Origin: Candidatus Nanoarchaeia archaeon
GTDB lineage: Archaea > Nanobdellota > Nanobdellia > Woesearchaeales > JANQNC01
Length of the DNA: 64,000 nt
Direction of reading: 5' to 3'
Assembly: GCA_028279745.1 (NCBI GenBank)
Contig: JANQNC010000001.1
Span: forward strand, 594,154-658,153
Shown: one piece after another, positions 1 to 64,000 of the stretch
Layout: the number at the start of each line of letters is the position of its first letter
Position numbering within the stretch: position 1 is the first letter of the stretch
Position numbers and translations under genes: made by a program
Notes under the pieces: generated by a model
Seen by the model: the letters and a program-made list of their open reading frames with translations, nothing else
What the model was told of the DNA's origin: nothing
Databases searched by the model: none

Positions 1-638
1 ATGTAGCATCACAAATCCCTGCAGAAGTTTTAGGGGTTAAAGCAGGAGATAAAGTGCTAGATATGTGTGCAGCGCCAGGAAGCAAAACAACACAGCTAGG
101 AGCTTTAATGAAAAACAAAGGCGTGATAGTATCAGTTGAGAATATGCTTGGAAGAGTTAAGGTATTGCGTAACAATCTAGAAAGATGCGGAGTAAGTAAT
201 TGTTTGGTGTATAAGAAAGATGCAAGATTCGTAAATGAGCTAGGGATCGAGTTTGATAAAATATTATTGGATGCGCCGTGTTCAGGAAACTACACACAAG
301 AAGAAACCTGGCTAAGAGAAAGAAAAGTAGAAGATTTCAAAGCAAACGCAAGAACACAAAAGGAGATGATAAAATCAGCAGTTAAGTGTTTGAAAAAAGA
401 TGGTGTGCTAGTTTACAGTACCTGTTCACTAGAACCCGAAGAAAATGAAATGGTCATACAATGGGCTTTAGATAAATTAGATGTTGAGTTAATGGATATC
501 AAGCTTAAAGTGGGTGATGAAGGCATTACAAATCCATTTGGGAAAGAATTGGATGAAAATGTTAGTAAATGTGTAAGAGTGTGGCCGCACAAAACAGGCC
601 TGCAAGGTTTTTTTGTAGCTAAATTAAAGAAGAAATAG
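1..638 (+). CDS. NOL1/NOP2/Sun-family RNA (cytosine-C5) methyltransferase, 3' part (gene starts upstream of window)
   Basis: The frame is open from base 3 and reads VLDMCAAPGSKT (SAM-binding motif), DAPCSGN (catalytic Cys motif) and VYSTCS. The ORF track begins it at an internal Met. Confidence 0.8.
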   Translation, partial: VASQIPAEVLGVKAGDKVLDMCAAPGSKTTQLGALMKNKGVIVSVENMLGRVKVLRNNLERCGVSNCLVYKKDARFVNELGIEFDKILLDAPCSGNYTQEETWLRERKVEDFKANARTQKEMIKSAVKCLKKDGVLVYSTCSLEPEENEMVIQWALDKLDVELMDIKLKVGDEGITNPFGKELDENVSKCVRVWPHKTGLQGFFVAKLKKK

Positions 639-2162
639 TTATTCTTTAGGTGAGATTTTGATTAATGTTTCGTTGGTAGGATCTAATAGTTGATCTGTGT
701 GCAAGTAACCTTCGAAAACAGTAGAACCAACTTTAGAAAGTTGATAGTTAGAATCAAGATAATCCAACAATGGCTGACCACCATAATTTATTGCAGAACT
801 CCAGGTTGTATAAACAGGTCTTCCTTCATCTAATGCGGCGGTTAGTTTTGGTAATAGCTCTTCAGACTCAACCAATACAAACTCCCTGTTAGCATAGTAG
901 TCAACAAAAATCCAATAATACCCCGAGATCAAGATCAATGAGTTAGGCTCTGTTGTTTCTTCCATATACATAAAGAACTCTTTAGTTCCAACAGTGTCAT
1001 GTCTGTACTTTATGACGGGATAAGCTGTTGCAAAAGTTGAGATTAAGATGAATAGCAGTAAGATCATGCCTATCAGTCTGGACTTTTTGAAAATATGTTC
1101 AAGACCGATTGAGCCTACGAAAATGAAAGGTAAAAATAAGACTAATAACATTCTTGGTCGGTAAACTGCGTTGGCAGTCATAACAAAAATGAAAACTATC
1201 AATGATGCAAGGAAATATATTGATATCTTTCGGTATACTTTTTTGAAGAAGATAAGATATAAAGCAAATATGAATGAAAGAGAGAATACCATAGTGAAAA
1301 TATTATTTAGATCAAGCAATATAGGAGTAAGCATAGTTCCGTAAGAAGTTTTCTGGCCGAAAAGCATGGTCTTTATTGTTGTGCCAAGCCAGAACTTAAG
1401 TTCTAATAAAATAATTATTAAGAAAGGTATGAAAAGATAAAGGAAATTCCTTAACTTGAATTTCAAGTCAGGTATCTTAAAAGAGAACTTCTTATCCTTG
1501 AATGAAAAATGAGGGAAAATGTAAAAAGCAAAGTATAATGGAAGAAGCATAAGTTTTATTTCCCTTGTCCCCATACAGAGAGCAATGGTCCCTCCTGACA
1601 AGGCTAAGAAAAGTTTTGACTTGTCTTCCAAGCCTTTGAATAAAAGATAGAAAGCAAGGATAAGATAGAACTGACTAAACCCATGTTCTTTACCTGAAGT
1701 GATTGCGTTAAGCAGAACATAGTTAAAACCGTAAATCAAAGTTACTATTGTTGCAAGAATGTCACTCTTTGAGATAATCTTGGTTAGCTTGTACATGAAG
1801 AATACTGCTAAAGATGCCAAGATAATATTTAGGTATATGTATAAGAATTCTGCAGATGTGTTTCCAGTAATAAGCTTGAAAGGTGCAAAGAAAATCATAG
1901 TTGTTAAAGGAACAACACCTCTCCAACCAATCTCATCAGTTTCTCCCGAGAGAAGGTTTTCAGTTTTCCAAGGCCAACCAGTACTATCACCATGCAACAA
2001 ACCATTAGCTGAGAAAGAAATACAGATTATCAAGAACAACGCAGTTATTATGAAAGGGAGAAATTTAACAGGGATCTTAATCTTGTCAACAACATTATTC
2101 AACCTACTATTTAACTTAGAAAAAACCGACAAATTCACGTTTAGCTCTTCTTCATCCGGCAA
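639..2162 (-). CDS. multi-pass membrane protein, GT-C-fold glycosyltransferase-like (PMT/ArnT-like)
   Basis: The 507-aa product has more than 10 predicted TM helices and a soluble C-terminal domain. The ORF starts on a TTG and has no in-frame ATG nearby. A homology search is needed to confirm the family. Confidence 0.45.
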   Translation of the reverse strand: MPDEEELNVNLSVFSKLNSRLNNVVDKIKIPVKFLPFIITALFLIICISFSANGLLHGDSTGWPWKTENLLSGETDEIGWRGVVPLTTMIFFAPFKLITGNTSAEFLYIYLNIILASLAVFFMYKLTKIISKSDILATIVTLIYGFNYVLLNAITSGKEHGFSQFYLILAFYLLFKGLEDKSKLFLALSGGTIALCMGTREIKLMLLPLYFAFYIFPHFSFKDKKFSFKIPDLKFKLRNFLYLFIPFLIIILLELKFWLGTTIKTMLFGQKTSYGTMLTPILLDLNNIFTMVFSLSFIFALYLIFFKKVYRKISIYFLASLIVFIFVMTANAVYRPRMLLVLFLPFIFVGSIGLEHIFKKSRLIGMILLLFILISTFATAYPVIKYRHDTVGTKEFFMYMEETTEPNSLILISGYYWIFVDYYANREFVLVESEELLPKLTAALDEGRPVYTTWSSAINYGGQPLLDYLDSNYQLSKVGSTVFEGYLHTDQLLDPTNETLIKISPKE

Positions 2163-2244
2163 GATACCCCTCCTCTTTTTTAGCCATCACTCTAAGGACT
2201 TCTGTATTTAAATGTTTGGATAATGAGAATTTATAAAAAAAAGA

Positions 2245-2356
2245 GGACAGCTTCCAGCATTTCCCGTTCATGAGAACAGTACAGTACTGAACGGAGGATT
2301 GCTTAACTTCCGTGTTCGAAATGGGAACGGGTGGAACCAAACCCCTTTGGCCGTCC
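2245..2356 (-). rRNA. 5S ribosomal RNA
   Basis: The reverse complement contains the universal 5S core CCACCCGTTCCCATTTCGAACACGGAAGTTAAGC and a GGGAAATGCTGG helix-IV/V-like segment. Its termini, GGACGGC and GCTGTCC, pair as helix I. It is not linked to 16S or 23S genes. Confidence 0.8.
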
Positions 2357-2378
2357 ATTATTGAGGAATAATAAATCC

Positions 2379-2386
2379 TTTATAAA
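2379..2386 (-). promoter_or_regulatory. TATA box (TTTATAAA) about 26 nt upstream of the 5S rRNA 5' end
   Basis: The palindromic TTTATAAA sits at the canonical archaeal -26/-27 position relative to the inferred 5S start. Confidence 0.4.
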
Positions 2387-2445
2387 GATTATGGATAGTA
2401 TATAAAAAAGCTTATAAATGGAGTTAGGTGAATGGATGAAGGGGT

Positions 2446-4299
2446 GTGGTAATGAGCTTATTCAGCATAATACTGTTTTTTGTATATCTGTGGGGCTTCG
2501 GGTTTTCTGTAACTCGATTTGTGAAACACTCTGAAAACTTCTGGGAACGAAACATAATGTACTTAGGGGTTGGGTTAGGAGTTTATTCTTTGCTTGTTAT
2601 AATCTTAAATTGGATACACGTTCCATTAAACTGGTTCATATTCTTAATCTTAAGTTTAATAGTTCCTGTTGTTTACTTGGTTAAATCTCTAAAGAAAGAA
2701 GAGATAAACTTTGACACTAAAATGTTTAAGTTGACAAAGTCAAACTTAAGGGTTTGGGTGTTGTTAGTTCTAGCTTTTGTATTATTTTTAGTTTATGTCA
2801 AAGGATCATTCAGCTATCCTTGGGTAGAAGATGGAGATCCATTTGAGCATTTACTTGGGATAGAGTATGTTGCAGAAAAACAAACATGGTTCTTTGAAGA
2901 TAATGTACTTGAAAAAAGATCCTTGATGCACTACCTAGAACCTTATCCGCCAACCTATGACGCAATAATAGGAATACAACACCAAGTAACAAACTCAATA
3001 GTCTGGACAACAAAAATATTCAACGTTTTCTTAATAACTTTAGGACACATATTCTTTTACTTCTTTTTAGCAAGGTTTATGGAGAACAAGAATAAAGCGT
3101 TGTTTGCATCATTCTTACTAATCATAATACCTTGTTTCTTAAGCCATTTCATATGGTCTTCAACATTAGCAATTACATTATTCTTCCCAGCATTCTACTG
3201 TCTGGAAATGATAAAGAAAGATAAGAAGTGGATGTATCCATCTATTGCATTAATAACTGCAATAATGATCGCACAACCAACTAATAACGTAATATTTGGA
3301 ATAATGTTTGGCATTTATTGGATAGTAAAATCGATATATGAGAAAAAGTTTTTAGTTCCTGAATTCTTAGTGGGAGTGGTTGGATTGATTGCTTCTCTGA
3401 TAATATACTGGATACCTATACTTCTCAGATTTGGATGGGAGAAGTTCAAAATTGGATTGGTAATAGTCCCAAGTATAGGTTTGGATGTTAATGAAGGTAA
3501 CTTTTACGGGTTAAGTGATTTTATGAGCTCAGCATTGAATAACAAAATAGACAACCCTATTGGATTGGGAATTGTTTTATTTTTACTTGTTGTTGTCTCT
3601 GCAATTATTGCGCTTGTAAGATTGAAAAAGTTAGCAAGCAAGAAAAATTTATGGGTGACAATAACCTTACTTTGGCTGTTGTTTGCATTCTTAGGATTGC
3701 ATCAAGCAAGACTGCCACTTCCATTCACACTATTCGCATATAGGTTCTGGGCAATATTTGCAATACCTGCTGTGATGATAGCTGCAGAAGGTGTTTCTCA
3801 GATAATACAGTTGTGCAAGAAACTTAAGTTTTCACATTATTTTGTAACAATACCTTTATTTGTGTTGTTATTGGCAACTTCGGCTTATCCAAAATATTCA
3901 GTACAAACAGCGATGTGGCCAGCACACGCTTATGGATCTGTAGAGGAAATGATGTCTTACGAATGGGTAAGAAACTCTATACCTCAAAATAGTTATGTAA
4001 TTCCATTATGTAACGACAATGACTGGAGCGACAGAAAAATAATAGGTCTAGATATGATGGTTGAGTTCTGGGATTTAGATCTAAGAGATTTCAGAAGAGG
4101 GTGGGTCAATAAATCAACAGACGAGATCCATACAAGACTGAAAGAAAAAGGATATGAGTTTACAACAATAGACAGTTCATGCGTAACACAAGGATATGAT
4201 CCTGAAGAAGTACAGAAAAAAGCAGAAGAGATGATCGGAACAGGAAAATTCCAACTAATCCATCAAAACACAGGACTTCTTGTCTTTAAGATAATATAA
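2446..4299 (+). CDS. multi-pass membrane protein with C-terminal extracytoplasmic domain (possible GT-C/oligosaccharyltransferase-like)
   Basis: The 617-aa product has about 13 hydrophobic helices followed by a roughly 150-aa soluble C-terminal domain. No diagnostic motif was recognised. Confidence 0.35.
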   Translation: MVMSLFSIILFFVYLWGFGFSVTRFVKHSENFWERNIMYLGVGLGVYSLLVIILNWIHVPLNWFIFLILSLIVPVVYLVKSLKKEEINFDTKMFKLTKSNLRVWVLLVLAFVLFLVYVKGSFSYPWVEDGDPFEHLLGIEYVAEKQTWFFEDNVLEKRSLMHYLEPYPPTYDAIIGIQHQVTNSIVWTTKIFNVFLITLGHIFFYFFLARFMENKNKALFASFLLIIIPCFLSHFIWSSTLAITLFFPAFYCLEMIKKDKKWMYPSIALITAIMIAQPTNNVIFGIMFGIYWIVKSIYEKKFLVPEFLVGVVGLIASLIIYWIPILLRFGWEKFKIGLVIVPSIGLDVNEGNFYGLSDFMSSALNNKIDNPIGLGIVLFLLVVVSAIIALVRLKKLASKKNLWVTITLLWLLFAFLGLHQARLPLPFTLFAYRFWAIFAIPAVMIAAEGVSQIIQLCKKLKFSHYFVTIPLFVLLLATSAYPKYSVQTAMWPAHAYGSVEEMMSYEWVRNSIPQNSYVIPLCNDNDWSDRKIIGLDMMVEFWDLDLRDFRRGWVNKSTDEIHTRLKEKGYEFTTIDSSCVTQGYDPEEVQKKAEEMIGTGKFQLIHQNTGLLVFKII

Positions 4300-4300
4300 A

Positions 4301-4972
4301 ATGGAAGCAAAAGAAAGAGAGAACTTGATTTATTCAAAAGGGAAAGATAACCCTATCGAAAAAGAAGAAAAGATAATGATATCTTTATTGCCTGATGCAG
4401 ATAAAAAAAAATTACTTGATATTGGATGTGGCGTAGGAACAATCTCAAAAGAGCTGCAAAAAAAAGGATTTGATGTTATAGGCATAGACTTTTCTGATGT
4501 TGGTGTGAAGAAGGCAAAAAAGAAAGGAGTGAAAGCAAAAGTATGTGACGTTGACAAAAAAGGACTGCCATTCGATAAGAATAGTTTTGGCGTAGTGTGG
4601 GCAGGAGACGTTATAGAACACGTGTTTGACCCAATAAATCTATTCAGAGAGATTACAAGAGTGATGAAACCAAAAGGGAATGTTTTAGTTACAGTACCAA
4701 ACGATTTTAATCTTCTGATGAGGTTATATGTGCTAATTACAGGCAATACACCACAATACTTAACTTACAAAAATCTGGAGCAGTGTAAACATCATACAAT
4801 GTTTAGCTGGAAGCTATTGAAATATATGCTGAAAAAAGGGAAGTTAAAGGTAGAAAAGTTTAGATCAATAGTGCGAGTGCCTTTCACAAAGATAGAGTTC
4901 AGTACAAGATTAAAGATAGTTGGAATACTATTTGGGAGAATCTTCATAGTTAAAGCAGGATATTTAAGATAA
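4301..4972 (+). CDS. class I SAM-dependent methyltransferase
   Basis: Motif I reads LLDIGCGVGTIS, followed by the acidic loop DVIGIDFSD and motif GDVIEHV. Confidence 0.7.
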   Translation: MEAKERENLIYSKGKDNPIEKEEKIMISLLPDADKKKLLDIGCGVGTISKELQKKGFDVIGIDFSDVGVKKAKKKGVKAKVCDVDKKGLPFDKNSFGVVWAGDVIEHVFDPINLFREITRVMKPKGNVLVTVPNDFNLLMRLYVLITGNTPQYLTYKNLEQCKHHTMFSWKLLKYMLKKGKLKVEKFRSIVRVPFTKIEFSTRLKIVGILFGRIFIVKAGYLR

Positions 4973-5012
4973 GAACATAGCATTTTTAAATTAGATAAAA
5001 CACTTAACAATC

Positions 5013-6305
5013 ATGACTTTGATCAATTATATATTGGACATGTGGCAGAATCCATATGTAAAAAAAACAGTAAAAGGATCTGCAGCAGTGTTCTCAATGG
5101 CATTACTGACCGGGTTAATAGGTTATGTGATTAGGATTGTATTATCAAGACAGTTATCGCTTGAGGATTTTGGGCTTTTTTATGCAGTATTCACTTTTGT
5201 AATCTTCTTTGATATGTTCAAAAACTTAGGTTTAAACCATGCATTGATGAAGTTCATACCTGAGTTTAAAGTAAAGAAAAAATACGGTGAGATAAGGTCA
5301 ATAATCAAATATGTGTTATTTACAAATTTAACAGCAGCAATAGTTATATCTGCAATCTGGTTAATATTTTCAAATTATCTTGCAGCAAACTATTTCAATA
5401 ATGTAATATCCACAGAGTTATTATTCATATTATCAATCTACTTTGTCATAAGTGTGTTTTTAGACACTCTTGCATACAGCTGTTTAGGATTTCAGAGAAA
5501 CCTGTTCTTTTCATTAAGGTTATTTTTAATCAACGTGTTTGTGTTGGCAGGAATTGTTCTGTCTAAAAATTTGGGAGTTATTTCCCCTGCATTATCTTAT
5601 GCTGGCGCAGTTATACTCACAGGGATAGTTTTTGTGTTTCTTTTCAAAAAATCTTTCAAAATACCAAAACGAAAAAGCAAGTTTTCATCAAAACTGTACA
5701 AACAACTTTTCAAATTTGGGATCCCCCTAACTTTAACAATAGCGGGATCTACAATAATCGGCTACATAGATGTTTTAATGCTGACATTCTTCAGAAACTT
5801 AGAAGAGGTGGGAGTGTATAGCGCAGTTTTACCTTCAGCAATATTCTTTTCAGTGATCGGACGAGCAATAGGAACTGTGTTGATTCCAGTTGTATCTGAA
5901 ATGTGGGCAAAAAAGAAATACAAAGAAGTCAATAGAGGAGTAAAACTAATCAATTATTATCTATCATTACTACTTGCACCTTTAGTTATAATATTCTTCA
6001 TATTCTCAAAACAGATAATCACAATACTCTTTGGTGAACAGTTTGCAATAGGACATATAGCTTTCAGAATACTCATAATAGGGGCGGCATTCCATTCACT
6101 GTTCTCAATTAATGGGAACTCAATAACCGCAAGAGGTAAGCCTCAAACCGTGACAAAAATAGTTTTATTTTTAGCAGTTGTTAATATAATAGTAAACTTA
6201 CTGCTAATTCCAAAATACGGGATGGTGGGTGCAGCAATAGCAACCTCTTTGAGTTATTTCTTGGGATTCTTACTGATAATAAGAAAATCAAGGTCACCTA
6301 AGTAA
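5013..6305 (+). CDS. Wzx/MOP-family lipid-linked oligosaccharide flippase (polysaccharide biosynthesis protein)
   Basis: The 430-aa product has about 12 TM helices and the typical N-terminal VKGSAAVFSMALLTGLIGYVIRIVLSRQLSLEDFGLFYAV. Confidence 0.65.
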   Translation: MTLINYILDMWQNPYVKKTVKGSAAVFSMALLTGLIGYVIRIVLSRQLSLEDFGLFYAVFTFVIFFDMFKNLGLNHALMKFIPEFKVKKKYGEIRSIIKYVLFTNLTAAIVISAIWLIFSNYLAANYFNNVISTELLFILSIYFVISVFLDTLAYSCLGFQRNLFFSLRLFLINVFVLAGIVLSKNLGVISPALSYAGAVILTGIVFVFLFKKSFKIPKRKSKFSSKLYKQLFKFGIPLTLTIAGSTIIGYIDVLMLTFFRNLEEVGVYSAVLPSAIFFSVIGRAIGTVLIPVVSEMWAKKKYKEVNRGVKLINYYLSLLLAPLVIIFFIFSKQIITILFGEQFAIGHIAFRILIIGAAFHSLFSINGNSITARGKPQTVTKIVLFLAVVNIIVNLLLIPKYGMVGAAIATSLSYFLGFLLIIRKSRSPK

Positions 6306-7361
6306 AGGTAAGAACCTTTTTAGGAAAGTTTCTGGGCTGTGTTCTTTAAGGACTTTTGTTTTAGCATTCTTGCCAAAAAAAATCAGTTTCTTGAAATTTA
6401 TCTTTCCGCCAGATATGAATGACTCAATCGAGTTCGATAAAGACTCTAGACTGTCTTTTTTGAATATAAACCCGTCTTTTCCGTGAGAGGTGTAACACTT
6501 AGTCCCATTATCAGAAGATAATATTACAGGAATCCCATAAGACATCGCTTCTAGATTTGAATAAGAAGCAGGTTCGTTATTGCTTGGAACAATGTAAAGA
6601 TCTGATTTTAGGAATAGTTTTTCCATATCTTTGTGAGCCACATTTTTATGGATCTTTATATCTATTTTTGCGGAGTTGATCTTCTTCATGACCGCATCAT
6701 AATAAGCGTTTTTGTAAGAAAGAGCGCCTGCAATAGAGAGATTAAACTTTATCTTTGGGTATTTTTCTTGAAGCTGGTTTAATGCTTCAATCAGCAAGAT
6801 ATGATTTTTTCTCTTTTCGTTAAACTTCCCAATGCATAAAATGTTAAGTGTGCTGCTTGTTTTGAAACTTTTAGTTTTTGAGGATTCAATAGGGCAAGGT
6901 ATGTAGTGAACATTCTTTAATTCCTTCTTTCCAGTTATGTAACCTTCTTTCACACTTGCATAGATCATTGTTCTTTTTGGGATAAGCAAGAATTTTACAA
7001 TAGGGTAAGCTAGTTGATATAATGGGTTCTTAAGGTGCTTAATCTTCTGAACGTTAACAATGAACTTTAGGCCTTTTAATTTGCAAAAAAACATAGCTAG
7101 AAAAGTTGACGGCACATTTATCTCTTTGAGTACAACAAAATCGTAATTCTTCTTGATATTCTTCCACAACTGGAAAATGTTTGGAAAAAATAGGCTGTTA
7201 ATTATTCTTGATTTGATCTTTATAGACTTAAATTCAGCTGGAACCTTTCTTTGTCCTATAGATAGAAGAGTTACGTCTGCAACTTTGGACAATGATTTCA
7301 AAGTATGGTAAACATTAGGGTGGTAGTTCTGGATAAAAAGTATCTTCTTTTTGGAATTCAT
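6294..7361 (-). CDS. glycosyltransferase family 4 (GT-B, retaining)
   Basis: The C-terminal EX7E-type motif reads PASYSNLEAMSYGIPVILS, typical of a GT4 fold. Confidence 0.7.
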   Translation of the reverse strand: MNSKKKILFIQNYHPNVYHTLKSLSKVADVTLLSIGQRKVPAEFKSIKIKSRIINSLFFPNIFQLWKNIKKNYDFVVLKEINVPSTFLAMFFCKLKGLKFIVNVQKIKHLKNPLYQLAYPIVKFLLIPKRTMIYASVKEGYITGKKELKNVHYIPCPIESSKTKSFKTSSTLNILCIGKFNEKRKNHILLIEALNQLQEKYPKIKFNLSIAGALSYKNAYYDAVMKKINSAKIDIKIHKNVAHKDMEKLFLKSDLYIVPSNNEPASYSNLEAMSYGIPVILSSDNGTKCYTSHGKDGFIFKKDSLESLSNSIESFISGGKINFKKLIFFGKNAKTKVLKEHSPETFLKRFLPLLR

Positions 7362-7975
7362 TTTTTCTTAAGTATGAAAAGCAGTTGAGGAGCATAAACT
7401 TTTCTAAAGAATGAAAAGAAACGTTCAACAAAGTACTGCCAGTTTGTTTTAGGATCAAAGTAGTAATATACTGAAAGAATTTTTAGGTCAAATCTCTCAG
7501 CCAACTGTTTTAAAGTGTAATAATCATAATAACAAGAATGGTTCTTATTTGGTATAATTTTACCGAATAAAAGATTTCTTAAAACAGTTCTGATTCCAAA
7601 AGCGTTAGGTGTAGATAATGCAATCTTCCCATCTGTTTTTAGGTGTTTTTTGATGTTTTCAATAAAAAGGCCGGCATTTGAAACATGCTCAATGAGTTCA
7701 CCTGCAACGATAACATCAAATTTCTTGTTTAGCTTAAAGGTTTCAGCGTTGCCTGCAACTATATTATAGCCTTTACTGCTTAGTTTCTTTACCTCTTCCT
7801 TAGCCATATCAACACCCGTGACTTCTTTTGCGACTGATTGGATCAATTTATGCAACCAGAAAGGATTTTTTTCAGTAAGGGCTTTATGATCAACACAACC
7901 AATATCTAGAACTACCTTATTCCTGCAAAGAGCCATTATCTTTTCTTCTCTTCTTCTTATTATTGTTGGTTTCAC
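7358..7975 (-). CDS. class I SAM-dependent methyltransferase
   Basis: Motif I reads VLDIGCVDH. Its 4-nt overlaps with the neighbouring genes indicate an operon. Confidence 0.65.
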   Translation of the reverse strand: MKPTIIRRREEKIMALCRNKVVLDIGCVDHKALTEKNPFWLHKLIQSVAKEVTGVDMAKEEVKKLSSKGYNIVAGNAETFKLNKKFDVIVAGELIEHVSNAGLFIENIKKHLKTDGKIALSTPNAFGIRTVLRNLLFGKIIPNKNHSCYYDYYTLKQLAERFDLKILSVYYYFDPKTNWQYFVERFFSFFRKVYAPQLLFILKKK

Positions 7976-9078
7976 TTTCTACAAATATCCACATATAACT
8001 TTTCAGTTTTTGAGACTGTGTGTTTTATATCAAAATATTCTTTAACTCGCTTATAAGCATTGTTGCCTAGTTTAGATGCAAGCTTCTTGTTTTTTATAAG
8101 TCTTATTATTGAATTAGCGGTTTTTTTAGGGGAACTTACTGGGACAAGCGATGCCTCCTTCCCGTTTCTTGCGACTTCAGCATTTTCAGGAATGTCGGTT
8201 GTAATTATTGCTTTTTTCATGGCCATCGCTTCAATCAGACTATTGGATTGGCCTTCTGTAAGTGTTGCGCTTATCCAAATATCAGATATGGAAAGAAGAT
8301 TGGGAATGTCGCCTCTATAACCTAGGAATCTTACGTTCTTAACATTCAACCTTTTAACCAAACTCTTTATCTTTTTTGTTTCATCTTCATAATCTGTGCC
8401 CCCACCAACTACGAGGAAGTTTAAGTCTGTCTCTTTTTGAGCGATCTTCACAGATTTGATCAATGTTGGATAATCTTTTTCTTTTCTTAAGTTTGCAACA
8501 GAGATTAGGGTAGGGATGTTTTTCAGATTAAGTGCTCGTTTAATGGTTGAAGCTTTCTTTGTTGGTTTTAACTTTCGTAAATTAACACCATTATAGATCA
8601 ATTTTATCTTATTCTCCTTAATCCCATACCCCTTAACAAATCTCTTAAGATTTAGTGAGTTCACAGTATGAACATCTACCAGGTGCTGAGTGAACCCATC
8701 AACAAGCCTCTGGAAGGCATTAACTAACTTACCTCTGACTGATGAGATTATTTTGCAATTCGTTCCTTTAGCGGCAAGTCTGCCCACAATATTAGCATGA
8801 TACATGAAACAGTGCAGTATGTCTGGTTTTTTTGTTGTGATTAATCTTCTTAACTTCTTGATTGCTTTGAAGAACTCAAAAGGAGTTTTAACATTAAGGG
8901 TGTAGACAGATATGCCTTTATTTTTCAGATTTGATGCAATCTTGCCACCTTTAATCATGCTACAGACAGAAACATCAAACTTTTTCTTGTCTATACTGTT
9001 AACTAATTTCTCAAGCATGCGTTCTGCTCCACCTACTTGGAGGTCGGTTATGAAATAAAGAATTTTTTTCTTTTTCAT
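7972..9078 (-). CDS. glycosyltransferase family 4
   Basis: The N-terminus carries FITDLQVGGAER and the C-terminus carries EGQSNSLIEAMAMKKAIITTD. Confidence 0.75.
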   Translation of the reverse strand: MKKKKILYFITDLQVGGAERMLEKLVNSIDKKKFDVSVCSMIKGGKIASNLKNKGISVYTLNVKTPFEFFKAIKKLRRLITTKKPDILHCFMYHANIVGRLAAKGTNCKIISSVRGKLVNAFQRLVDGFTQHLVDVHTVNSLNLKRFVKGYGIKENKIKLIYNGVNLRKLKPTKKASTIKRALNLKNIPTLISVANLRKEKDYPTLIKSVKIAQKETDLNFLVVGGGTDYEDETKKIKSLVKRLNVKNVRFLGYRGDIPNLLSISDIWISATLTEGQSNSLIEAMAMKKAIITTDIPENAEVARNGKEASLVPVSSPKKTANSIIRLIKNKKLASKLGNNAYKRVKEYFDIKHTVSKTEKLYVDICRK

Positions 9079-10190
9079 TTTAGTAAGCCCATAAATTTCT
9101 TAACACTTAGCTCCCAGTCAAAATCTTTCACACTTTTCTTTATGCATGTTGATAAGGATTTTCTTAGTTTTTGATCTTTGAGTAAATTTATTATGTTTTT
9201 TCTTAGTGTTGAAGAGTTATTGGGAGTTATGAGGATCCCTTTTCCTTTGTCGCTTAATATTTCTCTTGTTCCACCCACATTAGTAGCAATTATGGGCTTG
9301 CCAACAGCTGCTGCTTCTAAAACAGATGTTGGAAGGCCTTCTGCGTAAGAAGGGTTGACAAATATATCTGTAATGTTTAACACGTTGATTATCTCTTTTT
9401 CTGTATTTTCACCCATGAAAAGAATTTCTTTTCTGTTTTTTGCAAGCTGTTTTAGTTTGGATTCATAAGGACCTTTTCCAACTATCAAGATTTTTATGTT
9501 ATCTATATTTTCTGTTGCTTTTAGCAAGTCTTGGACACCTTTTGCATGAATCAATCTTCCTATAAATGTTATTATCTTTGTATCTTTTGGGATCTTTAGC
9601 TTGGTTTTTAAGTTAGTCTTCACTTTCCTGAATTTTTTAGTGTCAACACCATTATGTATCAGTTTTATGCTCTTAGCACCCATCTTTTTAGAAAAATTAC
9701 AGCACGCTTTGCTTATACCTACAACTTTCCAAGCGTTGCTTATCACTTTCTTTCCGAGAGTCATATCGTATAAAAATGAGAATAGCTCTACTAGCTTATT
9801 AGGATGGTTTACAAATGAATTCCCATGTTCTATATGGATGAGCTTCAAATTATGCTTTTTAGCAAACTTCAAACCCATATTAGAAGTGTAGAAAAACCTT
9901 GTTTGGGTGATGACGCAGTTGTATTTGTTGTTTTCTATCTCTTTCATAAGTTTTTGGAACTGGTTGTTCTTTTTTGGAACTGCATAAGTGCCTTTCAGAA
10001 TATACTTTGAAGGCAATCTGTAAATGTTTATGCCTTTGTACTTTTCTTTTGATTTCTTCTTTTCAGTGTTTAAGGTTACAACATCTATTTTTATCTTTTT
10101 TTTAGCAAGTCTTGTTGTTAATTCAATAAGGTACTTCTCTAGACCTCCCTGAAAAGGGTAAAAATGCGTAGAAAAAAACAAAAGTCTCAT
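9075..10190 (-). CDS. glycosyltransferase family 4
   Basis: The C-terminus carries YAEGLPTSVLEAAAVGKPIIATNVGG. Confidence 0.75.
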   Translation of the reverse strand: MRLLFFSTHFYPFQGGLEKYLIELTTRLAKKKIKIDVVTLNTEKKKSKEKYKGINIYRLPSKYILKGTYAVPKKNNQFQKLMKEIENNKYNCVITQTRFFYTSNMGLKFAKKHNLKLIHIEHGNSFVNHPNKLVELFSFLYDMTLGKKVISNAWKVVGISKACCNFSKKMGAKSIKLIHNGVDTKKFRKVKTNLKTKLKIPKDTKIITFIGRLIHAKGVQDLLKATENIDNIKILIVGKGPYESKLKQLAKNRKEILFMGENTEKEIINVLNITDIFVNPSYAEGLPTSVLEAAAVGKPIIATNVGGTREILSDKGKGILITPNNSSTLRKNIINLLKDQKLRKSLSTCIKKSVKDFDWELSVKKFMGLLK

Positions 10191-10528
10191 TTTTTCAGTG
10201 CAACTTTCCTGACAATCGTCTCTACTCGCTTCTCTGTCTTTCTCACACTCTTATAAAGGTAGAATATTATTATCGTAAAGAACATAAATCCACCAATAAC
10301 AAAAAAGTCAACTGTTCTTTGGATCTCAAGACTTTCCATAATGCCATAAACCACTTTTGGGAAGATGGTTATGAACAAGAAAAAAAGCCAAACCAATATC
10401 CACAATGAAAAATCTTTAACATCGTAGTCTTTCTTTCTAAAACTTAGAAAAGTCAAATAGATCATAATCAACCCAAACAAAATACCTAATATCTGAACTC
10501 CTGGAATCATTTTACAAACCTCCACCAA
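10187..10528 (-). CDS. small membrane protein (DUF2304-like, typically paired with a GT2 enzyme)
   Basis: The 113-aa product has 3 TM helices and lies immediately upstream of the GT2 gene, overlapping it. Confidence 0.4.
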   Translation of the reverse strand: MVEVCKMIPGVQILGILFGLIMIYLTFLSFRKKDYDVKDFSLWILVWLFFLFITIFPKVVYGIMESLEIQRTVDFFVIGGFMFFTIIIFYLYKSVRKTEKRVETIVRKVALKK

Positions 10529-11172
10529 ATCATACTAAACACTATCTTTATACCATCAAAAATTGTTGTTCCTTTATACTTATCAGAATATATCGTTTTT
10601 ATAAATATTTCTTTACATTTAAGCTTATTCTTGCCTGCCAAAGCAATCATTTCAGACTCAACACTATAGCTGCTTGAAGTCCATCTAATCTTCTTATATG
10701 CATCAGCAGTCATAGCACGATATCCTGACTGAGTATCATGAATGTTAATGTTAAATAAAATCTTGCTCATAAAACTGATAAACCAGTTTCCGAATTTGTA
10801 AACTATTGGCATGGTTCTTGTTCTTCTCCTGGATCCGAAGATGATATCTCTCCCTTTAAGCACGTTCAAAAATCTTGGAATTTCGTGAGGGTCGTGCTGA
10901 TTATCAGCATCTAGAAAAACTATGTTGTCTGCTTTATTCCTCACTGCAAATTCTGCACCAGTTTTCATCGCTGCACCTTTACCCAAGTTGATAATGTGCC
11001 TGATAACTTTAACCTTCTCTTCTTTAGCCACTTTGGAAGTGTTGTCTTGACTTCCATCATCCACCACAACGATGTCTTTTGAATATTTCTTAACTTTCTT
11101 AATTACCTTAGTGATGTTTTTTTCCTCATTATGGGCAGGAATTATTACAAAAGTTTTCATCTTAATCAACAA
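10507..11172 (-). CDS. glycosyltransferase family 2 (dolichyl-phosphate hexose synthase-like)
   Basis: The sequence reads [12 protein letters not shown]...[12 protein letters not shown] with a DAD motif. Confidence 0.75.
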
Positions 11173-11857
11173 ATCTGTACTTTACCAGATACCAAATAGC
11201 TAAAACACCATCTGTCCATCTGATCTTTTTACCTTCTTTAAAATCTCTGCACTTGTAATAAACAGGGACTTCTATGATCTTGTGATGTTTCTTTAGAAGT
11301 TTAGCCGTCACTTCGGGCTCAAAATCAAATCGTTTAGATCTTAGTTTTATGTTTTTGATTATTTCAGATTTGAAAACTTTATAACAAGTCTCCATATCAG
11401 TTATCTTACTGAAAAATAAAAGATTTGTTATGAAAGTAAGAAGCCTGTTGCCAAGATAATATGAGAAATACCTTGCACTGTGTTTTTTCATAAACCTGGA
11501 ACCAAAAACAACATCAGTTTTTCCGTCAACAATAGGTTTCAGAAGTTTTGGGTATTCAAAAGGATCATATTCAAGATCTGCATCCTGGATAAGAACGATA
11601 TCTCCTGTTGCTTCCTTAATTCCTCTTCGTAAAGCAGCACCTTTACCTTTGTTTTTTGGTTGAAGTATCAGTCTAGTGTAAAGTTTTCCCTTGTATGGCT
11701 TAAGAAGCTCCACAGTATTGTCTTGACTACCATCATCAACTATAACAATCTCTTTTTTTAGTTTAAGTTTAGATAAGTCTACTTTGTTAACTGTTTTCAA
11801 GACTGTTAAAATGTGCTTCTCTTCATTATAGGTTGGAATTATTATGCTTAGTTTCAT
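11162..11857 (-). CDS. glycosyltransferase family 2 (DPM1/dolichyl-phosphate glycosyltransferase-like)
   Basis: The sequence reads [13 protein letters not shown]...[12 protein letters not shown] with DADLEYDP. Confidence 0.75.
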
Positions 11858-13626
11858 TTTTCGTATACTGTATAATCTGTGAAGTCTCTCTTTATAAATC
11901 CATAGCTTGATAATGCTTCATCTATCTTTGCAGGCGTTTCTATCTCTCTACCTTTATTTGCTATGAAAACAAATACTTTAGCTTGAGAAGATATTTCAAC
12001 CAATCCAGGCAGATCATTAGCCAAGAAAGGATTAAGATATGCTCCAGGAATAAACCTAGAGTAAGTTCTTACCTTCTTAGGTTCAGATTCCTCTTCAAGA
12101 ATGAAAGTATTAAACATAAACGAATCGGGACTGTACTGGAACTGAGGTCTTGAAGGATCAAACTTGATGTAACTTACTGAATACCTGTTTTCCTCAAGTT
12201 TGGCTTTCTTGTATTGTTTTAGTTCTGCTGCTGTGTTAAAAATAGGCATGCTATCTTTATTTTCACCTTTCATCTTTGCAATTAAAGATTTTGTCAGAGA
12301 GATTGCTGCAATCTGAGGTTTTTCGTGAATAAAGTCTCCGCTATCATAACAACATTCTAGATTAACAAGGAAAATAGGGCCTGCGGCAGTTGAAACATAT
12401 TCAAATGCATCCCTGTTAATGTCTCCTTTTGCATGTTTGATCACAGAGGTAAAACCTATGTTAAGCAATAGCAAAAATATTGTGATTAATATAAAAAATA
12501 TCATAAACAAACTCTTCAGATTAATCTTTTTACCAAGCCAAGAAAAGAAAATGTGCATTCCTTTAACCGTAAATAGGGCAACAAAAGGTATAACATGCAT
12601 TATGTATCTTAGCTGTCTGTTTGAAATCAAGAAAGTTGAAAGTATAATTATGGTTAGGACAAGGAAAACCATCTCTTTATTTTCTGATATGAAACTGTCT
12701 TTCTTCTTGAAGAACAGTATGAAAGGAATCAAAGCGAATAGTGCCAGGAAGAATGTTTCAAAAGTTAGCTGTATTGGGAAGTGGAAAAGCCAAGCAAGAC
12801 CAGAACCTCTCCCTTCAGATACCCCCTGCCAAAGAAGCTGCTTGTAAGTCTCGAACTTGATAAGACTAAACCAGACCCAAGGCAAAGTGATTATGAAAGT
12901 AATTACTAATTGAATTATGAACTCTTTTATCAGCTTAAATGGTTGGTGTTTCCTAATGAATAAGAATATTGCATATGCTAAAATGAATGCAGCTGCAAAA
13001 ATAATTGATTGATACCTTATTAGGAAGGCCAGTGCTAAGAATATCCCTCCGATGAATATTGAAATGCTTCCCAGGCTTACTTTTTTGTTGTTTATGTTGA
13101 TTGCAATCCTTTTTGAGCCTTTAATAAATGTGAAATAAAACCACCCCAAGAAGATGTAACTTACTGATGTATCAACCATAGAATCTCTGTTGAATAAGAA
13201 GATGTAAGGAATCAAACTGCATAGGATGACTGTGCAGTAAGCTAGAAGTTTATTGTTGAAAACTTTTTTTGATATAAGATAAAGGAATATTGAACCTATA
13301 ACGAAAAAGAACATCGAAGGCAGTTTTGAAGCGTATTCATTGGGGCCTGCTATAAGGAAGAAAAAAGATTGTGCTATTGCGTGTAAAGGAGGATCATGTA
13401 ATACATAAAAACCTATAGCTTGCTTTTCATTATATGCTTCCATAAAAGATTCAACACCCATAAAATTACCTTGGAGTATGTTTGAAAAATACTTATAGAA
13501 GAAAACACCTTGGTTTGCGTGTCTTGACTGATCATAACCAAGATTAGAACTTATATTAATATGAAAAAGACCCACAAAAATAACTAAAATAAAAAATAAA
13601 ACTAAAAATTCTTTTTTAATCTTCAT
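11854..13626 (-). CDS. GT-C-fold membrane glycosyltransferase-like protein
   Basis: The 590-aa product has a polytopic N-terminal half and a soluble C-terminal domain. Confidence 0.45.
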
Positions 13627-16600
13627 TACCTTTTACCCTCGACCAAAATCAGGTGATATCCGAATTGAGTCTTGACTGGCTGTGAAATTTCTCCCACCTC
13701 TAAGTTAAATGCTGCCTGTTCAAAAGGAGCAACCATCATACCTTTACCGAACCAACCAAGGTCTCCTCCTCTCACTGATGAAGGCCCTTCAGAATATTCT
13801 GTTGCAAGTTCTGCAAAATTCTCTTCAGTTGCATTTTCTCTTATCTCGTTGATAAGGCTTAATGCTTCCTCTTCAGTTCGGTTGTCTAAGTTGATAAGTA
13901 TGTGTCTTGCTTTTATCTCATTCTTTAACACTTCGTTATATGCTGTGCCGTCCCACTTAACCTTGTAGATGTAGATTCCTCGTGCTTTATGGAACAGTTG
14001 GAAATATTTAGAGAATCTGCCTTCAAAGAAGTAAAGGTGTGTGAAAACTGACTCAGTCAGAGCAGGATCAGACACAAGAACTCTTTCGTTTTCCATATCG
14101 AATAGAACATCATAAGGAATTCCTGAATCGTTGTACTCTTCTTTAAGAATTCCTTCTTCAAAGAACATCGTTCCATTCTCCGCAGACACGCCATTAAACC
14201 CTATTTTAGCAAAACCTGCAGGTCTTAAAGAAGAACCGCCAACTACTGCGCCAGTATCTGAGTTTTGAGTAACTAGGTTGAATGTAGCAGACTCATTGAT
14301 TATAGAGACTGAGTCAAGAACCAAATTATTAACTCCTTGTCTTCCAAGGCCAATAGATAATCTGCAATCGTAACCTTCTTGGGTCTGTGAACAACTTTTC
14401 CATCCCCCACTTATGTAAGAAGGCCAAGGACTTATCCACTGATCTGCATTAGTATTTTTTATGTCAAAGTAAACTTTATTTGCGGTATTCTCATCTAACC
14501 CATATCTGTCTTTCAAAAGCTGTATGCCTTCACCAACTTTTAATTTTCTTACTTGGTTGTGCATCTCTGCTTTTGTGAAATTCCATGAACCAAAGTGCGC
14601 CCAAACACCTGACTTACCAATCATATCGCTTGAAACAATATAGTAATTTTCCCAAGGCTCGCAATGTGTACTTTCGATTATAGATGAGGTTTGTTGTGAT
14701 GTGAAACCTTCATCAGATAACAGCTGTGCTGCTTCATCTTCATCTAGAAGAATCAGTTGGTTAAGTATTTCTATAGATTTTACAGTATCGTTAGCTGTGA
14801 AGCTTTCTAGTTTTACTGAAGCATTATTTTGGTCACAGTTAAGCATCCTAAGTATTGCTGCAGATTCTTCTTCTGAATTAGTCAGTAATGATTTACCAAC
14901 CCAATGAATCCTTTTTCCTTGGTCACCACCATCGAAAGTTACTGGTCGTTCAGCAATTGCTTTAAACCAATGACCAAAGTCCCACCAGCTTGTTATAATT
15001 GCATTGTCAACAGTTGAATCTTCCTTGATCGTTATTAAAGAACTGTACCAACCATCATTCATACTTGGTGTTTCTGAAACTGCAACTTGATATCCTCTAA
15101 CTGTAGGGAATAACACAATGAAGAAAATTATTATTACAATCAAAGAGGTCATAACCCACGAAGGCATGTCAAGTTCTTTTTTGGTCCATCTTCTAAGCGG
15201 TTCGTATATTGTTCCAATAAGAACGCCTATAGCTAAAGCGAACCCAGGAACTAAAATTGCACTAAACCTTATACTTTTGATAGCAGCATAAGTTCCTGAA
15301 ACAAACCAGACTGCAAGTAAAATTGCACTAACCATGTAAAAACTCCAAAGTTTGTCTTTCTTTACAAGTTTTAGGATTGCAACAGTGAACAAAGCTACAA
15401 CTCCCCCAATAGCTACAAAGAATAATAAGCCTCCCATAGAGTTCATAACACCTGATATGCTTGAAGGATTAAGCTCTGCAACTGTCGTTAAAACGTTAGG
15501 CCATAAATTAACTTCAGCAACTGCCTTAAGATTTATGAACCATAAAGGTTTTCCTAATGCGCCAACAACACTTGTGAACCCTTCAGAGAATTTTCTTCCA
15601 GATACTAAGAAGATAAGTGAACTGAATATTGCAGTACTTAGGAATATTGTGATCAGTCCTGATAAAGGTGTTGTTATTGAAGATAGTGATTTCTTAATGT
15701 GTTTTCTGTTCTTGATCAGTTGGATAACTAACATGGCTCCTGCAGCAGTCAGTAGGAAAACAAAGTTATACCACCAACCACTCCATAAAGAGTTGTGTAA
15801 AGCTATAATAAATCCTGAACCTGCAAACAGAGCTATCTTTTTCTTAAGATCTTTTGAAGTGTAAGCTTCTAAGAACAGCCAGATTGCCGTTACAGGAAGC
15901 AAGAAGTGATAAGCGTCAGTGTCTGCAAAACCTGCTGTAGTTCTAGTCATCAATGCAGGATGGACTGCTGCCAAAGTTGCTGAAATGAACCCTCCAACAT
16001 TGCCTGCAATCTTTCTTCCCAAAAAGAAAAGAGGGATAACCCCTAAAGTACAGATCAATAACGGAGATAGGAATGCTGCCTGCATAACGGTGTAGTCTTT
16101 GTTGAATATACTCATTATTCGATATATCCAAGATTCAAATAGAGGGTGGAAGTTACCTTCTTGTTCAACCTGCCATCTTCCTTTTTTTAGGATGTCATAA
16201 CTTTTTCCGTCAATCTCTATCTCTCCAATGTGGCCATTGTTAACATAGTTTAAAGCGTGTTTGTACCAAAGATAGGGATCTATAGCTAAAAGATATGTGT
16301 TGCCATTTTCATCCTGATAGAAAGACCTTAAACTATTGGCTTGGTCTTTGATGGCTTGCTCTATAGCATCACCTTGTTCAGCCTTAACCTGCTCAAATTT
16401 TTTCAAAGCTTCAGCTCGTTTTTCTGCAGCAGGAAGGAAAGGGTATTGAGATTCAATCTCAGATTCATAGCTAGATATCAAATTATTATAAAGCTGATCT
16501 CTTACTCTATCTTCAAAACCAGACAGGTAAATTGGTTGAGCTCTTAGAAAGATACTCAAAAATATTGGGATAAGTATCAGTAATATTAAACCAGATTTTT

Positions 16601-16895
16601 TGAAAAAGCTGGTTACTCCTTTAAGGTCAACAGAAACTTCTTCATCTTCAGACTTAGTTTCAACTTTATGTTCTGGTTTTTGTTCTTTGTGCTTTTTAGA
16701 TTTTCCTTTGAAAATTTTCTTGAAATCTATAGTGATCTCTTCCTCATCAGAATCAACTTTTTTATCTTCTTTATGCTTTTCGCTAGCTTCAGAATGCTTT
16801 TTATGCTCTTCAGTACTCAATGTATGACACCCCCAATATTTAGCTAAAATATCGACACTGCATTTATAAAGGTTATGATTGGCATATATAAACAA
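13626..16895 (-). CDS. aglB: archaeal oligosaccharyltransferase AglB (STT3) with C-terminal parvulin (PpiC) PPIase domain
   Basis: It has a polytopic TM domain, a DPYLWY motif in the first external loop, and the catalytic WWDFGHW motif (WWDYG family) at about 14974-14987. The last roughly 95 aa read HILINL...[43 protein letters not shown], a clear parvulin signature. The N-terminal 100 aa are Lys/Glu-rich. The ORF opens on a TTG. Confidence 0.85.
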
Positions 16896-16930
16896 TTAGC
16901 TTTAAATATTAGCTAAAGAGCGTCAATAAT

Positions 16931-17515
16931 ATGAGACGAAGAAACAAACCAAAATTCGGATGGGTCATGCCAATGTTTATAGTAGTAATCATGGTAGGAA
17001 GCACATTTGGAATAATGCTTGGAGGGGACTCTGGAGTCAGCACATACTATAATGATCACAAAATAAAACCTCTAGAAGAAGGTTATGAAATTAAAGCAGG
17101 CGATCTAAAGATATATTCTTCGTTTCATCCGGAACAAGTTGAAAGCATACCTTCACCCGCAATAAATAGTTTTGATTTTATAGGGAAACAAGCAGTCATT
17201 GCATTTGATCCAGAACAAGAAAATCCAATGTATGGAGATTATGCAAGATTCCAGCTTGGAAAATTTTTGAACAGCTTACAAATTCCAGTTGGTGCTGGAG
17301 CAACAAAAGAAGGGAATCATACACTACCTATTGTGAGTTGTGAGAATGCAACAGAAAACACCGTAGTGATTGTCTTTAAAGAAGGAGAGATTACAAAAAT
17401 AGTACAAGAAGATCTTTCATGTTATGTTCTAGAAGCAGCAACACCACAAGATATGATAATGGTGCAGGACAGGTTTAAGTTAACACTTGCGGGCGTTATG
17501 GAAGGATCAAACTAA
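16931..17515 (+). CDS. hypothetical membrane-anchored protein
   Basis: The 194-aa product has a basic N-terminus (RRRNKPKFG) followed by a single TM helix. It is divergent from aglB. Confidence 0.4.
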   Translation: MRRRNKPKFGWVMPMFIVVIMVGSTFGIMLGGDSGVSTYYNDHKIKPLEEGYEIKAGDLKIYSSFHPEQVESIPSPAINSFDFIGKQAVIAFDPEQENPMYGDYARFQLGKFLNSLQIPVGAGATKEGNHTLPIVSCENATENTVVIVFKEGEITKIVQEDLSCYVLEAATPQDMIMVQDRFKLTLAGVMEGSN

Positions 17516-17989
17516 ATTAATCTTTATTTCTTTTATCAATTCGTTAGGAGACCTAGTAGTTGTATCTACAGTTATTATTGTGTTGTGTTTTAACTCTCTA
17601 GCTTCATTCAAGCAAATGTCAAATATTTCTGCATCCAGATTTTCTCTTACTTTTTCTTCATGATACTCTCTGCTCTTTAGTCTTTTTTCCAGTTCTTTTA
17701 GACCACATTTTGTTACGATACACAAATCTACCTTGTCTTTTGGTAAATTATGAGAAAGATGAGAGTCAATAACTGCATCTTTGTTCTTGTCTATTATTTT
17801 TATTAGCTCTTCATTTAGCTTTTCTGTGTCAATAATATCACACTTTCTCTCATTGTCGTAACCTTCAGAAAGATTCTTTTCTTTGATAAGTTCTGAGACA
17901 TCAACGTACGTTAATTTATGTTGTTTTGCCAAAGCTTTAGCTAATGAAGTTTTGCCGGTGCAAGGTGTGCCTGTAACTATTATTATCAT
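17507..17989 (-). CDS. adenylate kinase isoenzyme 6 / Fap7-type NTPase
   Basis: The P-loop reads IIVTGTPCTGKTS. Its length and the GYD..E..CDI.D motif match AK6/Fap7. Confidence 0.75.
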   Translation of the reverse strand: MIIIVTGTPCTGKTSLAKALAKQHKLTYVDVSELIKEKNLSEGYDNERKCDIIDTEKLNEELIKIIDKNKDAVIDSHLSHNLPKDKVDLCIVTKCGLKELEKRLKSREYHEEKVRENLDAEIFDICLNEARELKHNTIITVDTTTRSPNELIKEIKINLV

Positions 17990-18031
17990 GTGGTTAAGTA
18001 TTAAGAATTAGTATAAAAATGTAGGTGAAAA

Positions 18032-20158
18032 TCAGTCTTTTTTCTCTTTTCCTTCTTCATTATCTTCTTTCTTATGCTCTTTCTTTTTATCTTTCTTCTT
18101 CATATCTTCTGCAAGCTCAAGACCTTCTTTCTCTGGCTTCTTTTTCTTCTTTTTAGAATCCTTCTCTTCATTCTTTCTTCTTTTGAACAAGCCCAACAGA
18201 CCTTTCTTCTTCTTAGGCTGATCTTTTAATCGTTCAATAAGCTCTTTTCTAGTCTTAATCTTAGCAAGCTCTCTTGAAAGAACACTGTTCTTAAGAACAT
18301 ACTTAGCCCAGTTAGCAAAATCATTCTTATCTCTGTTTGAGTAACGCCTAAATGTCTTATCATCCATGTACTCCAAAGCTTCAACCATATCCTTAAGGCT
18401 CTTGATTACCGAACCATCATCAAGCTTAAAGTACTGTCCTGGTTTGATAGCATCAAATGCAGAAGATAACTTTCTTTCCAGCTTTTCTTTATCTCTGTTT
18501 CTTACAGCTTTAGCCGCGTGAAGGTGCAAGAATCTTAACTTCATAACCTGCTGAAGCAAAAGCATCAATATGAAAACTCCCGCAGCATAAGCTAATAATA
18601 TGTAAATCTCATTTGAGAGAGTGTAAAGATCAATTCCAAACAACATTGACTTCTTGATAAGCGCTTCACCCATCACAAACGGATTAAAGTCTGCTATCTG
18701 CTTAATGTAATCAGGCATGCTTTCCAAAGGCAAGATAAGATTTGATAGGAATAATAAAACTGAACTAACAGACACTGCAGCAAGCATAGCTGTCTCTTCC
18801 TTATTGAAAACCGTTCCAATAAGCATCCCAAGGAATATGAAAAGAATGACAAGAATTGCAACTATCAATAAAGTAACACCGAAATTGTTTAAGATATTAA
18901 TGTTGAATCCCCAATAAGCGACTGAAAGTATTATTGCAAGCTGAAGAACCAAGATAAATAAAGAAGATATGAAGTTTCCAGTCACAAAAGTTATATTCTT
19001 AACAGGCGCTGTAAAGTTCCTAAAGAAAGCGTTGCTTGTCTTTTCTCTGATCACAATACTGCAAGAAAGCATAACTGAAACAAACATGACTAAAAGTACG
19101 AGCAAAGCAGGAAGTAAGTAGTTCAGATGAGTTGATTCTGTTGTGATGGGTTCCACTTTAGTCTTGATAGGGCTTACAATACTTGAAGCAGAAGTGACAC
19201 CAATACTCTCAATGCTGTTGTTAAGCTCTGTGTTTGCATCCTGCATGGAATTCAAAAGATCAATTGAAGATGATATATCTGAAGAGATAGATGAAGACTT
19301 TGATATAATATTGCTTTGAGAGTTGCTTATCTTACTGACTAAAGAGTCCATATCTGAAACGTCCAAAGCGTCAATGTCTGTTTTCATAGTCTCGAGCTTA
19401 GTTGTTGCAGCAGTAAGAAGATTTTTGATTTCTGTTTCTTGGGAAGATGCCTCAGATGGAAGACTATTTGCTTTTGAAGTAACATCATCAATCAACTTAT
19501 CAAAAGTCTCTGCTAAATCATCTGCAATGTCTTTTAGTGAGGTGACATCTTCAGCTAAAGCATCAAGGTCATTTGAACTAAAAGAGTTCGCGCTTGACCT
19601 TATAGCGGACGTAGTGGATGTAAGCTGATCAGCTTTAGATAAAAGATCGTTAACATCTTCACTCTGGTTTGAGAGATGCCCCCTAGTCAAATCAATCCTA
19701 CTCAGCAAAACATTAGTCATATCAAGACTAAGCTCTGAAGATTTGCCAACCGCAATGTCTGAAACGCTCTTACTAACCATCCATGCTAAGTTAACATTGG
19801 ACTCATCAAGATGGAAAACTATCTCATTCGAGACATCATTGATAATCTCCATATTTGCCGGAAAAACAACACAGGCATGAATAGTCCTGTGCTTTACGTC
19901 AGCAACACACCTTTCAAAATTATCATAAGTGATCGTGTTAAATTCTTCATCCAGCTCAGAAACAAATAAGTTAGAAGTTTCACTGAATGAATCTGAGTAA
20001 ACCCCCACATTAATATTGTATGAGCTTGCGTTATTAAATGCAAGACCAACAAGAAGCATAATAATCAAAGGACCAATTATAACTATGAAAGCGCTCCTTT
20101 TAGATCTAAGCAAAAGCTTCAAATTCTTGCTTACAATCTTCAAAAACTTATTACTCAT
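18032..20158 (-). CDS. ABC-2 type transporter permease with large extracytoplasmic coiled-coil domain and Lys-rich C-terminal tail
   Basis: It has an N-terminal TM helix, a roughly 300-aa Ser/Asp/Leu-rich extracytoplasmic region, 5 C-terminal TM helices and a cytoplasmic KKKDKKKEHKK tail. It overlaps the ATPase gene by 8 nt. Confidence 0.6.
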   Translation of the reverse strand: MSNKFLKIVSKNLKLLLRSKRSAFIVIIGPLIIMLLVGLAFNNASSYNINVGVYSDSFSETSNLFVSELDEEFNTITYDNFERCVADVKHRTIHACVVFPANMEIINDVSNEIVFHLDESNVNLAWMVSKSVSDIAVGKSSELSLDMTNVLLSRIDLTRGHLSNQSEDVNDLLSKADQLTSTTSAIRSSANSFSSNDLDALAEDVTSLKDIADDLAETFDKLIDDVTSKANSLPSEASSQETEIKNLLTAATTKLETMKTDIDALDVSDMDSLVSKISNSQSNIISKSSSISSDISSSIDLLNSMQDANTELNNSIESIGVTSASSIVSPIKTKVEPITTESTHLNYLLPALLVLLVMFVSVMLSCSIVIREKTSNAFFRNFTAPVKNITFVTGNFISSLFILVLQLAIILSVAYWGFNINILNNFGVTLLIVAILVILFIFLGMLIGTVFNKEETAMLAAVSVSSVLLFLSNLILPLESMPDYIKQIADFNPFVMGEALIKKSMLFGIDLYTLSNEIYILLAYAAGVFILMLLLQQVMKLRFLHLHAAKAVRNRDKEKLERKLSSAFDAIKPGQYFKLDDGSVIKSLKDMVEALEYMDDKTFRRYSNRDKNDFANWAKYVLKNSVLSRELAKIKTRKELIERLKDQPKKKKGLLGLFKRRKNEEKDSKKKKKKPEKEGLELAEDMKKKDKKKEHKKEDNEEGKEKKD

Positions 20159-21134
20159 TCTCCTTCCTCACCAAATAGTTAAATGCTTCCCTAAGAGACG
20201 GCTCGTTAACCCTAATATCTCTAAGTGTCTCATCAGAGTGTTTCATTGCTTTCATAAGATCTGAAAGAACCTCGTAAGGTTTTTCTGTATGAATCGTTAA
20301 CCTGCCATGTTCCTCAACAGACTTGTTAAGATCTTTTTTGTTCAAGCTTTCCAGGAGTTTTTTGTAATTTCCTGGTTCTGATAATAATATAATCTCAGTA
20401 TCTTTAGAGAACCTTCTCTTAATGTTACGTGGAGTGTCTATGTTGCATATTCTTCCTTCAAACAGAAGACCCACTCTGTCGCACAATATTTCCAGTTCAT
20501 CTAAAAAGTGAGATGAGATGATAATTGTTGTTCCTTTATTGTTTATTTCACTTATAATATCCCACATCTGCTCTCTCAAAACAGGATCTAAATCAGCAGT
20601 CGGCTCGTCCATGATCAAAACTTTAGGGTCATGGATTAAAGCACAACCAATATCAAGACGCTTTTGCATGCCTCCTGACAAATTTTTAGCTAATGTTTTC
20701 TTTGCAGATTCCAAATCCAAGAACTTCAATAATGCTCTAATGTTGGAAGTCCTAGCCTCTTTAGAAATATTATGCAAACATCCAAAATAATCAAGGTTTT
20801 CGTAAACTGTCAATCCCGGATAGAAAGAAGGTGTTTGAGAAGCAAACCCCACGATTTTCTTAACATCCATAACATTACCATAAACTGACCTAAAAGTAGT
20901 CTCTTTATCAGAGAGCTGTAAAAGATGATCCATCCTGAAACTTATGTCTCCTTCATCAGGCCTTATGAAACCAACCGTTGAGTTAAGCAAAGTAGTTTTA
21001 CCTGAACCACTCATACCAATAATTCCAAAAATCTCGCCAGAACGAATATCAAGGTCTATCCCATCTAAAACTATATGGTTGCCAAAACTCTTAACAACCC
21101 CCTCAATCTTAATAACTGTATTATGACCCGTCAT
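20151..21134 (-). CDS. ABC transporter ATP-binding protein
   Basis: Walker A reads GMSGSGKTT, the signature reads LSGGMQKRL and Walker B reads LIMDEPTADLD. Confidence 0.85.
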   Translation of the reverse strand: MTGHNTVIKIEGVVKSFGNHIVLDGIDLDIRSGEIFGIIGMSGSGKTTLLNSTVGFIRPDEGDISFRMDHLLQLSDKETTFRSVYGNVMDVKKIVGFASQTPSFYPGLTVYENLDYFGCLHNISKEARTSNIRALLKFLDLESAKKTLAKNLSGGMQKRLDIGCALIHDPKVLIMDEPTADLDPVLREQMWDIISEINNKGTTIIISSHFLDELEILCDRVGLLFEGRICNIDTPRNIKRRFSKDTEIILLSEPGNYKKLLESLNKKDLNKSVEEHGRLTIHTEKPYEVLSDLMKAMKHSDETLRDIRVNEPSLREAFNYLVRKENE

Positions 21135-21219
21135 CCTAATAATAAATAGTATAAAGCATTTTTAAATGTAATGTTTTTTGAAAAGATTTAAAAATTATCT
21201 AAAAGATACTGTCTGTAAT

Positions 21220-21678
21220 ATGAGATGCGAAATGTGCGGAAAAGAAGCAACACTAGTCCGAGCTAAAATAGAGATGGCAGAGATGGACGTATGTGAAAAG
21301 TGCGCAAAACACGGTGTTGTGTTGAGAAGACTTGATGTTCCTTCCGCTAAAAAGAAAGAAAGAAGAGAGATAAAACCACAAAAAGAGATCATAGAAGAAG
21401 TTGTGGAAGATTACGCGCAAATAGTAAGAAAAAGCAGAGAAGACAAAGGGATGAGTCAAGAAGATTTTGCAAAAAAACTAAACGAGAAAGAAAGCGTGAT
21501 ACACAAAATAGAAACTGGCGGCCTGATTCCAAGTTTGAAGCTGGCTAGAAAGCTAGAAAGGTTATTACACATCAGATTAATCGAGATTGTTGAAGAACAT
21601 CACAATGCTGCTCCAAGTTCAAGCAAGAAAGGAAGTGAGTTGACACTTGGCGACCTAATAAAAATAAAGAAAAAATAA
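21220..21678 (+). CDS. mbf1: archaeal multiprotein-bridging factor 1 (zinc ribbon + XRE-type HTH)
   Basis: An N-terminal C-x2-C...C-x2-C ribbon (MRCEMCGKE...CEKCAK) is followed by an HTH (MSQEDFAKKLNEKESVIHKIETG). The start was taken at the internal Met. The ORF track starts at 21178. Confidence 0.7.
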   Translation: MRCEMCGKEATLVRAKIEMAEMDVCEKCAKHGVVLRRLDVPSAKKKERREIKPQKEIIEEVVEDYAQIVRKSREDKGMSQEDFAKKLNEKESVIHKIETGGLIPSLKLARKLERLLHIRLIEIVEEHHNAAPSSSKKGSELTLGDLIKIKKK

Positions 21679-23088
21679 CTATTTCTTAAACACTGCAAAG
21701 TATTCAAAAACACTTGAAGTGTTGTATAATAATTCTGAGCTGTCTGAAAGACGATTGAACTCTTCTCTTTTCATCACTTCACATTCTTCATCCACACAAG
21801 GGAAAGTGGAGCTGGAGAAAACAAAAAGATTATAGGAACTAGATTCGTTAAGGAACAGGTCTACGCTTGTAGGCAGATCAAAATATCTCCCATAAAACTT
21901 TTGATCTGTGCAAGGCACAACAATGGCAGTTGTTGAGAAAAGAGAATACTCTTCATCGTAACTGCTGAAAAAACTGCAAAGGTTTGTGTGAGCAGTATCC
22001 ATCTTTCCAAGGAAACCATACCCTAAAATAAATGAGTTAACCAGTATAAATACAACTACTGCGAAGACCAGCAGGTTGCTTATCCACTTAGACTTCCTTT
22101 TTATGAAAAACATGAGCTCATCCAAAGAGTGAGCAACCATTATCGTAATGAAAGGAAGGAACAATAAACCATACCTAAACTCTTTATGAGACAGCCAAGA
22201 AAAGTAGACTGTCAAAAATATTGCCGCAGTGACAAACAAATCAAAAGAAAAATCTTCGTGGAGCTTATTTTTGAAATAAAAGAAAACAAAAGCGATAAGA
22301 AGAATAAAAATCCAGTTATTAAGGAAAAACTGAACAAAGTAATAATAAAACGGCTGGGAATAGATTGCAATATTGTACCTGGTTATGTCTGCGTTAGCTA
22401 TTATAAACGGCCTTATCATTGAGTCAAAGAAGTTTGCAGTCACATCTCTGTAAAAGAAAATATTGAAAATGAAAAATAGTGAAGCAGGAATTGAGTAAAA
22501 GATTATGAATTTTATTATCTTTCTTATCTTAGCTACTTTGAAGATCATGAAAATTAACAAAGGTATCAACATCAAACCTGACGGAAACCTAATCATAAAA
22601 GCCAATCCTGCAAACAAGCCACACAATCCATACTTTTCTTCCTTAAAGAAGTAAATCGACGTAAGTAAAAGAAAAACTGCAGGTATCCCAGTAAGAAGCC
22701 TATGAGAAAAAGCAAAGAATAGAGGGAATGAAGCCAACAGTAAAACAGACCAGATTGCCGTATTTTTGTTAAAAAACTTCTTTGATAACATATAAGTCAT
22801 CGATAATGCACCAATCGCAAATGTAAGAGCTATCATTCTTCCAAATAAAACTATGGGAATATTTAGTTTCCAACCAACACCCAACAGCAGAGGGAATAGT
22901 ATAGGCCTCATCTCAGAATAAAAACCCGTCTGACCTAAAGAGTATATGAATTTAGCAATACCTATGTATTCATATTCATCGAAAAATAAAGAGTTGTAGG
23001 TTGTAAGAAGGATAATTTTTGCAGTAAGAAAAACAGCTAAAATAGCTACAAAAATCCAGTTTTCCTTGAACCAATTATTCTTCTTCAT
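21679..23088 (-). CDS. GT-C-fold membrane glycosyltransferase (PMT_2/ArnT-like)
   Basis: The 469-aa polytopic product has a first-loop FFDEYEY (DE motif) and a SHRLLTG region typical of PMT_2. Confidence 0.55.
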   Translation of the reverse strand: MKKNNWFKENWIFVAILAVFLTAKIILLTTYNSLFFDEYEYIGIAKFIYSLGQTGFYSEMRPILFPLLLGVGWKLNIPIVLFGRMIALTFAIGALSMTYMLSKKFFNKNTAIWSVLLLASFPLFFAFSHRLLTGIPAVFLLLTSIYFFKEEKYGLCGLFAGLAFMIRFPSGLMLIPLLIFMIFKVAKIRKIIKFIIFYSIPASLFFIFNIFFYRDVTANFFDSMIRPFIIANADITRYNIAIYSQPFYYYFVQFFLNNWIFILLIAFVFFYFKNKLHEDFSFDLFVTAAIFLTVYFSWLSHKEFRYGLLFLPFITIMVAHSLDELMFFIKRKSKWISNLLVFAVVVFILVNSFILGYGFLGKMDTAHTNLCSFFSSYDEEYSLFSTTAIVVPCTDQKFYGRYFDLPTSVDLFLNESSSYNLFVFSSSTFPCVDEECEVMKREEFNRLSDSSELLYNTSSVFEYFAVFKK

Positions 23089-23794
23089 TTTCTACTTCAC
23101 AAAAATCAGGCTTTTCAACATAATCATGACAGATTATATTAGCAAAATTTTTCTTGCTTATCACGCCTTGATAAACTTTATCATTAATCACAAGAGACGG
23201 CACAGAAGTTATGTTATATCTTGCTTTCAAGACCAATAAAGATCTTTCCTCTTCTTCATTGTTTAAATCGAGTGGGAAGATAAGCAACTGCTTATCCAAC
23301 TGTTTCTTGTAAAAAGTCAGAATAGTCCCTTGAATATTACACTCAGTGCATTTATCATCAAAGAAGTAAAGCACAGTAACTATATCCAAACCACAATCTT
23401 TCTTAGCCTGCTCAGCGAACAACCAATATCTTAAATTATCCAACGTGTACTGTCTTGATAAAAGATCAAACTTGTCTTTATTAAAATCAGACTCCTCGTT
23501 ATATGCTTCGATATCTGCCAAACTCTCACTCAAATCTTTAATTATATTTTCAAGTGTTGACTCAAGAACTATACAAGCTTCTGCACTGCTATTAAGAGTG
23601 TTCATAAAAAGGTACTGGAACTGCATGCTATCATAATCAAGATTCTGCATCTTGTTCTGGTTTTCTATGGATCTTACACGCTCGTTATCAACAACCAACC
23701 CAACTGAAAGACCCAACGCAAAAACTAACGAAGTGATAAAAAAAGCCACAATATACTTCTTATTGCTTCTTGCTCTAAATGAATTCTTTACCAT
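23075..23794 (-). CDS. membrane-anchored thioredoxin-fold protein (CxxC)
   Basis: It has an N-terminal TM anchor, a CTEC motif, and ITSVPSLVINDKVYQG, which resembles the thioredoxin/DsbA cis-Pro region. Confidence 0.4.
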   Translation of the reverse strand: MVKNSFRARSNKKYIVAFFITSLVFALGLSVGLVVDNERVRSIENQNKMQNLDYDSMQFQYLFMNTLNSSAEACIVLESTLENIIKDLSESLADIEAYNEESDFNKDKFDLLSRQYTLDNLRYWLFAEQAKKDCGLDIVTVLYFFDDKCTECNIQGTILTFYKKQLDKQLLIFPLDLNNEEEERSLLVLKARYNITSVPSLVINDKVYQGVISKKNFANIICHDYVEKPDFCEVENEEE

Positions 23795-25035
23795 TTCTGT
23801 TTAACCCCCAACACCAACTCAAACAATGAGATAAAGCATATGAAACTTATAAATATATTGTAAAAAAACAGATAAGCTAATAAGCTGAAAGAACCGTGCT
23901 TAAATAGCTTCTCCTCTGCATTCTTGTGAGAGAATAAAAGCATAGCGACCACCAAAAGGAATGCAAAATAAAGGATCACTATCGCGCCAAAACGAATATC
24001 TAAAATGTTAAATGAAAAAGACAAAGTAGACATGAAATGGAATATGTTAAAATTCAGTGCGGCAAGATTTGAGAACAGATGATACAGTGGTTTGAACGTA
24101 AAATATGCTGTGAAGAAAATAACTGAAAATGTAAGCATAAATGAGAAAACATTAAATGGTAGCTGAAGAAGACCAAAATCACCATATTTCTTATTAAGAA
24201 CCAACCCCCTATTCTTTAGGACAGTCAAAAATCCTCCCTTAAACCATCTTCTTCTCTGCTTAATAAGACCTTTAGGTGTGTCAGGAGAAACAGTGTAAAC
24301 ATATCCATTAAAACATTGCTTTATCTGATAATGTTTGCTTTGAAGCCTGTAAACAATCTCTTGGTCCTCAGTCAAGCTTTTAGTGTCAAAACCGCCAACT
24401 TTCTGTATAACATCTGTCCTATAGATACTGAAAGGGCCAGGAGCAACAAACAACATATTAAGCCTGGACATCATCCTAGCAAAAAACATAACTGTGATGT
24501 ACTCAAGCCTTTGCATCTTCTGAATAAGTGTTTTTGGTTTAAAGACCTTCATTGCAGGAGTTATGATCGCAACTTTCTTATTGTTTAACTGTTGGTATAA
24601 AGAGATCTGCTTCTTTAATGTTAAAGGATCAACAAAAGAATCCGCATCCAAATTTGCAAAAAACTCGGTTTTAAGAGTGCTAAGAACTTTATTAATAGAT
24701 GCAGCTTTACCCATATTCTCATGATGGATAACCTTCATGTTTCTGTCTTTGTATTTTGTTGCTGCTTTTTTCATAACAGCTAAAGTGTTATCTGAGCTGC
24801 CATCATCAACAGCGTACACTGAAAGTTTTTCTTTTGGGTATTCTAGCTTCATAATCGAGTCTATAGTCTTTCGTATTGTAGAACCCTCGTTAAATGCAGG
24901 GACAATAACTGCGACTGTGGGGAAATACTTTAACTTTGTAGATATTTTCTCCTTCTTGAAAATGTGCTCTTTATCTAAGAAGGTCAGCATCCAAAATACA
25001 AAAAAGTAAAGCGAAACAAACTGCAAACTCCACAT
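23788..25035 (-). CDS. processive family-2 glycosyltransferase (cellulose/chitin/PNAG synthase-like, QxxRW)
   Basis: It carries VAVIVPAFNE, AVDDGSSD, DADS, TEDQE and QRRRW, plus C-terminal TM helices. Confidence 0.75.
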   Translation of the reverse strand: MWSLQFVSLYFFVFWMLTFLDKEHIFKKEKISTKLKYFPTVAVIVPAFNEGSTIRKTIDSIMKLEYPKEKLSVYAVDDGSSDNTLAVMKKAATKYKDRNMKVIHHENMGKAASINKVLSTLKTEFFANLDADSFVDPLTLKKQISLYQQLNNKKVAIITPAMKVFKPKTLIQKMQRLEYITVMFFARMMSRLNMLFVAPGPFSIYRTDVIQKVGGFDTKSLTEDQEIVYRLQSKHYQIKQCFNGYVYTVSPDTPKGLIKQRRRWFKGGFLTVLKNRGLVLNKKYGDFGLLQLPFNVFSFMLTFSVIFFTAYFTFKPLYHLFSNLAALNFNIFHFMSTLSFSFNILDIRFGAIVILYFAFLLVVAMLLFSHKNAEEKLFKHGSFSLLAYLFFYNIFISFICFISLFELVLGVKQKW

Positions 25036-25054
25036 CAGAATCTTTAGCGCTATG

Positions 25055-26389
25055 TTAATTTGAATTCACCCCCCTAACTGCCCAGATCTCATTTTTACTG
25101 TCAGAGTAAGCAAGCTTAAACTTGTCACTCTTTTTCAATAAAAATAAAAGCCCTTCTTCATCTCTACTCCAGATAAGACCTTGCTTCATATCTTCAGTTA
25201 TCCAGATATACTTTATGCTATTATCTTTTAGAATGTCTAAAGTCTGGTCTAAGTTTCTATTACTGAACATATTGCTTGAAACCGACTCCATCTTGTTGTT
25301 ATCATCTGAAAAAGGTTTATTGGATGTATGATATGAAATCCAGAACCCATAGCTGTGGTGAGTCAAGATTGTGTTATTATCTGAGTTCTTGTTTAGCCAA
25401 TCCAGTGATTCTAGGGCTTCTTTTGATGGTTCAGAAAAGGAGGTTCTGTGTATGTAAGAAAGTGATGAAAAAAGCAAACCAAAAATAACTGCAAGCATAG
25501 TCAAAGATTTAATCAAGTCTACAATATACTTTCTTTTCATTATTGAAGAGAACGCATAAGTAGAAAAGACGATTATGAAAATGTTAACAAATATAAAAAC
25601 CCAGCTTGCAAAAAATAAAGCTGTGAGTGCAAGAATAAGCAAACAAACATACGCAGGGTATAACTTAAGCTTGTGTTTACTTGCGATAAAAATACCTATT
25701 ATGAACAACAATACAGTAAATATGCTGAACCCCAACCAAGAACCTAGGTCAGTTATCACTTCTGAAAGTATCAGTGAAAATGAAGACAGGTTATTTGTTG
25801 AGGGGATTGTGAAAGATTTAACAAGTGATGCAACAATCATGAAGATTATCGAAGGAATTAAAATCTTTGAAAGCTTTCTATTGTAAAAAATAAGTGAAAT
25901 TAGACATATTAAAATTATCAGGGTTTCTAAAGTTCCAAATAACGAAGAGGTTATGAGCAATAAAACAGACATGATGTTTAGCAGTTTGTTTTTTGATTGC
26001 AGCAACAATGTAGAAAGTAAAAACAAGAATAAAAGCATAGAGTGCGGTGTTGGAAATACTACACAATAAATCAATGCAGGGGATATTGCGAAAAATAAAG
26101 ATGCAAGTAGTGAAAACTTAACATTTGCCTTGAACTTGATGAGTAAACGGTAAAATATTATAACTGATAAGAATGTGAATATGAACGATAAGATGAAGGG
26201 GTTGATGAGTTGTGTTAAGAAAATGAAGGGGTTGTTAATATTGTAAATGAGATGATAATAAGGATCTGAACCAGGGAACGACCCTTTAAAGATAATCGTT
26301 CTAATCATAACAGGGAATAACAAGATTATGAGTGAGATGGGTGTTAGTGCAAGTAATGCTTTTGAATTAGTCCACTTCATCCATAACAC
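25055..26389 (-). CDS. divergent AglB/STT3-like polytopic membrane protein (degenerate WWDYG: HHSYGFW)
   Basis: It has a DPYYH motif in the first loop, about 11 TM helices and a soluble C-terminal domain. HHSYGFWISY replaces the WWDYG motif. Confidence 0.4.
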   Translation of the reverse strand: MLWMKWTNSKALLALTPISLIILLFPVMIRTIIFKGSFPGSDPYYHLIYNINNPFIFLTQLINPFILSFIFTFLSVIIFYRLLIKFKANVKFSLLASLFFAISPALIYCVVFPTPHSMLLFLFLLSTLLLQSKNKLLNIMSVLLLITSSLFGTLETLIILICLISLIFYNRKLSKILIPSIIFMIVASLVKSFTIPSTNNLSSFSLILSEVITDLGSWLGFSIFTVLLFIIGIFIASKHKLKLYPAYVCLLILALTALFFASWVFIFVNIFIIVFSTYAFSSIMKRKYIVDLIKSLTMLAVIFGLLFSSLSYIHRTSFSEPSKEALESLDWLNKNSDNNTILTHHSYGFWISYHTSNKPFSDDNNKMESVSSNMFSNRNLDQTLDILKDNSIKYIWITEDMKQGLIWSRDEEGLLFLLKKSDKFKLAYSDSKNEIWAVRGVNSN

Positions 26390-27828
26390 CCCACTTCGTA
26401 AATTAACACATTCTTATTGTAAACTTTTTCAAAACATTCAGAGTTAAGGTAATCTGGAGGCGTATCTTCCAGATATATGTAATCCACATCGTACTTAGCC
26501 AATAAATCTAAAGCTATTGTTTGGAACTTAGCATTGTATACTGTGTTGACATCATCTAATCTTATTTCTGCATCAGGTATGTTTAAAAAATTAGTATCAA
26601 TAACATTTTTTCTATCTGCAATTGACGTGATAAGATGGCCTTTATGCACATCAGCCAGAACTGTTGTGTTTTCTTCTGTGTTTTCACTTATCCATTCTAG
26701 CGCTTCAATAGTATCATCAGAAACAGAACTCTTAATGTTAAGATCCGAATAAACAAAAGATGGAATAACTGAATTGAATACAAAAATTATGAATATCAAT
26801 ATAGCAAATAAAGGGATCCTATTTGAAAACTTAGTCTTTGCAACATATTTGAAAATAAAATTAAGACAAGGGCTTAATAATACTACTAGCGTGACTCCTA
26901 AAAATACTGCACCCAGTTCTGGTGTGAGCAGTTTGAAAAATAAAAGAAGGAAAATAGTTATTGCTAAAGATGTAAAAATGTAAACAGGTCTGCTTTTTTC
27001 CACAAAAAAGTATCTATATACTGAGTAAACTCCGCAAACAAAAGGGATAATACCAATAAGAAGCATCAACTCTATCACATTTGCTGATGTGAAATACTGA
27101 TTCAGGAGTAATTCAGGAATGTTTCTCCAGATTATTGATGCTCCACTTGCAAGGAACGCATCCTTGAAGAAAATGATGTATGCCCAAACAGATATGAAAA
27201 TGAAGAACAGTATCGATTCTAATCTTGCTTCCTCAATCTTGACATCTTCAACTTTCGCCAGTATAAGATATATCCCTAAAGCTAAAGCAAGAATAGATGC
27301 AACAGGACTTATTAGTGCTAAGATAAAACAACCTATAACAAAAAAAGTTGAGTGCTTATTTATTTCTAAAAGCAGATAGACAAGCAAGAAGAAAAAAGGG
27401 ATTAAGAGTGAAAGGGTTGAAACTTTGTTAATTGTTTCGGTGAGGTAGATTGGGATAAAAATAGATACAAAAGATGTGAAAAGAGATATGTTTTTGCTGT
27501 TCGTAATCCTTTTTGATAAAAGAAAAATTACTAAGACTAAGCTTGAAGCCAGGATGTTTGGAATTATCTTTCCAACTAACGTTATCGGCAAGAAAAGATT
27601 AAAGATGGCTAACAAGTAGTGGAATATAGGTAGGAACGATAAAGTCCTTCCCCCATAGCTCAAAGGGTCATCGTACAATGGGATAAAGTTTTCTTTTATG
27701 TTTTCTACCTGTCTTAAGTTAAAGTAAGCTTCATCCCCTGTGAATGAAGGAGTTTGGAAAGCAAAAAATAACCTAAAAGACAGAGCTATAACGAAGAAAA
27801 GAATCAACCATTTATACTCGGATTTCAT
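26377..27828 (-). CDS. divergent AglB/STT3-like polytopic membrane protein
   Basis: It has DEAYFNLR in the first loop (compare DPYFNYR of STT3). The polytopic region is followed by a C-terminal domain that lacks a canonical WWDYG motif. Confidence 0.4.
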   Translation of the reverse strand: MKSEYKWLILFFVIALSFRLFFAFQTPSFTGDEAYFNLRQVENIKENFIPLYDDPLSYGGRTLSFLPIFHYLLAIFNLFLPITLVGKIIPNILASSLVLVIFLLSKRITNSKNISLFTSFVSIFIPIYLTETINKVSTLSLLIPFFFLLVYLLLEINKHSTFFVIGCFILALISPVASILALALGIYLILAKVEDVKIEEARLESILFFIFISVWAYIIFFKDAFLASGASIIWRNIPELLLNQYFTSANVIELMLLIGIIPFVCGVYSVYRYFFVEKSRPVYIFTSLAITIFLLLFFKLLTPELGAVFLGVTLVVLLSPCLNFIFKYVAKTKFSNRIPLFAILIFIIFVFNSVIPSFVYSDLNIKSSVSDDTIEALEWISENTEENTTVLADVHKGHLITSIADRKNVIDTNFLNIPDAEIRLDDVNTVYNAKFQTIALDLLAKYDVDYIYLEDTPPDYLNSECFEKVYNKNVLIYEVGCYG

Positions 27829-27944
27829 ACTGGTTTGAGTTTCAGAATCATATATAAATAGTGCGGAAACGGTTTATAAAACTTATAAATAGCTTCGGGA
27901 AGTGCTAAGATAAGCATATAAATGAGTTAGAACACCTTATAATT

Positions 27945-28646
27945 ATGAAAGTAAGCTCAGGAAATGAAGCAATTGATAGATTATTGGAAGGGGGGGTTGA
28001 GACAGATGTGATAACTACTGTCTATGGGCCTGCTGGTTCAGGTAAGACAAATATTGCTTTGATAATGGCAGTCAAAGCTGTTTCATCTGGCAAAAAAGTT
28101 GTGTTCATCGATACAGAAGGTGGTTTTTCTATTGAAAGGTTAAAACAGGTCTGCCATGACTATAAGAAAGTACTTGATCAGGTGTTGTTTTTCAAACCGA
28201 CTTCATTCAAAGAACAAAATAATGCGATCGATAAGTTGAAAGGGATACTTAATAATAAGATTGGGTTAGTAATAGTTGACTCAATTGCTCATCTGTATAG
28301 GATCGAGATGGCTGAAAAAGAAGCAATCTATTCTGTAAACAAAGCGATGGGGAAGTCGATTGGGATATTGACTGAAGTTGCCAGACTGAATAAAGTTCCA
28401 GTTTTAGTTACAAATCAAGTTTATTCTGCATTTGATGAAAGAGAGAAAGTAAATATGGTGGGTGGAGATTTACTTAAGTATGGAAGCAAATGTTTAGTTG
28501 AGTTACAGAAAACACCTGAGGGCAATAGAAGGGCTGTTCTTAAGAAACATCGGAGTCTTGCTGAAGAGAAAGACATCGTGTTTAGGATAGTCAATGATGG
28601 GATAAAGGTTACAAAAGAAGGTAAAGGTTTTGGTTTGTTTAAGTAG
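27945..28646 (+). CDS. radB: RadB (RadA paralog, KaiC/RecA-fold ATPase)
   Basis: The 233-aa product lacks an N-terminal HhH domain. Walker A reads GPAGSGKTN. It also carries VVFIDTEGGF and a Walker B VIVDS. Confidence 0.85.
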   Translation: MKVSSGNEAIDRLLEGGVETDVITTVYGPAGSGKTNIALIMAVKAVSSGKKVVFIDTEGGFSIERLKQVCHDYKKVLDQVLFFKPTSFKEQNNAIDKLKGILNNKIGLVIVDSIAHLYRIEMAEKEAIYSVNKAMGKSIGILTEVARLNKVPVLVTNQVYSAFDEREKVNMVGGDLLKYGSKCLVELQKTPEGNRRAVLKKHRSLAEEKDIVFRIVNDGIKVTKEGKGFGLFK

Positions 28647-28655
28647 AGTTTGGGA

Positions 28656-29555
28656 TTATTTTGTTTTCGAATAACTGTTCTCGGATGTAATGTCTCTCCC
28701 CTTGTCTACGTGAGGTGTGAATTTGATATCAATCCATTTAGACTTAACATTAATGGAACCATCAGGCATGTGTTTCACATAAGAATCTTTAGGAACGAAC
28801 TGATTATCAAGATGGAATACTCCCCCTGTTGAATCTAAATACTGCTTCATATCATCAGTGAATTTATAACGAGTAACACCATGTTCAGAACAAATACCTG
28901 AACTGAAATCAACGCTGGAGTCTGCCTTCCTAACACGATTTAAGTTGATTATTCCAGAAACCATGTCAACAACAGATACCCTTGCAGTATGTTTGCCTTT
29001 GAAAATAGAATGCATAACTTCAGAAGTCTCTTTTTGAGAATTATCATGGTATGCCTCTCTAGCTTTTGTTTCAGGCATTTTAGATGCCTCCTGTTCAAAT
29101 ACCTCAGGATCGCAATGAATATGCCAACCTTCAACCCTTTTATTGCCCTTAGCTAACTTTGCCAGATAGTCTCTATCCACTAACACTTCAGCTCTTATAA
29201 AACTAGAGTGGTTGTACAATTTTTCACGATATCCAGTTTCATGCCATTCTTTTTTGTCAGGCAAGTAGACCCAGTTTTCTTCAAGAGGCTGATTTAATAA
29301 AGTACGCATGTCTTGTATCCCTTCATCCATGCCTTTATTAACAACCTGCCGCGTTTTATTTTCAGTGTTTAACGCCAGCTTATCTACTAATTCATTATCA
29401 CGTTTTGGGATTCTATACTCATAATATTTTATATAATTGTAAAGTTCTTTATGGGGAATTGGAACATTAGGAAATAACTTTTCTACTGCCATTGAGGCTC
29501 CAAAGTAATAAGATGCCACAACCCATGTCCAAAATAATTTCTTTTTGAATCCCAT
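28656..29555 (-). CDS. secreted hypothetical protein
   Basis: Signal peptide MGFKKKLFWTWVVASYYFGASMA. The start was taken at this Met. The ORF track extends to 29585. Confidence 0.4.
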   Translation of the reverse strand: MGFKKKLFWTWVVASYYFGASMAVEKLFPNVPIPHKELYNYIKYYEYRIPKRDNELVDKLALNTENKTRQVVNKGMDEGIQDMRTLLNQPLEENWVYLPDKKEWHETGYREKLYNHSSFIRAEVLVDRDYLAKLAKGNKRVEGWHIHCDPEVFEQEASKMPETKAREAYHDNSQKETSEVMHSIFKGKHTARVSVVDMVSGIINLNRVRKADSSVDFSSGICSEHGVTRYKFTDDMKQYLDSTGGVFHLDNQFVPKDSYVKHMPDGSINVKSKWIDIKFTPHVDKGRDITSENSYSKTK

Positions 29556-29556
29556 A

Positions 29557-29688
29557 TTATACTCCCAAAATCTCATTAACTGCAAATTCGATAGCGTGAG
29601 ATTTATTTCTAAATACTCCTTTGCTGACTTGCTCTTTAATTCTAAAAAGGGTTTCAGTATCTATTGAAACGCATATTTTTTCCTTCAT
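29557..29688 (-). CDS. ribbon-helix-helix (CopG/Arc-like) small transcription factor, 43 aa, not in ORF track
   Basis: Manual translation gives MKEKICVSIDTETLFRIKEQVSKGVFRNKSHAIEFAVNEILGV. This shows the beta-strand (ICVSID), helix, helix pattern of RHH repressors. A TATA box TATATTTAAA lies 25-30 nt upstream. The gene is 1 nt upstream of the secreted-protein gene. Confidence 0.5.
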   Translation of the reverse strand: MKEKICVSIDTETLFRIKEQVSKGVFRNKSHAIEFAVNEILGV

Positions 29689-29747
29689 ACAGGTATGACT
29701 AAGTATAACCTATATTTAAATCTTTTGTTTTTTAGCCACTTGCGAGT

Positions 29748-29768
29748 AGTAACATATAACTAGTTACT
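29748..29768. promoter_or_regulatory. inverted repeat AGTAAC-N9-GTTACT upstream of RHH gene promoter
   Basis: This perfect 6-bp inverted repeat lies about 60-80 nt upstream of the RHH gene start. It is a candidate operator. Confidence 0.3.
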
Positions 29769-29813
29769 GCTGTTTATTACGTAATTCTATTCCCATTTAG
29801 GCACCAGATGTGT

Positions 29814-30049
29814 ACCTATTATGTAGGTATTTTTACTTACAATTTGAGTTATTTTACTTACTAATTAAGTATATTTACTTATTTTGTAGGTTTTTTACCT
29901 ACTTAGTAGGTTTAATTACTTACATAGTAGGACAAATACTTACATGGTAAGTCTTTTTTACTTACATAGTAAGTACAATAGAAAGTTTTATAAAGGATTA
30001 AACTTACAATGTAAGTTATTATAAATAAATAACAACTTACATAGTGAGT
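29814..30049. promoter_or_regulatory. array of seven 15-bp palindromes ACYTAC-N3-GTARGT plus TTTTACTTAC half-site direct repeats (candidate operator array)
   Basis: Palindrome copies lie at 29814-29828, 29897-29911, 29918-29932, 29938-29952, 29960-29974, 30002-30016 and 30035-30049. Half-sites TTTTACTTAC lie at 29831-29840 and 29853-29862. The last two palindromes flank the TATA-like TTATAAATAAAT at 30018-30029, just upstream of the ATG at 30058. Confidence 0.55.
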
Positions 30050-30057
30050 ATTAAAAC

Positions 30058-30276
30058 ATGATGGATGAGTATGGGAACGAAATAGAGACTTCTAAAATAT
30101 TTATACCTATCTCGATCTTCGAAGATAGAAGACTTTCTGCATTAGAATCAATCGTTGAATATCTCAAAGAAAAAAGACATCTAACACTACACCAAATTGG
30201 AGTCATGCTCAACAGAGATGACAGAACAATCTGGACAACATACAACAGAGCAAAACAGAAGAGGAAGAAAAGATGA
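30058..30276 (+). CDS. small HTH DNA-binding protein (sigma-70 region 4/LuxR-like helix)
   Basis: The 72-aa product carries LTLHQIGVMLNRDDRTIWTTYNRAKQKRKK, which resembles L..EIA..LG.S..TV..R..RA. It overlaps the next gene by 4 nt. Confidence 0.5.
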   Translation: MMDEYGNEIETSKIFIPISIFEDRRLSALESIVEYLKEKRHLTLHQIGVMLNRDDRTIWTTYNRAKQKRKKR

Positions 30277-32669
30277 AACATCACATAAATAACGCAGTCG
30301 CACTAATGTCGGTCATCCTAATACTTACAAGTTCAGTCTTAGTATACAATAGTGCAGAAAACATGCTAACAGGCTATTCAATCTATGATCCTGATGCAGA
30401 AATCTGCCACCAAAATATTGATTCATGTATTGACTTAGATGGAGATGGAATGGTCGGATCCGGAAGTAATGACGAAACAATATTCTCCTGTTTAATTGAT
30501 GAAAATGGACTGGGTTGTCCTGCAAACGATGCTGAATGGATTACTTTATTTGGAAACAGCAAAGAAAACTTCACAATACTAGCAGACTTTGACAATGATG
30601 GAGGAGTTAGCCAGTTAATAGACTTCCAAAGATGTTACGTGACAATGAGAGACAGAGCGATAGATGAAGGCACTTCCTATAATGTAACATGTAACCTACC
30701 ACAAGACGCAGTTAATGATGAAGTCTGCAGGTTTGGATGTCCAGACCTAAACGGAGATGGATTTGTAGACAAGTATGACTTAGCAATCTTAACCTCAGAC
30801 TCAGTATGGAAAAATGATAGTTTCAACCAAACATATCCTATGGCAGACATGACAAATGATTCTGTTGTAGATTGGGCAGATAGAAACTGTATGAGCCTGT
30901 ACTCAAATGAGTATGCACTATGCAACTTACCAAGACACTTCGAACATGAAAATGTGTATGTGTGTCCTGACTTAGAAAATATTACAACAGACTTAGACAA
31001 TGATGGATTTGTAGGAGTGAATGATAAAGCGTTGTTTGACTCTTACTTCGATGATGGTTTGTCAGTTGTTGACTTCACAGGAGAAGGAGACATCAACTGG
31101 AAAGACAGATGGGTCTTTGATGAATATTACAACTACAAAGCAGGAAGCGAATTCAATCAAAGCGTATTGAAAGTTGTAGGATGTAATTTGTACCATGCAG
31201 CATGGCACACAGGAGGGTTGGATCAGAACATTTCATGGGGGTTCACAGGAAGTGGAGGAATGCCGCAATCGATAAACTTCACCGTATTCGACAGTCCTGC
31301 AGATAATTTCGACTCGATGGGCACAACATATGGATGGCTAACAAAAGCAAGAATAAGAATAGAAGGAAACCCTGCAAATACCAAACCAATAAATGTAACG
31401 CTAATAGAACCTTCAACAGGCAAGACATTAGCAAGAACAGAAATACCTCCATTCGGAGATACAAGATGGGCTACAGCATACTTTGCATTACCACCTTACA
31501 CAAATCCAAGACTAACCAATGGAAGTAATTACACTTTGGTCCTTGATAGTCCTGTAACTGAGTTCTATGAAATACAAGGAGGACACAACTTCCAGACCTG
31601 GATGACAACAGCACATGGAGACTTGAATGGAGATGGAATAGTTGATAGTTTAGATGATCTAATCATATCTGCAATAAACGATAATCTGCAGTTTAATGGG
31701 ACAAGTAACTGGAGTTCAGATTACGATCTTAATAACGATTCAATAATAGACAATCTAGATCTGCAAATATTTGTTGATGCTGTTGGAAGCCCACCAATAT
31801 CTTCACAATCAACAATAAGTGTAGGAAGCTATTCACAAACTTTGCTGAATGGAGGAGGAATAATTCCAAACGGAGGCTTTAGTACATCTAACGGCACGGG
31901 TTGGCCACACAAATGGGTGGATAACCAACCAGATGTGGATGTTCCAACTGACATAAGTGTTGTTTCAGGAGAACTAAACATAACTGTAAACAATAACACA
32001 GGCAGTTTTACAGGTGTAAGAAGTAAAAAACTAAAACTAAAACCAAACACAAAATACAACGTAACTGCAAAAATAAAAATCCCAACCTCGATAACACAAT
32101 TAGATGGAACTTGGGAGCTACACCGACATGCACACAATGGGTTCTGTTCAGGAACGCCCGCTTGTCACGATTACACCTTATTAGGCGGGGACTACAGCTG
32201 GGATAATAGTACTTCTAGAGGGGTATGGCACGACAAATGGTGGACAATTGAAACCGGCGAGAATGTCAAAATAGGCTATGTGTTTGTTATAACAGATGTA
32301 AATGGTGGAAACGGAACAATACTTGTTGATGATGTAAGCCTCCACGAAGTTCCAGGATACGAATGGTTCGGCGGAGCTATAAAACTAAGACAGAAGTTTA
32401 CAGCAAACACAGACTCACCAATAAAAGTTGTTCAGCTAAATCTTGCGATGGATAAAGGAAATGATGATGACATCACTGTCAAGATCCTAGATGAAACGTT
32501 CACCCCAGTAGGAAGCACAGTAATACCTGCACTACACAACAGTACACCAACAATCTACAACGCAACGTTCACTCCTGCAGTTGCAGTTACACAAGACCTA
32601 GATTATTACATTGAAGTAAGTTCGCCAGGAGAATATACAGATTACAGATGGTTCGCAAACTATGACTAA
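30273..32669 (+). CDS. surface protein with four dockerin-like Ca-binding repeat pairs and a CBM4_9-like carbohydrate-binding module
   Basis: It has a signal/anchor peptide. Paired loops occur at DLNGDGFVDKYD/DMTNDSVVDWAD, DLDNDGFVGVND/DFTGEGDINWKD and DLNGDGIVDSLDD/DYDLNNDSIIDNLD. The sequence NGGFSTSNGTGWPHKW...KPNTKYNVTAKIK matches the CBM4_9 pattern. Confidence 0.6.
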   Translation: MKHHINNAVALMSVILILTSSVLVYNSAENMLTGYSIYDPDAEICHQNIDSCIDLDGDGMVGSGSNDETIFSCLIDENGLGCPANDAEWITLFGNSKENFTILADFDNDGGVSQLIDFQRCYVTMRDRAIDEGTSYNVTCNLPQDAVNDEVCRFGCPDLNGDGFVDKYDLAILTSDSVWKNDSFNQTYPMADMTNDSVVDWADRNCMSLYSNEYALCNLPRHFEHENVYVCPDLENITTDLDNDGFVGVNDKALFDSYFDDGLSVVDFTGEGDINWKDRWVFDEYYNYKAGSEFNQSVLKVVGCNLYHAAWHTGGLDQNISWGFTGSGGMPQSINFTVFDSPADNFDSMGTTYGWLTKARIRIEGNPANTKPINVTLIEPSTGKTLARTEIPPFGDTRWATAYFALPPYTNPRLTNGSNYTLVLDSPVTEFYEIQGGHNFQTWMTTAHGDLNGDGIVDSLDDLIISAINDNLQFNGTSNWSSDYDLNNDSIIDNLDLQIFVDAVGSPPISSQSTISVGSYSQTLLNGGGIIPNGGFSTSNGTGWPHKWVDNQPDVDVPTDISVVSGELNITVNNNTGSFTGVRSKKLKLKPNTKYNVTAKIKIPTSITQLDGTWELHRHAHNGFCSGTPACHDYTLLGGDYSWDNSTSRGVWHDKWWTIETGENVKIGYVFVITDVNGGNGTILVDDVSLHEVPGYEWFGGAIKLRQKFTANTDSPIKVVQLNLAMDKGNDDDITVKILDETFTPVGSTVIPALHNSTPTIYNATFTPAVAVTQDLDYYIEVSSPGEYTDYRWFANYD

Positions 32670-35600
32670 AAAAACACAAAATAAAAACATGTTGATGCTT
32701 TTGATAGTTGCAACACTATTTGCAATAACCTCTGTAGATGCTGTCCTAAACTGTACTTCGACAGATCCTTGTGAAATTCCTTTTACAGGCGGACACCCAC
32801 CAGGATTCCCCGCGCCACTAGAAAATTTACAATGTGGAGAGACGTTCTATTATGAATTTGAACTTCCAAGAAACCATAACTGCCAAGCCACAGTAATATT
32901 TGATGTGACTGATGGAGCAAACACCTCAAATAAAATAACATTCGGAGGCGATGATTTATTACAGAACTGTCAGAGAGTAATAACTTCAGCAGACTCACAA
33001 CAATGTGAAAACGTAAACATAAATGTGCCCATGGGAATAGATGAACTATTCACAGTAACTGCAAGCAGACCTGTAGAAGGGACTGAATGTAATAGCAGTG
33101 TAGAGATAGATTACACCTTAGCATATTATGCAACCTGCGCAACTACAAAAGACGGGTGGGGAAAGAATGGAAGTTTTGTAAACACAACTGGTGGAGAATT
33201 TTATTTTGAAACACTAATAGGTGAGGGTGGTAACTTCTCAGGACTGTCTATCTTTGATGTTAACAGCGATAATGTAATAAATGATACAGACTACTATGAC
33301 ATACTTTCAAGAGATGGTGAGCGAGACGGAACATTCTGGACCCCACTTATAGACTTTAACGCACAGTTTGGGGTATATGAAGTACTGCTTGATTATACGC
33401 TGGGATTCAGAGCATACTTAGGAAAAATAGTAAATGGAGCGATGCCAATAAGGTGGTTTATAACACAGGAAAATGATGGACGATGCTCATACGATGAAGA
33501 TAACACAAGCACAGACTGCCACTATTGTAACAACGATGGGTTCTGCGCAATAAACGAATATGAATACTTAGGAGAATCATGCCAAGACTGTAACGGGACA
33601 TTCCCACTAGAACCACAGATGACAGAGTTTGATTCTTGTAGCGAAACAACAGACATGGCAGACGTATTAGATATAGAACACGCAGAAAACTTCACAATAG
33701 AAGGAGAAGAACCAGGATGTAATGACGGAAACATCATGTTCACTCAAGAAATTAATCTAACAAATTCAGGATCAGGATACATACCATTAGACATTAACAC
33801 TTCAATAGACATAATTGACAATTACATAAGCGTAAATACAATAGAAGCACCACAGTTAGAGAAAGAAGCACAGCTGACAATCTACAACAGAACATGGTGC
33901 CACCCAGGAATATTAAAGAATGGTGCAGAATGTGTTGATTGTCCAGTACAAGAGTATGGAGATAAAATAAAATCATTAAACGCAACAGGAATAGCTGATG
34001 CAGACTTACTAACTAATGTAACAGGGCAAAGCTTTACACTAGAACTACAAGCAGAAAACTACACATTTGGGAAATTAACACAAAATAATGTTTACACACA
34101 GCAACAAGTCGGACAGGATAGCCCAATAAGTGTTGAGATAGTATCGGGGGCATTAACAACCAACGCAAGAATAAATATAACAGGAATAAACAAAATAATC
34201 TACCTGCCAAAGATGAACTTGGGAGGAGGACCATCTAAAGTTTATGTTGCAGAAGATGGAAGCACTTACACAGGTGCGGCACTTACAACAATATCAAAAT
34301 CTGCAGCAGATCCAATAAAAGTAACTTCACTTAGTGCAGTGAACACTTCAGGACCTCATGGAAAATCATTCTTCTGGTTCTATGCAGGAGAAACACCTAC
34401 ACTATTCGCAACAATAAATAATGATGGGATCTTCAATGCGACAGGCACAACAACAGTTCCAACACAGGTAAAAATTGTGTATACTGCAGAGTATCCTGTT
34501 AATATCACTCTAGACGGACACCATCTATTCCTACCTTCAACATTCCCCATATCTAATGCTGCATATCCTGCAACAAACAACATAACATACAAAGAAAGAG
34601 ATTTAGTGAATGTTAAAAGAACTCCTGAAAAAGATCTAAGCATAGTAGATAAAGATCCAACTAACTTAACATTTACAGTTCCAGCATTCGGATCAGAACT
34701 AATAACAGTATACGAATCAGAAGACCTAGTCCCAAGCTACAGTAACTTCAACGGAAGCACAACAAACTTCTGTTATGCAAAAGATGAAACGACAACACGA
34801 GAACTATCAATATTTAGAGCAGTCATTGAAGATACATCAAATGCAAAACTAGGATTAGTAAGTTATGCAAACTTTACAAAACTAGACCTTAATAATGAAA
34901 TCATCATGGGTGGAAGCAACAAGACAAAAATAATCTGGATAAACGGAAGCACAAGCGATGAGTTTGAAGGAAAAGCTGCAATAATAACATTCCACAGAAT
35001 GGATATAGTGCACCCACAAATAATGGGAACTGTAACAAATGTAGTTCCAATAAGACATTACGTGCCTCCAGGAGAAACACTATCAGAATTCATATTCTAT
35101 GCGGAACTAACTGGTAGTTCACCAATAAACATAACAATAGTAGACGCAGATAATCCAACAGAATTCCTAAGTGATATAGATAATATCACAATAAGAAATG
35201 GAACACAAGAAGTAAGAATTAATGTAAGTGATCACTTCAGTGATGACGATGTTAATGTGACTGACTTAGAGTATGGGGTTGCGAACCAAACAGGAAGCAT
35301 CAAAGTAACATTTGAGAAAGCAGCAAACGTAGTGACAGCAATAATAAGACCATTAACAAGGTTCTTCAATCCGTTCAGTTTCCAGTTCTTCGTTTATGAA
35401 CCTGGAGTAATTGATGGAGAGTCTGCATTCTCTAATTTCCTATTTGGAAACATACTGCCAGACAGACCACCAATACAAACACAAACAATACTAGACATAG
35501 TGTTCAATGAAGATGAAAACGGAACAATAGACTTATCTGACTACTTCGAAGATCCTGACAACCATCCATTACATTATACTTGGACACCGATAGATGCTGG

Positions 35601-38600
35601 CGGAAATATAACAATACACAAACAAGGAATGGCACAAAGCTTATGGTGGAACATAACTAATGCAACTTACACAGGGAATAACAGCATGACATTCCTACAA
35701 GAAGTTATTGCATTAGTTCAAACAAATACAACCGAACTACTTGCATCTCCAGGAACTTACGGATACATAGTGGCAGCAGGTTATGCAGACCAGACAGCTG
35801 AAGAAGGAACAGACCTACTTAGAATAAACTTCTGGAACACAACAGGAAATGGAATGTCATTCCCAGAAGGAAACATAAGCATAACATATGACAACGGAAA
35901 AGATCTGAAGATATACATACCTGAAGTTACCTATACTGATAGGAATAACTTCTCACTATTCGTATCAAAAGACGGATCAACATACTATGATGAAGGACTA
36001 ACACAGATTGCAAAAGTCTCACCTAACCCTATAGTTGTTCCTAGCTTAGTAATAGAACCAGATAGTGATTGGCACGGCAAGAGAACAATAGTCTTCATAG
36101 CAAACGACACAATACACAAGAAAACAAGCAACAACGTAGACATAATTGTTCATAACCTAAACGATGCACCAAGGAAACACAAAGACATTGATGATATAGT
36201 AATGCTAGAGGGAACTGTTGAGTTTGTTGTAAATGTAACACCCGACTACTTATTCGATATAGACATACCTACAGACACCGAGTTTGAAGCAGATGATGAA
36301 CTAACATTAACATATTCAAAACAGGGCGGCGGTGATGCTGAGTTTATCAACTTAACATTCAGCAATAACGGAGTTTATAGCGTTACAGAAGATAAACCAG
36401 TTAATATAACAGTTAAAGCACTGGATTTCCCATACTGGAACGGGTATGAAGCACTAACAGTAAAAGCAACAGACTCATACGGTAAGAGTGTTGAGACAAA
36501 CTTCACAGTATACATAATAGAAGTACCAACAGATCTTAACAGAACAATACTTCCAGCATACATCCCAATGGTTGAAGATGAAACTTATCCATTTGAACTG
36601 AACAACAACTGGTTTGTGGATGTGGAAGGAGATGCAACCTACAGATACTTCGGATTAAATTCAACAAACATAACAATAGAACTGAATATCGATAGTGGAA
36701 ATGGAACAATCAGAGCAGATCCAGACTGGTTTGGTGTAGCTGTAGTTAATTTCTCAGCATCAGACGCGACAAGCAACGTATCAGATATGTTTGTGATAAA
36801 TGTAACACCAGTAAATGACGCGCCAAGATTATATGGAGACATAGAAGTAAAACCATGGCCAAAAGATGAAAGTTATCTGGTTAATTTATCAGACCACTTC
36901 TACGAAGCATACGGAGAAGACACAAACAGTCTAGTGTTCTCAGACATAGACATAATACCAACACTAAGCACAACCTATCATGAACTAATCGCAAACAGCT
37001 ATACTAGTGAGACTGCAAACATGACCCCTGACACAGGATGGTACGGATCAGGATGGATAACCTTCTGCGCAGACGATGGTCAGTATCAGACGTGCAGCAA
37101 CATAGTAAGACTAAACATAACATCTGACAAACCGCCACAGTTAATATCACCATTCAATAGTCCGGAAATATGGCCAGAAGATAATGTTAACTACATCAAC
37201 CTAGAAGAACACTTCTGGGATGAAGAATTAGGAAGTGAGTTAGATTTCACACCATCACTAATAGGACCATTTGATGGATTCAACATAACACCATACGGGG
37301 AGTTGATTAACAGTAATGTATTACTTAACTTAAGCAACGTAAGAAAAGCAGCATACAACTTAACACTGGGAGGAGGATTCACATTCATAGCAGCAGACAA
37401 CAGTGGAAGATACTTAACAACCGCATATGGAACAAACGGAACACAGACACCAATCTTCCTATTAAGCCCACTACAACACAATGCAAAACCAATCAAGATA
37501 TACAAGACAAGCATGAAAGATCCAAGCTTTGAACTACCTGAAGAGACTTATAATTTAACAGGAAACGCAAACATTAGTGTAAGTTACACAGCTTATGAAG
37601 GAGATAAGTCAAGGAGAGTAGAAAGAAACATCGGAACAGGAATAACAGGAATAACAACAATAGATCCTATACCTGTAGTCAGTAACCAACAGTACACAGT
37701 ATCAGCAGTAATAACAACAGAGAACATAAGAGATCCTGGTGAGTCTGTAACAGTGGCAATAGAATGTGATGGCATAGCAACTGAAGTAGCAATACCAGGA
37801 ATGACAACACAAAAACAAGGACTGACAGATTGGGAGGATTGGGACACAATACAAAGAGTATACAACGTAGGATCAAGCACAGAATGTAGACCAAAATTAA
37901 TAATGGGATCTGGAACACTAGGTACTTTCTGGGCAGATCTATTCAACTTCGATAAGTACTACCCTACCAACACACCTGAAAGAGAGATGTCAATAACAGA
38001 ATCAAGCTTAGAATCAGCAACAGGAGGAGTAGAAGTATTCTTACCTGAACTAAACAACACACTACAAGCAATATACTTAGGAATAGACGGAACAACATAC
38101 TATGATGAAAACATGACAGTAGTTGCAAGAAGATCACCAAACATGGCATTAGTGCCAGACGAACACTGGTACGGCAACAGAACAATGGCAATAATTGCAA
38201 CAGACGGAATGTTTAACAGAACATCAAACAATATAAAATTAAGAATAGAACCAGTAAATGACATTCCAATATTCAAAGGACCAATCCAAAACATACCAAT
38301 GAATGAATCTGAAAGCAGAGCTGTAATACTAAGTAACTACTTCGAGGATGTTGAAGACAAAGTAGATCTAGATTACACACTTATCACAAACACAGAACCA
38401 GGAAACATATTTGTTACCATAAATAAAACTGAAAACGAAACAAACGCAACAATAACGACTGCACCAGGATGGGTTGGGTTTGGAGAACTACAATTTAAAG
38501 CAACAGACTCAAAAGGAGCGTCCAACGAGAGCAATGTGTTCATAGTATATGTTGGCGAGTATTCAGACAAAGTATTCGCAATACCTGGAGCAAATACAAC

Positions 38601-41600
38601 ATACTTCCTGGTAGAAGACCAAGGACCAAAACAGTTCCCAGTCAAAAACAAATACTTCAATGACACAGATGATGATGCAGTTTATTGGTACACAATAGAT
38701 GAAACCAAGTTTAATATGACTGCATGGGACGAAGACGCAGGATTCGGATTCATCAAACCATTACCAGACTATTGTAACTTTGTAAGCTGCACAAACACAA
38801 ACGGATATGACAATATAACATTACATGCACAAGACCCAATATCTGGAATAGTAAACACAACAGTGCAAATGGTTGTGGAATGTGTACCGGACATACCAAG
38901 AATAGAAGACGACATATACATAACCTTCCCAGAAGATACAAACTATTACACACTAATCGAATATGGATATGACCCGGATAAGATATGGGGTTGTGATAAT
39001 GTAACTGTAGAGTATCCAAGCTACGCAAATGTAAGAGTGAATCTATCAACATTCGATGGATTCAACATGAGCTTCCAGCCAGAACCTAACTTCAACGGAA
39101 TAGAGATAATCAATGTTACATTAACAGATGCTTATGGACTACAGAATTCAACAATCGTAACAATAAACGTTACACCAATAGATGATCCAACACAACTTAA
39201 CTGGACACCTTATGGATATACAATACCTGAAGATACTAACTTAACAGAAAACGTAAGCGACAAGATATGGGATGTTGATAACGTATTAACATTAAATGCT
39301 ACATACGATCCGTCAGTAATTGCATCAATAATATTTGAGCCGACCATGACCGTAGTCCCACTGATACAGAATTTCCTACAACAGATGATAGTGACACCAG
39401 TAATGGATTGGTTTGGCTTAACATTCTTCGATGTATATGCTACAAACGAATCAGGAGATGTTGTTGCAAATGTTTCATTGTATCTAAATGTAACACCAGT
39501 CAACGATGCACCAGTATGTGACGAGCAGATTGCAGATCAGGTAATGTGCGAAGATACCTTGCTTGACATACTGATAAATGGAAACATAATAGATGTAGAT
39601 AATGAAACATTAAATTACTTTGCACAAAATTTGACTGCAGGAATTGATAATGTGACATTCTTCAACGGGTGGAGAGATGAAGAAACATTATCAGAAAACA
39701 TACACTCCGTTACAGAATTTAATGATGTGCTTTATGCAGTAGGAGATGATGGATACATTGCAAGATACTATGATAAAGGTAATTGCACTGCAGAGTATGG
39801 ATGGGAGCAGGTAGAAAATACCTCAACTGCCAATGATTTACGAGCGGTCCATGGATACAACGGAATGTTGTTCACAGCAGGAGACAATGGAGAAGTTGAT
39901 GTGTATAATGGAACATGGAACAATGTAAGTAAATTTACAAGTTTAGATCTTCACGCACTGGAAACATACGATAATAAGCTATGGGTTGGAGGAGATGAAG
40001 GAGAGATATGGACATATAATGGAAACAACTGGACCAATATGACTAACTTATTCATCAACAGCCACGTAAGACATCTGAAAGCATTTGACGAAATACTGTA
40101 TGTGGGACAGTCATCAGGAACACACGGAGAAAAAATAGATTATTACAACACGAGCGAATGGAGAAACATAGTTAATGAACCATTAAACGGAAGCATAAAG
40201 GCAATGGAAGAATATGACGGAAAACTATTCGTTTCAGATGATAATGGAAGTATCGCGCACTTAGTTGAAGAAACATGGACATACCTAACAGGAACAAATG
40301 TCAATGACATAGAAAGTATGACTGTCTTTGATGGAATGTTATATACCGGTGGCGCTAGTGGAGAGATCGATAGATTTGATGGCACAGTATGGGAAAACGT
40401 GACAGGAACAACAACAGGGTTCACAACAGAGATGATACCATATAAACACTCCAAATATAACAATAATAGAGATTACCTATTCACATTCTCAAACGGAGAT
40501 GTAGATTCATATACAGGAGGATTCACAGCAGTAATCAATAGTTCAGACAACTGGTTTGGAAATGCAAATGCAACAATAGGCGCGACAGATGGTGAAATGA
40601 ACGGAACATGCGACCCAATCAATATAGAAGTGACACCAGTTGAAGATAATCCAACATTTGTCTCAATGTGGCCATGGATCAACACAGTAAGCATACTGAC
40701 AGAATCATATGATGTTGATAACTTGTACTCATACCTACAGAACTTAACATTAGATGTGTATAATGCAACCATCGAGAACAATGGAAGCTTATTATGTAGT
40801 GGTGTAAATGTTGAAAATGTAAGTTGTGAGTTCCCACAACCTGAAGATAACATGACACACACCGTGTTCGGATACTTATACGACAGCAACGGAAATGAGG
40901 CAGATAACAATCCACTAAATGCAAGCTATGAGTTTAATCCACCTACTGTTAACACAAATGCAGATGAAAGATTCTGGTTCATAGGGGATAATGGAACAAT
41001 CACAATAGGAACAACAGATGATACCGGATTATTGAATATTCAGTACTGCGTAGCAGATTATTATGAAGATGACTGCACAATAAATGAAACTGTTGCAGCG
41101 AGTGGAACTGTGAACTCACTAATACTAAGTGTAGAATGTGCACCTACAGATATAATGTGCAGAACAAAAGTCAAGTTCACAGCACAAGACATCTTCGGAA
41201 ACTATGCAGAAGAAGGAAGTGGAAGAGTCAACATGATATATGGCTCAGAAATCTATAATACCACCGTCAATGAAACAAGAAACGGAGAAAAAGTAGTTGT
41301 GTTAAATGGATCAGTAGTAAACAACTCAAACATAATCAGAAGTCTAGTAAGAAACGTAACATACAACGAAGTGACAATAATAGACAGTGAAGACAAGAAT
41401 AGTGTAACAAGTAATGCTATGATCTTTGTTGATCCATCAATACTAGAAAATAACACATACATAGGACCTAACACTTTGATCAATGCAATAATCAAACACA
41501 GCACAATAGAAGATAGCGATGTAAGAGACTCAGAAGGATGCCACATGATAATAAATGAAAGCACCATAATAAATGGAGCGATAATAAATGGAACTGTGAC

Positions 41601-42660
41601 CTGGAACGGAACAGTCTATAGTGCAGGTGAGCTAACAATAAAAGATGAAAATACAAATTGTGTATTCGATCAGTTCGAGCAAATACAAACACCACCTTCC
41701 GGAGGCGGAGGCGGCGGCGGAAGCTGCACACCTAACTGGGAATGCACAGAGTGGACAGAATGCGGATATTATAGCGGCATAAGGACAAGGACTTGCATAG
41801 ACACAAGAAATTGCAACAGAGACAGACCTGTAGAAAGAGAAACTTGCAGAGGAATACCTGCATGCTCAGACGGATTATGGAACAATGGAGAAGAAGGAGT
41901 AGATTGCGGAGGCAAATGCACGCCTTGTTCAGGTGAAGAAGAAATAACCGGCAGACCAATCATAGAAAGACCTGTAACTCCAATTGAAGAACAACCAGAC
42001 ACAATAGAGCCTCCAGTAGAGGAAGAAACAAAAGTTCCTTGGTGGTTCTTACTACTATTACTATTGTTCATAGTTGCAGTAATAGGATTCATTGCAGCAG
42101 ACATGAGAAAGAGACAAACAGTAATCCCAACAGTTAAAGAATCAGTTACACCAGTAGCAGTAGCTGAAAAACCAAAACAAGGAGTGTTGATGGTTGAGGT
42201 AGAAGAGTTAGAAAAATCAATACAGTCAGTGTTAGGCAGCGGATTTACTGTAGAAGATGTCAAACAAGCACTAATGAGAAAAGGATGGGACGAACAAACA
42301 GTTAACTTTGCATTGAAAGAAGCAGTTATCAAGAAGTATAAACTGCATGAACCTCACGGTGAATTAGAGAAATTAGAAAAATCAATATCATCCGTAGTTG
42401 GACACGGATATACTTGCCAAGACATCAGGAAGTCATTAGTCAAGAAAGGCTGGCCAAGAGATGTGGTAGATGAGGCATTACATGAAACAGTAGTAAGAAA
42501 TGAGAAACTACATGAAGTACATAATGATGTTGAACAACTGGTTAACTCTATCAAAGCAGTAAGGTGTCATGGATATGCTAAGGACGCAATCAAGAAAAAG
42601 CTATTAGATAAAGGATGGCCTCTTGCTAAAGTGAATGAAGCTATGAAAAAAGTTCCTTAA
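32662..42660 (+). CDS. giant (3332 aa) type-I membrane surface protein: cadherin-like repeats, 7-bladed beta-propeller, Cys-rich module, TM helix, cytoplasmic triple repeat
   Basis: A single uninterrupted ORF with signal peptide MTKKTQNKNMLMLLIVATLFAITSVDA. It has recurrent VTPVNDAP, NDIPIF and VEDNPTF motifs (cadherin-like DxNDNAPxF). It has blades of the form hL(Y/F)xxGDxGEIxxYNGTxW (about 39.7-40.5 kb). A Cys-rich module lies at about 41.70-41.94 kb. A TM helix WWFLLLLLLFIVAVIGFIAA lies at about 42.04-42.10 kb. N-x-S/T sequons are extremely frequent. Confidence 0.8.
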   Translation: MTKKTQNKNMLMLLIVATLFAITSVDAVLNCTSTDPCEIPFTGGHPPGFPAPLENLQCGETFYYEFELPRNHNCQATVIFDVTDGANTSNKITFGGDDLLQNCQRVITSADSQQCENVNINVPMGIDELFTVTASRPVEGTECNSSVEIDYTLAYYATCATTKDGWGKNGSFVNTTGGEFYFETLIGEGGNFSGLSIFDVNSDNVINDTDYYDILSRDGERDGTFWTPLIDFNAQFGVYEVLLDYTLGFRAYLGKIVNGAMPIRWFITQENDGRCSYDEDNTSTDCHYCNNDGFCAINEYEYLGESCQDCNGTFPLEPQMTEFDSCSETTDMADVLDIEHAENFTIEGEEPGCNDGNIMFTQEINLTNSGSGYIPLDINTSIDIIDNYISVNTIEAPQLEKEAQLTIYNRTWCHPGILKNGAECVDCPVQEYGDKIKSLNATGIADADLLTNVTGQSFTLELQAENYTFGKLTQNNVYTQQQVGQDSPISVEIVSGALTTNARINITGINKIIYLPKMNLGGGPSKVYVAEDGSTYTGAALTTISKSAADPIKVTSLSAVNTSGPHGKSFFWFYAGETPTLFATINNDGIFNATGTTTVPTQVKIVYTAEYPVNITLDGHHLFLPSTFPISNAAYPATNNITYKERDLVNVKRTPEKDLSIVDKDPTNLTFTVPAFGSELITVYESEDLVPSYSNFNGSTTNFCYAKDETTTRELSIFRAVIEDTSNAKLGLVSYANFTKLDLNNEIIMGGSNKTKIIWINGSTSDEFEGKAAIITFHRMDIVHPQIMGTVTNVVPIRHYVPPGETLSEFIFYAELTGSSPINITIVDADNPTEFLSDIDNITIRNGTQEVRINVSDHFSDDDVNVTDLEYGVANQTGSIKVTFEKAANVVTAIIRPLTRFFNPFSFQFFVYEPGVIDGESAFSNFLFGNILPDRPPIQTQTILDIVFNEDENGTIDLSDYFEDPDNHPLHYTWTPIDAGGNITIHKQGMAQSLWWNITNATYTGNNSMTFLQEVIALVQTNTTELLASPGTYGYIVAAGYADQTAEEGTDLLRINFWNTTGNGMSFPEGNISITYDNGKDLKIYIPEVTYTDRNNFSLFVSKDGSTYYDEGLTQIAKVSPNPIVVPSLVIEPDSDWHGKRTIVFIANDTIHKKTSNNVDIIVHNLNDAPRKHKDIDDIVMLEGTVEFVVNVTPDYLFDIDIPTDTEFEADDELTLTYSKQGGGDAEFINLTFSNNGVYSVTEDKPVNITVKALDFPYWNGYEALTVKATDSYGKSVETNFTVYIIEVPTDLNRTILPAYIPMVEDETYPFELNNNWFVDVEGDATYRYFGLNSTNITIELNIDSGNGTIRADPDWFGVAVVNFSASDATSNVSDMFVINVTPVNDAPRLYGDIEVKPWPKDESYLVNLSDHFYEAYGEDTNSLVFSDIDIIPTLSTTYHELIANSYTSETANMTPDTGWYGSGWITFCADDGQYQTCSNIVRLNITSDKPPQLISPFNSPEIWPEDNVNYINLEEHFWDEELGSELDFTPSLIGPFDGFNITPYGELINSNVLLNLSNVRKAAYNLTLGGGFTFIAADNSGRYLTTAYGTNGTQTPIFLLSPLQHNAKPIKIYKTSMKDPSFELPEETYNLTGNANISVSYTAYEGDKSRRVERNIGTGITGITTIDPIPVVSNQQYTVSAVITTENIRDPGESVTVAIECDGIATEVAIPGMTTQKQGLTDWEDWDTIQRVYNVGSSTECRPKLIMGSGTLGTFWADLFNFDKYYPTNTPEREMSITESSLESATGGVEVFLPELNNTLQAIYLGIDGTTYYDENMTVVARRSPNMALVPDEHWYGNRTMAIIATDGMFNRTSNNIKLRIEPVNDIPIFKGPIQNIPMNESESRAVILSNYFEDVEDKVDLDYTLITNTEPGNIFVTINKTENETNATITTAPGWVGFGELQFKATDSKGASNESNVFIVYVGEYSDKVFAIPGANTTYFLVEDQGPKQFPVKNKYFNDTDDDAVYWYTIDETKFNMTAWDEDAGFGFIKPLPDYCNFVSCTNTNGYDNITLHAQDPISGIVNTTVQMVVECVPDIPRIEDDIYITFPEDTNYYTLIEYGYDPDKIWGCDNVTVEYPSYANVRVNLSTFDGFNMSFQPEPNFNGIEIINVTLTDAYGLQNSTIVTINVTPIDDPTQLNWTPYGYTIPEDTNLTENVSDKIWDVDNVLTLNATYDPSVIASIIFEPTMTVVPLIQNFLQQMIVTPVMDWFGLTFFDVYATNESGDVVANVSLYLNVTPVNDAPVCDEQIADQVMCEDTLLDILINGNIIDVDNETLNYFAQNLTAGIDNVTFFNGWRDEETLSENIHSVTEFNDVLYAVGDDGYIARYYDKGNCTAEYGWEQVENTSTANDLRAVHGYNGMLFTAGDNGEVDVYNGTWNNVSKFTSLDLHALETYDNKLWVGGDEGEIWTYNGNNWTNMTNLFINSHVRHLKAFDEILYVGQSSGTHGEKIDYYNTSEWRNIVNEPLNGSIKAMEEYDGKLFVSDDNGSIAHLVEETWTYLTGTNVNDIESMTVFDGMLYTGGASGEIDRFDGTVWENVTGTTTGFTTEMIPYKHSKYNNNRDYLFTFSNGDVDSYTGGFTAVINSSDNWFGNANATIGATDGEMNGTCDPINIEVTPVEDNPTFVSMWPWINTVSILTESYDVDNLYSYLQNLTLDVYNATIENNGSLLCSGVNVENVSCEFPQPEDNMTHTVFGYLYDSNGNEADNNPLNASYEFNPPTVNTNADERFWFIGDNGTITIGTTDDTGLLNIQYCVADYYEDDCTINETVAASGTVNSLILSVECAPTDIMCRTKVKFTAQDIFGNYAEEGSGRVNMIYGSEIYNTTVNETRNGEKVVVLNGSVVNNSNIIRSLVRNVTYNEVTIIDSEDKNSVTSNAMIFVDPSILENNTYIGPNTLINAIIKHSTIEDSDVRDSEGCHMIINESTIINGAIINGTVTWNGTVYSAGELTIKDENTNCVFDQFEQIQTPPSGGGGGGGSCTPNWECTEWTECGYYSGIRTRTCIDTRNCNRDRPVERETCRGIPACSDGLWNNGEEGVDCGGKCTPCSGEEEITGRPIIERPVTPIEEQPDTIEPPVEEETKVPWWFLLLLLLFIVAVIGFIAADMRKRQTVIPTVKESVTPVAVAEKPKQGVLMVEVEELEKSIQSVLGSGFTVEDVKQALMRKGWDEQTVNFALKEAVIKKYKLHEPHGELEKLEKSISSVVGHGYTCQDIRKSLVKKGWPRDVVDEALHETVVRNEKLHEVHNDVEQLVNSIKAVRCHGYAKDAIKKKLLDKGWPLAKVNEAMKKVP

Positions 42661-42668
42661 GTCAAAAA

Positions 42669-43178
42669 ATGGAAGACATACACAATAAATGGCCCCACAG
42701 ATGGGTAAATTCAAAAGCAGCATCTGAAAACTCTAAACTGCATGGTCTTGGGGTATTCGCTAAAGAAGAAATAAAAAAAGGAGAACTAATCTGCATTCTT
42801 GGAGGAGTTATAGTTCCCAGTTCTGAAATTAAAGAATACTGGGGCAAGATGAGTCATGTGGGGATACAGATCCACGAGGACTTTTTTATGGTTCCCACAA
42901 CAAGAGAAGAGTTAGAACAAAACGGTGTATTTAACCATTCTTGTGAACCAAATATCGGCTTCTTGGAGGATATCCAGTTTGTAGCAATAAAAGATATACA
43001 ACCTGGAGAAGAGTTGGTTTTTGATTACGCATTTAGCGAAACTTTAATGGACCCTTTTGAATGTAAATGCGAGTCTGACAAATGTAGGAAAACAATAACT
43101 TCTAACGACTGGAAAATCAAAGAAATACAAACAAAATATAAAAAATACTTCTCTCCTTATTTAAGAAGAAAAATTTAA
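42669..43178 (+). CDS. SET-domain protein (lysine methyltransferase)
   Basis: It carries GLGVFAKEEIKKGELI, NHSCEPN, GEELVFDY and a post-SET Cys cluster CKCESDKC. It lies 9 nt downstream of the giant gene. Confidence 0.8.
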   Translation: MEDIHNKWPHRWVNSKAASENSKLHGLGVFAKEEIKKGELICILGGVIVPSSEIKEYWGKMSHVGIQIHEDFFMVPTTREELEQNGVFNHSCEPNIGFLEDIQFVAIKDIQPGEELVFDYAFSETLMDPFECKCESDKCRKTITSNDWKIKEIQTKYKKYFSPYLRRKI

Positions 43179-43184
43179 AAAAAA

Positions 43185-43787
43185 TTATTCTTCTGTGAAA
43201 TCTTCAACAGTTGGTTCGAATTCTTTATCTGAAGAGATCATACCTTTAGCTTTTAGGAACTCTCTAGTTAAAATCCAGAATATCAAACCTAAAGATTTCT
43301 TACCTTTGTTGTTACACGGAACAACCAAGTCTAAATTGTTTGTCTGGTTATTGGTGTCACATAAAGCGATGACTGGCACACCAATATTCATAGCGTCATC
43401 AACGATGTTCTTGTCAGGCCAAGGGTCTGCAACAAGAATAACTTTTGGTTCTATGAAGTTTTCAAGTTGAGCGTTAGTCATAACACCTGGCGGATAACGT
43501 CCTGCAAATATCTTAATCCCTGTGTGCTTACCTGTTAGTTTAGCGGGCTTCCAAGCATTCTCCCTTCTAGCTGCAATAACAATCTCTTCAGGTTCATACT
43601 GAGCCAAAAGCTTAGCTGCTACATTGATTCTTTCATCAATCTTTTTCAAATTAAGAACTGATAGACCATCTGGTCTTGTCTTATAGATGAAATTCTCCAT
43701 GTACTTAGTCTTAAACTTAGTACCTATGTGGATACCTGATTTCAGATAAACATCTGAGGGTATCAACAAATTATCTTCTTCTGCCAT
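43185..43787 (-). CDS. rps2: 30S ribosomal protein uS2 (archaeal type)
   Basis: It carries YLKSGIHIGTKFKTKYMENFIYKTRPDGLSVLNL and KIDERINVAAKLL. Confidence 0.85.
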   Translation of the reverse strand: MAEEDNLLIPSDVYLKSGIHIGTKFKTKYMENFIYKTRPDGLSVLNLKKIDERINVAAKLLAQYEPEEIVIAARRENAWKPAKLTGKHTGIKIFAGRYPPGVMTNAQLENFIEPKVILVADPWPDKNIVDDAMNIGVPVIALCDTNNQTNNLDLVVPCNNKGKKSLGLIFWILTREFLKAKGMISSDKEFEPTVEDFTEE

Positions 43788-43890
43788 ATTTTATACCTTC
43801 TGCAAAGAAATCTTATGTTTCATTGCACTTTTTTTTGCCTCATGCAAATTCGGCTTTACAGCTAATAGTTATAGGTTTATTTATAAATCT

Positions 43891-44319
43891 TTACCTTATC
43901 AGATCTGCTGTGACAGCGCTTAAACTAGCAGGTAATGCAAGTATTATAGACCTCTTAAACGCAACAATGGGGTGTAATTGCCAAGGTGCTTTCTCAATCA
44001 TCACCAGAAGAAATGTTACAGTAGCAAAAATGACCACATAAGAAGAAAGTACTTTTTTCCAATAACCCCAATCTTCCAAAGTTACAACAACATGTTTATA
44101 CCCCGTGTGGAAAGTTGCAACCGCAATTATGAATAAAGAAAAGATAAATATTATTCCAACATTAAATTCTTGTATTGTCTCACCAATACGCCAAACCTCT
44201 TCAGTAAAAGCCACAGGAACAGCCAATAAACAAGAACCAAAAATTAACTGCGCAATATCCTCAGGATGAATCTCGTGTGCAGTCTTCTTCCTTTTGTGAT
44301 GGTTATTGAACAAATTCAA
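43891..44319 (-). CDS. small integral membrane protein, function unknown
   Basis: The 142-aa product has 4 predicted TM helices. Confidence 0.4.
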   Translation of the reverse strand: MNLFNNHHKRKKTAHEIHPEDIAQLIFGSCLLAVPVAFTEEVWRIGETIQEFNVGIIFIFSLFIIAVATFHTGYKHVVVTLEDWGYWKKVLSSYVVIFATVTFLLVMIEKAPWQLHPIVAFKRSIILALPASLSAVTADLIR

Positions 44320-44372
44320 ACCTCTTTTTAGGATTTATTGGTTTTTTGATTTATAAATGTTACTGAAAAGAA

Positions 44373-44906
44373 TTATTTACGCTTGATGAAAACAAATCCT
44401 GCTAAAGCAGCCACTAAAATAACCAGAATTGCTGTTAAATTGAATTCAGGGATCACCTCTTGTTCAGACCCTTCAGGAACACACTGACCTAGATCACAAA
44501 AGAATCCTTCACTACACTCAATAGGAACATTGCTGCATCCATCTTCTTCTGGAGAACATGAGTCTATTGTACAAGGGTCTTGATCGTTACAGCTCCAATC
44601 TTCTTCAGAACCAACACTACAATAACCATCTCCTCCCACTAACAGCTCACAAGAGCCAATCCTATGAACTAAAGTAAGGCCATTACAGTAATAACCATTA
44701 CAAATCTCTTCAACACCTATAGGTTCTGCAGGCTGACAAGAATCAAACCCATCACACCTAAATTGAAAACTTACAAGAGTGTCAGGGTCACCACATAACG
44801 GAAGTTGACCACAGGGTGTGCCTGCAGACTCGTTTGAACAATCATCAAGTGCATAAGCTAAACTAATCGAGAAAAGAACTGCAAATAGTACTGATGCTTT
44901 CTTCAT
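44373..44906 (-). CDS. secreted Cys-rich protein with PEF-CTERM-like C-terminal anchor
   Basis: It has a signal peptide and more than 20 Cys in its ectodomain. The C-terminus reads CVPEGSEQEVIPEF followed by a TM helix and KRK. A paralog lies at 48253-48564. Confidence 0.5.
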   Translation of the reverse strand: MKKASVLFAVLFSISLAYALDDCSNESAGTPCGQLPLCGDPDTLVSFQFRCDGFDSCQPAEPIGVEEICNGYYCNGLTLVHRIGSCELLVGGDGYCSVGSEEDWSCNDQDPCTIDSCSPEEDGCSNVPIECSEGFFCDLGQCVPEGSEQEVIPEFNLTAILVILVAALAGFVFIKRK

Positions 44907-44985
44907 AGTATGCTTTTAGGTTTTGTAGTATATAAATCTTTTCAAAAAAGAAAATAATAAAAAGAACAAAAACTAAGATGAGTTT

Positions 44986-45507
44986 ATGAGACTATTTATA
45001 GCAGTAGAAGCAAGTGAAGAAGTTAAAGACTATCTAAAAGAAATTCAAAACAAAATAAAGAAAGCAGGGATAAGGCTGACAAAAGGATTTCATTTGACTT
45101 TAAGATTTGTTGGAGAAGTTCCGGATGAAAAAGTTGATCATCTGAAAAAGTCTCTTTCTGATATGAGATATGAGCCGTTCAAAGCTAAGCTAAATGGGAT
45201 GGGTTATTTTCCAGAAGAAGGAAAGTTAAGAGTTGCGTGGGTTGGATTGCATCCAGAGGATAAGATAAAAGAGTTGCATGAAAAAGTAGATGATGCAGTT
45301 GCAAAAATAGGATTCCAAAGAGACACAAGATTTAAGTCGCACATAACAGTTGCGAAAGTTAAGTTTATGAAAAACAAAAGAGAGTTCAAAGATAAGATAT
45401 TAAGCATAAATGTTAAACCAATGGATTTTATGATTGATAAGATAAAGTTGATAAAAAGTACTGCAACTGATACAGGTCATGTTTATGATACGATTGCGGA
45501 ATTCTAG
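44986..45507 (+). CDS. RNA 2',3'-cyclic phosphodiesterase (LigT/ThpR, 2H family)
   Basis: It has two H-x-T/S-x motifs, FHLTLRF and SHITVAK. The 173-aa length fits. Confidence 0.85.
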   Translation: MRLFIAVEASEEVKDYLKEIQNKIKKAGIRLTKGFHLTLRFVGEVPDEKVDHLKKSLSDMRYEPFKAKLNGMGYFPEEGKLRVAWVGLHPEDKIKELHEKVDDAVAKIGFQRDTRFKSHITVAKVKFMKNKREFKDKILSINVKPMDFMIDKIKLIKSTATDTGHVYDTIAEF

Positions 45508-45552
45508 AATAAGAAAAAAAGTAAAAATAAGAAAAATAAAAGAAAGGAAAAA
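45508..45552 (-). terminator. oligo-T tract downstream of TRAM gene (minus strand)
   Basis: The minus strand reads TTTCTTTTATTTTTCTTATTTTTACTTTTTTTCTTATT immediately after the stop codon. Archaeal terminators are T-rich. Confidence 0.3.
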
Positions 45553-46026
45553 TTATTCCTCTTTCTTCTCTTCTTCAGCCGGTTCTGGAAGGTCGTCAGG
45601 AGTTTCAGGCTCTTCTTCTACTGGAGCTTCTTCCTTAGTCTCTTCTTCAGCTGGCTCTTCACCAAAGTCATCAGATGCAGGTTCAGGTTCTGCAGGCTCT
45701 TCAGCCACAGGCTCTTCCTCTGCTGCAGGCTCTTCACCAAAATCATCTGAAGGTGCTTCCTCTTGAGGAGCTTCTTCAGCTGCAGGTGCATCTGCTGCGC
45801 CAACAACTTCACCAAAGCCTACTTTTCGCAGAACTCTGCTGATCTTAATCTTAACGTTGTCTCCTTCATTTACGTTAGGGACAAAAACTACAAATCCCTT
45901 AACTTTTGCGATACCATCACCTTTCTCGCCTACTGCTTCTATATTTACGTCATACTCTTCCCCGACCTTAACAGGGACAAATCGCGGTCTTCTGTCAAAA
46001 CCGCCTCGGTCATTTCCATATTCCAT
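45553..46026 (-). CDS. TRAM-domain protein with acidic low-complexity C-terminal tail
   Basis: The N-terminal TRAM-like beta-barrel reads VGEEYDVNIEAVGEKGDGIAKVKGFVVFVPNVNEGDNVKIKISRV. The tail is Glu/Pro/Ala-rich with a repeated SDDFGEEPA. Confidence 0.6.
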   Translation of the reverse strand: MEYGNDRGGFDRRPRFVPVKVGEEYDVNIEAVGEKGDGIAKVKGFVVFVPNVNEGDNVKIKISRVLRKVGFGEVVGAADAPAAEEAPQEEAPSDDFGEEPAAEEEPVAEEPAEPEPASDDFGEEPAEEETKEEAPVEEEPETPDDLPEPAEEEKKEE

Positions 46027-46137
46027 ATTGTTTACCTCTGTATTTAATAGCTGCTTAGCTTATAAGCAACGAGCCATAGTTAGTATATTGAGTATTTAAA
46101 TCTTTTCTTAGAAGTATATAATAAAAAAATAAAGACC

Positions 46138-47100
46138 TTAAAGGTCCTTAATTCCAAGCTCTTCAATCATGAAGTTGCACTCAGCATCTGGCAAGTTTGG
46201 TGCGTCAACAAGTTTTGCAACTCTTGAGCCTTTCTTACCTTTTCTCAGATAAATCCTGAATGTTGAGTTATGACCAACAATATGTCCTCCGATAGCTTCA
46301 GTAGGGTCACCAAAGAATTGATCTGGCTTTGACATAACTTGGTTTGTAACGATAACACAAACGTTATACATCTGAGCAACTTTAGCTAAGTCATGCATGT
46401 GCTTGTTTAGTTTTTGTTGCCTATCCGCTAGTGTTCCTCTACCCACAAACTCAGCTCTGAAGTGAGATGTTAATGAGTCTACTACTAACACTTTTACGTT
46501 AGTTCCACTCTTGATTAACTCTTCAGCTTTGCTAACTAATAACATCTGATGATCTGAATTGTAAGCTCTAGCAACCTTAACGTTTTTTAGAACTTCATCA
46601 GGATCTAAGTTTGCACCTTCTGCAAATTGTTTGATTCTTTCAGGTCTAAAGCTGCCTTCAGTATCAATATAGATCGTTTCTGATTCAGGATCTTGAAGCT
46701 GAGCAGTTACTGCAATTAAGTGTGCTATTTGAGTTTTGCCCCCACCATAAGGAGCGTAAAGTTCTGTGATAGACCCAGTTTCAAAACCACCACCCATGAT
46801 ATCGTCAAAACTTTGACTTGATGTGGATAGTTTAACTATTAACTCTCTCTTCTTAAGAAGTTCATCTCCTGATTCGAAACCCATCTCCAATGCGTCTCTT
46901 GCAGAAGATATCATCTTTCTTGCAGTTGATTCTGTAACGCCCGCAGCGTCTACCATCTTTCCAGGAGTAGATACAGCAATGCTCATTAAGTTGTCAAAAC
47001 CTGCTCCGACAAGTTTCTCAGCAGTTGCAGCCCCTACACCAGGCAATTCTTGAATTTGTTGTGCTTCAGTCATATTATCACCTTTTTTTTCTTTTTTCAT
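46138..47100 (-). CDS. radA: DNA repair and recombination protein RadA
   Basis: It has an N-terminal HhH (ELPGVGAATAEKL), Walker A (GGGKTQ) and VLVVDSLTSHFRAE. Confidence 0.9.
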   Translation of the reverse strand: MKKEKKGDNMTEAQQIQELPGVGAATAEKLVGAGFDNLMSIAVSTPGKMVDAAGVTESTARKMISSARDALEMGFESGDELLKKRELIVKLSTSSQSFDDIMGGGFETGSITELYAPYGGGKTQIAHLIAVTAQLQDPESETIYIDTEGSFRPERIKQFAEGANLDPDEVLKNVKVARAYNSDHQMLLVSKAEELIKSGTNVKVLVVDSLTSHFRAEFVGRGTLADRQQKLNKHMHDLAKVAQMYNVCVIVTNQVMSKPDQFFGDPTEAIGGHIVGHNSTFRIYLRKGKKGSRVAKLVDAPNLPDAECNFMIEELGIKDL

Positions 47101-47160
47101 TTTATTATACCTTGATTTGTTTATATACTCTATTTTAGGCCATGTCCAGTGACCAGTGGT

Positions 47161-47179
47161 GTACGGAATGCATTCCTAC
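47161..47179. promoter_or_regulatory. 19-bp palindrome GTACGGAATGCATTCCTAC in radA divergent promoter region
   Basis: The 12-bp core GGAATGCATTCC is perfect. It lies 60 nt upstream of the radA ATG, between the divergent genes. Confidence 0.3.
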
Positions 47180-47263
47180 CAGTAGTATAGTCGAGGAGTT
47201 TAATAAACTTTTTTATGCAATTATCGGAAAGAGTTATAAAGGCTACAGTATTCCTAGTATATA

Positions 47264-47422
47264 ATGGTGGTAAATCTCCCGAAATATAAGAAGAAATGCA
47301 GAGGATGTGACAAGTTTAAATTCATCAAACCAGGATGGAGCTACTGCATGGAATGTTACGAGAAAAACTACGGAAAATACAAGGGAGAAGACAGAAAGTT
47401 ATTTGTTAATGCAAATAAGTAA
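47264..47422 (+). CDS. small zinc-ribbon protein (52 aa), not in ORF track
   Basis: Manual translation gives MVVNLPKYKKKCRGCDKFKFIKPGWSYCMECYEKNYGKYKGEDRKLFVNANK. It has a CxxC...CxxC ribbon. A TATA-like AGTTATAAAGG lies 22 nt upstream. Confidence 0.4.
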   Translation: MVVNLPKYKKKCRGCDKFKFIKPGWSYCMECYEKNYGKYKGEDRKLFVNANK

Positions 47423-47424
47423 AA

Positions 47425-47772
47425 TCAATTTGACTTCTTTAGAGCTTCAGCAAAATCTTGTACTGTTCTGTAAAAGAATATGTGAGGCAATGAACCAACT
47501 TTTGTAAGTTTTACAGTTTCTTCAACAAGAGGTGTTGTGATAACTCTAAGATATCTTTGAGAGCCGTTGATGTTGTTTAGAACTTTAGCCAACAACCCAA
47601 TTTCAACAGAGTTAATCTTATCTGATTTGCCAAAATCAATAACAATATCTCTAAGAGAATCTTGTCTTAAACAGCCATGTACTTCTTTCTTAAGCTTATC
47701 CCACTCATTACCATATTGCTTGTCATATTTCAAGTACGTAAAACCAGGATAATCCTTTCTAATCAAAGGCAT
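47425..47772 (-). CDS. STAS-domain (SpoIIAA-like) protein
   Basis: VIDFGKSDKINSVEIGLLAKVLNNINGSQRYLRVI matches the STAS core. Confidence 0.5.
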   Translation of the reverse strand: MPLIRKDYPGFTYLKYDKQYGNEWDKLKKEVHGCLRQDSLRDIVIDFGKSDKINSVEIGLLAKVLNNINGSQRYLRVITTPLVEETVKLTKVGSLPHIFFYRTVQDFAEALKKSN

Positions 47773-47834
47773 TGTTCTATCAGAAAAGAGGTTTTTATTT
47801 ATAAATGTTTCGTTTTTTAACTACTTTAAAGTAG

Positions 47835-47996
47835 TTACTTCTTTTTCTTTATACTTAAACCAATCACAAAGAAAGCCAACCCAATAATCCAAATACCTGT
47901 GTTAGGTTTTGCTATACCCACAATAAACCAAACAGCACCTAACGTAATGAAGATCTCTCTGTCAACTTTCTTAACTTGTTCTAACGCTTTTTTCAT
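47835..47996 (-). CDS. tiny membrane protein (53 aa), not in ORF track
   Basis: Manual translation gives MKKALEQVKKVDREIFITLGAVWFIVGIAKPNTGIWIIGLAFFVIGLSIKKKK. Its ATG overlaps the stop of the upstream gene (ATGA). Confidence 0.35.
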   Translation of the reverse strand: MKKALEQVKKVDREIFITLGAVWFIVGIAKPNTGIWIIGLAFFVIGLSIKKKK

Positions 47997-48256
47997 TTTA
48001 AGATAAAAAAGATTATTCCCAAGATTAAAGTCAGTGCCAAAAGTGCTCCGACCACCAAAGCGGTTACTTTAGATTTTTTAAGGTTTGTTTCAAACTTGTT
48101 AATGCTCACCAAACCATAGATGAAACAACCCATACCCACCCCTTTTATCAGATCCTGGATGACCTCTTTGCTTGAACCTGCAAAGAACCACATCAAAACA
48201 CCTGCAATAGTTAAAGCGATCGCTAAAACTTTTCTATTTTTTTCTACTTCACTCAT
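47993..48256 (-). CDS. small membrane protein (87 aa)
   Basis: The product has two TM helices. Its 4-nt overlaps with flanking genes indicate an operon. Confidence 0.4.
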   Translation of the reverse strand: MSEVEKNRKVLAIALTIAGVLMWFFAGSSKEVIQDLIKGVGMGCFIYGLVSINKFETNLKKSKVTALVVGALLALTLILGIIFFILK

Positions 48257-48564
48257 CTTTTATGTGCTACGAACAATCCACCCAATACAAGAGCAAGAAC
48301 TATTGCAACAATGCCTCCTGTTGATAACTCTGGAATCTCTTCAAATCCTTCTGGCACACACATCCTGCCTTCTTCACAGAATTCACCATTCCACTGACAC
48401 TGATAGTACGGGTTATCTCCCACAAAACGATTTGGGCATTCTTCAAATGTGTAAATTCCACACGCTTCGCCAGGACCTGCCTGGCTAGGATCAAAACAAG
48501 TTTCTATTGCCAGTGCAGTTGTTGTCAATAATAAAGTCATCATCAGAAAAAATAGTTTTTTCAT
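48253..48564 (-). CDS. secreted Cys-rich protein with PEF-CTERM-like anchor (paralog of 44373-44906)
   Basis: It has a signal peptide and 8 Cys. The C-terminus reads CVPEGFEEIPEL followed by a TM helix and HKR. Confidence 0.5.
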   Translation of the reverse strand: MKKLFFLMMTLLLTTTALAIETCFDPSQAGPGEACGIYTFEECPNRFVGDNPYYQCQWNGEFCEEGRMCVPEGFEEIPELSTGGIVAIVLALVLGGLFVAHKR

Positions 48565-48809
48565 TTTCGTTTGCCTCTCTTTTTTGATTTTTTACCTTTC
48601 ATCTTTGAAAACACAAAAATGTAAAGTATAGGTAGAATACCTAACGTGTTAAAGATAAATATGCAGATGAACCACGCTAACTTGTTATTCTTTGCAGCTT
48701 TCCACATCGCAATACCTTTCCAAACTGCTTCCCAGATCATCAAAGGTATAATCGCAAGTGATATGCCTGCAAGTAAAGTTTCGTATGACATTTTAGTGCA
48801 TAATGGCAT
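48561..48809 (-). CDS. small membrane protein with basic C-terminus
   Basis: The product has two TM helices and a KGKKSKKRGKRK tail. Confidence 0.4.
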   Translation of the reverse strand: MPLCTKMSYETLLAGISLAIIPLMIWEAVWKGIAMWKAAKNNKLAWFICIFIFNTLGILPILYIFVFSKMKGKKSKKRGKRK

Positions 48810-48848
48810 TGAGAGTATTTAAATATTTAGAAAAAAAAAGAAAAAATC

Positions 48849-49106
48849 TTACTTTTTACAGTAAGCATGCTTCATAGGCACTATGGCAGCAACAACTGCA
48901 ATAACCAAATACCAGTACCATTCAAGGTAAAGTATTCCTGACCAAAGCTTTGCAACCATCAAGATAAAAGCTGCAGCTGAAAGTTTAGTCAAACTTATAT
49001 CATACCATTTCAAGTTCTTTATTTTTTTATTTAAATTTTTGAAACACATATTATCACCTCTTTGTTTTTGAAATTGCCATAATAACAAAACCCGCACCAA
49101 GACCAA
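48849..49106 (-). CDS. small membrane protein
   Basis: Two TM helices. The true start is probably the internal Met (MCFKNL). Confidence 0.35.
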   Translation of the reverse strand: MVLVRVLLLWQFQKQRGDNMCFKNLNKKIKNLKWYDISLTKLSAAAFILMVAKLWSGILYLEWYWYLVIAVVAAIVPMKHAYCKK

Positions 49107-49221
49107 TTAACGTACCTGCAGGAATATTACCTGTAATAAAACCAACACCAATACCTATCAATAGACCTCCAGGAATAAATAAACCTGAAGGATCGTCTTT
49201 ATCACTTTTCTTCTTAACCAT
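49054..49221 (-). CDS. glycine-zipper micro membrane protein (55 aa), not in ORF track
   Basis: Manual translation gives MVKKKSDKDDPSGLFIPGGLLIGIGVGFITGNIPAGTLIGLGAGFVIMAISKTKR. Confidence 0.35.
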   Translation of the reverse strand: MVKKKSDKDDPSGLFIPGGLLIGIGVGFITGNIPAGTLIGLGAGFVIMAISKTKR

Positions 49222-49278
49222 AACAACCACCTCTAAGGGTTTTTTGTTCTATGAGTTTAAAAAACTAGCGGTAGAATA

Positions 49279-49539
49279 TTACTTAGGATAAAATGCTTCT
49301 TTTAGTTTGTTACTAAAATCGGATCTGAACTTATGACCGCATTTCTTGCAAGTCCAGCCACCCCACAAAAACTGATCCCAACTGTCAGGAATTCTTATAA
49401 GAGGTGGTTTCTTGCCGCATTTAGGGCAAGGCTTTCTGGTTATGTAGTTAAAGATCAACAAAATAATAACTATTGGAACACAAAATATTGCAACTACCGC
49501 AACCATCATAATGAGTGTGATAACTATTTCTGAAACCAT
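49279..49539 (-). CDS. membrane-anchored zinc-ribbon protein
   Basis: It has an N-terminal TM helix and the ribbon CPKCGKK...CKKCGHKF. Confidence 0.45.
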   Translation of the reverse strand: MVSEIVITLIMMVAVVAIFCVPIVIILLIFNYITRKPCPKCGKKPPLIRIPDSWDQFLWGGWTCKKCGHKFRSDFSNKLKEAFYPK

Positions 49540-49575
49540 ATAATGAAGGAAATTGAAGAAATATATAAATTATAG

Positions 49576-50034
49576 CTAAAAAATGTTATTTGTTAATTTC
49601 AAAAAACCTAAAGTGATAAAAACTCCCAACATAATGTAATCTGCAATGCCTCCAGATTTAAGGAAGCCTTTGAGTTTTAGTTTCTTTAGTGGGAAAAGGA
49701 AAGCAATGCCTTGATGGTTCAATGCGTCAAGTATTAAATGAGACGAGTAACCAACCAAGATCGCTATGATTATTAATTGATTACCCCATGCAAGATAAGC
49801 TAAGATAGCGAATAAAGCAACCGCCAATAACGAGTGAAAGAAACCTCTATGACTGAAAAGCCAACCCAAAGGCTTAAACCATCTGCCAAGTTTAGAATCC
49901 GGGTGATCAATATCTGCAAATATCGAAGACACAAGAACAAAAAACATGAACAGAAGTTCTTGGCTGATGTTAAAAAAATCTATAGCATATAACCCAACTA
50001 AAAAACCAAAAGCAAGGTGAGTGAAGAATTTCAT
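49576..50034 (-). CDS. membrane-bound metal-dependent hydrolase (DUF457/YdjM-like)
   Basis: The 152-aa product has 4 TM helices and conserved His residues (ADIDHPDS, FFHS, SSHLILDALNHQG). Confidence 0.55.
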   Translation of the reverse strand: MKFFTHLAFGFLVGLYAIDFFNISQELLFMFFVLVSSIFADIDHPDSKLGRWFKPLGWLFSHRGFFHSLLAVALFAILAYLAWGNQLIIIAILVGYSSHLILDALNHQGIAFLFPLKKLKLKGFLKSGGIADYIMLGVFITLGFLKLTNNIF

Positions 50035-51023
50035 TTTAGCGCTTTTGCTTCTTCCTCAGGATTAGGGTTGGTGAAAACCAAATTAGAAGTGAATTCAAGG
50101 TCATTACTCATAGGATTCCGTCTTGTCTTGCCAACAACCTTAATTATAGAACCAACAACATCATTTCTAAGTTCTTCAAACTCTTCAGGATTATCCTTAA
50201 TTTTTAAGAAATCATCATTCTTTGAATTGAAAAGTCTAAGAACCTGGTTTCTGTAAAAAGCAGTTCTTATAACTCCAGAACCATCATCAACTGATGCATT
50301 TAGCACGTATGAGAAAATAGGTGTTACTTTACCATGTTGTTGGCAGTTGTAATCTTCTTCAGATCTAACCCTTCTACCACATTGAGGGCAGACCTCAAAA
50401 AAGTTAGGATTAAAAACTTGAACAACATGTCCCAATAAGTCTATGTTTTCGTCGTTTTCTTGTAATTCACTAATCTTCTTTCTAGTAGATGGTGCAAATG
50501 TTGATTCTTTAACTTCAATTGAGACTCCTTTTGGATTCATGACCATATCAGACTTATCATTAAGATGTAGTTCTCTAAAACCTTGGTTCTCTTTAACCCT
50601 TGCATTCTTTATCTTGATTATATCTCCTTCCTTAATCTCCCTTAATTTGTCTGCTTGATCGTTCCATAAAGTGATCCTTATCTTGCCAGTCTCATCACCT
50701 ATGAAAAATGCGCCAACTTGGCCTTCCCGATCATTTTTTGTTTTGAACTTTCTAACATCAAAAATTCTAGTAACTTTACCAACAGTATTAACACTTCTTC
50801 TGTCAGTAGAAATATTTTTTATCTTAAGCTCTCCCTGCGGAGCTATTTCCTCAAAAAGCTTAACACCTTTCTCATTAGCAATTATGTGTGCTGCGCCCTC
50901 TTTTGAGATCAAACCAGATAATTGCTCAAGCTTATCTGCAACCAATTCATCAATCTCTTCAGTAGAAATCTTTGTTGTTTCTGAAATCTTTTCAACTATC
51001 TCCGAATATGTCAGTCTAAACAC
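50031..51023 (-). CDS. rpa: replication protein A (ssDNA-binding, OB folds + zinc ribbon)
   Basis: It has two OB-fold regions (VGKVTRIFDVRKF...GQVGAFFIGDETGKIRITLW) and a C4 ribbon CPQCGRRV...CQQHG. Confidence 0.85.
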   Translation of the reverse strand: MFRLTYSEIVEKISETTKISTEEIDELVADKLEQLSGLISKEGAAHIIANEKGVKLFEEIAPQGELKIKNISTDRRSVNTVGKVTRIFDVRKFKTKNDREGQVGAFFIGDETGKIRITLWNDQADKLREIKEGDIIKIKNARVKENQGFRELHLNDKSDMVMNPKGVSIEVKESTFAPSTRKKISELQENDENIDLLGHVVQVFNPNFFEVCPQCGRRVRSEEDYNCQQHGKVTPIFSYVLNASVDDGSGVIRTAFYRNQVLRLFNSKNDDFLKIKDNPEEFEELRNDVVGSIIKVVGKTRRNPMSNDLEFTSNLVFTNPNPEEEAKALK

Positions 51024-51083
51024 TTTTAATCCCCCTCCCTAACTTGTAGAGCGGAGCAGATCATATAAAAAAGTATCTGTTAG

Positions 51084-51920
51084 CTATTTAAAGAAAAATA
51101 AGACCTTCTTAAAGAATATCAAAATTAGGATAATCACAACAATTGCAACCAGTAATAAAGTAGTCAGATTAAAACCGAATTTAAAAATACGTTTACTCTT
51201 AATATTTTCTGGATTTTGAAACAAATCTGAAACTTCTGATCCAGTCAGAACTCTGTCCCAAATCGCAGCTTCATCGATTAATCCTTTAAACGCATGAAAA
51301 TTATCCCAAGGCTGAGCACCAAAGTTTAAGTCTAAGTCTGGAGACTTTCTCCAACCATTGCCTGTTGATGAGTTGTCTTCAATCTTACCATTAACAAAAA
51401 GTTGGGTTCCTTCAGAAGTATCCCAAGTTATAGTTATATGATACCATTGGTTTAATAGAACCTCTGTAGTTGATATTAGTTCTGTTGGTGTGTTATCTTT
51501 CATCATGTGAAAATGGAATCTATTGTCCTTCTCTTCTCCACCTACAGAAACATATTCATAATCACCATACCTGCCGATAAACCTTGGCGAATCATTTTTG
51601 TTAGAGTTATAGCTCATAGGGTAAACCCACATAGAAATAGAACCCCTTTCCATATTATCCATATTGTTTAGCTTGTTGTTAAACCAAATCTTTTCTCCAT
51701 TACCCCCAAATCTTATTGATCCACCCACTTTACCGTTAGGCTCATACCTTGCACCTGAAGAAAGAACTGCGTTGATTGAACCCCAATCATCTCTTACTGG
51801 ATCAAACCTGCCGTCAAAACTCCAATAGCCAACTAAACCTTCTTCATGATCAAGAGGGTCTGCACTGACTAAGCTTATTGTGACTAATAATAGTAGTGTA
51901 AAAGTAAATAGTTTATTCAT
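51084..51920 (-). CDS. LamG/concanavalin-like domain surface protein with C-terminal TM anchor
   Basis: It has a signal peptide. LVGYWSFDGRF...GGSIRFGGNGEKIWF is typical of a LamG jelly-roll. The C-terminus has a hydrophobic helix and a basic tail. Confidence 0.55.
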   Translation of the reverse strand: MNKLFTFTLLLLVTISLVSADPLDHEEGLVGYWSFDGRFDPVRDDWGSINAVLSSGARYEPNGKVGGSIRFGGNGEKIWFNNKLNNMDNMERGSISMWVYPMSYNSNKNDSPRFIGRYGDYEYVSVGGEEKDNRFHFHMMKDNTPTELISTTEVLLNQWYHITITWDTSEGTQLFVNGKIEDNSSTGNGWRKSPDLDLNFGAQPWDNFHAFKGLIDEAAIWDRVLTGSEVSDLFQNPENIKSKRIFKFGFNLTTLLLVAIVVIILILIFFKKVLFFFK

Positions 51921-51955
51921 AAGTGAGCATCTTAGTGCATTTTATAAAAATGTTT

Positions 51956-53248
51956 CTAAAGAAATGGTGCAATGTCTTTCTGTTTAGGTATATGATTAAT
52001 GAAATAAATGTGTCTAAAGGAAGGGTGAGAGTAAAGTTTAATTCTACCCGAAACTTTGTACTCCAAGACATCTTCACCATGTATCTTGCACGGCTTCTTT
52101 TTCATCTGTCTTGCACCATTAAGTATGTTGCCATCGCAAAAACTCTCAAGATGAGATATGCAATGCTCCCAAGTCTTAGCAGAGTCTGTTGCATTTGTGA
52201 CTAAAGTAACGATGGGGTAATGATAGTCTGCACTACGGTCTAGTGCATTGTCAGTTACAATAACCGAGTAATAATTATCAATATCAAGTTTCTTACATAT
52301 GTCTGTGTAGATTTTACCCATAATAAGTTTTGGTTTGTTTGTTTTATTCACAAAATTTAGATCAAATGTATTTACACCTAATTTTTTACAAACCCCCTCA
52401 AACACATCATCAAGAGTGAGATTCTTAAGATTTAGCTCGCCATCAAAGGTTTCAATATCACACCCCATCATGTTCAGCAAGTCCCTATGCTTCGCCATCA
52501 CTTTAGGACGTCTTCCTTTATTCAAACTTTTAATATATGAACTGAACCCCTTAGTTAATTCAGCCAGGTGTTCATCCATTTTTTCACTTAGTAACGGAAT
52601 GTATTTTCGATTCATGACCTCCAACGTCATATGTTCACGTGCATTCGCTATTAGAGGGACCGAGTATGCGGCATCAAATAAATCCCTAAACCTTCTTTTT
52701 GCAGTATCATATTTTGTGGTTCTACTGCCCCAATCAAAAGTTGCTGAAGAGATTATAGTTGAGTACTTTCGTTTTCCCCTTTTCTTTTTATATGTGTTAA
52801 CAAAATTAAATAATCCTTTTCTAAGATTGTTGCTTATTTCACAAGTGTCATCCCAGTCTAAGAAAATAGCTGTTTTATTCTCATTGGTCTGTTCGTGAGA
52901 TTTTGAAATAGAATAAGATCCAACAATACTCCACTCCCTCATCGCTTTTTTCGCAGACTCTTCTACACTTAACCCACTTTTTTTCTTATTGGTGACACAG
53001 TAATAAAAGAAAGCCACATTGAGCTTGGACCTTGCAAGGAAATGTTTATAGATACTTTCAAGTTTTTCTACAGGAAGTCTGCAGTTGTACTTAACTTCTT
53101 TACTCCCATCAAAAAGTTCTGTAAAAACACCTACTGCTTCCATAGGGTGCATCTCAATCTTATCCTTAAAGAGGTTGTCACTATCTACATGGTTGACTTT
53201 GTTAAAAAAAGCCTCATATTCCTCAATAAACTGCTCTAAGTTTGCCAT
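51956..53248 (-). CDS. hypothetical cytoplasmic protein (430 aa)
   Basis: A long ORF with no recognised family. It carries a GS...(about 20 aa)...DWDD segment. Confidence 0.35.
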   Translation of the reverse strand: MANLEQFIEEYEAFFNKVNHVDSDNLFKDKIEMHPMEAVGVFTELFDGSKEVKYNCRLPVEKLESIYKHFLARSKLNVAFFYYCVTNKKKSGLSVEESAKKAMREWSIVGSYSISKSHEQTNENKTAIFLDWDDTCEISNNLRKGLFNFVNTYKKKRGKRKYSTIISSATFDWGSRTTKYDTAKRRFRDLFDAAYSVPLIANAREHMTLEVMNRKYIPLLSEKMDEHLAELTKGFSSYIKSLNKGRRPKVMAKHRDLLNMMGCDIETFDGELNLKNLTLDDVFEGVCKKLGVNTFDLNFVNKTNKPKLIMGKIYTDICKKLDIDNYYSVIVTDNALDRSADYHYPIVTLVTNATDSAKTWEHCISHLESFCDGNILNGARQMKKKPCKIHGEDVLEYKVSGRIKLYSHPSFRHIYFINHIPKQKDIAPFL

Positions 53249-53406
53249 TTTTAGTTGAAATTACCAAGAACCACCTCTTAGGTAGTTTAAAAGGGATAGT
53301 GGGTTATATATAAGGGTTTAGAAAAATATTTAAATAGATTTAATTATTTTCTATATAGAAAATAAATAGGTGAAGATATAAATTTTATTTTAATTTTTGG
53401 CATAGT

Positions 53407-55425
53407 TTAAGGGAAAAGCCTTACTGAGAAAGAATCCAAATCATATAGTTGGTTGCCAAACTTGTCAACGCCAACAACAGCGAAATGATAAATCTTGCCT
53501 TCAGTTTCAGTTAAAGAAACTTGTATAGGTTTGTAATATGTCTTGGTTTCCTTGTCAAAATAGAAAACATCTGGATGAGTTACCATATCTGATTCAGTTG
53601 TTGCATCTTGAACAGTTGAAAGAACAAGTTTTTCCTCCCTAAAAGCATCACTAACTTTCTTAAGATCAACAAGAGGCTTGTAATAAACAACATAGTGATC
53701 TATATCAGGGGAAGGACTTTGCTTAAATGATAGCAGTGCTGTTCTTGGAATTGTTTTAGGAAAACTAACTTCTATTGCAGGAGGTGGTGAAGAGTCATTA
53801 ATGTACAAAGCAAAGTTAATTGACACATTCTGTATTCCTTCTGATGTTAAAACTTCATTGTAAGTTGGGATACACATCTTAAAGGTTCGATCATCAAGCC
53901 TGCATTCGTTATCAACAGAGTTAACACTTGATAAAATATTATTTTCTTTATGGACTACAAGCTTGTCTTCAACATCAGAGATGAAAAGATTAGAGATGAA
54001 ACCTCGTTGAACATTTTCAATATCCGTAATCTCTATCTGTTGATTTGCTAAGACTGCAAAAGTCTTTGAACCATTTTTTATTATTTCAAACTCACTACCT
54101 TCAACAAAAATCTCACACTCACAACCATCATCTTTTGAATTTAAGCAAGAGTCAAGCTGTTCTCTGAAAGATCGTAATGGATCTAGTTTGTCACACTGAT
54201 AAGACATTTGCCAGCCATTAAAAGCAGCTTCGTTAGCTACACACTCACTAAGAGCATAAGAGTCTGTTACTGTCAGATCTTGTTTTGAGTTACATGTATC
54301 TGATAGCTGTTTTGCCAATCTTACATAAGCAGAGTAGTTTAATGAGGATTTTTCAAAAGGAATATTGAAGTAAGGCATCCTTGAATATAATCCAACAGTC
54401 CCGAATGTTGTCTCGACATCTCTCCCCAATGATTCTTGCAATGCGTTGAAAGGGTTTACAGCTCTTCCGTTGTACTGATCTTGATAAATTCCAAAATGCA
54501 AGTGGGGTTGAGTGTTATCAGGAATTCCGCAAGTGTTTCCTGGTTTAGTGGAGTCGCAATCAGTGTAACATCCTAAATTATCACCTACCGTGCCAAGAAT
54601 TTCGCCAGCGTTAATTGTATCTCCAACTCTCCAAACTCTGTCTTCATCAGTGTTAATACCATACTTCTCTAAATGAGCATAATAGAAATAGTTGCCTTCA
54701 CTATCTCTTACGCCTATCCTATTACCACCCCATTCATTACACCCTATCCGTTCAATCCTTCCTGAGACTGATGCTATTACAGGTGTACCCATAGGTGCAA
54801 AAATATCTGTGCCTTCGTGAAGTCTTCCGCCGGGCCTTTCATAACCCCAATCGTTCTCAAAATAATATTTTTCTTTAACCGGGAAATATTCTAGTTTGCC
54901 ATCATAGAAAGCACCTTGACCAACCTTAACTGTTATAGGTGCGACAGGAGTTGCTAGAATTCTGTCTTCTGTAATGTTTATCTTATAGTTATTTTTCTTT
55001 AACCTGAAGTTAGCCTCGTAAATATCCAAAGGACTGTTAAGGTTATTGTTGAATATTGATACAAAATTGTTTGGAATATTATCTAAGTTGTAAACCGTGG
55101 ATTCGTTTGACCATAATGTGAAACCATAATAACTATTTTCCATTTCTGCACTGCCGCCCTGATTTCCCAAATCATACAATGATTGCTGAGATGAAATAAC
55201 TGCAGAATCTGTAATGTAGTTTACTGCTTTCTCAGCATCTGCATATCTGTTAAAAAGATCTACCTGTCTCTCTCCAACATACCCATCTTGAACATAATCA
55301 AACTGTTTTACAGAAAGAACCCTATAACTTGCAATCATAAAAACCAAGAATCCCAAAACTAGGAAAAGATTGAAAAATTGGGATTTCTTATTTAACATTT
55401 TAGTTATACCTCTGCAACTCAACAT
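53407..55425 (-). CDS. M23 family metallopeptidase (LytM/lysostaphin-like) with pilin-like N-terminus
   Basis: It has the HxxxD motif (LHEGTDIF) and the HxH motif (PHLHFGIY). The N-terminus reads MLNKKSQFFNLFLVLGFLVFMIAS (basic, then hydrophobic). It is the last gene of the pilin-like operon and overlaps the upstream gene. Confidence 0.75.
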   Translation of the reverse strand: MLSCRGITKMLNKKSQFFNLFLVLGFLVFMIASYRVLSVKQFDYVQDGYVGERQVDLFNRYADAEKAVNYITDSAVISSQQSLYDLGNQGGSAEMENSYYGFTLWSNESTVYNLDNIPNNFVSIFNNNLNSPLDIYEANFRLKKNNYKINITEDRILATPVAPITVKVGQGAFYDGKLEYFPVKEKYYFENDWGYERPGGRLHEGTDIFAPMGTPVIASVSGRIERIGCNEWGGNRIGVRDSEGNYFYYAHLEKYGINTDEDRVWRVGDTINAGEILGTVGDNLGCYTDCDSTKPGNTCGIPDNTQPHLHFGIYQDQYNGRAVNPFNALQESLGRDVETTFGTVGLYSRMPYFNIPFEKSSLNYSAYVRLAKQLSDTCNSKQDLTVTDSYALSECVANEAAFNGWQMSYQCDKLDPLRSFREQLDSCLNSKDDGCECEIFVEGSEFEIIKNGSKTFAVLANQQIEITDIENVQRGFISNLFISDVEDKLVVHKENNILSSVNSVDNECRLDDRTFKMCIPTYNEVLTSEGIQNVSINFALYINDSSPPPAIEVSFPKTIPRTALLSFKQSPSPDIDHYVVYYKPLVDLKKVSDAFREEKLVLSTVQDATTESDMVTHPDVFYFDKETKTYYKPIQVSLTETEGKIYHFAVVGVDKFGNQLYDLDSFSVRLFP

Positions 55426-55897
55426 AAGCAGTCTTATTTATTGAAACAGGAACATAAGCGTCAACTGAAGTTGTTGGCGTACCACCAGCACCAGCACCAG
55501 AACCTGCAAAACGATCAGGATACCCTTTTTTTTCGTAAATACTTATTTCGTATCCTACTTCAATCTCATTACTTCCCTTTTTGTAAATATAGATTGCTGA
55601 AGACAGCGCTTCGGTTGTCTTATTGTCAAGAATTCCTCTTAATGATCTATCGTTATAGGTTAAGGCAATCAACTCAGACATCTTAATTGTTTTATTGTTT
55701 ACATCAACGGGCGTCCTAAGATAGTTAAGCAATACTAAGTTGGATGAAACCTCATTTGCTTTGCCCTCAATAGCGACTTCTCCCCTGTCACCTTGAACTG
55801 TAAACAAGACAAAGAAAACTGCTGCAATAGACACAAATGCAAGTATTGAAAATGTGTCAAGGTAAACATTTCCCGCCCAAAGTCCTTTCCTATTCAA
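55400..55897 (-). CDS. pilin-like/class III signal peptide protein
   Basis: MNRKGLWAGNVYLDTFSILAFVSIAAVFFVLF. It overlaps the M23 peptidase gene. Confidence 0.4.
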   Translation of the reverse strand: MNRKGLWAGNVYLDTFSILAFVSIAAVFFVLFTVQGDRGEVAIEGKANEVSSNLVLLNYLRTPVDVNNKTIKMSELIALTYNDRSLRGILDNKTTEALSSAIYIYKKGSNEIEVGYEISIYEKKGYPDRFAGSGAGAGGTPTTSVDAYVPVSINKTAYVELQRYN

Positions 55898-56417
55898 CTT
55901 CTACCACCACATCTAAATCTAATCTTCCCTTCTCAAGACTATTGTCTTTATGATACAAAATATAATATGACTTCTGAATATTTTCATACTGCTTGAAAGA
56001 AGTCAGAGGAATCCACCTATCATACCACAACTTATTGAAGTAAGAAGTCGAGATTATATTGTTGTTTTCATCTACTAACTCCCCTTTGAAAGCAATCAAA
56101 GGTTGTTGTCTTGCGGTATAGTTAAAGGCTTTTGAAAGTCTATCGTTGAGCACTGTTTCGTTGCTGAAGTATTGATAGTCTATGATGCCCGGGTGACAGA
56201 TCTCATCACAGTAAGTAAAACCATTATTGCTAAATAAGACTCTTGAAACCATAATCTCAGATTCTGCCTTGGCAGTATCAAATGCGATAGTGAAAAAAGA
56301 GCTTATGAAAAAAATAACAACAAAGACAACAATAGCAAGGAAAATAAAATTAAGAATAAGGTTTGGTTTTTTGAATCCAAGCAACGCTTTCTTATCCATA
56401 ATACTCCCCCACTGCAT
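55890..56417 (-). CDS. pilin-like membrane protein
   Basis: MDKKALLGFKKPNLILNFIFLAIVVFVVIFFI. Confidence 0.4.
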   Translation of the reverse strand: MQWGSIMDKKALLGFKKPNLILNFIFLAIVVFVVIFFISSFFTIAFDTAKAESEIMVSRVLFSNNGFTYCDEICHPGIIDYQYFSNETVLNDRLSKAFNYTARQQPLIAFKGELVDENNNIISTSYFNKLWYDRWIPLTSFKQYENIQKSYYILYHKDNSLEKGRLDLDVVVEVE

Positions 56418-57363
56418 TCTTAACTTTCAGAGCAAATTCTTTTCTTTTTTCTAAGTTGTTATATGGGAAGTCCTTGCTGACTTCTACCATAACTGAAACA
56501 TCTGATTTACTGTTCTTTATGAAAGATTTTTCAGTGATAGTTATGTCCCCTTTGTCCAATTCATCCATTTCAGAAAATTCGTTGATCAAAAGACAGGCAA
56601 ACTTCTTGTTCTTTAACGAATCATCTTTGATCTGGATATTAACTTTGTCTTCTTCAGTCAGAACGAAAGAAACTGTAAACGCTTTGTCTTGAGTAATACT
56701 TAACCGCGTAGTTTCAGAAACTTCCACATTATCATTCCGAGTCATAAAAACAGGATCAGGGATAAGTTGTGATTTAACTGCATTAGCTAAAATCCAAGTC
56801 ACATTAGCTTCACGATTCTGCTCAATAACCATGCCTGGGAAACTACCTTGGTAAGAAGGATCTAAAACGACACCTTCCTTTTCTTTTCTGAAATTCTTAT
56901 TTAGTGCTTCTGCGCAACCTAGTCTGTCTGATACGAATTTTATCTCTCCACCACTTATTGAAAGTGTGTTTGATGATTTTTTGAAGCTGATATCTGAATT
57001 GTTTATGAGATTTAGATGAGTGTAAGCTACAGATTGTTCTAGATTAGAATCAGACACGTAGGGAAAACTTATTCCATTAACGGGTTCTTTAAAGAAAATA
57101 GTTGCTTTCCCACCTTCAAAGCTAGCGCTGAAATTATTTATCCTGCCAGTGTAAATATAATTTACATCACCTGGTGCACCATATATGGATGTGGTCATCA
57201 AACCTACTTCCTTAGCAAGATAAATCTTATCAAACAAAATATCATTCTTAATATCACTAAGTTTAACTGAAAAAGAGATAAAAACAGTAAGAACTAACGC
57301 AATTTCCATCAAAACCCACAACATACTATGGGTTTGTGCTCTTTTACCTAACCCCTTTTTCAT
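56392..57363 (-). CDS. type IV pilin-like protein (class III signal peptide)
   Basis: MKKGLGKRAQT/HSMLWVLMEIALVLTVFI. Confidence 0.5.
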   Translation of the reverse strand: MKKGLGKRAQTHSMLWVLMEIALVLTVFISFSVKLSDIKNDILFDKIYLAKEVGLMTTSIYGAPGDVNYIYTGRINNFSASFEGGKATIFFKEPVNGISFPYVSDSNLEQSVAYTHLNLINNSDISFKKSSNTLSISGGEIKFVSDRLGCAEALNKNFRKEKEGVVLDPSYQGSFPGMVIEQNREANVTWILANAVKSQLIPDPVFMTRNDNVEVSETTRLSITQDKAFTVSFVLTEEDKVNIQIKDDSLKNKKFACLLINEFSEMDELDKGDITITEKSFIKNSKSDVSVMVEVSKDFPYNNLEKRKEFALKVKNAVGEYYG

Positions 57364-57403
57364 ATATACAATATTATATTACCGTGTTTATAAATGTTAT
57401 TCC

Positions 57404-58003
57404 TTAAGAAGAGAAAGTCAGAGTTATAATCTCGTTAGATTCCTTCTTATTAATCATGAACTCTTGACTGCCGAAATCAGATGTAGGATAAAGAATAAAA
57501 TTCAAGTTTCCTGATGATTTGTAATCTTTAGCATTACTGAAGAATTTTGTCAAATCTTTATTTACAACAAATACAACCTTCTTATTGTAACCAACACAAT
57601 CAATAGGATCTTCAAACCTACGATCATTTTGCTTGAAGTAACACAGACAAGATTCCTGCAGACCACAAAGCAAAGGTTTAGGCAAGAAATCATCGACAGT
57701 TCTTGAAGAAGGACAGTCATTATCAAACTTATCATTACAATCATAAGAATAAGCAACAACTTTCACACTATTATCAAAACTGACAATTAGTGAGGAAGTG
57801 AGTTCTTCTTCTGACCTAATCAACTCATCAACATTTGTTGAGAGCCTATCAAAATTATTCTTAGAAAGCTCTGATACTTTACTTCCAAAAAAGAAATCAT
57901 AGATCCCTCCAAATAAAGGAGTGAAAATCCCTAAAAGAATAACTGCAAAAATAGCCAAACCTATAACCGTTTCAGTAGGAATCTTAATACCTTTCTTATT
58001 CAT
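57404..58003 (-). CDS. type IV pilin-like protein
   Basis: MNKKG/IKIPTETVIGLAIFAVILLGIF. The start was taken at the internal Met. The ORF track extends to 58075. Confidence 0.5.
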   Translation of the reverse strand: MNKKGIKIPTETVIGLAIFAVILLGIFTPLFGGIYDFFFGSKVSELSKNNFDRLSTNVDELIRSEEELTSSLIVSFDNSVKVVAYSYDCNDKFDNDCPSSRTVDDFLPKPLLCGLQESCLCYFKQNDRRFEDPIDCVGYNKKVVFVVNKDLTKFFSNAKDYKSSGNLNFILYPTSDFGSQEFMINKKESNEIITLTFSS

Positions 58004-58004
58004 T

Positions 58005-58214
58005 TTAACCAAAGTTCTGACATTCAGGCAAACCAGGATTATTAATACAAGTAGAAAGATTTGTAATAGTCTCATTTTTAGGAGTTAAACCCGCAATGTT
58101 TTGTAAAACGTTACCAATCTGTTCTCTAAAAACCCATGCCATCAACGCAAGAAACAATAAAGCTAGGATAAACATAACCATCCAAAACTGAAGTTCTGCT
58201 CTCTTATCCATCAT
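58005..58214 (-). CDS. mini pilin-like protein (69 aa)
   Basis: MMDKRAE/LQFWMVMFILALLFLAL. It has 2 C-terminal Cys. Confidence 0.45.
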   Translation of the reverse strand: MMDKRAELQFWMVMFILALLFLALMAWVFREQIGNVLQNIAGLTPKNETITNLSTCINNPGLPECQNFG

Positions 58215-58217
58215 ATA

Positions 58218-58505
58218 TCACCCAAATATAGGAATGCAACACTGTCCATCTTTGTCTTGATCTGTTGTTGTGCCAACATATTTACAACCAGGAGTCAGAA
58301 GAACTGTTTCGTTTGAAGCGCACCTCTTATCATCCTTATCATCCATACATGTACCTTTCTTAGCCTCACAACTGTTCAAGCCCTGTGAAAATCTTCCAGA
58401 CTGAGTTGAAAAAATCCAACCTATAACCACTAAAGCAATCAAAGCTAAGACTGCGATAACAATAACGTTAATGGGCATTCCCTGCCCATTCTTAGAAAAA
58501 AACAT
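58218..58505 (-). CDS. small Cys-rich pilin-like protein (95 aa), candidate major pilin
   Basis: MFFSKNGQG/MPINVIVIAVLALIALVVIG. It has 6 C-terminal Cys. It is a paralog of the next gene. Confidence 0.55.
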   Translation of the reverse strand: MFFSKNGQGMPINVIVIAVLALIALVVIGWIFSTQSGRFSQGLNSCEAKKGTCMDDKDDKRCASNETVLLTPGCKYVGTTTDQDKDGQCCIPIFG

Positions 58506-58509
58506 TTGT

Positions 58510-58800
58510 TTACTCTCCTATCTTAAGACAACAGTACTGCGGTTGATCATCCACATTTCTACAGTTAAGTCCTGTTGTGTCTCTTATGTATCCGTCAATC
58601 AAATCCCCATCTGCGCTTGTCTGACATCCAGAATCAGTCGTACAGATGTAGTTTCCCGGCTGGCTTTCACAATCACTAACTTGTGTGCTAAAGAAACCTA
58701 ACCTTGACATGAATATAACACCAACTACAACTAAAACAAGCATAACCAAAATAGCGATGATAATAACATTCATCGGCAAACCTTGAGCTTTTTTATCCAT
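58510..58800 (-). CDS. small Cys-rich pilin-like protein, candidate major pilin
   Basis: MDKKAQG/LPMNVIIIAILVMLVLVVVG. It has 6 C-terminal Cys. The start is placed at the ATG. The ORF track extends to a GTG at 58809. Confidence 0.55.
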   Translation of the reverse strand: MDKKAQGLPMNVIIIAILVMLVLVVVGVIFMSRLGFFSTQVSDCESQPGNYICTTDSGCQTSADGDLIDGYIRDTTGLNCRNVDDQPQYCCLKIGE

Positions 58801-58856
58801 GATAATCACCTCTCTAATAGTATATGAAAAATGGCAATGTTAGTTTATAAAGGTTT

Positions 58857-59579
58857 CTACTTATTCAGACTATCTATATACTTAACTCTAGAATCTACAT
58901 CAGAAGTTCTTGAAGAGATAAAAACTTCAGTGTAACCAGTTAGTTTAGTTTTTTGCACAAACAGCTCAAGTCTTGATCCAAATTCTGGTTTATTCGTTCC
59001 GCCAGTGCCGCCATTAAAGATCACAAGATAAGTTAAAGGATCTTGACCAACTCTCACGCCGTGATTAAAAGGGTCTTCAGGAGATGCTCTGAAATTAATA
59101 TCACCATCAAAAGTTATACATGAATCAACAATAAAATTGTCATTGTGGTCATCACCTTCAAAAGTGTCACCCCAACCATCATCCTCATAGTTACAAATAC
59201 ATGCTTTGTCTCCGCATTCAGCAGGTTTAGGAATCTTAAAATTCTTATCAGCATCAGTTGTGCCCCCACTAGGACAGAGATTAGGAGATGAGGCTAGACA
59301 TCTGGTGTCAAAACCAACCATGGCAGTCTCTTTATCAAGCCAGAACTCATCAATAGACCTGTAAGATTCATCTTTATCATCTGTCAAAAGAGAGTTAATC
59401 GTGGTTCTTAGGTTTATGATATCTGTGGTTTTCTTTGTTGCATTCTCATCATTAAAGAAGTTAAATTTCCCAGCTAACTCTCTTATCTTTCCAGGACCTA
59501 TCGCAATTGAAACTATCAAAAGAAAAATCATCAAACCTGCAAAAACCAGCTGCCAACTTAAAGCTCCTTTTTTCATCAT
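58857..59579 (-). CDS. type IV pilin-like protein (240 aa)
   Basis: MMKKGA/LSWQLVFAGLMIFLLIVSIAIG. Confidence 0.5.
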   Translation of the reverse strand: MMKKGALSWQLVFAGLMIFLLIVSIAIGPGKIRELAGKFNFFNDENATKKTTDIINLRTTINSLLTDDKDESYRSIDEFWLDKETAMVGFDTRCLASSPNLCPSGGTTDADKNFKIPKPAECGDKACICNYEDDGWGDTFEGDDHNDNFIVDSCITFDGDINFRASPEDPFNHGVRVGQDPLTYLVIFNGGTGGTNKPEFGSRLELFVQKTKLTGYTEVFISSRTSDVDSRVKYIDSLNK

Positions 59580-59734
59580 CCACCACCAAAAGTAAGAGTT
59601 TCGGCAATCTTTTCTATGCCTCTACCGATCTGATCACGGAAAAAGAACAAAACAATAAGCAAGACAACTAATAAGATAATTACATAAATCCACTTACCCA
59701 ATTTGTCCCACATATTCTGTGCTTTTTTATTCAT
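59576..59734 (-). CDS. micro pilin-like protein (52 aa), not in ORF track
   Basis: Manual translation gives MNKKAQN/MWDKLGKWIYVIILLVVLLIVLFFF... It overlaps the downstream gene by 4 nt (ATGA). Confidence 0.45.
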   Translation of the reverse strand: MNKKAQNMWDKLGKWIYVIILLVVLLIVLFFFRDQIGRGIEKIAETLTFGGG

Positions 59735-59772
59735 AATAACCCTCTTAGTCTTCTTATTATATAAAATTTGTC

Positions 59773-60555
59773 TTAATCAATTCTTCTTTGTTTTACTAAC
59801 TCTTCACAACCAATCTCAGACATGTGATCATAAGGACTTACAAACACCTTATACTCTGCTTCTGCAATCCCTGTAGCTTCAGCAAACTTTTTAGGAGCGT
59901 AACCCATCAAAACAACAGCGTAGTCATTATTCTCATGACCAGCATCTATCAAACCATCCATAGTGTAAAATACTTGTTCAGTGTAAACATTAGCAATCTT
60001 ACTGACATCAATTCTCTCAATAAACGGTTCATCTAAAGGAAACGCTTTGACGAATTTTCCACTATAACGTTTGTCTGTGTAATTCAAAAAAGCCTCTTTC
60101 TCCAAAACATAAGTTTCATCACCTGAGAGCTCAGTTATCTCATCAAAATTAACAATAAAACGAGAACAGACAAAACAATAAAAATCATTAGTCAAGATAT
60201 GGTTCTCAAAAGGATCTAGTTTTCCTTCACCGAACTGGACCCAGCATTCTCTCATCAAAGGAGTTATTTGGTTTAATAGCTCTTCGGTCTGTTTTTCAGC
60301 GTCCTTTTCTTTAACAGTAAGGTTTTCCCTCCAGTTAGTTTCACACATCAAAGGAACGTTAGTGCCGGAAACAAAATAAGAAAGCAAACTTCCCTGTTCT
60401 TTATCCATCGCTTGAATTGTCGCTAAACAAGAAGCTGCCTTCTGACCAGAAGGGTAAAGAACTTTTCCAGAAAGCTGAACGAAAAATATTACAAAAATTA
60501 GTACTGCAACTCCAAAAACCCACCATAAAACCTTATTTGCTTGTCCTTTTCTCAT
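59773..60555 (-). CDS. type IV pilin-like protein (260 aa)
   Basis: MRKGQA/NKVLWWVFGVAVLIFVIFFV. Confidence 0.5.
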   Translation of the reverse strand: MRKGQANKVLWWVFGVAVLIFVIFFVQLSGKVLYPSGQKAASCLATIQAMDKEQGSLLSYFVSGTNVPLMCETNWRENLTVKEKDAEKQTEELLNQITPLMRECWVQFGEGKLDPFENHILTNDFYCFVCSRFIVNFDEITELSGDETYVLEKEAFLNYTDKRYSGKFVKAFPLDEPFIERIDVSKIANVYTEQVFYTMDGLIDAGHENNDYAVVLMGYAPKKFAEATGIAEAEYKVFVSPYDHMSEIGCEELVKQRRID

Positions 60556-60558
60556 CTT

Positions 60559-61440
60559 CTAGTTATGCATGTAATAACAGACATTCCCCACATTAGTAAC
60601 CTCATCAGGCAAACCTTTAGTTCCTTGCACAGTTTCAGTTATATCAAAACTGCTAAGTATTAATCTATCAGTTCCAATCCAGATAGAAGAGACAAACTCT
60701 TCATCATTCAAATCTGTATCAACATTAATGACAAAACCAAAAAAGTCTTTTCCTATAATGAAAGCTTCATTAACAGTATTACCTAAAAGCCTGTATTCAT
60801 AAACTGTATTGTCTCTTGTGGTTAACACCAGAGGATTGTTGTCTCTTTTTGCCTGTAATAGTTTATCCCAATAACCTTTCTTATCCACTTTCCAAAGTAC
60901 TGAGTAGTTTTCAGAGGTGTCAACAACAGCGAGATCATTCAAATCCATAAACTGCTGAACTAAAACCCCAGATGCAGTGTGCTGAGTCATACGATCGAAA
61001 AAATAATCTGTCTTGGAACCAGGAACAAAATTATAGGTAGACCAATAAGGGATTTCCCTTATCTTTTCTTCCTTTTCAAAGTAAAGCTCAGAACACACCA
61101 AACAGTTAGACTTACCTCTATACCTATCTTGTATGTAAGGGTTTTGTTCACCAAAACCAACACCATTAGTGCAACTTACTAATCTTGTCAAAATCTTCTT
61201 CTTCAACTTATCAATATCATCAAAATCAGTCTCCTTGTAATTTGTGGGTTTTTCCCTAGGACAGTTTAGTTCTCCCTTCCCCTGTGAAGATAAAGCAATC
61301 TGCGCAGTACAAAGACTGGACGTTCTTGTCCTGTCAAAAAAGTTAACAATACCTATCGTGATTATAAGAAGAACTATCGCAATACTAACAAGCAAGATAA
61401 GATTCTTTATCGTGTTCATGCCCTGTGCTTTTTTGTTCAA
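60559..61440 (-). CDS. type IV pilin-like protein (293 aa), TTG start
   Basis: (M)NKKAQG/MNTIKNLILLVSIAIVLLIITIG. With the TTG start at 61440 the N-terminus matches the family pattern. An alternative ATG lies at 61419. Confidence 0.5.
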   Translation of the reverse strand: MNKKAQGMNTIKNLILLVSIAIVLLIITIGIVNFFDRTRTSSLCTAQIALSSQGKGELNCPREKPTNYKETDFDDIDKLKKKILTRLVSCTNGVGFGEQNPYIQDRYRGKSNCLVCSELYFEKEEKIREIPYWSTYNFVPGSKTDYFFDRMTQHTASGVLVQQFMDLNDLAVVDTSENYSVLWKVDKKGYWDKLLQAKRDNNPLVLTTRDNTVYEYRLLGNTVNEAFIIGKDFFGFVINVDTDLNDEEFVSSIWIGTDRLILSSFDITETVQGTKGLPDEVTNVGNVCYYMHN

Positions 61441-61559
61441 CTTAACCCTCCTGCTGTGAGAATCCTTCTCACCACTATAAATGCAATTATCATAAATATC
61501 AAAATAGAAACAATAATTATTATGGGATTAATTCCAACTTCTTCTCCTTTTTTATCCAT
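61437..61559 (-). CDS. micro pilin-like protein (40 aa), not in ORF track
   Basis: Manual translation gives MDKKGEEVG/INPIIIIVSILIFMIIAFIVVRRILTAGGLS. A GGAGGTG Shine-Dalgarno-like sequence lies 8-14 nt upstream. Confidence 0.45.
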   Translation of the reverse strand: MDKKGEEVGINPIIIIVSILIFMIIAFIVVRRILTAGGLS

Positions 61560-61560
61560 T

Positions 61561-62028
61561 TTATCTACACACCTCCAAATATAAAGTAAGCAATGAACCA
61601 TATGTGGTTCTTAAAGGTTGGTAAGCGTTTTCTCGTTCACCACGACAGCCACTATTAATACCAACAGGTAAACTTTCTCCATCCACGTCTGCCTCAAACA
61701 CAAAACTCCTGTCCTGCACAGTGAGTGTTTTATCTAAAATATAAGCAATCGTACGGTTGACATAAGAGCAACTGTGCTCGTTATCACAAACTATTGCACC
61801 CCTAGTAGCACAATCAAGCAACAAGTCCTGAATATTAAGGCCTCTGCAAGTAGTAGTTGTGTACTGCAATGAATTTAAGGTAGATGAAGCAACAACACTT
61901 GTCGTAACTCTTTGCTCAAGCTCTGACTGAGGTCTCAAAACAACAAAAGCAATGAAAAACAGCAGACCTACCGCTATCAAAATCACAACAACAACCATAC
62001 CCATAACTTCTGTCTGTGCTTTCTTCAT
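61561..62028 (-). CDS. type IV pilin-like protein (155 aa)
   Basis: MKKAQT/EVMGMVVVVILIAVGLLFFIAF. Confidence 0.5.
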   Translation of the reverse strand: MKKAQTEVMGMVVVVILIAVGLLFFIAFVVLRPQSELEQRVTTSVVASSTLNSLQYTTTTCRGLNIQDLLLDCATRGAIVCDNEHSCSYVNRTIAYILDKTLTVQDRSFVFEADVDGESLPVGINSGCRGERENAYQPLRTTYGSLLTLYLEVCR

Positions 62029-62029
62029 C

Positions 62030-62509
62030 TTAACCCGTCCTAATCGTAATCAAACCCATGTGATACTCATCCTCAATAGGATACCATAATGAAACTGGAA
62101 TAAACGAGGCAGTTCCTATCGTTGTTCTGTTGTATAAAATACGGGACCAATTTCCAGGATAAACCTCTTCAACAATCACAAGACTGTTTCCTAACTCATC
62201 ACTATAATAAATTCTGTTAGTGCCATTAGCCATAACTTCTGATAACGATTCCAGTTTCAGTACATCAATGCAAGTAAAAACATCATCTCCCCCACCACAC
62301 TGAAGCTCAGGTAAAAAGAGAAGCTTTTGCATGTTCTCAATAGCTTTCAAATCTCTATACTTTTTAATATCTTCTTTGGCACTTCCAACTTGAATGTTAG
62401 CATAAAAAACTAACCCGATCACTAGAATGAAAAAGAAGACTATTAAAACCATCATCGTCTCCATCATTTTCATCTGTGCTTTTCTCATTTTCAATAAACC
62501 AACGGACAA
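62030..62509 (-). CDS. type IV pilin-like protein (real start probably Met at 62488: MRKAQM...)
   Basis: MRKAQM/KMMETMMVLIVFFFILVIGLVFYA. Confidence 0.5.
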   Translation of the reverse strand: MSVGLLKMRKAQMKMMETMMVLIVFFFILVIGLVFYANIQVGSAKEDIKKYRDLKAIENMQKLLFLPELQCGGGDDVFTCIDVLKLESLSEVMANGTNRIYYSDELGNSLVIVEEVYPGNWSRILYNRTTIGTASFIPVSLWYPIEDEYHMGLITIRTG

Positions 62510-63546
62510 GACTGCCTTCTAATATAATTATCCTGATACGAGTCAAGACTTAAAGCATTAGTTGTTAACGTGTCCCTTACAGAAGGACTGTAACCTAAAC
62601 TTGCAGTCACAATCATCTCATCAATAATTGAGTCAGGCTGGAAATAATAATCACGGCAGTACTCAGGAGCAAGATTTGGGTTTTGTTGAAGCTTTAACAT
62701 CCTGTTCTTGTACACTTGAGCAACTATGCTGAATGTATTTAACGCTTTATTCATGTTGCAATCATAAGTATCTTTAGAATCTGCAAATATAGCAGCATAC
62801 ATGGTGGCTTCAGAATCAGAATCAGTGCCGAAGAAAGGGGATGTGCCTTCAGAAACTAAAGATTCCTGATCCATTACATAAAAATTAACATTGTAAGGTG
62901 GAGAAGATGTTATGCTTACTGCCCTGACATCAGGGTCAGCAAAATTATAAAAACGAGACAGATCAAGATTTTGGATATTGTTATCACAATCAAAACATAC
63001 AATCTTAATCTTATAACCACTACTTATGTCAATAGTATCAACACTGTTCTCATCAACCAAATCAACATTCAAAAACTTGTTAGCCATACGCTCATAAACA
63101 TCATTAGTCAAAAGCGAGTTGGTGTTAGTGTCAAGAATAACATATTTTGCATCAGGACTTGTGATAAACAAAAGATTTGTGACCTTAAATGGAATGCTCC
63201 AAGGCATGCTCCACAATAACATAGTCCTGCCTTTAACACGGTCAGGAGTAAAAATGGCCCGGTAGTTAATGCTTTCAGACACTCCCTTGAGCCTATAATC
63301 CTCACAGCTGAAAAAGATTTCTAAATCATGAAGGTTAAGCTCGGCAGCACTTCCCCCGCTAACTCTTGCAGAAGTAATCTTAGTCTCTAAATCTTTAATT
63401 AAGGAAGCGCTAAGCTTCTGTTCAGAAGCTTCCCTCTGCTGCAAAACAAAAACAACAAAGAAAGAAAGGATTATTGCTCCAGCTACTAAAACAAACATCC
63501 AGTTAAACTGTATCTCTATCGCACCCTTCTTCCTCATTCTTCCCAT
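62491..63546 (-). CDS. type IV pilin-like protein (351 aa)
   Basis: MGRMRKKGA/IEIQFNWMFVLVAGAIILSFFVVFV. Confidence 0.5.
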   Translation of the reverse strand: MGRMRKKGAIEIQFNWMFVLVAGAIILSFFVVFVLQQREASEQKLSASLIKDLETKITSARVSGGSAAELNLHDLEIFFSCEDYRLKGVSESINYRAIFTPDRVKGRTMLLWSMPWSIPFKVTNLLFITSPDAKYVILDTNTNSLLTNDVYERMANKFLNVDLVDENSVDTIDISSGYKIKIVCFDCDNNIQNLDLSRFYNFADPDVRAVSITSSPPYNVNFYVMDQESLVSEGTSPFFGTDSDSEATMYAAIFADSKDTYDCNMNKALNTFSIVAQVYKNRMLKLQQNPNLAPEYCRDYYFQPDSIIDEMIVTASLGYSPSVRDTLTTNALSLDSYQDNYIRRQSCPLVY

Positions 63547-64000
63547 TCTGTAACCTTAACTCCTCCTCTAACACCCTCAAACTGGAGCTCCACATAGCCA
63601 CTAATAACTTCAGAACAGAAATAGTAAGGATGTTCAAGCTTTACCTTGCCAACTGACTCAGCAGAAACAACACCATCACTGTCTATAAGAAACAGATTAG
63701 TGTTTGATTCTCTAAGCTCTGGAGATATATCGGGGCCAGAAGGCCTAATACTAATTTCATCAAGAATCAAAGGGTAATCTGAGGTAATTATTCCACCTGA
63801 ATCAGTATCTGCACTTACAAAAGTGTTATAGTTAACTTCATAATCAACTAAACATACCGCTGAGTAGTCTGAAGGAACCTTGTATTCTACCTGGTCAATA
63901 CTCCTAAATCTAGTTCCATCAACAGCATTCGACACACCATTAACAAATCTAGTGTACAAAATCTTATCTTGGTTCTCAAGCTGTTGACCAACAAACCTAA
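63534..64000 (-). CDS. 3' part of a further operon gene (open to window end; 5' end beyond 64000)
   Basis: The frame stays open through base 63998. The track's first residue is a TTG codon. The gene overlaps the downstream gene by 13 nt. Confidence 0.4.
   Translation of the reverse strand, partial: RFVGQQLENQDKILYTRFVNGVSNAVDGTRFRSIDQVEYKVPSDYSAVCLVDYEVNYNTFVSADTDSGGIITSDYPLILDEISIRPSGPDISPELRESNTNLFLIDSDGVVSAESVGKVKLEHPYYFCSEVISGYVELQFEGVRGGVKVTEWEE

Follow-up and report, generated by a model that had tools for sequence, protein, structure and literature searches.

An AglB oligosaccharyltransferase with a C-terminal parvulin domain in a Woesearchaeota-type DPANN archaeon

Results

Organization of the locus

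As shown in Table 1, the minus strand of the window (the whole 64,000-nt stretch of DNA analyzed here) encodes an AglB-parvulin fusion protein in one unbroken ORF of 1089 codons plus stop. The AglB body and the tail remain in the same frame throughout and stop codons are absent between them, which confirms the preliminary description, where a canonical AglB was said to run on into a parvulin domain without a stop. A protein identical to the fusion (P0001) is present in NCBI on a 1.30-Mb contig, and the host lineage is Woesearchaeota-type DPANN, with relatives among Woesearchaeota and Nanoarchaeota MAGs.

Table 1. Coordinates of the features of the fusion gene and its surroundings (positions in the window; residues numbered from the called start).
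Feature	Position	Strand	Basis
AglB-parvulin fusion protein, ORF as called	13626..16895	-	ORF listing and profile searches
Likelier start codon TTG (residue 26 of called ORF)	16818..16820	-	upstream motifs
N-terminal tail, cytoplasmic, charged, disordered, residues 26-89	16629..16820	-	pLDDT <50
AglB transmembrane GT-C core, residues 91-607, with external loops EL1 and EL5	15075..16625	-	PF02516, hydrophobic segments, model helices
EL1 motif AIDPY, residues 204-208, D206 invariant	16272..16286	-	homologue alignment
DxD motif D325-T-D327 (in DTDAY at 325), both Asp invariant	15915..15923	-	homologue alignment
EL5 motif TVAELN, residues 471-476, E474 invariant, TIXE/SVSE-type	15468..15485	-	homologue alignment
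WWDFGHW, residues 637-643, binds sequon +2 Ser/Thr	14967..14987	-	120/120 homologues
DK motif DMIGK, residues 757-761, D757 and K761 invariant	14613..14627	-	homologue alignment
AglB soluble C-terminal domain, extracytoplasmic, residues 608-979	13959..15074	-	alignment, hydrophobicity, AF2 model
Linker from AglB to parvulin, residues ~980-989	13929..13958	-	AF2 model, homologue alignment
Parvulin (PpiC-type) PPIase domain, residues 990-1089	13629..13928	-	Pfam, NCBIfam, AF2 model, fold search
PMT_2-type GT-C glycosyltransferase, next operon gene	11854..13626	-	Pfam; ATG overlaps AglB stop (TAATG)
Remaining glycosylation cluster	6294..11857	-	Pfam, gene context
GT2	11162..11857	-	glycosylation cluster
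GT2	10507..11172	-	glycosylation cluster
GT4	9075..10190	-	glycosylation cluster
GT4	7972..9078	-	glycosylation cluster
Methyltransferase	7358..7975	-	glycosylation cluster
GT4	6294..7361	-	glycosylation cluster
Wzx/MurJ-type flippase, flanking the glycosylation cluster	5013..6305	+	gene context

The called TTG start is probably placed too far upstream; it lies a mere 35 bp from a divergent gene at 16931. The TTG at 16820 is preceded by GGGGGTG 6 nt upstream and by a TATA-like TTTATAAA at about 16862-16869 (~45 bases upstream), and initiation there would yield a protein of ~1064 aa with an N-terminus resembling that of the homologues. The motif [DE][DE]-I/V-x-I/V-D-F/L-x-K occurs twice in the N-terminal tail (16710-16742 and 16611-16643), and the consensus of this tail in homologues is ExxIDFxKIKxxFKxK.

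The fusion gene is the first gene of an N-glycosylation operon, and a GT2 homologous to that at 10507-11172 comes after AglB in 66 of 80 related loci. The divergent gene for a 194-aa protein (16931-17515) was rejected as a conserved partner, as no Pfam domain was found in its product and no homologue of it beside AglB in the 80 loci. A scan with bacterial-type promoter and terminator models, ill-suited to archaea, gave results at chance level. A very large, sequon-rich surface protein of 3332 aa is encoded 16 kb from AglB.

The AglB half

Profile searches, whose Pfam matches were all over the curated cut-offs, assigned residues 183-568 to PF02516 (STT3; E 2.5e-42, 146.3 bits vs. a cut-off of 24.5) and residues 634-732 to PF21436 (STT3/PglB/AglB core; E 1.4e-5, 26.1 vs. 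23 bits). The catalytic set D206, D325/D327, E474, WWDFG and D757/K761 is invariant in 120 homologues. Cys687, Cys745 and Cys844 of the soluble C-terminal domain, which also holds six N-x-S/T sequons, are likewise invariant, and several prolines of AglB (P207, P466, P550, P597, P610, P825) are nearly so. The protein is not a member of the archaeosortase-A-associated AglB subfamily TIGR04154 (72.9 bits vs. a cut-off of 450).

The AF2 model of the whole protein has a pLDDT of 88.8 and a pTM of 0.84; in a fold search it matched PglB with a TM-score of 0.68-0.69 (normalised to the target), as well as AfAglB and STT3A/B. When the whole protein was compared with PDB sequences by phmmer, parvulins alone were matched and no AglB, so that the AglB kinship is established by the profile and fold searches. 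By its motifs and fold, the AglB half is a complete single-subunit OST (GT66), predicted to transfer a glycan to the Asn of N-x-S/T.

The parvulin domain

The tail gave strong matches to both parvulin families, PF13616 (Rotamase_3, residues 990-1088; E 2.6e-28, 99.3 bits vs. a cut-off of 22.5) and PF00639 (Rotamase, residues 998-1086; E 1.3e-24, 87.4 vs. 21.7 bits). The assignment of the tail to the parvulins and of the body to the OST catalytic subunit given in the preliminary description is thus upheld with scores over the cut-offs throughout, and the motifs that it quoted were all found, AIDPY at 204 and WWDFG at 637 in the AglB half, and HILIN at 998, GGDLGWF at 1043 and FGYHLI at 1078 in the tail. 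In the AF2 model, the secondary structure of the tail follows the parvulin order beta-alpha3-beta-alpha-beta2 with a pLDDT of 90-98 (E994-1002, H1008-1021, H1027-1034, H1038-1042, E1045-1049, H1056-1064, E1074-1076, E1079-1088; E, strand; H, helix), and superposition of the tail with PrsA, Par14 and NmPin gives 2.2-3.1 A and 38-46% identity.

The predicted parvulin active site is complete, comprising H998, D1045, T1076 and H1081 together with the pocket residues M1054 and F1058. Among 39 fusions, conservation reached 39/39 for H998, T/S1076 and F1058, 38/39 for H1081 and 37/39 for M1054. The near-invariant His pair, T/S1076 and pocket form the pattern expected of a working isomerase. The position of D1045, equivalent to Pin1 Cys113 and Par14 Asp74, is Asp in just 22 of the 39; since the D42C variant of NmPin retains full activity (PMC4922055), this variability is a weak objection to isomerase activity.

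The fused domain is most closely related to free parvulins of ~92 aa (50-60% identity). Fused parvulins are acidic, with a net charge of -5.7 vs. +1.25 in these free relatives. A search with the parvulin domain alone, in which candidates are selected by a word index, retrieved chiefly such free parvulins, along with short fragments, and missed the long fusions; it is informative on origin and unsuited to counting fusions.

Topology

No hydrophobic segment was found after residue 599, and the eight sequons of the protein are all located past residue 600, two of them in the parvulin domain (N1005, 13875-13883, and N1021, 13827-13835). N-x-S/T sequons occur in 30 of 39 fused parvulins vs. 6 of 84 free relatives (p = 3e-16), with positions 1005 and 1021-1023 recurrent. 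From the absence of a hydrophobic segment beyond the last TM helix, the wealth of sequons in the fused parvulins, and the external location of the WWD-bearing domain in every solved OST structure, to which the model corresponds, we infer that the parvulin domain is extracytoplasmic, in agreement with the placement first suggested for it.

Recurrence and inheritance of the fusion

The fusion is widespread in Woesearchaeota-type MAGs and not confined to the window genome. Among the 120 closest homologues, 39 have the parvulin-AglB architecture, in as many distinct protein clusters, and it is found in 26 of 76 complete genes of GTDB species representatives (about one third); the window genome is not among these representatives, where its best match is 41% identical. 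The survey of related genomes thus extends to other species what had been noticed in a single one. Four data sources supplied at least 12 independently assembled contigs with one and the same fusion. A junction-spanning query against 1.84 billion representatives, a search dominated by multi-parvulin SurA/PpiD-like proteins, gave ~25 single-stretch C-terminal matches across the junction among the best 150, spread over many 50%-identity clusters. Public databases carry such fusions under automatic names, e.g., "peptidylprolyl isomerase" or "STT3 domain-containing protein".

The C-terminal site on AglB is occupied instead by an FKBP_C domain, unrelated to parvulin, in 13 of 120 homologues and 4 of 76 species representatives, and in the AglB tree some FKBP-bearing AglBs are sister to parvulin-bearing ones. 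The presence of an FKBP in the parvulin's place is convergent evidence for selection of a prolyl-isomerase module. AglB is without any PPIase in 46 of 76 related species (61%), and no split arrangement of AglB and a nearby PPIase gene was found within 4 kb in 80 loci, which indicates that AglB as such can function without the module.

The module is scattered across the AglB tree (26 parsimony changes). In the fusions, the parvulin domain is no less conserved than the AglB core (mean p-distance 0.50 vs. 0.56), and the divergence of the one tracks that of the other (Mantel r 0.51, 0/5000 permutations), which indicates joint inheritance under selection. The linker between them has 10 residues in the window protein and varies from 10 to 40 aa across homologues. 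AglB is the specific fusion partner; no fusion to another membrane protein was seen among the closest parvulins.

Discussion

Proposed function and alternative explanations

We consider it probable that the fusion is a bifunctional enzyme of surface-protein maturation, in which AglB is combined with a tethered extracytoplasmic parvulin that works, much as PrsA does, as a foldase or chaperone where N-glycosylation takes place. AglB would take the lipid-linked glycan that the downstream operon produces and transfer it onto the Asn of N-x-S/T in polypeptides that have freshly crossed the membrane, and would also act as the anchor, the short linker keeping the parvulin within a few nanometres of its membrane site. 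The parvulin, in the role of the membrane-tethered PrsA of Gram-positive bacteria, would bind chains that are still unfolded and isomerise their Xaa-Pro bonds, or at least hold them, in an ATP-free compartment. Folding help would thereby be co-localised with glycosylation. From the conserved active site and the position of the domain, we infer that it has PPIase activity and acts on the clients of AglB, and we hypothesise that folding is coupled to glycosylation.

Put forward with more reserve, and as a possibility only, is a broader reading for Woesearchaeota-type DPANN, in which the PPIase would be a selected, integral accessory of the OST, a single acquisition of the parvulin having been followed in some branches by its replacement with an FKBP, and would tie N-glycosylation of emerging surface proteins mechanistically to their state of folding. 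If this is true, the fusion would be a one-polypeptide archaeal counterpart of the folding accessories of eukaryotic OST (Ost3/6, FKBP11) and the first defined archaeal extracytoplasmic folding-catalyst system with a known partner.

The fused parvulin or FKBP could instead mainly bind Pro-containing unfolded segments and keep them flexible or tethered so that more sequons are reached, raising the efficiency of glycosylation rather than the rate of folding, in the manner of Ost3/Ost6 (TUSC3/MagT1) in the eukaryotic OST, with isomerase catalysis secondary or absent. Two unrelated PPIase folds at an identical position of AglB point to a shared property, e.g., the binding of unfolded Pro-containing chains, and the variable D1045 and the specificity of AglB as fusion partner are in line with this explanation. 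PpiD and SurA have parvulin domains that are chaperone modules (PMC4922055). The ligand site of human OST-associated FKBP11, which is buried by CCDC134, serves protein binding at the OST-A translocon, and the protein is argued not to be an isomerase (PMC12804085); thus, a PPIase fold beside an OST need not be catalytic. On the other hand, the active-site residues other than D1045, as well as the hydrophobic pocket, are kept almost invariant as in a working isomerase, and proline is not enriched around the sequons of two candidate clients (0.044 vs. 0.045, p = 0.95). We therefore regard a role in substrate presentation as unlikely compared with that of a foldase.

It is more doubtful still that AglB is an anchor of convenience, plentiful in the membrane and with its C-terminus outside, used by a lineage in need of a tethered extracellular foldase and with no link to glycosylation. 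Such a use would agree with the 61% of related species whose AglB has no module, with its patchy distribution, and with the variety of anchors of parvulins elsewhere, which are held by lipid, TM helix or lysine patch (PMC4922055). Yet parvulin and FKBP both landed on AglB, at the same end, the nearest relatives show no parvulin on a different membrane protein, and divergence of the parvulin follows that of the AglB core. An action in cis, in which the PPIase would target prolines of AglB itself (P207 in EL1, P466 in EL5, or those of the C-terminal domain) and help it to fold or gate the catalytic cycle, is suggested by the near-invariance of several of these prolines and by the short linker; as the same prolines are kept in many AglBs without a PPIase and no precedent is known, it is highly improbable. 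Last, fusion of two genes by a chimeric assembly or an overlooked frameshift or stop is refuted for the family by the continuous frame, by the junction in 39 protein clusters and 26 species-representative genomes, by the repeated independent assembly of one fusion and by the single-stretch junction-spanning matches in many clusters.

The foldase reading bears on a subject on which, to our knowledge, next to nothing is established, namely protein folding after export in archaea, whose extracytoplasmic compartment is without ATP. In a major review on the biogenesis of archaeal cell surfaces, no prolyl isomerase or foldase is mentioned for the cell exterior. Literature searches yielded no description of an AglB-PPIase fusion, and the fusion, as the preliminary description had surmised, appears not to have been described before, though its sequences sit in public databases. 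An OST with its own PPIase, in two convergent forms, gives concrete, testable form to a link of N-glycosylation with folding outside the cell. It may also serve as a natural blueprint for engineered single-subunit OSTs by which recombinant glycoproteins would be better glycosylated or folded. In DPANN archaea, it hints at heavy spending on maturing surface proteins that are very large and sequon-rich, e.g., that of 3332 aa.

Comparison with known systems

The window protein shares fold and catalytic motifs with Archaeoglobus fulgidus AglB and Campylobacter PglB, which have no PPIase domain; a further difference is its N-terminal tail, which is long, charged and cytoplasmic and contains a repeated motif. 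Similarity to PrsA (Bacillus subtilis and other Gram-positives) lies in a parvulin tethered externally to the cytoplasmic membrane, where ATP is absent; PrsA is the best NCBIfam match, and the model tail superposes on it at 2.2-2.4 A with 42-46% identity. However, PrsA is a lipoprotein dimer with the parvulin inserted in an N/C chaperone domain, which the window protein does not have, and the anchor here is a glycosyltransferase, presumably of the 13-TM type, of an archaeon. Whole-protein PrsA models gave 65-68 bits vs. cut-offs of 343-361, and the PrsA, SurA and PpiC equivalogs 51-68 bits vs. 127-394, the parvulin part alone matching, so the protein is a member of none of them. No SurA_N-type domain was found by Pfam, and instead of a signal peptide with lipobox or an N-terminal TM anchor directly before the chaperone, as in PrsA/SurA/PpiD-type proteins, a complete AglB precedes the parvulin. 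In the eukaryotic OST, Ost3/Ost6 (TUSC3/MagT1) attach a folding-catalyst fold to STT3, modulate substrate folding and favour glycosylation. Unlike the fused prolyl isomerase, they are separate subunits with a thioredoxin fold and disulfide chemistry.

The closest solved sequences are the single-domain archaeal parvulins NmPin and CsPinA (PDB 2m08, 2rqs; E 1e-20). NmPin is a free 91-aa protein that binds lipids by a lysine patch, whereas the fused domains are acidic, sequon-bearing and covalently joined to AglB. NmPin is an active parvulin reported on the outer membrane face of Nitrosopumilus, with S-layer proteins as proposed clients (PMC4922055), so the preliminary description went too far in saying that the cell exterior otherwise lacks a foldase. 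A parallel is also seen in human FKBP11 at the Sec61/OST-A translocon (PDB 9n9j; PMC12804085), where a membrane-anchored PPIase fold lies beside STT3A on the lumenal, hence topologically external, side. FKBP11 associates non-covalently, in a ribosome- and substrate-dependent manner, with a eukaryotic multi-subunit OST (PMC12804085), unlike the fusion; the FKBP-bearing relatives of the window AglB are its covalent parallel.

Domain structure of the AglB-parvulin protein

The preliminary description had claimed that this AglB continues directly into a C-terminal parvulin. This was borne out: the ORF listing gave a single unbroken frame, free of any stop or frameshift between the two parts, with Pfam matches to both STT3 and rotamase models, and the sequence motifs cited earlier were found in their places (see table). 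NCBIfam matched the body as archaeal STT3 and PglB, and its matches to the tail were limited to the parvulin parts of PrsA, SurA, NifM and PpiC. Since the called TTG start (16895) lies 35 bp from the divergent neighbour, and since an alternative TTG at 16820 (−) has a ribosome-binding-like GGGGGTG 6 bases upstream, a TATA-like TTTATAAA box about 45 bases upstream and an ensuing N-terminus resembling those of homologues, the gene probably begins 75 nt further downstream than called, giving a protein of about 1064 aa.

Features of the AglB-parvulin protein and of the surrounding window (residues follow the called ORF; P, closest homologues; L, related AglB loci)
Feature	Position	Strand	Remark
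AglB-parvulin ORF	13626–16895	−	1089 aa
STT3	residues 183–568	−	Pfam, E 2.5e-42, above curated cut-off
STT3/PglB/AglB core domain	residues 634–732	−	Pfam, above curated cut-off
Rotamase_3 (PpiC-type)	residues 990–1088	−	Pfam, E 2.6e-28, above curated cut-off
Rotamase (PpiC-type)	within residues 990–1088	−	Pfam, E 1.3e-24, above curated cut-off
EL1, AIDPY	D206		invariant in 120-homologue alignment
DxD	D325, D327		invariant in 120-homologue alignment
EL5, TVAELN	E474		invariant in 120-homologue alignment
WWDFGHW	residues 637–643		invariant in 120-homologue alignment
DK motif	D757, K761		invariant in 120-homologue alignment
Parvulin His	H998		kept in 39/39 fusions
Parvulin His	H1081		kept in 38/39 fusions
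Parvulin Thr/Ser	T/S1076		kept in 39/39 fusions
Parvulin Met	M1054		kept in 37/39 fusions
Parvulin Phe	F1058		kept in 39/39 fusions
Parvulin Asp/Cys position	D1045		Asp in only 22/39 fusions
N-terminal tail motif, 2 copies	16611–16643, 16710–16742	−	pattern match
TAATG overlap	13624–13628		AglB stop with ATG of next gene
GT2	10507–11172
3332-aa protein	32662–42660	+	signal peptide
798-aa ORF	30273–32669	+	precedes the 3332-aa ORF
Glyco_transf_22/PMT_2	21679–23088	−	GT-C-type
DUF6541	2446–4299	+	GT-C-type
ABC-2 permease	18032–20158	−
5S rRNA gene	2242–2358	−	69 bits
FKBP_C-bearing AglBs	P0033, P0038, P0040, P0046, P0053, P0062, P0069, P0081–P0083, P0088, P0091, P0092
FKBP_C-bearing AglB loci	four among L004–L083

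The AglB catalytic set was invariant in an alignment of the best 120 homologues (33–51% identical, the named ones being Woesearchaeota or Nanoarchaeota). An AlphaFold2 model of the fusion built from this alignment had a mean pLDDT of 88.8 and a pTM of 0.84, with disorder confined to a single loop and residues 1–89; Foldseek matched it to PglB with a TM-score of 0.68–0.69 relative to the target, and also to A. fulgidus AglB and to yeast and human STT3. In the model the tail follows the parvulin order of secondary structures and, taken alone, matches PrsA, Par14, Pin1 and NmPin at 2.2–3.1 Å. In sequence, the tail comes closest among solved structures to NmPin and CsPinA, which are single-domain parvulins of archaea, and next to PrsA and SurA. 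The variability of D1045 is weak evidence against activity, because the NmPin variant D42C, changed at the equivalent position, retains full catalytic efficiency (PMC4922055). Both halves of the fusion look functional, and by every sequence and fold comparison tested the protein belongs to both AglB/STT3 and the parvulins. It falls outside the archaeosortase-associated AglB subfamily, and also outside the PrsA, SurA and PpiD families, for which whole-protein scores lay far below the cut-offs and no chaperone N- or C-domain is present.

In the N-terminal tail, which is cytoplasmic and disordered, an acidic stretch followed by a basic one forms a repeated motif, [DE][DE]-I/V-x-I/V-D-F/L-x-K-I/V-K..FKKK. 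Under a strict pattern, one to three copies occur in 61 of the 120 homologues (at the N-termini of P0005, P0007, P0010, P0033 and others) and none in any further ORF of the window; the motif could serve to bind the ribosome, the translocon or the membrane.

Recurrence of the fusion

A protein identical to the fusion is present in NCBI on a 1.30-Mb contig. A C-terminal parvulin was found in 39 of the 120 homologues, and the survey of related genomes proposed in the preliminary description recovered the same architecture in 26 of the 76 complete genes from the 80 best-matching GTDB species-representative genomes. A junction query (residues 930–1089) against a library of 1.84 billion proteins gave many single-stretch C-terminal matches in proteins of about 1000–1130 aa, and one homologous fusion, P0016, recurs in identical form on at least 12 contigs assembled from JGI, ENA, NCBI and Logan data. 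Recurrence in many homologues, genomes and independent assemblies excludes a chimera or missed frameshift at the family level, and such an error is very unlikely in the window instance; this is a real gene fusion. The contigs of many related loci (L004, L008–L010, L012 and others; TPA co-assembly bins) are titled 'uncultured Methanosarcinales archaeon' and carry an AglB of Woesearchaeota type; these titles are probably unreliable taxonomy.

Membrane topology and sequons

The external placement proposed earlier for the parvulin was supported. After the last TM helix (581–599) there is no membrane-like segment (maximum Kyte-Doolittle 19-mer, 1.04), so residues 600–1089 lie on one side of the membrane. 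This side is that of the WWD pocket, which to our knowledge faces the extracytoplasmic space or the lumen in all solved OSTs, and residues 600–1089 would thus be extracytoplasmic. The protein has eight N-x-S/T sequons, every one of them beyond residue 600 (Asn in sequons: 0/21 before, 8/32 after; Fisher p = 0.016). Sequons were detected in 30 of 39 fused parvulin domains (mean 1.33) vs. 6 of 84 free relatives (mean 0.07; p = 3e-16), recurring in the fused domains at 1005 and 1021–1023. This distribution provides independent support for an external topology, and the three Cys invariant in the C-terminal domain of AglB across the 120-homologue alignment (C687, C745, C844) would fit such a location.

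The net charge of fused parvulin domains is −5.7 vs. +1.25 for free relatives, and they lack the lysine patch, by which NmPin is held on lipids (PMC4922055). As NmPin has been reported to reside on the outer face of the membrane, where S-layer proteins are its proposed clients (PMC4922055), the claim that the cell exterior otherwise has no foldase was too strong.

Glycosylation locus and candidate clients

The TAATG overlap suggests translational coupling of AglB to the next gene, a PMT_2-type GT-C, which is followed on the same strand by two GT2, two GT4, a methyltransferase and a third GT4 gene; a Wzx/MurJ-type flippase gene adjoins the cluster. Of 80 related loci, 66 have a homologue of the tabulated GT2 gene after AglB, and only one (L007) has a homologue of the PMT_2-type gene beside AglB. 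This is a bona fide N-glycosylation locus. Away from the main cluster there are two more genes resembling membrane glycosyltransferases of GT-C type. A long stretch inside the ABC-2 permease is rich in Ser/Asp, and the C-terminal tail of this protein is rich in Lys; membrane proteins in the window seem often to bear charged tails of low complexity. No tRNA genes were found in the whole 64 kb.

The 3332-aa protein contains 122 N-x-S/T sequons, 157 Pro and 52 Cys, with no Pfam domain above threshold, and the 798-aa ORF contains 23 sequons and a weak dockerin-like match. Both are probably surface proteins of huge size that become glycosylated, and are candidate clients of AglB; we speculate that the former is the kind of client needing both glycosylation and isomerase activities. 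Proline was not enriched near sequons in two candidate client proteins, which leaves a sequon-proximal mechanism without support.

Evolution of the C-terminal module

Within the fusions, conservation of the parvulin equals or exceeds that of the AglB core (mean p-distance 0.50 vs. 0.56), and pairwise distances of the two parts are correlated (Mantel r 0.51; 0/5000 permutations). Fused parvulins cluster together, separately from 84 free parvulins of about 92 aa, their nearest relatives at 50–60% identity. This is most simply explained if an archaeal parvulin of PinA/PpiC type was joined to AglB once, after which the two were inherited together vertically and the parvulin was lost many times. 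A crude neighbour-joining tree of the AglB core shows a patchy distribution of the trait and 26 parsimony changes, a number that is indicative only.

FKBP is a prolyl isomerase structurally unrelated to parvulin. An FKBP_C domain holds the same C-terminal position in 13 of 120 homologues and 4 of 76 species representatives, and in the core tree some FKBP-bearing AglBs are sister to parvulin-bearing proteins, which suggests swapping of the two domains on AglB. This occurrence of two unrelated PPIase folds at one AglB site is the strongest argument that selection favours a property common to PPIases, namely Xaa-Pro binding and isomerisation in unfolded chains. As many AglBs have no PPIase, the module is accessory; no PPIase gene was found within 4 kb of module-less AglBs in the related loci. 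PPIase-less AglBs often end in acidic low-complexity tails (P0116, P0118, P0094, P0028); those of P0116 and P0118 are rich in N-x-S/T and possibly form glycosylated stalks.

Proposed role and comparison with known systems

We consider it reasonably probable that AglB would serve additionally as a membrane anchor holding an extracytoplasmic parvulin on AglB's own clients. The parvulin would work on the same newly translocated, unfolded polypeptides that AglB glycosylates, giving a PrsA-like foldase positioned where glycosylation happens. Alternatively, the module may be a holdase that keeps substrates glycosylation-competent, aiding glycosylation rather than folding in the manner of Ost3/6, a reading we find unlikely. 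That AglB is a handy anchor with no functional link to the parvulin is more doubtful still, as such a link is favoured by the convergence with FKBP and by AglB being the sole membrane-protein partner seen among the closest parvulins. Action in cis, on AglB itself, is highly improbable, and an artefact hardly credible.

The architecture is real and recurrent, built from two known kinds of protein, and apparently undescribed. As the preliminary description had supposed, a full-text literature search, covering mostly non-subscription papers so that a prior mention is possible, returned no AglB/STT3 fusion with parvulin. A recent review and a research article on archaeal N-glycosylation are silent on an isomerase or an AglB fusion, and a major review of archaeal surface biogenesis mentions no external prolyl isomerase or foldase; the fusion proteins are already in public databases under automatic names only. 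The fusion makes a link between archaeal glycosylation and folding directly testable.

The likeness to PrsA lies in the working mode that the fusion would have. By descent the fused domain comes from NmPin-like archaeal parvulins. Conceptually, two OST-associated systems come nearest. One is Ost3/6, the oxidoreductase subunits of the eukaryotic enzyme. The other is human FKBP11, which binds the Sec61/OST-A translocon beside STT3A and for which a catalytic role there has been argued against by the authors (PMC12804085).

Follow-up and report, generated by a model that had tools for sequence, protein, structure and literature searches.

The intergenic region at 29689-30057 of this archaeal DNA carries a dense array of short palindromes ahead of genes for giant surface proteins, which raises the question of which protein binds the palindromes and in which direction that binding would control the genes. 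The window (the whole stretch of DNA analysed, 64 kb in length) is part of a 1.3-Mb contig, apparently a chromosome, and its host genome is archaeal, with RadB, RadA, ribosomal protein S2, BRE/TATA promoters and about 35% GC. Neighbouring genes encode glycosyltransferases, an ABC transporter, RadB and RadA. DPANN archaea have tiny genomes with few recognisable regulators and are thought to rely on giant, fast-evolving surface proteins for host contact.

The palindrome array and its promoters

The region lies between a 43-aa ORF on the minus strand and a 72-aa ORF on the plus strand, the latter encoding a small HTH protein (Table 1). The stop codon of the HTH gene overlaps the start of the 798-aa ORF (ATGA), which in turn overlaps the start of the 3,332-aa ORF by 8 bp. 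Both of the larger proteins carry N-terminal hydrophobic segments. The 3,332-aa protein has a signal-like segment at its N-terminus and cadherin/Ig-like stretches, followed at the C-terminus by a TM and a cytoplasmic tail that matches RecX_HTH1/UBA-like three-helix repeats; homology of this tail to the HTH was rejected (hhalign probability 0.1). The placing of the array in the promoter of an HTH/giant-protein operon, proposed in the first-pass annotation of this DNA, is borne out by this layout.

The motif ACYTAC-N3-GTARGT occurs in ten copies at 29814-30049: four match perfectly, five with one mismatch and one with two. The first-pass annotation had counted seven copies; its four perfect ones stand, and the count with mismatches becomes ten. 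The TTTTACTTAC half-sites that it placed 22 bp apart are likewise real, but they are the left halves of degenerate full sites at a spacing of ~21 bp. Its description of the array as operator-like holds far beyond chance. The pattern ACYTACNNNGTARGT has four perfect matches in the 64-kb window (at 29897, 29938, 29960 and 30002), all of them in 29689-30057, against 0.01 expected from dinucleotide-preserving shuffles of the window, and at least four matches were reached in 0 of 100 shuffles. The motif is not spread across the 64 kb, as every one of the nine copies with at most one mismatch falls inside the 236-bp stretch 29814-30049. Matches with two mismatches outside 29800-30050 number four, which is at chance level (7.7 expected window-wide). 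One of these outlying matches is found at 30323, just within the 798-aa gene. A chance or low-complexity repeat is ruled out by the shuffles together with the conservation of the half-sites in orthologous arrays, and an Rfam scan of 29000-31000 for structured RNA gave sub-threshold noise only.

The start-to-start distances from site 1 to site 10 are 21, 21, 21, 20, 21, 20, 22, 42 and 33 bp, and Tandem Repeats Finder (TRF) reports periods of 20-21 and 41 at the array. The first eight sites make up a block, following one another at 20-22 bp, or two helical turns, and would hence lie on one face of the helix. The spacers of this block are T-rich and 5-7 bp long, and no convincing TATA box was seen on inspecting them. 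Sites 1-8 are also more degenerate than site 9, which is an exact match to the family consensus given below.

The TATA box of predicted promoter P1 sits between sites 8 and 9, and that of P2 between sites 9 and 10, so that two tandem TATA-N8-palindrome core promoters appear to precede the HTH gene. Archaeal transcription starts ~26 bp downstream of the TATA centre, and the TSSs are therefore predicted at the 3' edges of sites 9 and 10. The earlier picture, in which the last two palindromes bracket a single TATA element and hide BRE/TATA and TSS alike, needs amending. The TATA does lie between two sites, 8 and 9, but BRE/TATA is flanked and not covered; the covered interval is indeed that from TATA to predicted TSS, in two tandem units and not one.

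Table 1. Coordinates of the palindromes, predicted promoter elements and genes around the intergenic region (window positions)
Feature	Sequence	Position	Strand	Remarks
43-aa ORF		29557..29688	-	weak RHH/CdrS-like match, E=0.01
Palindrome site 1	ACCTATTATGTAGGT	29814..29828		1 mismatch; position kept in L001/L126 alignment
Palindrome site 2	ACTTACAATTTGAGT	29835..29849		2 mismatches; 21 bp from site 1
Palindrome site 3	ACTTACTAATTAAGT	29856..29870		1 mismatch
Palindrome site 4	ACTTATTTTGTAGGT	29877..29891		1 mismatch
Palindrome site 5	ACCTACTTAGTAGGT	29897..29911		perfect
Palindrome site 6	ACTTACATAGTAGGA	29918..29932		1 mismatch
Palindrome site 7	ACTTACATGGTAAGT	29938..29952		perfect
Palindrome site 8	ACTTACATAGTAAGT	29960..29974		perfect; final site 5' of BRE/TATA
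Predicted BRE (AGAAAG) and TATA box, core promoter P1	TTTTATAA (TATA)	29980..29993	+	TATA at 29986-29993; same position in L001, L126
Palindrome site 9	ACTTACAATGTAAGT	30002..30016		perfect; 8 bp past P1 TATA; covers predicted -12..+3 of P1
Second TATA-like box, predicted core promoter P2	TTATAAAT	30019..30026	+	P1-like TATA-N8-palindrome geometry
Palindrome site 10	ACTTACATAGTGAGT	30035..30049		1 mismatch; 8 bp past P2 TATA, 8 nt before start codon
72-aa stand-alone HTH, sigma-70 region-4/LuxR-like; putative palindrome binder		30058..30276	+	cis-association; helix/half-site covariation
798-aa secreted/surface protein		30273..32669	+	dockerin-like and DUF4082-like stretches; orthologue 3' of HTH in L001
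3,332-aa giant surface protein		32662..42660	+	giant ORF after HTH in most related loci

Related loci and the HTH family

In the closest relative (L001) the HTH is 88% identical and the ten-site array is present, and in a second relative (L126) the HTH is 72% identical. The three arrays align in register with a common layout of 8 + TATA + 1 + 1. Invariant columns among them make up 75/114 of the half-site positions versus 38/115 of the spacers and centre triplets (Fisher p = 9e-7). At 64% HTH identity, four further loci (L003-L006) have a palindrome, a TATA and then a palindrome, with a giant ORF downstream. The array is kept in the near relatives, and the motif stands upstream of HTH genes family-wide.

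When metagenome contigs were searched with the HTH alignment, 353 loci came up, of which the best 80 were analysed. They hold 96 perfect motifs in 36 kb of upstream DNA (<=500 bp) versus 2 in the other 393 kb, an enrichment of roughly 520-fold upstream of the HTH genes. From 121 non-identical sites the family consensus is TACTTACAWTGTAAGTA (aT-ACTTACA-W-TGTAAGT-At), an 8-1-8 palindrome. Sites in the gene's own promoter, conserved across homologues, are what would be expected of an autoregulated factor.

The promoter geometry recurs with the motif. In 38 of 47 non-redundant related loci the two promoter-proximal sites have a TATA-like box between them, which usually starts 7-19 bp (mode 11-15) ahead of the last site, and in 19/36 loci the last site ends at most 17 nt before the first in-frame start codon. 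In many relatives every palindrome comes with a TATA box of its own, so that the promoter-operator units are repeated in tandem. The site spacings elsewhere in the family cluster at ~42-46 and 57-59 bp, which reflect these repeated TATA-plus-site units. A family-wide helical phasing of the sites was rejected (resultant length 0.1-0.29), and the 21-bp phased array appears to be an elaboration specific to the clade of the window, L001 and L126. An ORF of 600 to >2,400 aa follows the small HTH gene in nearly all loci with enough downstream DNA, and no homology was detected between lineages among these giant ORFs. Thus a conserved HTH/operator head seems to stand in front of highly variable giant genes.

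The AF2 model of the 72-aa HTH (pLDDT 84) has a disordered N-terminal tail of ~17 residues followed by four helices (18-22, 28-38, 44-51 and 55-70). Its top Foldseek matches in the PDB are region 4 of ECF sigma factors, including SigW and SigE region 4 on -35 DNA, and the LuxR-type domain of RcsB. Their probabilities are 0.97-1.0, and TM on the target reaches 0.8. The E-values are weak (0.08-0.5), as expected with only ~55 ordered residues. The modelled compact helix bundle therefore has the form of a sigma-70 region 4/LuxR-type domain, and the model assigns the protein to that fold. A search of the PDB by sequence found no relative of it. The Pfam family Sigma70_r4_2 is matched by 19/32 homologues (best E = 4.8e-9); matches to HTH_23 and HTH_11 also occur, and none of the homologues tested matched the GerE/LuxR model. 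The window HTH by itself falls under every Pfam threshold, its HTH_11 match at E = 0.018 being below the cut-off. A bacterial sigma factor was considered and rejected, as the protein has a region-4-like domain only, no region 2 and an archaeal host.

The family comprises ~2,200 clusters at 50% identity. Homologues at 50-88% identity are all very short or multi-copy, and some are annotated as 'sigma factor-like HTH' in Nanoarchaeota. Many polypeptides of the family carry 2-4 HTH copies, and among the best 150 representatives about 15 are giants of 655-5,919 aa that bear four HTH copies at the extreme C-terminus. In the two that were inspected (P0055 and P0060), the HTH copies come after a short hydrophobic segment and a Lys/Arg-rich stretch. 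The gene of one giant with four C-terminal HTHs (L207) shows the site-TATA-site promoter layout of the family, here with asymmetric sites, TACACACATAGTAAGTA - TATA - TACACACATAATAAGTA-ATG.

The motif also occurs away from HTH genes. GTDB genomes were scanned for two palindromes within 4-34 bp, and the loci below are among the matches listed. In nine DPANN-labelled ones a homologue of the HTH is adjacent (L019, L023, L029, L035, L051, L091, L100, L113, L119). In other DPANN-labelled matches the pairs stand before different genes, and the stretch of DNA analysed around them showed no HTH gene. For example, pairs precede an LTD-domain secreted protein (L024), an RFC/Rad17-like AAA protein (L025) and a conserved 317-aa protein (L057, L110, L120); another lies between two tRNA genes (L071), and one locus has a four-site cluster (L109). 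These pairs suggest a small regulon beyond autoregulation, and the factor may therefore be a wider regulator and not a dedicated autoregulator.

Many other GTDB matches among those listed come from bacteria of high GC content, Actinobacteria for the most part. In L012, the one locus of this kind that was examined, the pair lies in a divergent promoter beside a TetR-family gene. These bacterial pairs were rejected as members of the same system and are taken as unrelated and convergent, apparently TetR-type operators. Across phyla, therefore, the motif by itself is no mark of the system, and a motif-only regulon search would be misleading. A viral or mobile origin was likewise rejected, with no double palindrome found in IMG/VR.

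The probable binding protein and the direction of control

The strongest evidence on the binding protein is the covariation of recognition helix and half-site. At least one palindrome is present in 45 of the 48 loci that have only the canonical helix RDDRT[IV]WT and non-coding DNA upstream; in twelve further canonical-helix loci the HTH gene lies inside an operon, with coding sequence upstream. Where the protein is a two-domain fusion whose N-terminal helix diverges, the corresponding figure, again with non-coding DNA upstream, is 1/14. The difference between the helix classes has a Fisher p of 9e-10, which is uncorrected for phylogeny; since the loci are not phylogenetically independent, the p-values given here overstate the support and the statistics should be read as indicative. 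In 9 of the 14 divergent-helix loci there are at least two asymmetric sites, in which ACTTACA is kept and a new second half is specific to the helix type. For example, helix RNEIALAV pairs with TACTTACATAATAT, RDxRNxWH with ACTTACAT-N3-AWYG and RNDIPLRI with TACTTACATAGTATA. As the half-site follows the helix type in the fused proteins, each HTH domain appears to recognise a single half-site, and the whole palindrome would be read by two single-domain HTHs as a homodimer. The 8-1-8 site and the one half-site per domain are consistent with a dimer on an inverted repeat.

The ten palindromes are thus very probably binding sites of the 72-aa HTH itself. The first-pass annotation had offered this protein and the divergent RHH protein as equally good candidates; the cis-enrichment and the covariation make the former a strong candidate, and the HTH, not the RHH, is the likely binding protein. 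The fuller reading, that the palindromes are the operators through which this HTH autoregulates the operon of HTH, 798-aa protein and 3,332-aa giant, is considered probable from the comparisons above.

In the proposed mechanism, a homodimer of the 72-aa HTH would occupy each 15-17 bp palindrome with one domain on each ACTTAC(A) half-site, since one domain appears to read one half-site. The HTH gene opens a translationally coupled operon (HTH, 798-aa protein, 3,332-aa giant), and the protein would therefore regulate itself together with the giant genes. The interval just downstream of the TATA is where archaeal RNA polymerase loads and the DNA melts, and several archaeal repressors act from an operator between TATA and TSS by excluding the polymerase. 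Dimers on sites 9 and 10, which lie between TATA and predicted TSS, would most likely block polymerase recruitment in this way. The eight upstream sites would probably load cooperatively, raise the local repressor concentration and so reinforce or sharpen the response. With the HTH translationally coupled to the giant genes, the outcome would be a negative feedback that caps a very costly operon. Repression is the direction that the TATA-proximal geometry modestly favours: a TATA 8 bp before both sites 9 and 10, the TSSs being predicted, and a similar layout in 38/47 relatives. The first-pass annotation likewise read strong repression from the site positions; the switch between a free-living and a host-attached state that it suggested is speculative.

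The same HTH on the same sites could instead give net activation or dual control, a reading considered unlikely, though it is the main rival. TBP/TFB would then be recruited or stabilised by dimers bound at sites 1-8, so that the HTH would stimulate its own operon and the surface genes would have an ON/OFF switch, with repression from the promoter-proximal sites setting in only once the HTH is abundant. Sites 1-8 do stand upstream of BRE/TATA, the usual position of archaeal activators (e.g. Ptr2, and the TrmBL1 position rule). The best match to the consensus, at 30002, however, covers the predicted TSS region, and the palindromes of the relatives are nearly all directly downstream of their own TATA, which is the classical repressor position. 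The conserved minimal layout, with one site on each side of the TATA and often ~42-46 bp between them, would suit activation if the bending induced by TBP brought the flanking sites together, and palindrome pairs occur upstream of tRNA genes and other genes as well; no activation surface, on the other hand, is identifiable in the 72-aa protein.

Beyond autorepression, the HTH may be the read-out arm of a feedback circuit from surface to promoter, generic for DPANN giant surface proteins. This is a speculative extension and is thought rather unlikely. The HTH and the giants are linked in three ways, in that the HTH gene is coupled upstream of the giant gene, or overlaps its 3' end, or is fused as four copies behind the C-terminal anchor. 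The availability of the HTH could therefore depend on export, assembly or shedding of the giant or on host contact. Membrane sequestration or proteolytic release would then act as anti-sigma factors do, and the phased eight-site array would, in such a circuit, be a cooperative or titrating element that makes the feedback a switch.

That the palindromes are operators of the divergent 43-aa RHH protein is very improbable. Its ORF lies on the opposite side of the intergenic region, and known RHH proteins (omega, ParG, CopG) bind arrays of short repeats. However, neither the RHH nor its 309-aa partner had a tblastn match in 205 related or pattern-matched loci, ~45 of them with palindromes, so that the repeats of related genomes come without this RHH gene. 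In L001 the same array stands directly next to radB and the RHH is absent; its radB is 74% identical to that of the window, which is inverted. The half-site changes track the recognition helix of the HTH, and there is a separate BRE/TATA for the RHH gene, 25 nt ahead of its ATG and ~90 bp away from site 1. Being absent from relatives and having its own promoter, the RHH is better regarded as a lineage-specific neighbour than as the cognate factor.

Least probable of all is a structural or maintenance element (an ORB origin cluster, a parC-like centromere or the end of a mobile element), to which the ten phased repeats flanking a promoter as in parC of plasmid R1, the position where gene orientation diverges and the palindrome pairs near RFC-like and PolD genes in other genomes might point, but no Orc1/Cdc6, ParA/ParM or integrase is found among the neighbours scanned (roughly 18-47 kb), the GC skew just follows the coding strand, viral contigs (IMG/VR) gave no match to the double palindrome, the downstream genes encode surface proteins, and the array, made of tandem palindromes beside TATA boxes, travels with the HTH gene and those boxes whatever the left neighbour.

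Significance and comparison with known systems

In the literature, the exact motif gave zero matches, and searches on DPANN, giant-protein, HTH and archaeal sigma-4 topics found no description of the module. A control module recurring in many small symbiotic-type (DPANN) archaea is thus apparently undescribed. An autoregulated HTH/operator system is known in kind, and this one is new in detail. As judged from sequence comparison, the new elements would be an archaeal regulator of minimal size and sigma-4-like form, a 17-bp palindrome that is conserved and brackets TATA boxes, a phased 10-site array in this lineage, a putative modular half-site recognition in fused paralogues, and an apparently obligatory linkage, including physical fusion, to DPANN giant surface proteins. 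The 72-aa protein and its 15-17 bp site make up a candidate regulator/operator pair conserved across roughly 2,200 sequence clusters. The covariation of one domain with one half-site would give a naturally occurring code for DNA recognition by a minimal HTH of the sigma-4 type, and the giant membrane-protein fusions hint at membrane-tethered transcription control in archaea. Even if the system is one of ordinary autorepression, it would apparently be the first defined cis-regulatory element for DPANN.

Among bacterial regulators, GerE of Bacillus subtilis and the stand-alone LuxR/FixJ-type HTHs are proteins of ~70 aa with little beyond a sigma-4-like four-helix HTH. They bind inverted repeats as dimers and repress or activate depending on the position of the site. 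The window HTH is similarly tiny, and the LuxR-type RcsB is among its structural matches. Unlike GerE, it occurs in an archaeon, with a TBP/TFB-dependent BRE/TATA promoter and a ten-site array, and its family is linked obligatorily to giant surface-protein genes and includes multi-copy and membrane-protein fusions. Region 4 of ECF sigma factors (SigH, SigR, SigW, SigE) provides the best structural matches and the best Pfam family (19/32), but the HTH has no region 2 and the archaeon no bacterial RNA polymerase. Moreover, an ECF sigma factor reads the -35 hexamer as a monomer, whereas the putative target of the HTH is a two-fold symmetric site between TATA and predicted TSS.

Archaeal repressors offer the closest parallel in operator position. 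MDR1 (Archaeoglobus), Phr (Pyrococcus), NrpR (Methanococcus) and the TrmB family have operators downstream of the TATA and overlapping the TSS, so that TBP/TFB bind and the polymerase cannot; multiple operators and autoregulation occur among them. Their folds (wHTH, DtxR-like and others) differ from that of the HTH, and we know of none with an eight-site upstream array phased at 20-22 bp or with a giant surface-gene pairing. Tfx of Methanothermobacter, also archaeal, has a sigma-4-like HTH at its N-terminus and binds DNA close to one particular promoter. It is ~2x the length of the HTH, has an extra C-terminal domain and is a proposed activator of fmdECB. No sequence relation was detected between Tfx and the window HTH, and to our knowledge no palindrome arrays are known for Tfx.

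Arrays of comparable size are found in plasmid partition systems. For both parC/ParR of plasmid R1 and omega of pSM19035, the binder's own operon has an autorepressed promoter that is flanked by some ten short repeats in phase. ParR and omega are RHH proteins that bind direct or heptad repeats cooperatively on one DNA face and serve segregation with a ParM/ParA NTPase. In contrast, the window array is apparently chromosomal and has no such NTPase among the neighbours scanned. In the membrane-tethered one-component regulators ToxR and CadC, a wHTH at the N-terminus is combined with a small periplasmic sensor. Likewise, the HTHs of some lineages are fused to a membrane-anchored surface protein, with related sites in its own promoter. 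These fusions differ from ToxR and CadC in carrying four sigma-4-like HTHs behind the C-terminal anchor of a protein of 1,700-5,900 aa, and the window HTH differs from both in being a separate soluble protein.

Repeated promoter-operator units and a putative half-site code

Tandem units of 46-70 bp are found upstream of the genes for the sigma-70 region-4/LuxR-like HTH protein in many relatives (retrieved contig loci L162, L183, L156, L193, L195, L132, and L003), and within each unit the palindrome ACYTAC-N3-GTARGT comes after a BRE/TATA-like box. As read from their sequence, the repeats in these relatives are whole promoter-operator units arrayed one after another, not bare operators. A two-mismatch copy of the palindrome, ACTTACAAGTTCAGT, also lies in the window at 30323-30337, about 50 bp into the gene for the 798-aa protein; this copy may be either an eleventh site, though a weak one, or a chance match, with about 8 such two-mismatch matches expected by chance per window.

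The sites upstream of fused two-domain HTH genes are repeated as well, and are asymmetric (L153, L191, L204, L146, L198, L201, L202, L189, and L154). They retain ACTTACA and carry a second half that is particular to the helix type, the proteins behind them being fused proteins whose N-terminal recognition helix is divergent. These helix-dependent second halves are a putative natural half-site ‘code’ of the HTH family.

In some lineages the HTH domains are part of the giant surface protein itself. For example, the HTH-family proteins P0055 (1,704 aa) and P0060 (1,808 aa) bear four copies of the domain at the extreme C-terminus, preceded by a short hydrophobic segment and then a Lys/Arg-rich stretch. 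The promoter of the fused gene in locus L207 has a TATA box flanked by the asymmetric sites TACACACATAGTAAGTA and TACACACATAATAAGTA, the second of which touches the ATG. Such HTH-fused giant proteins may be both membrane-tethered and self-regulating.

Genes around the array and the possible end of the operon

The HTH/operator head is conserved across loci ahead of giant ORFs of >1,000 to >2,400 aa (L003, L091, L132, L138, L146, L151, L156, L162, L163, L174, L186, L200, L204, and others). Only in the closest relatives (L001, L002, and L126) was similarity of the downstream ORFs to the 798-aa and 3,332-aa proteins of the window detectable. The cytoplasmic tail of the 3,332-aa protein comprises three repeats of about 55 aa that match UBA-like three-helix domains as well as RecX_HTH1, the latter with 35.7 bits, which passes the cut-off; a relationship of this tail to the sigma-4-like HTH was rejected, as hhalign was negative. 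The SET-domain gene may be the final gene of the operon, since it lies on the same strand as the giant gene and starts 9 bp past its end.

On the other side of the array, the 43-aa RHH-like ORF runs into the start of the 309-aa ORF, and the position of their BRE/TATA makes a leaderless transcript likely. L001, the closest relative, lacks the pair and has radB, inverted, adjoining the array, which points to an insertion or rearrangement specific to the lineage. Further left, the glycosyltransferase and membrane protein genes may form a glycosylation neighbourhood tied to the surface proteins; likewise, PMT_2 and radical-SAM genes are found to the left of the cassette (HTH gene with upstream palindromes and TATA, then giant ORF) in L003.

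Coordinates of features in the window and in retrieved loci
Feature	Location	Strand	Context
Run of genes for glycosyltransferases and PMT/ALG9-like membrane proteins	window 21679-27828	minus	left of locus
43-aa RHH-like ORF and 309-aa ORF of unknown function	window 28656-29688	minus	
BRE/TATA of RHH/309-aa pair	window 29713-29725		25 nt from ATG
Cytoplasmic tail of 3,332-aa protein	window 42106-42657		C-terminal 184 aa, after TM segment
SET-domain protein gene, 169 aa	window 42669-43178	same as giant gene	Pfam SET, E = 3e-16
Fused giant protein gene	L207:3001-8115		promoter L207:2945-3003
Palindrome pair	L024:4745-4792		upstream of LTD-domain secreted protein gene
Palindrome pair	L025:2963-3010		upstream of RFC/Rad17-like AAA protein gene
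Palindrome pairs	L057:6468-6518, L110:1287-1337, L120:781-831		upstream of conserved 317-aa protein (three genomes)
Four-site palindrome cluster	L109:4339-4452		
Palindrome pair	L071:7235-7294		flanked by two tRNA genes

Palindromes away from the HTH genes

Paired ACTTAC-N3-GTAAGT palindromes are also present in high-GC bacteria, mostly Actinobacteria (high-GC loci within L007-L125). In the one high-GC locus examined, the pair (L012:4718-4764) lies in a divergent promoter adjoining a TetR-family regulator gene (3961-4668). With this TetR-family neighbour, the bacterial pairs were rejected as the same system and regarded as a convergent, unrelated operator, because of which cross-phylum searches by motif alone mislead.

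Several contigs (L051, L100, and L113, also L057, L076, L109, and L110) carry the genome-collection label ‘uncultured Methanosarcinales archaeon’. They have a GC content of 29-40% and bear the DPANN-type cassette or palindromes, and the label on these low-GC cassette contigs may reflect mis-binning or mis-classification.

Within DPANN-labelled genomes, perfect palindrome pairs or clusters precede non-HTH genes at seven loci; the 317-aa protein conserved in three of them (L057, L110, and L120) has no Pfam match. The palindromes ahead of these non-HTH genes hint at a wider regulon.

What the first reader, a model, noticed from the sequence alone, without database searches (positions are those of the whole stretch)
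30058..43178. Candidate undescribed surface-adhesion system: HTH regulator, dockerin/CBM protein, 3332-aa giant adhesin and a trailing SET-domain gene
Three genes overlap by 4 and 8 nt and are therefore translationally coupled. The first is a 72-aa HTH protein. The second is a 798-aa secreted protein with four dockerin-like modules and a carbohydrate-binding module. The third is a 3332-aa type-I membrane protein with cadherin-like repeats, a propeller, a Cys-rich module and UBA-like cytoplasmic repeats. The operon sits behind a heavily gated promoter and is followed 9 nt later by a SET-domain methyltransferase. Dockerins imply a cohesin-bearing partner, possibly within the giant protein. The CBM implies glycan recognition. 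For a reduced-genome, probably host-dependent archaeon this is a plausible host-cell attachment and recognition apparatus.
Basis: partly seen in the sequence, partly recalled or inferred. Interest (0 to 1): 0.8.

Follow-up and report, generated by a model that had tools for sequence, protein, structure and literature searches.

The report
Self-regulated giant surface-protein operon, DPANN archaeon
A small-genome archaeon carries a conserved three-gene operon for a tiny DNA-binding regulator, a calcium-binding dockerin-like surface protein and a 3332-residue membrane-anchored fibre, sitting behind ten copies of one palindrome; the same regulator-plus-palindrome pair accompanies giant surface-protein genes across Woesearchaeota/Nanoarchaeota.

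Summary
Four same-strand ORFs lie at 30058-43178, with 4- and 8-nt overlaps and an 8-nt spacer before the SET gene.

- **Trio:** the HTH, dockerin-like and giant genes recur together, with the same overlaps and promoter layout, in all three related metagenomic loci found.
- **SET gene:** it is absent from all three loci, so it is not part of the unit.
- **Dockerins:** the modules are real but weak (Pfam 23.1 bits against a 22.9 cut-off; eight conserved Ca-loop motifs).
- **Cohesin and CBM:** no cohesin was detected in the four operon proteins, and the CBM call is inconclusive.

The strongest result concerns the regulator. The 72-aa protein has a sigma-70 region-4/LuxR-type fold. Relatives were found in 222 loci of a one-genome-per-species collection; the 80 examined are labelled DPANN-type or unclassified/mislabelled archaeal MAGs. 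Its presumed operator, ACTTAC-N3-GTAAGT, is about 154-fold enriched just upstream of these genes. In 50 of the 80 loci the gene abuts an ORF of at least 1000 aa.

Most likely this is an autoregulated operon for a glycosylated, fast-evolving adhesin-like surface fibre with an accessory subunit. Host attachment is inferred, not shown. Novelty: a new variant of a known kind.

The parts
29814..30049 (.). Array of ten 15-bp palindromes, ACTTAC-N3-GTAAGT and variants. They start at 29814, 29835, 29856, 29877, 29897, 29918, 29938, 29960, 30002 and 30035. Eight lie upstream of the TATA box, phased at 20-22 bp. One lies just downstream of the TATA box. One lies just before the start codon. These are the presumed operators of the 72-aa HTH.
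   Evidence: Nine sites match with at most 1 mismatch, against 0.45 expected and none elsewhere in the window. The spacing pattern recurs in L001 (identical apart from 43 instead of 42 bp across the TATA box), L089 and, for its proximal part, L002.
29981..29996 (+). Putative archaeal BRE/TATA element GAAAGTTTTATAAAGG. The transcription start is inferred about 25 nt downstream, within or next to the 30002-30016 palindrome.
   Evidence: the element is conserved as ATAGAAAG(A/T)TTTATAAA in the window, L089, L001, L002 and L003. Its position was located. The promoter function and TSS are inferred, not measured.
30058..30276 (+). 72-aa stand-alone HTH protein with a sigma-70 region-4/LuxR-type fold. 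It is the first cistron and the presumed autoregulator.
30273..32669 (+). 798-aa dockerin-like surface protein. Its start overlaps the HTH stop by 4 nt (ATGA). It has an N-terminal hydrophobic signal/anchor at aa 8-25.
30432..31121 (+). Dockerin-like modules 1-3 (aa 54-122, 158-208, 240-283). Each is a pair of EF-hand-like Ca-loop plus helix segments.
   Evidence: The loop residues are invariant in three orthologues. The PDB hits are dockerins.
31185..31613 (+). Beta-sandwich A (aa 305-447), judged DUF4082-like from its sequence pattern.
   Evidence: One search shows conservation. predicts beta strands at moderate confidence. The resemblance to module B is by eye only and was not significant in BLAST.
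31620..31778 (+). Dockerin-like module 4 (aa 450-502), the most canonical of the four.
   Evidence: best PDB dockerin hits 2y3n_B and 5lxv_B..
31845..32357 (+). It has a CBM4_9-like sequence pattern only.
   Evidence: CBM_4_9_1 E=0.079, below the cut-off; absent in L002 and divergent in L001; pLDDT below 50.
32361..32666 (+). C-terminal beta-sandwich B (aa 697-798), DUF4082-like jelly roll.
   Evidence: DUF4082 20.4 bits, below the cut-off; orthologue P0002 carries PF13313; pLDDT roughly 70-90; only generic jelly-roll matches.
32662..42660 (+). 3332-aa type-I membrane protein, the giant adhesin-like fibre. Its start overlaps the stop of the previous gene by 8 nt.
32740..35199 (+). Non-repetitive, Cys-containing N-terminal 'head' (aa 27-846), the part furthest from the membrane. 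It holds the most conserved stretch of the protein (aa ~222-318) and one EF-hand-like loop at aa 199-210.
   Evidence: invariant columns; loop; the most conserved peptides chosen lie here. One search found no Pfam hits.
35200..40665 (+). About 13 cadherin-like/tandem-95 repeat units (aa 847-2668), with (L/V)ND(A/I)P linker motifs.
   Evidence: NF012211 86 bits against a 90-bit cut-off, six stretches; a self-built HMM finds 13 unit matches; linker motifs.
37354..38031 (+). Domain nested inside a repeat unit (aa ~1565-1790). It has a CBM4_9-like pattern only and is unverified.
   Evidence: the repeat unit is split at 1564/1790; no Pfam hit; no similarity to the 798-aa protein's variable region.
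39679..40521 (+). Seven-bladed beta-propeller-like insert (aa ~2340-2620). It is absent from the L001 orthologue.
   Evidence: One search found five blade motifs by pattern and two more were read by eye; only sub-threshold WD40-like/DUF6242 hits; window residues 2175-2630 have no counterpart in L001.
40666..41691 (+). Asn/Ser/Thr-rich region (aa 2669-3010), beta-helix-like by pattern. A Gly7 linker follows.
   Evidence: sequence; weak similarity to a Nanoarchaeota parallel beta-helix protein, P0056; no Pfam hit.
41725..41919 (+). Cys-rich module (aa 3022-3086): CxxxWxCxxWxxC followed by CxDGxxNxxExGxDCGGxCxxC.
   Evidence: (Cys/Trp invariant in the orthologues).
42040..42102 (+). Single transmembrane helix (aa 3127-3146), followed by RKR on the inside.
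   Evidence: There are no sequons beyond it.
42199..42657 (+). Cytoplasmic tail of three ~53-aa three-helix repeats (HG[FY]T..D[IV]K..L..KGW), RecX_HTH1/UBA-like.
42669..43178 (+). SET plus post-SET lysine-methyltransferase gene. It is probably co-transcribed here but is not a conserved member of the unit.
   Evidence: Absent from L001, L002 and L089.

Best explanation
This is a vertically inherited, autoregulated operon of a DPANN-type archaeon. It builds a glycosylated cell-surface structure.

**Shown**
- Three overlapping cistrons are conserved as a unit.
- The first encodes a 72-aa protein with a sigma region-4/LuxR-type HTH fold.
- Its gene sits behind a conserved array of ACTTAC-N3-GTAAGT palindromes that bracket a conserved TATA element.
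- The other two cistrons encode proteins with secretion/anchor signals and a large excess of N-glycosylation sequons.

**Inferred mechanism**
- The HTH binds the palindromes as a dimer.
- The best sites flank the TATA box and cover the likely transcription start, so occupancy blocks TBP/TFB/RNA polymerase. This gives negative feedback on a very costly 12.6-kb transcript.
- The eight upstream sites, phased at two helical turns, allow cooperative all-or-none switching.
- Translational coupling ties the output of the regulator, the accessory protein and the fibre together.
- The 3332-aa protein is anchored by its C-terminal helix. It projects a stalk of about 13 cadherin-like units, with nested propeller and jelly-roll domains, and a conserved N-terminal head.
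- The 798-aa protein uses its four Ca-dependent dockerin-like modules to attach to the fibre or the envelope, and presents beta-sandwich domains.
- The structure most likely mediates adhesion to a partner cell or a surface polymer.
- The SET gene is a lineage-specific passenger.
For: - **Gene structure and overlaps:**
- **Trio, overlaps, RadB/rpS2 synteny and promoter layout conserved in L001, L002 and L089/L090:**
- **HTH fold:** (sigma region 4 of SigR, SigW, SigE, AlgU and others; rmsd about 1 A over 45 residues; 31 of 48 members hit Sigma70_r4_2).
- **Operator specificity in the window:** (9 sites against 0.45 expected, none elsewhere).
- **Operator specificity across genomes:**. In 80 species-representative loci there are 120 sites in 45.5 kb just upstream of the HTH domain, against 19 in 1111 kb elsewhere.
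- **Matched conservation:** the recognition helix (RDDRTIWT) is nearly invariant, as is the palindrome.
- **HTH more conserved than housekeeping genes:** 95% identity to L089 against 85-89% for rpS2 and RadA. The surface proteins are 35-66% identical.
- **Surface location:** signal/anchor segments, the TM helix, and sequon density of 3.9 per 100 aa in the ectodomain against 0 in the tail and at most about 1.2 in the other window proteins counted. An AglB and glycosyltransferase cluster lies 5-25 kb upstream.
- **Adhesin-type architecture:**
- **Dockerin-like modules:**
- **General link of the HTH family to surface proteins:** 31 of 80 loci have an ORF of at least 1000 aa immediately downstream, 50 of 80 have one adjacent, and 62 of 69 downstream products carry an N-terminal signal or anchor.
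Against: - No binding, transcription or localisation data exist. Repression versus activation is inferred only from operator positions.
- No cohesin or other identified receptor for the dockerin-like modules was found.
- The structure prediction of the 798-aa protein failed (pLDDT 41), and no model of the giant could be made.
- Most of the giant (head, nested insert, beta-helix-like region) has no significant family match.
- Co-occurrence of the trio rests on four syntenic, orthologous loci, so these are not independent events.
- A C-terminally anchored, heavily glycosylated protein could equally be an envelope or S-layer component.
Confidence: 0.6

Rival explanations
1. Envelope or S-layer reading. 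The giant protein and its partner are structural parts of the cell's own envelope, such as an S-layer or sheath glycoprotein with a Ca-dependent accessory subunit. They would not be a host- or ligand-binding adhesin.
For: A signal peptide, a C-terminal membrane anchor, a Pro/Glu-rich stalk and dense N-glycosylation sequons are typical of archaeal S-layer glycoproteins (the comparison rests on general knowledge). An AglB/glycosylation cluster lies nearby. No ligand-binding domain is firmly identified.
Against: - Length and domain content vary strongly between close relatives: 3332, 2954, 2646 and 1606 aa, with the propeller present or absent.
- Divergence is far above that of housekeeping genes. 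This suits an interaction protein better than a lattice former.
- A ten-operator promoter suggests tight or switchable expression, not constitutive high expression.
- The cadherin-like tandem architecture is the hallmark of fibrillar adhesins.
Confidence: 0.2
2. Cellulosome-like reading. The dockerin modules of the 798-aa protein plug into cohesin modules, possibly in the giant protein. A CBM then targets glycans.
For: Four dockerin-like modules at the Pfam threshold, with dockerin-only PDB hits. Strict co-occurrence and translational coupling with the giant gene. Jelly-roll-type sandwiches are present. Non-cellulosomal cohesin-dockerin pairs are known in archaea such as Archaeoglobus fulgidus (my own knowledge).
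Against: - No Cohesin profile hit appeared in any of the four operon proteins, at E<=1 on the whole proteins or at E<=5 on ten segments of the giant. No cohesin appeared among the PDB hits.
- No glycoside hydrolase or other cargo domain was found.
- The CBM hit is sub-threshold, and the region is missing in L002.
- Dockerin-like EF-hand pairs occur widely without known cohesin partners (my own knowledge).
Confidence: 0.15
3. Signalling reading. The HTH is controlled by the giant protein itself. The giant's cytoplasmic domain would sequester the region-4-like HTH at the membrane, as an anti-sigma factor does, and release it when the ectodomain engages a target.
For: - The fold is the very module that anti-sigma factors grip. 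Many of the top structural hits are sigma-4/anti-sigma complexes.
- Most HTH-linked giants whose relevant terminus was inspected have a cytoplasmic domain. It is either an ~80-aa N-terminal coiled coil before the TM segment, or C-terminal 'GW' three-helix repeats.
- L007/L008 encode an 1860-aa membrane protein with two HTH units fused to its C-terminus.
Against: - No anti-sigma domain hit in those cytoplasmic regions.
- The tail repeat family also occurs on a giant with no such HTH or palindromes upstream (L091) and in soluble all-repeat proteins.
- The tail HMM does not hit the other HTH-linked giants significantly.
- There is no interaction evidence.
Confidence: 0.1

Closest known systems
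Giant membrane-anchored surface proteins of nanohaloarchaea ('SPEARE' proteins; Hamm et al. 2019, La Cono et al. 2023, PMC10266531)
   Same: A DPANN archaeon with a small genome devotes about 10 kb to one secreted, membrane-bound protein built largely of Ig/cadherin-like tandem domains. The protein is proposed to contact the host.
   Different: There is no detectable sequence relationship. No VirB4/TraG-like ATPase domain or downstream secretion ATPase is present. Here the protein is anchored C-terminally with a RecX-like cytoplasmic tail. It is preceded by a dedicated HTH and a dockerin-like partner. It is also much shorter (3332 aa against about 9000).
Bacterial tandem-95 repeat / cadherin-like fibrillar adhesins (NCBIfam NF012211; Pfam Cadherin_4/5, Big_9)
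   Same: About 13 units of about 95 aa with ND(A/I)P-type linkers, and nested ligand-binding-type domains such as a propeller and a jelly roll.
   Different: The score is just below the family cut-off (86 against 90 bits). The host is archaeal. The topology is type I with a TM helix and a cytoplasmic tail, rather than T1SS/RTX or sortase anchoring. The protein has dense N-glycosylation sequons.
Cohesin-dockerin systems (cellulosomes; non-cellulosomal pairs such as those of Archaeoglobus fulgidus)
   Same: Duplicated 22-residue Ca-loop/helix segments. Pfam Dockerin_1 scores at threshold, and the PDB hits are all dockerins.
   Different: Four modules sit in one non-enzymatic protein. No cohesin and no catalytic cargo were found. 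Module 1 has an unusually long 51-residue spacing between its two loops.
GerE/LuxR-type stand-alone HTH proteins and sigma-70 region 4 (Pfam Sigma70_r4_2, GerE)
   Same: A protein of about 70 aa made up almost only of the four-helix region-4/LuxR DNA-binding fold. Like B. subtilis GerE (74 aa), it is linked to genes for surface-layer proteins (my own knowledge).
   Different: It is archaeal and therefore acts on a TBP/TFB promoter. It has no sigma regions 2/3, so it is not a sigma factor. It has its own conserved 6-3-6 palindrome, arrayed up to ten times.
SigI/RsgI and ECF sigma/anti-sigma surface-sensing pairs
   Same: A region-4-type DNA-binding module is genetically paired with a single-pass membrane protein that carries a large extracellular domain.
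   Different: This is an analogy only. No sigma region 2 and no anti-sigma domain were detected. The topology of the window's giant is the reverse of RsgI.
RecX three-helix repeats (Pfam RecX_HTH1-3)
   Same: The giant's tail is three tandem three-helix units, and RecX_HTH1 scores above its cut-off on the isolated tail. JGI annotated the orthologue as OraA/RecX.
   Different: The repeats sit at the cytoplasmic end of a surface protein. They belong to a family of 143 cluster representatives, mostly C-terminal tails of proteins of up to 5173 aa. Nothing suggests a RecA/RadA-regulating role.

Membership tests
Cohesin-dockerin (cellulosome-type) system | Dockerin: two tandem ~22-residue segments, each a 12-residue Ca-binding loop followed by a helix | tested here: met
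   Pfam Dockerin_1 scores 23.1 bits against a 22.9 cut-off. Eight loops, paired into four modules, have invariant Asp/Asn/Gly positions in three orthologues. 11 of 13 PDB profile hits are dockerins. Support is marginal in score but consistent.
Cohesin-dockerin (cellulosome-type) system | A cohesin module in a partner (scaffoldin or anchor) protein | tested here: not met
   No Cohesin hit in the four operon proteins (E<=1) or in ten segments of the giant (E<=5). No cohesin appeared in the PDB profile searches. Giant residues 900-1490 and 1830-2170 were covered only by the whole-protein scan. The rest of the genome could not be searched.
Cohesin-dockerin (cellulosome-type) system | Dockerin-borne catalytic or binding cargo (glycoside hydrolase, CBM) | tested here: inconclusive
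   No enzyme domain was found. CBM_4_9_1 scores E=0.079 and DUF4082 scores 20.4 bits, both below their cut-offs. The fold search on the poor model returned only generic jelly rolls, including CBM36.
Cohesin-dockerin (cellulosome-type) system | Ca-dependent physical binding of dockerin to cohesin | not testable with these tools
   This needs a biochemical assay or multimer structure prediction.
Sigma-70 region 4 / LuxR-GerE type HTH | Four-helix region-4 fold with a C-terminal recognition helix | tested here: met
   The AF2 model has pLDDT 87. The top Foldseek PDB hits are sigma region 4 of ECF and primary sigmas, followed by RcsB, with rmsd 0.8-1.2 A over about 45 residues.
Sigma-70 region 4 / LuxR-GerE type HTH | Profile match to Sigma70_r4_2 | tested here: inconclusive
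   31 of 48 family members match, with a best E-value of 6.5e-11. The window's own protein shows only HTH_11 at E=0.018.
Sigma factor (functional) | Region 2 (-10 recognition and core binding) in addition to region 4 | tested here: not met
   The protein is 72 aa and consists of region 4 only. The organism is an archaeon, with RadA, RadB and an archaeal-type rpS2.
Tandem-95 repeat / cadherin-like adhesins | Multiple ~95-aa units matching NF012211 above the cut-off | tested here: inconclusive
   86 bits against a 90-bit cut-off, six stretches. The Cadherin_4/5 and Big_9 hits are sub-threshold. A self-built HMM finds 13 unit matches.
SPEARE-type giant proteins of nanohaloarchaea | VirB4/TraG-like ATPase domain and an adjacent secretion ATPase gene (as described in PMC10266531) | tested here: not met
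   No such Pfam hit in the giant or its neighbours.
ECF sigma/anti-sigma or SigI/RsgI pair | Anti-sigma domain in the cytoplasmic part of the membrane partner | tested here: not met
   The giant's tail matches RecX_HTH1/UBA only. The N-terminal cytoplasmic regions of other HTH-linked giants give only coiled-coil noise.
SET-domain lysine methyltransferase (the trailing gene) | SET domain above the cut-off, with a post-SET Cys cluster | tested here: met
   Pfam SET scores 60.1 bits against a 22.4 cut-off. PDB hits to MLL and ASH1L SET domains run to E=8e-11. A CxCxxxxC motif is visible.
Membership of the SET gene in the conserved operon | Presence downstream of the giant gene in related loci | tested here: not met
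   Absent in L002 and L089, where the giant gene is followed directly by convergent rpS2. Absent in L001, where a metallo-beta-lactamase-fold gene follows. There is no tblastn hit in these loci.

The most novel reading that the evidence does not exclude
The small region-4-like HTH and the giant surface protein form a contact-sensing circuit. The giant's cytoplasmic domain (RecX-like tail repeats here, N-terminal coiled coils in other lineages) would hold the HTH at the membrane. It would release it, or be cleaved, when the ectodomain binds a host. Attachment would then rewire transcription through the ACTTAC-N3-GTAAGT operators. This would be an archaeal analogue of anti-sigma signalling, built on a eukaryote-like TBP/TFB promoter.
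Probability: 0.1. Interest if true: 0.85.

Novelty: new variant of a known kind. Interest (0 to 1): 0.55.

Why it matters
DPANN archaea are thought to depend on physical contact with hosts. Yet almost nothing is known about how their very large surface proteins are controlled or assembled.

**A testable regulatory handle.** This locus offers a 72-aa transcription factor with a defined 15-bp palindrome. The factor and its palindrome recur across Woesearchaeota/Nanoarchaeota MAGs, next to giant surface-protein genes. Three uses follow:
- The factor and its site can be studied in vitro without culturing the organism.
- The palindrome can serve as a sequence tag to find surface or attachment operons in metagenomes.
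- The ten-site, helically phased array is an unusually elaborate archaeal promoter architecture.

**A candidate assembly principle.** The dockerin-like partner suggests Ca-dependent assembly for such fibres. That could be checked by complex prediction or pull-downs.

**What would not be new.** If the structure proves to be only a glycosylated envelope protein, the regulatory module would still be new. The adhesion story would then be ordinary.

Tried and rejected
- **Structure of the 798-aa protein.** AF2 with a 3-sequence alignment failed (pLDDT 41). The fold search on it returned only generic jelly rolls, so neither supports nor refutes a CBM.
- **Structure of the giant.** No model was possible.
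- **Cohesin search.** Pfam on whole proteins and segments, and PDB profile searches, found nothing.
- **More trio loci.** Two metagenome scans, with the dockerin-protein and giant alignments, found nothing. The dockerin-protein HMM hit none of the 80 species-representative loci.
- **Source organism.** Exact look-up of the window's own proteins found no gene record and no source names. The organism is known only as an NCBI contig of 1.30 Mb.
- **Virus or defence origin.** No HTH relatives in IMG/VR. No PHROG or PADLOC hits for any of the four proteins.
- **Anti-sigma idea.** No anti-sigma domain hits. The tail HMM does not significantly match the other HTH-linked giants; L041 and L045 share only the motif. 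A tail-bearing giant lacks the HTH.
- **Internal homology.** The two CBM-like regions, and the two DUF4082-like sandwiches, show no significant similarity to each other.
- **SET as part of the system.** Rejected on comparative grounds.
- **Literature.** Searches for the HTH-giant module, for DPANN dockerins and for Sigma70_r4 in DPANN found nothing relevant.

Full report
**1. The observation**

The window is archaeal. RadA, RadB and an archaeal-type ribosomal protein S2 flank the region. GC content is about 35%.

Four same-strand ORFs occupy 30058-30276 (72 aa), 30273-32669 (798 aa), 32662-42660 (3332 aa) and 42669-43178 (169 aa). I read the junctions directly:
- ATGA gives a 4-nt overlap.
- ATGACTAA gives an 8-nt overlap.
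- An 8-nt spacer separates the giant's stop from the SET start.

The 370-nt region upstream of the operon holds ten copies of a 15-bp palindrome, ACTTAC-N3-GTAAGT and close variants, between 29814 and 30049. Nine match with at most one mismatch. Chance expectation is 0.45, and there are none elsewhere in the 64 kb.

**2. The regulator and its operators**

*Fold.* The window's 72-aa protein alone gives only a weak HTH_11 hit. It does, however, belong to a clear family:
- 48 cluster representatives were found in the protein collection.
- 31 of these match Pfam Sigma70_r4_2.
- An AlphaFold model built on the 48-sequence alignment is confident (pLDDT 87).
- Its best PDB matches are almost all sigma-70 region 4 domains (SigR, SigL, SigH, SigD, SigW, SigE, AlgU), followed by the LuxR-type RcsB. 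The rmsd is about 1 A over 45 residues.

It is too short to be a sigma factor, and the host is an archaeon. It is thus a stand-alone region-4/LuxR-type DNA binder.

*Conserved promoter layout.* The three closest loci carry the same palindromes in the same order:
- The spacing runs 21-21-21-20-21-20-22 bp, then 42-43 bp across the TATA box, then 33 bp. L001 shows the full pattern. L089 and L002 show its proximal part.
- The TATA element, ATAGAAAG(A/T)TTTATAAA, is conserved in all four loci and in the more distant L003.
- In the window, the best-matching sites sit immediately either side of the TATA box. The site just downstream (30002-30016) should cover the transcription start.

*Distribution across genomes.* A scan of one genome per species found 222 loci encoding relatives. 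The 80 kept are labelled Woesearchaeota, Nanoarchaeota or Nanoarchaeia, unclassified 'archaeon', or 'uncultured Methanosarcinales'. I take the last label to be a depositor's mislabel, but I did not test that.

In those 80 loci the palindrome (at most 1 mismatch) occurs 120 times in the 45.5 kb just upstream of the HTH domain. It occurs only 19 times in the remaining 1.11 Mb, an enrichment of about 154-fold.

The recognition helix (RDDRTIWT) is almost invariant across the family, which matches the invariance of the palindrome.

That this protein binds this palindrome and autoregulates its operon is an inference, but a strong one. The sign of regulation rests only on site positions. I favour repression.

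**3. The link to giant genes**

| Measure | Count |
|---|---|
| Loci with an ORF of at least 1000 aa immediately downstream of the HTH gene (mostly with the same ATGA overlap) | 31 of 80 |
| Loci with such an ORF within 3.5 kb downstream | 9 of 80 |
| Loci with such an ORF ending at the HTH start | 10 of 80 |
| Total loci with an adjacent ORF of at least 1000 aa | 50 of 80 |
| Downstream products starting with a signal or anchor segment | 62 of 69 |
| The same, among downstream products of at least 1000 aa | 32 of 32 |

- Several of the remaining 30 loci are cut by contig ends.
- Independent contigs show the same arrangement. These are L003-L005, and L006 with two such pairs.
- One protein in L007/L008 has two HTH units fused to the C-terminus of an 1860-aa membrane protein.

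The window's operon is therefore one instance of a widespread module of HTH, palindrome and very large surface protein. I found no description of this module in the searchable literature.

**4. The 798-aa protein**

- It has an N-terminal hydrophobic segment.
- It has eight EF-hand-like loops in four pairs, at aa 54-122, 158-208, 240-283 and 450-502. The ligand positions are invariant in three orthologues.
- Pfam Dockerin_1 sits exactly at threshold (23.1 against 22.9 bits).
- A profile search of the PDB returned 13 weak hits, 11 of them dockerins, at three of the four modules.
- Two beta-sandwich regions flank module 4. The C-terminal one is DUF4082-like. It scores below the cut-off here, but the family is recorded on orthologue P0002.
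It is absent from the L002 orthologue and divergent in L001.
- The structure prediction was poor (pLDDT 41). The fold search on it gave only generic jelly rolls.

In short, the dockerin-like modules are supported, and the CBM is undecided.

**5. The giant protein**

From N- to C-terminus:
- a signal peptide;
- a non-repetitive Cys-containing head (aa 27-846), which holds the most conserved stretch of the protein and one EF-hand-like loop;
- about 13 cadherin-like/tandem-95 units (aa 847-2668; NF012211 86 against 90 bits; self-built HMM), with ND(A/I)P linkers;
- two nested inserts, namely a jelly-roll-like domain (~1565-1790, no profile hit) and a seven-bladed propeller-like domain (~2340-2620, sub-threshold WD40-like hits), the latter missing from the L001 orthologue;
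- an Asn-rich beta-helix-like region and a Gly7 linker;
- a Cys-rich module, a Pro/Glu stalk and one TM helix;
- a cytoplasmic tail of three three-helix repeats.

The tail repeats match RecX_HTH1 above its cut-off (36 against 26 bits) and UBA just below (22.3 against 22.4). The tail family has 143 cluster representatives. Nearly all match at the extreme C-terminus of proteins of up to 5173 aa.

The ectodomain carries 122 N-glycosylation sequons, 2.75 times the number expected from composition. The tail has none, and the other window proteins counted have at most about 1.2 per 100 aa. An AglB-PPIase fusion and a glycosylation cluster lie upstream.

No cohesin signal was found anywhere in the four operon proteins.

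**6. Comparative genomics of the trio**

All relatives of the 798-aa and giant proteins that could be found lie in three other loci. These are L001, L002 and L089/L090, from JGI and Logan assemblies. Each has the trio in the same order, with start/stop overlaps (4 and 8 nt in L001), next to RadB. Two further metagenome scans found nothing.

These are syntenic orthologues. The co-occurrence is real, but it reflects one vertically inherited unit, not repeated independent association.

Amino-acid identity to the window:

| Protein | L089 | L002 |
|---|---|---|
| HTH | 95% | 75% |
| RadA | 89% | not compared |
| rpS2 | 85% | 67% |
| RadB | 76% | 62% |
| 798-aa protein | 35-66% | 44% |
| Giant protein | 41-50% | 29-35% |

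The regulator is more conserved than a ribosomal protein. The two surface proteins evolve fast and change length (3332, 2954, 2646 and 1606 aa).

The SET gene is absent from all three loci. So are the neighbouring 177-aa Cys-rich ORF and the 309-aa ORF. The SET gene is a bona fide SET/post-SET methyltransferase, but it is a window-specific neighbour.

**7. Explanation and rivals**

*Best explanation (about 0.6).* This is an autoregulated, translationally coupled operon for a glycosylated, membrane-anchored adhesin-like fibre and a Ca-dependent accessory subunit. It is switched by cooperative binding of the HTH to a phased operator array around the TATA box.

*Rivals:*
- a purely structural envelope or S-layer role (about 0.2), weakened by the variability and the repeat architecture;
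- a true cohesin-dockerin assembly with glycan targeting (about 0.15), weakened by the absence of any cohesin or solid CBM signal;
- a contact-sensing circuit in which the giant's cytoplasmic domain controls the HTH (about 0.1).

The last rival is suggested by the fold, the fused L007 protein and the cytoplasmic domains seen on most HTH-linked giants inspected. It is undercut by the lack of anti-sigma homology and by a tail-bearing giant that has no such HTH upstream.

**8. Comparison and novelty**

Giant membrane-bound surface proteins proposed to mediate host contact are already known in DPANN, in the nanohaloarchaeal 'SPEARE' proteins. The general idea is therefore not new. This protein lacks their defining ATPase.

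The new elements are:
- the dockerin-like partner;
- the RecX-like tail;
- above all, the conserved small HTH with its palindrome array, coupled to giant surface-protein genes across a phylum-level group.

I rate this a new variant of a known kind, with interest 0.55. It is solid, testable and useful as a genomic marker. Its adhesive function and its mechanism remain inferred.

Noticed in passing
window 13626-16895 (-), with 5013-25035: A 1089-aa fusion of oligosaccharyltransferase AglB/STT3 with a C-terminal PPIC-type peptidyl-prolyl isomerase. It sits in a cluster with PMT_2/Alg9-like and GT2 glycosyltransferases, a flippase and an ABC-2 transporter. This may be the glycosylation machinery for the sequon-rich surface proteins.
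   Followed up: partly
window 29560-29688 (-): An unlisted 43-aa ORF, MKEKICVSIDTETLFRIKEQVSKGVFRNKSHAIEFAVNEILGV, diverges from the operon promoter. By eye it looks like a ribbon-helix-helix (CopG-type) protein, but it has no Pfam hit. A 309-aa ORF with no hits follows it (28656-29585, -).
   Followed up: partly
window 44373-44906 (-): A 177-aa Cys-rich protein with a signal peptide, a C-terminal TM segment and a Dicty_CTDC repeat hit above the cut-off (30 against 27 bits). It is absent from the related loci.
   Followed up: partly
L007 824-6403 and L008 3-2420: An 1860-aa protein with this order of parts: an N-terminal cytoplasmic coiled coil, a TM segment at ~113, a large ectodomain, a short second hydrophobic segment at ~1655, and two C-terminal copies of the same HTH domain. 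It is a natural fusion of the regulator to a giant membrane protein.
   Followed up: partly
L012, L013, L017, L034, L042, L052, L053, L055, L057, L072: In ten species-representative loci the HTH gene lies immediately downstream of a giant ORF. In the cases read from the coordinates, such as L012, the junction is an ATGA-type overlap. All ten lack upstream palindromes, so the HTH can be an internal cistron of giant-gene operons.
   Followed up: partly
L091 5698-6000: A tail-bearing 2061-aa beta-helix giant of a Nanoarchaeota MAG has no region-4-type HTH upstream. Instead an uncalled small ORF ends at its start codon (…KLYIRGSSYETTLPLPLLFKLD…). By eye it resembles an AbrB/SpoVT-type DNA binder. 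Other small regulators may play the same role.
   Followed up: no
N-termini of HTH-linked proteins (e.g. window 30273-30400; L045, L066, L076, L082): A short motif, TG[LFYMAN][AVSFTI][VIALT], follows the N-terminal hydrophobic segment in 36 of 69 proteins encoded downstream of HTH genes. The window's 798-aa protein has it as LTGYSI. It may be a processing or sorting signal. I know of no description of it.
   Followed up: no
P0060, P0063 (representative-library hits): Soluble proteins of about 300 aa made entirely of the same 'KGW' three-helix repeats as the giant's cytoplasmic tail. The repeat is therefore a free-standing cytoplasmic module as well as a tail.
   Followed up: no
window 25055-27828 (-): Two adjacent ORFs of 444 and 483 aa have no Pfam hits. 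They are conserved next to RadB in L002 and L089 at 32-60% identity.
   Followed up: no
window 2242-2358 (-) and 53407-55425 (-): A 5S rRNA gene (69 bits). A 672-aa Peptidase_M23 protein that is also present in L089/L090.
   Followed up: no
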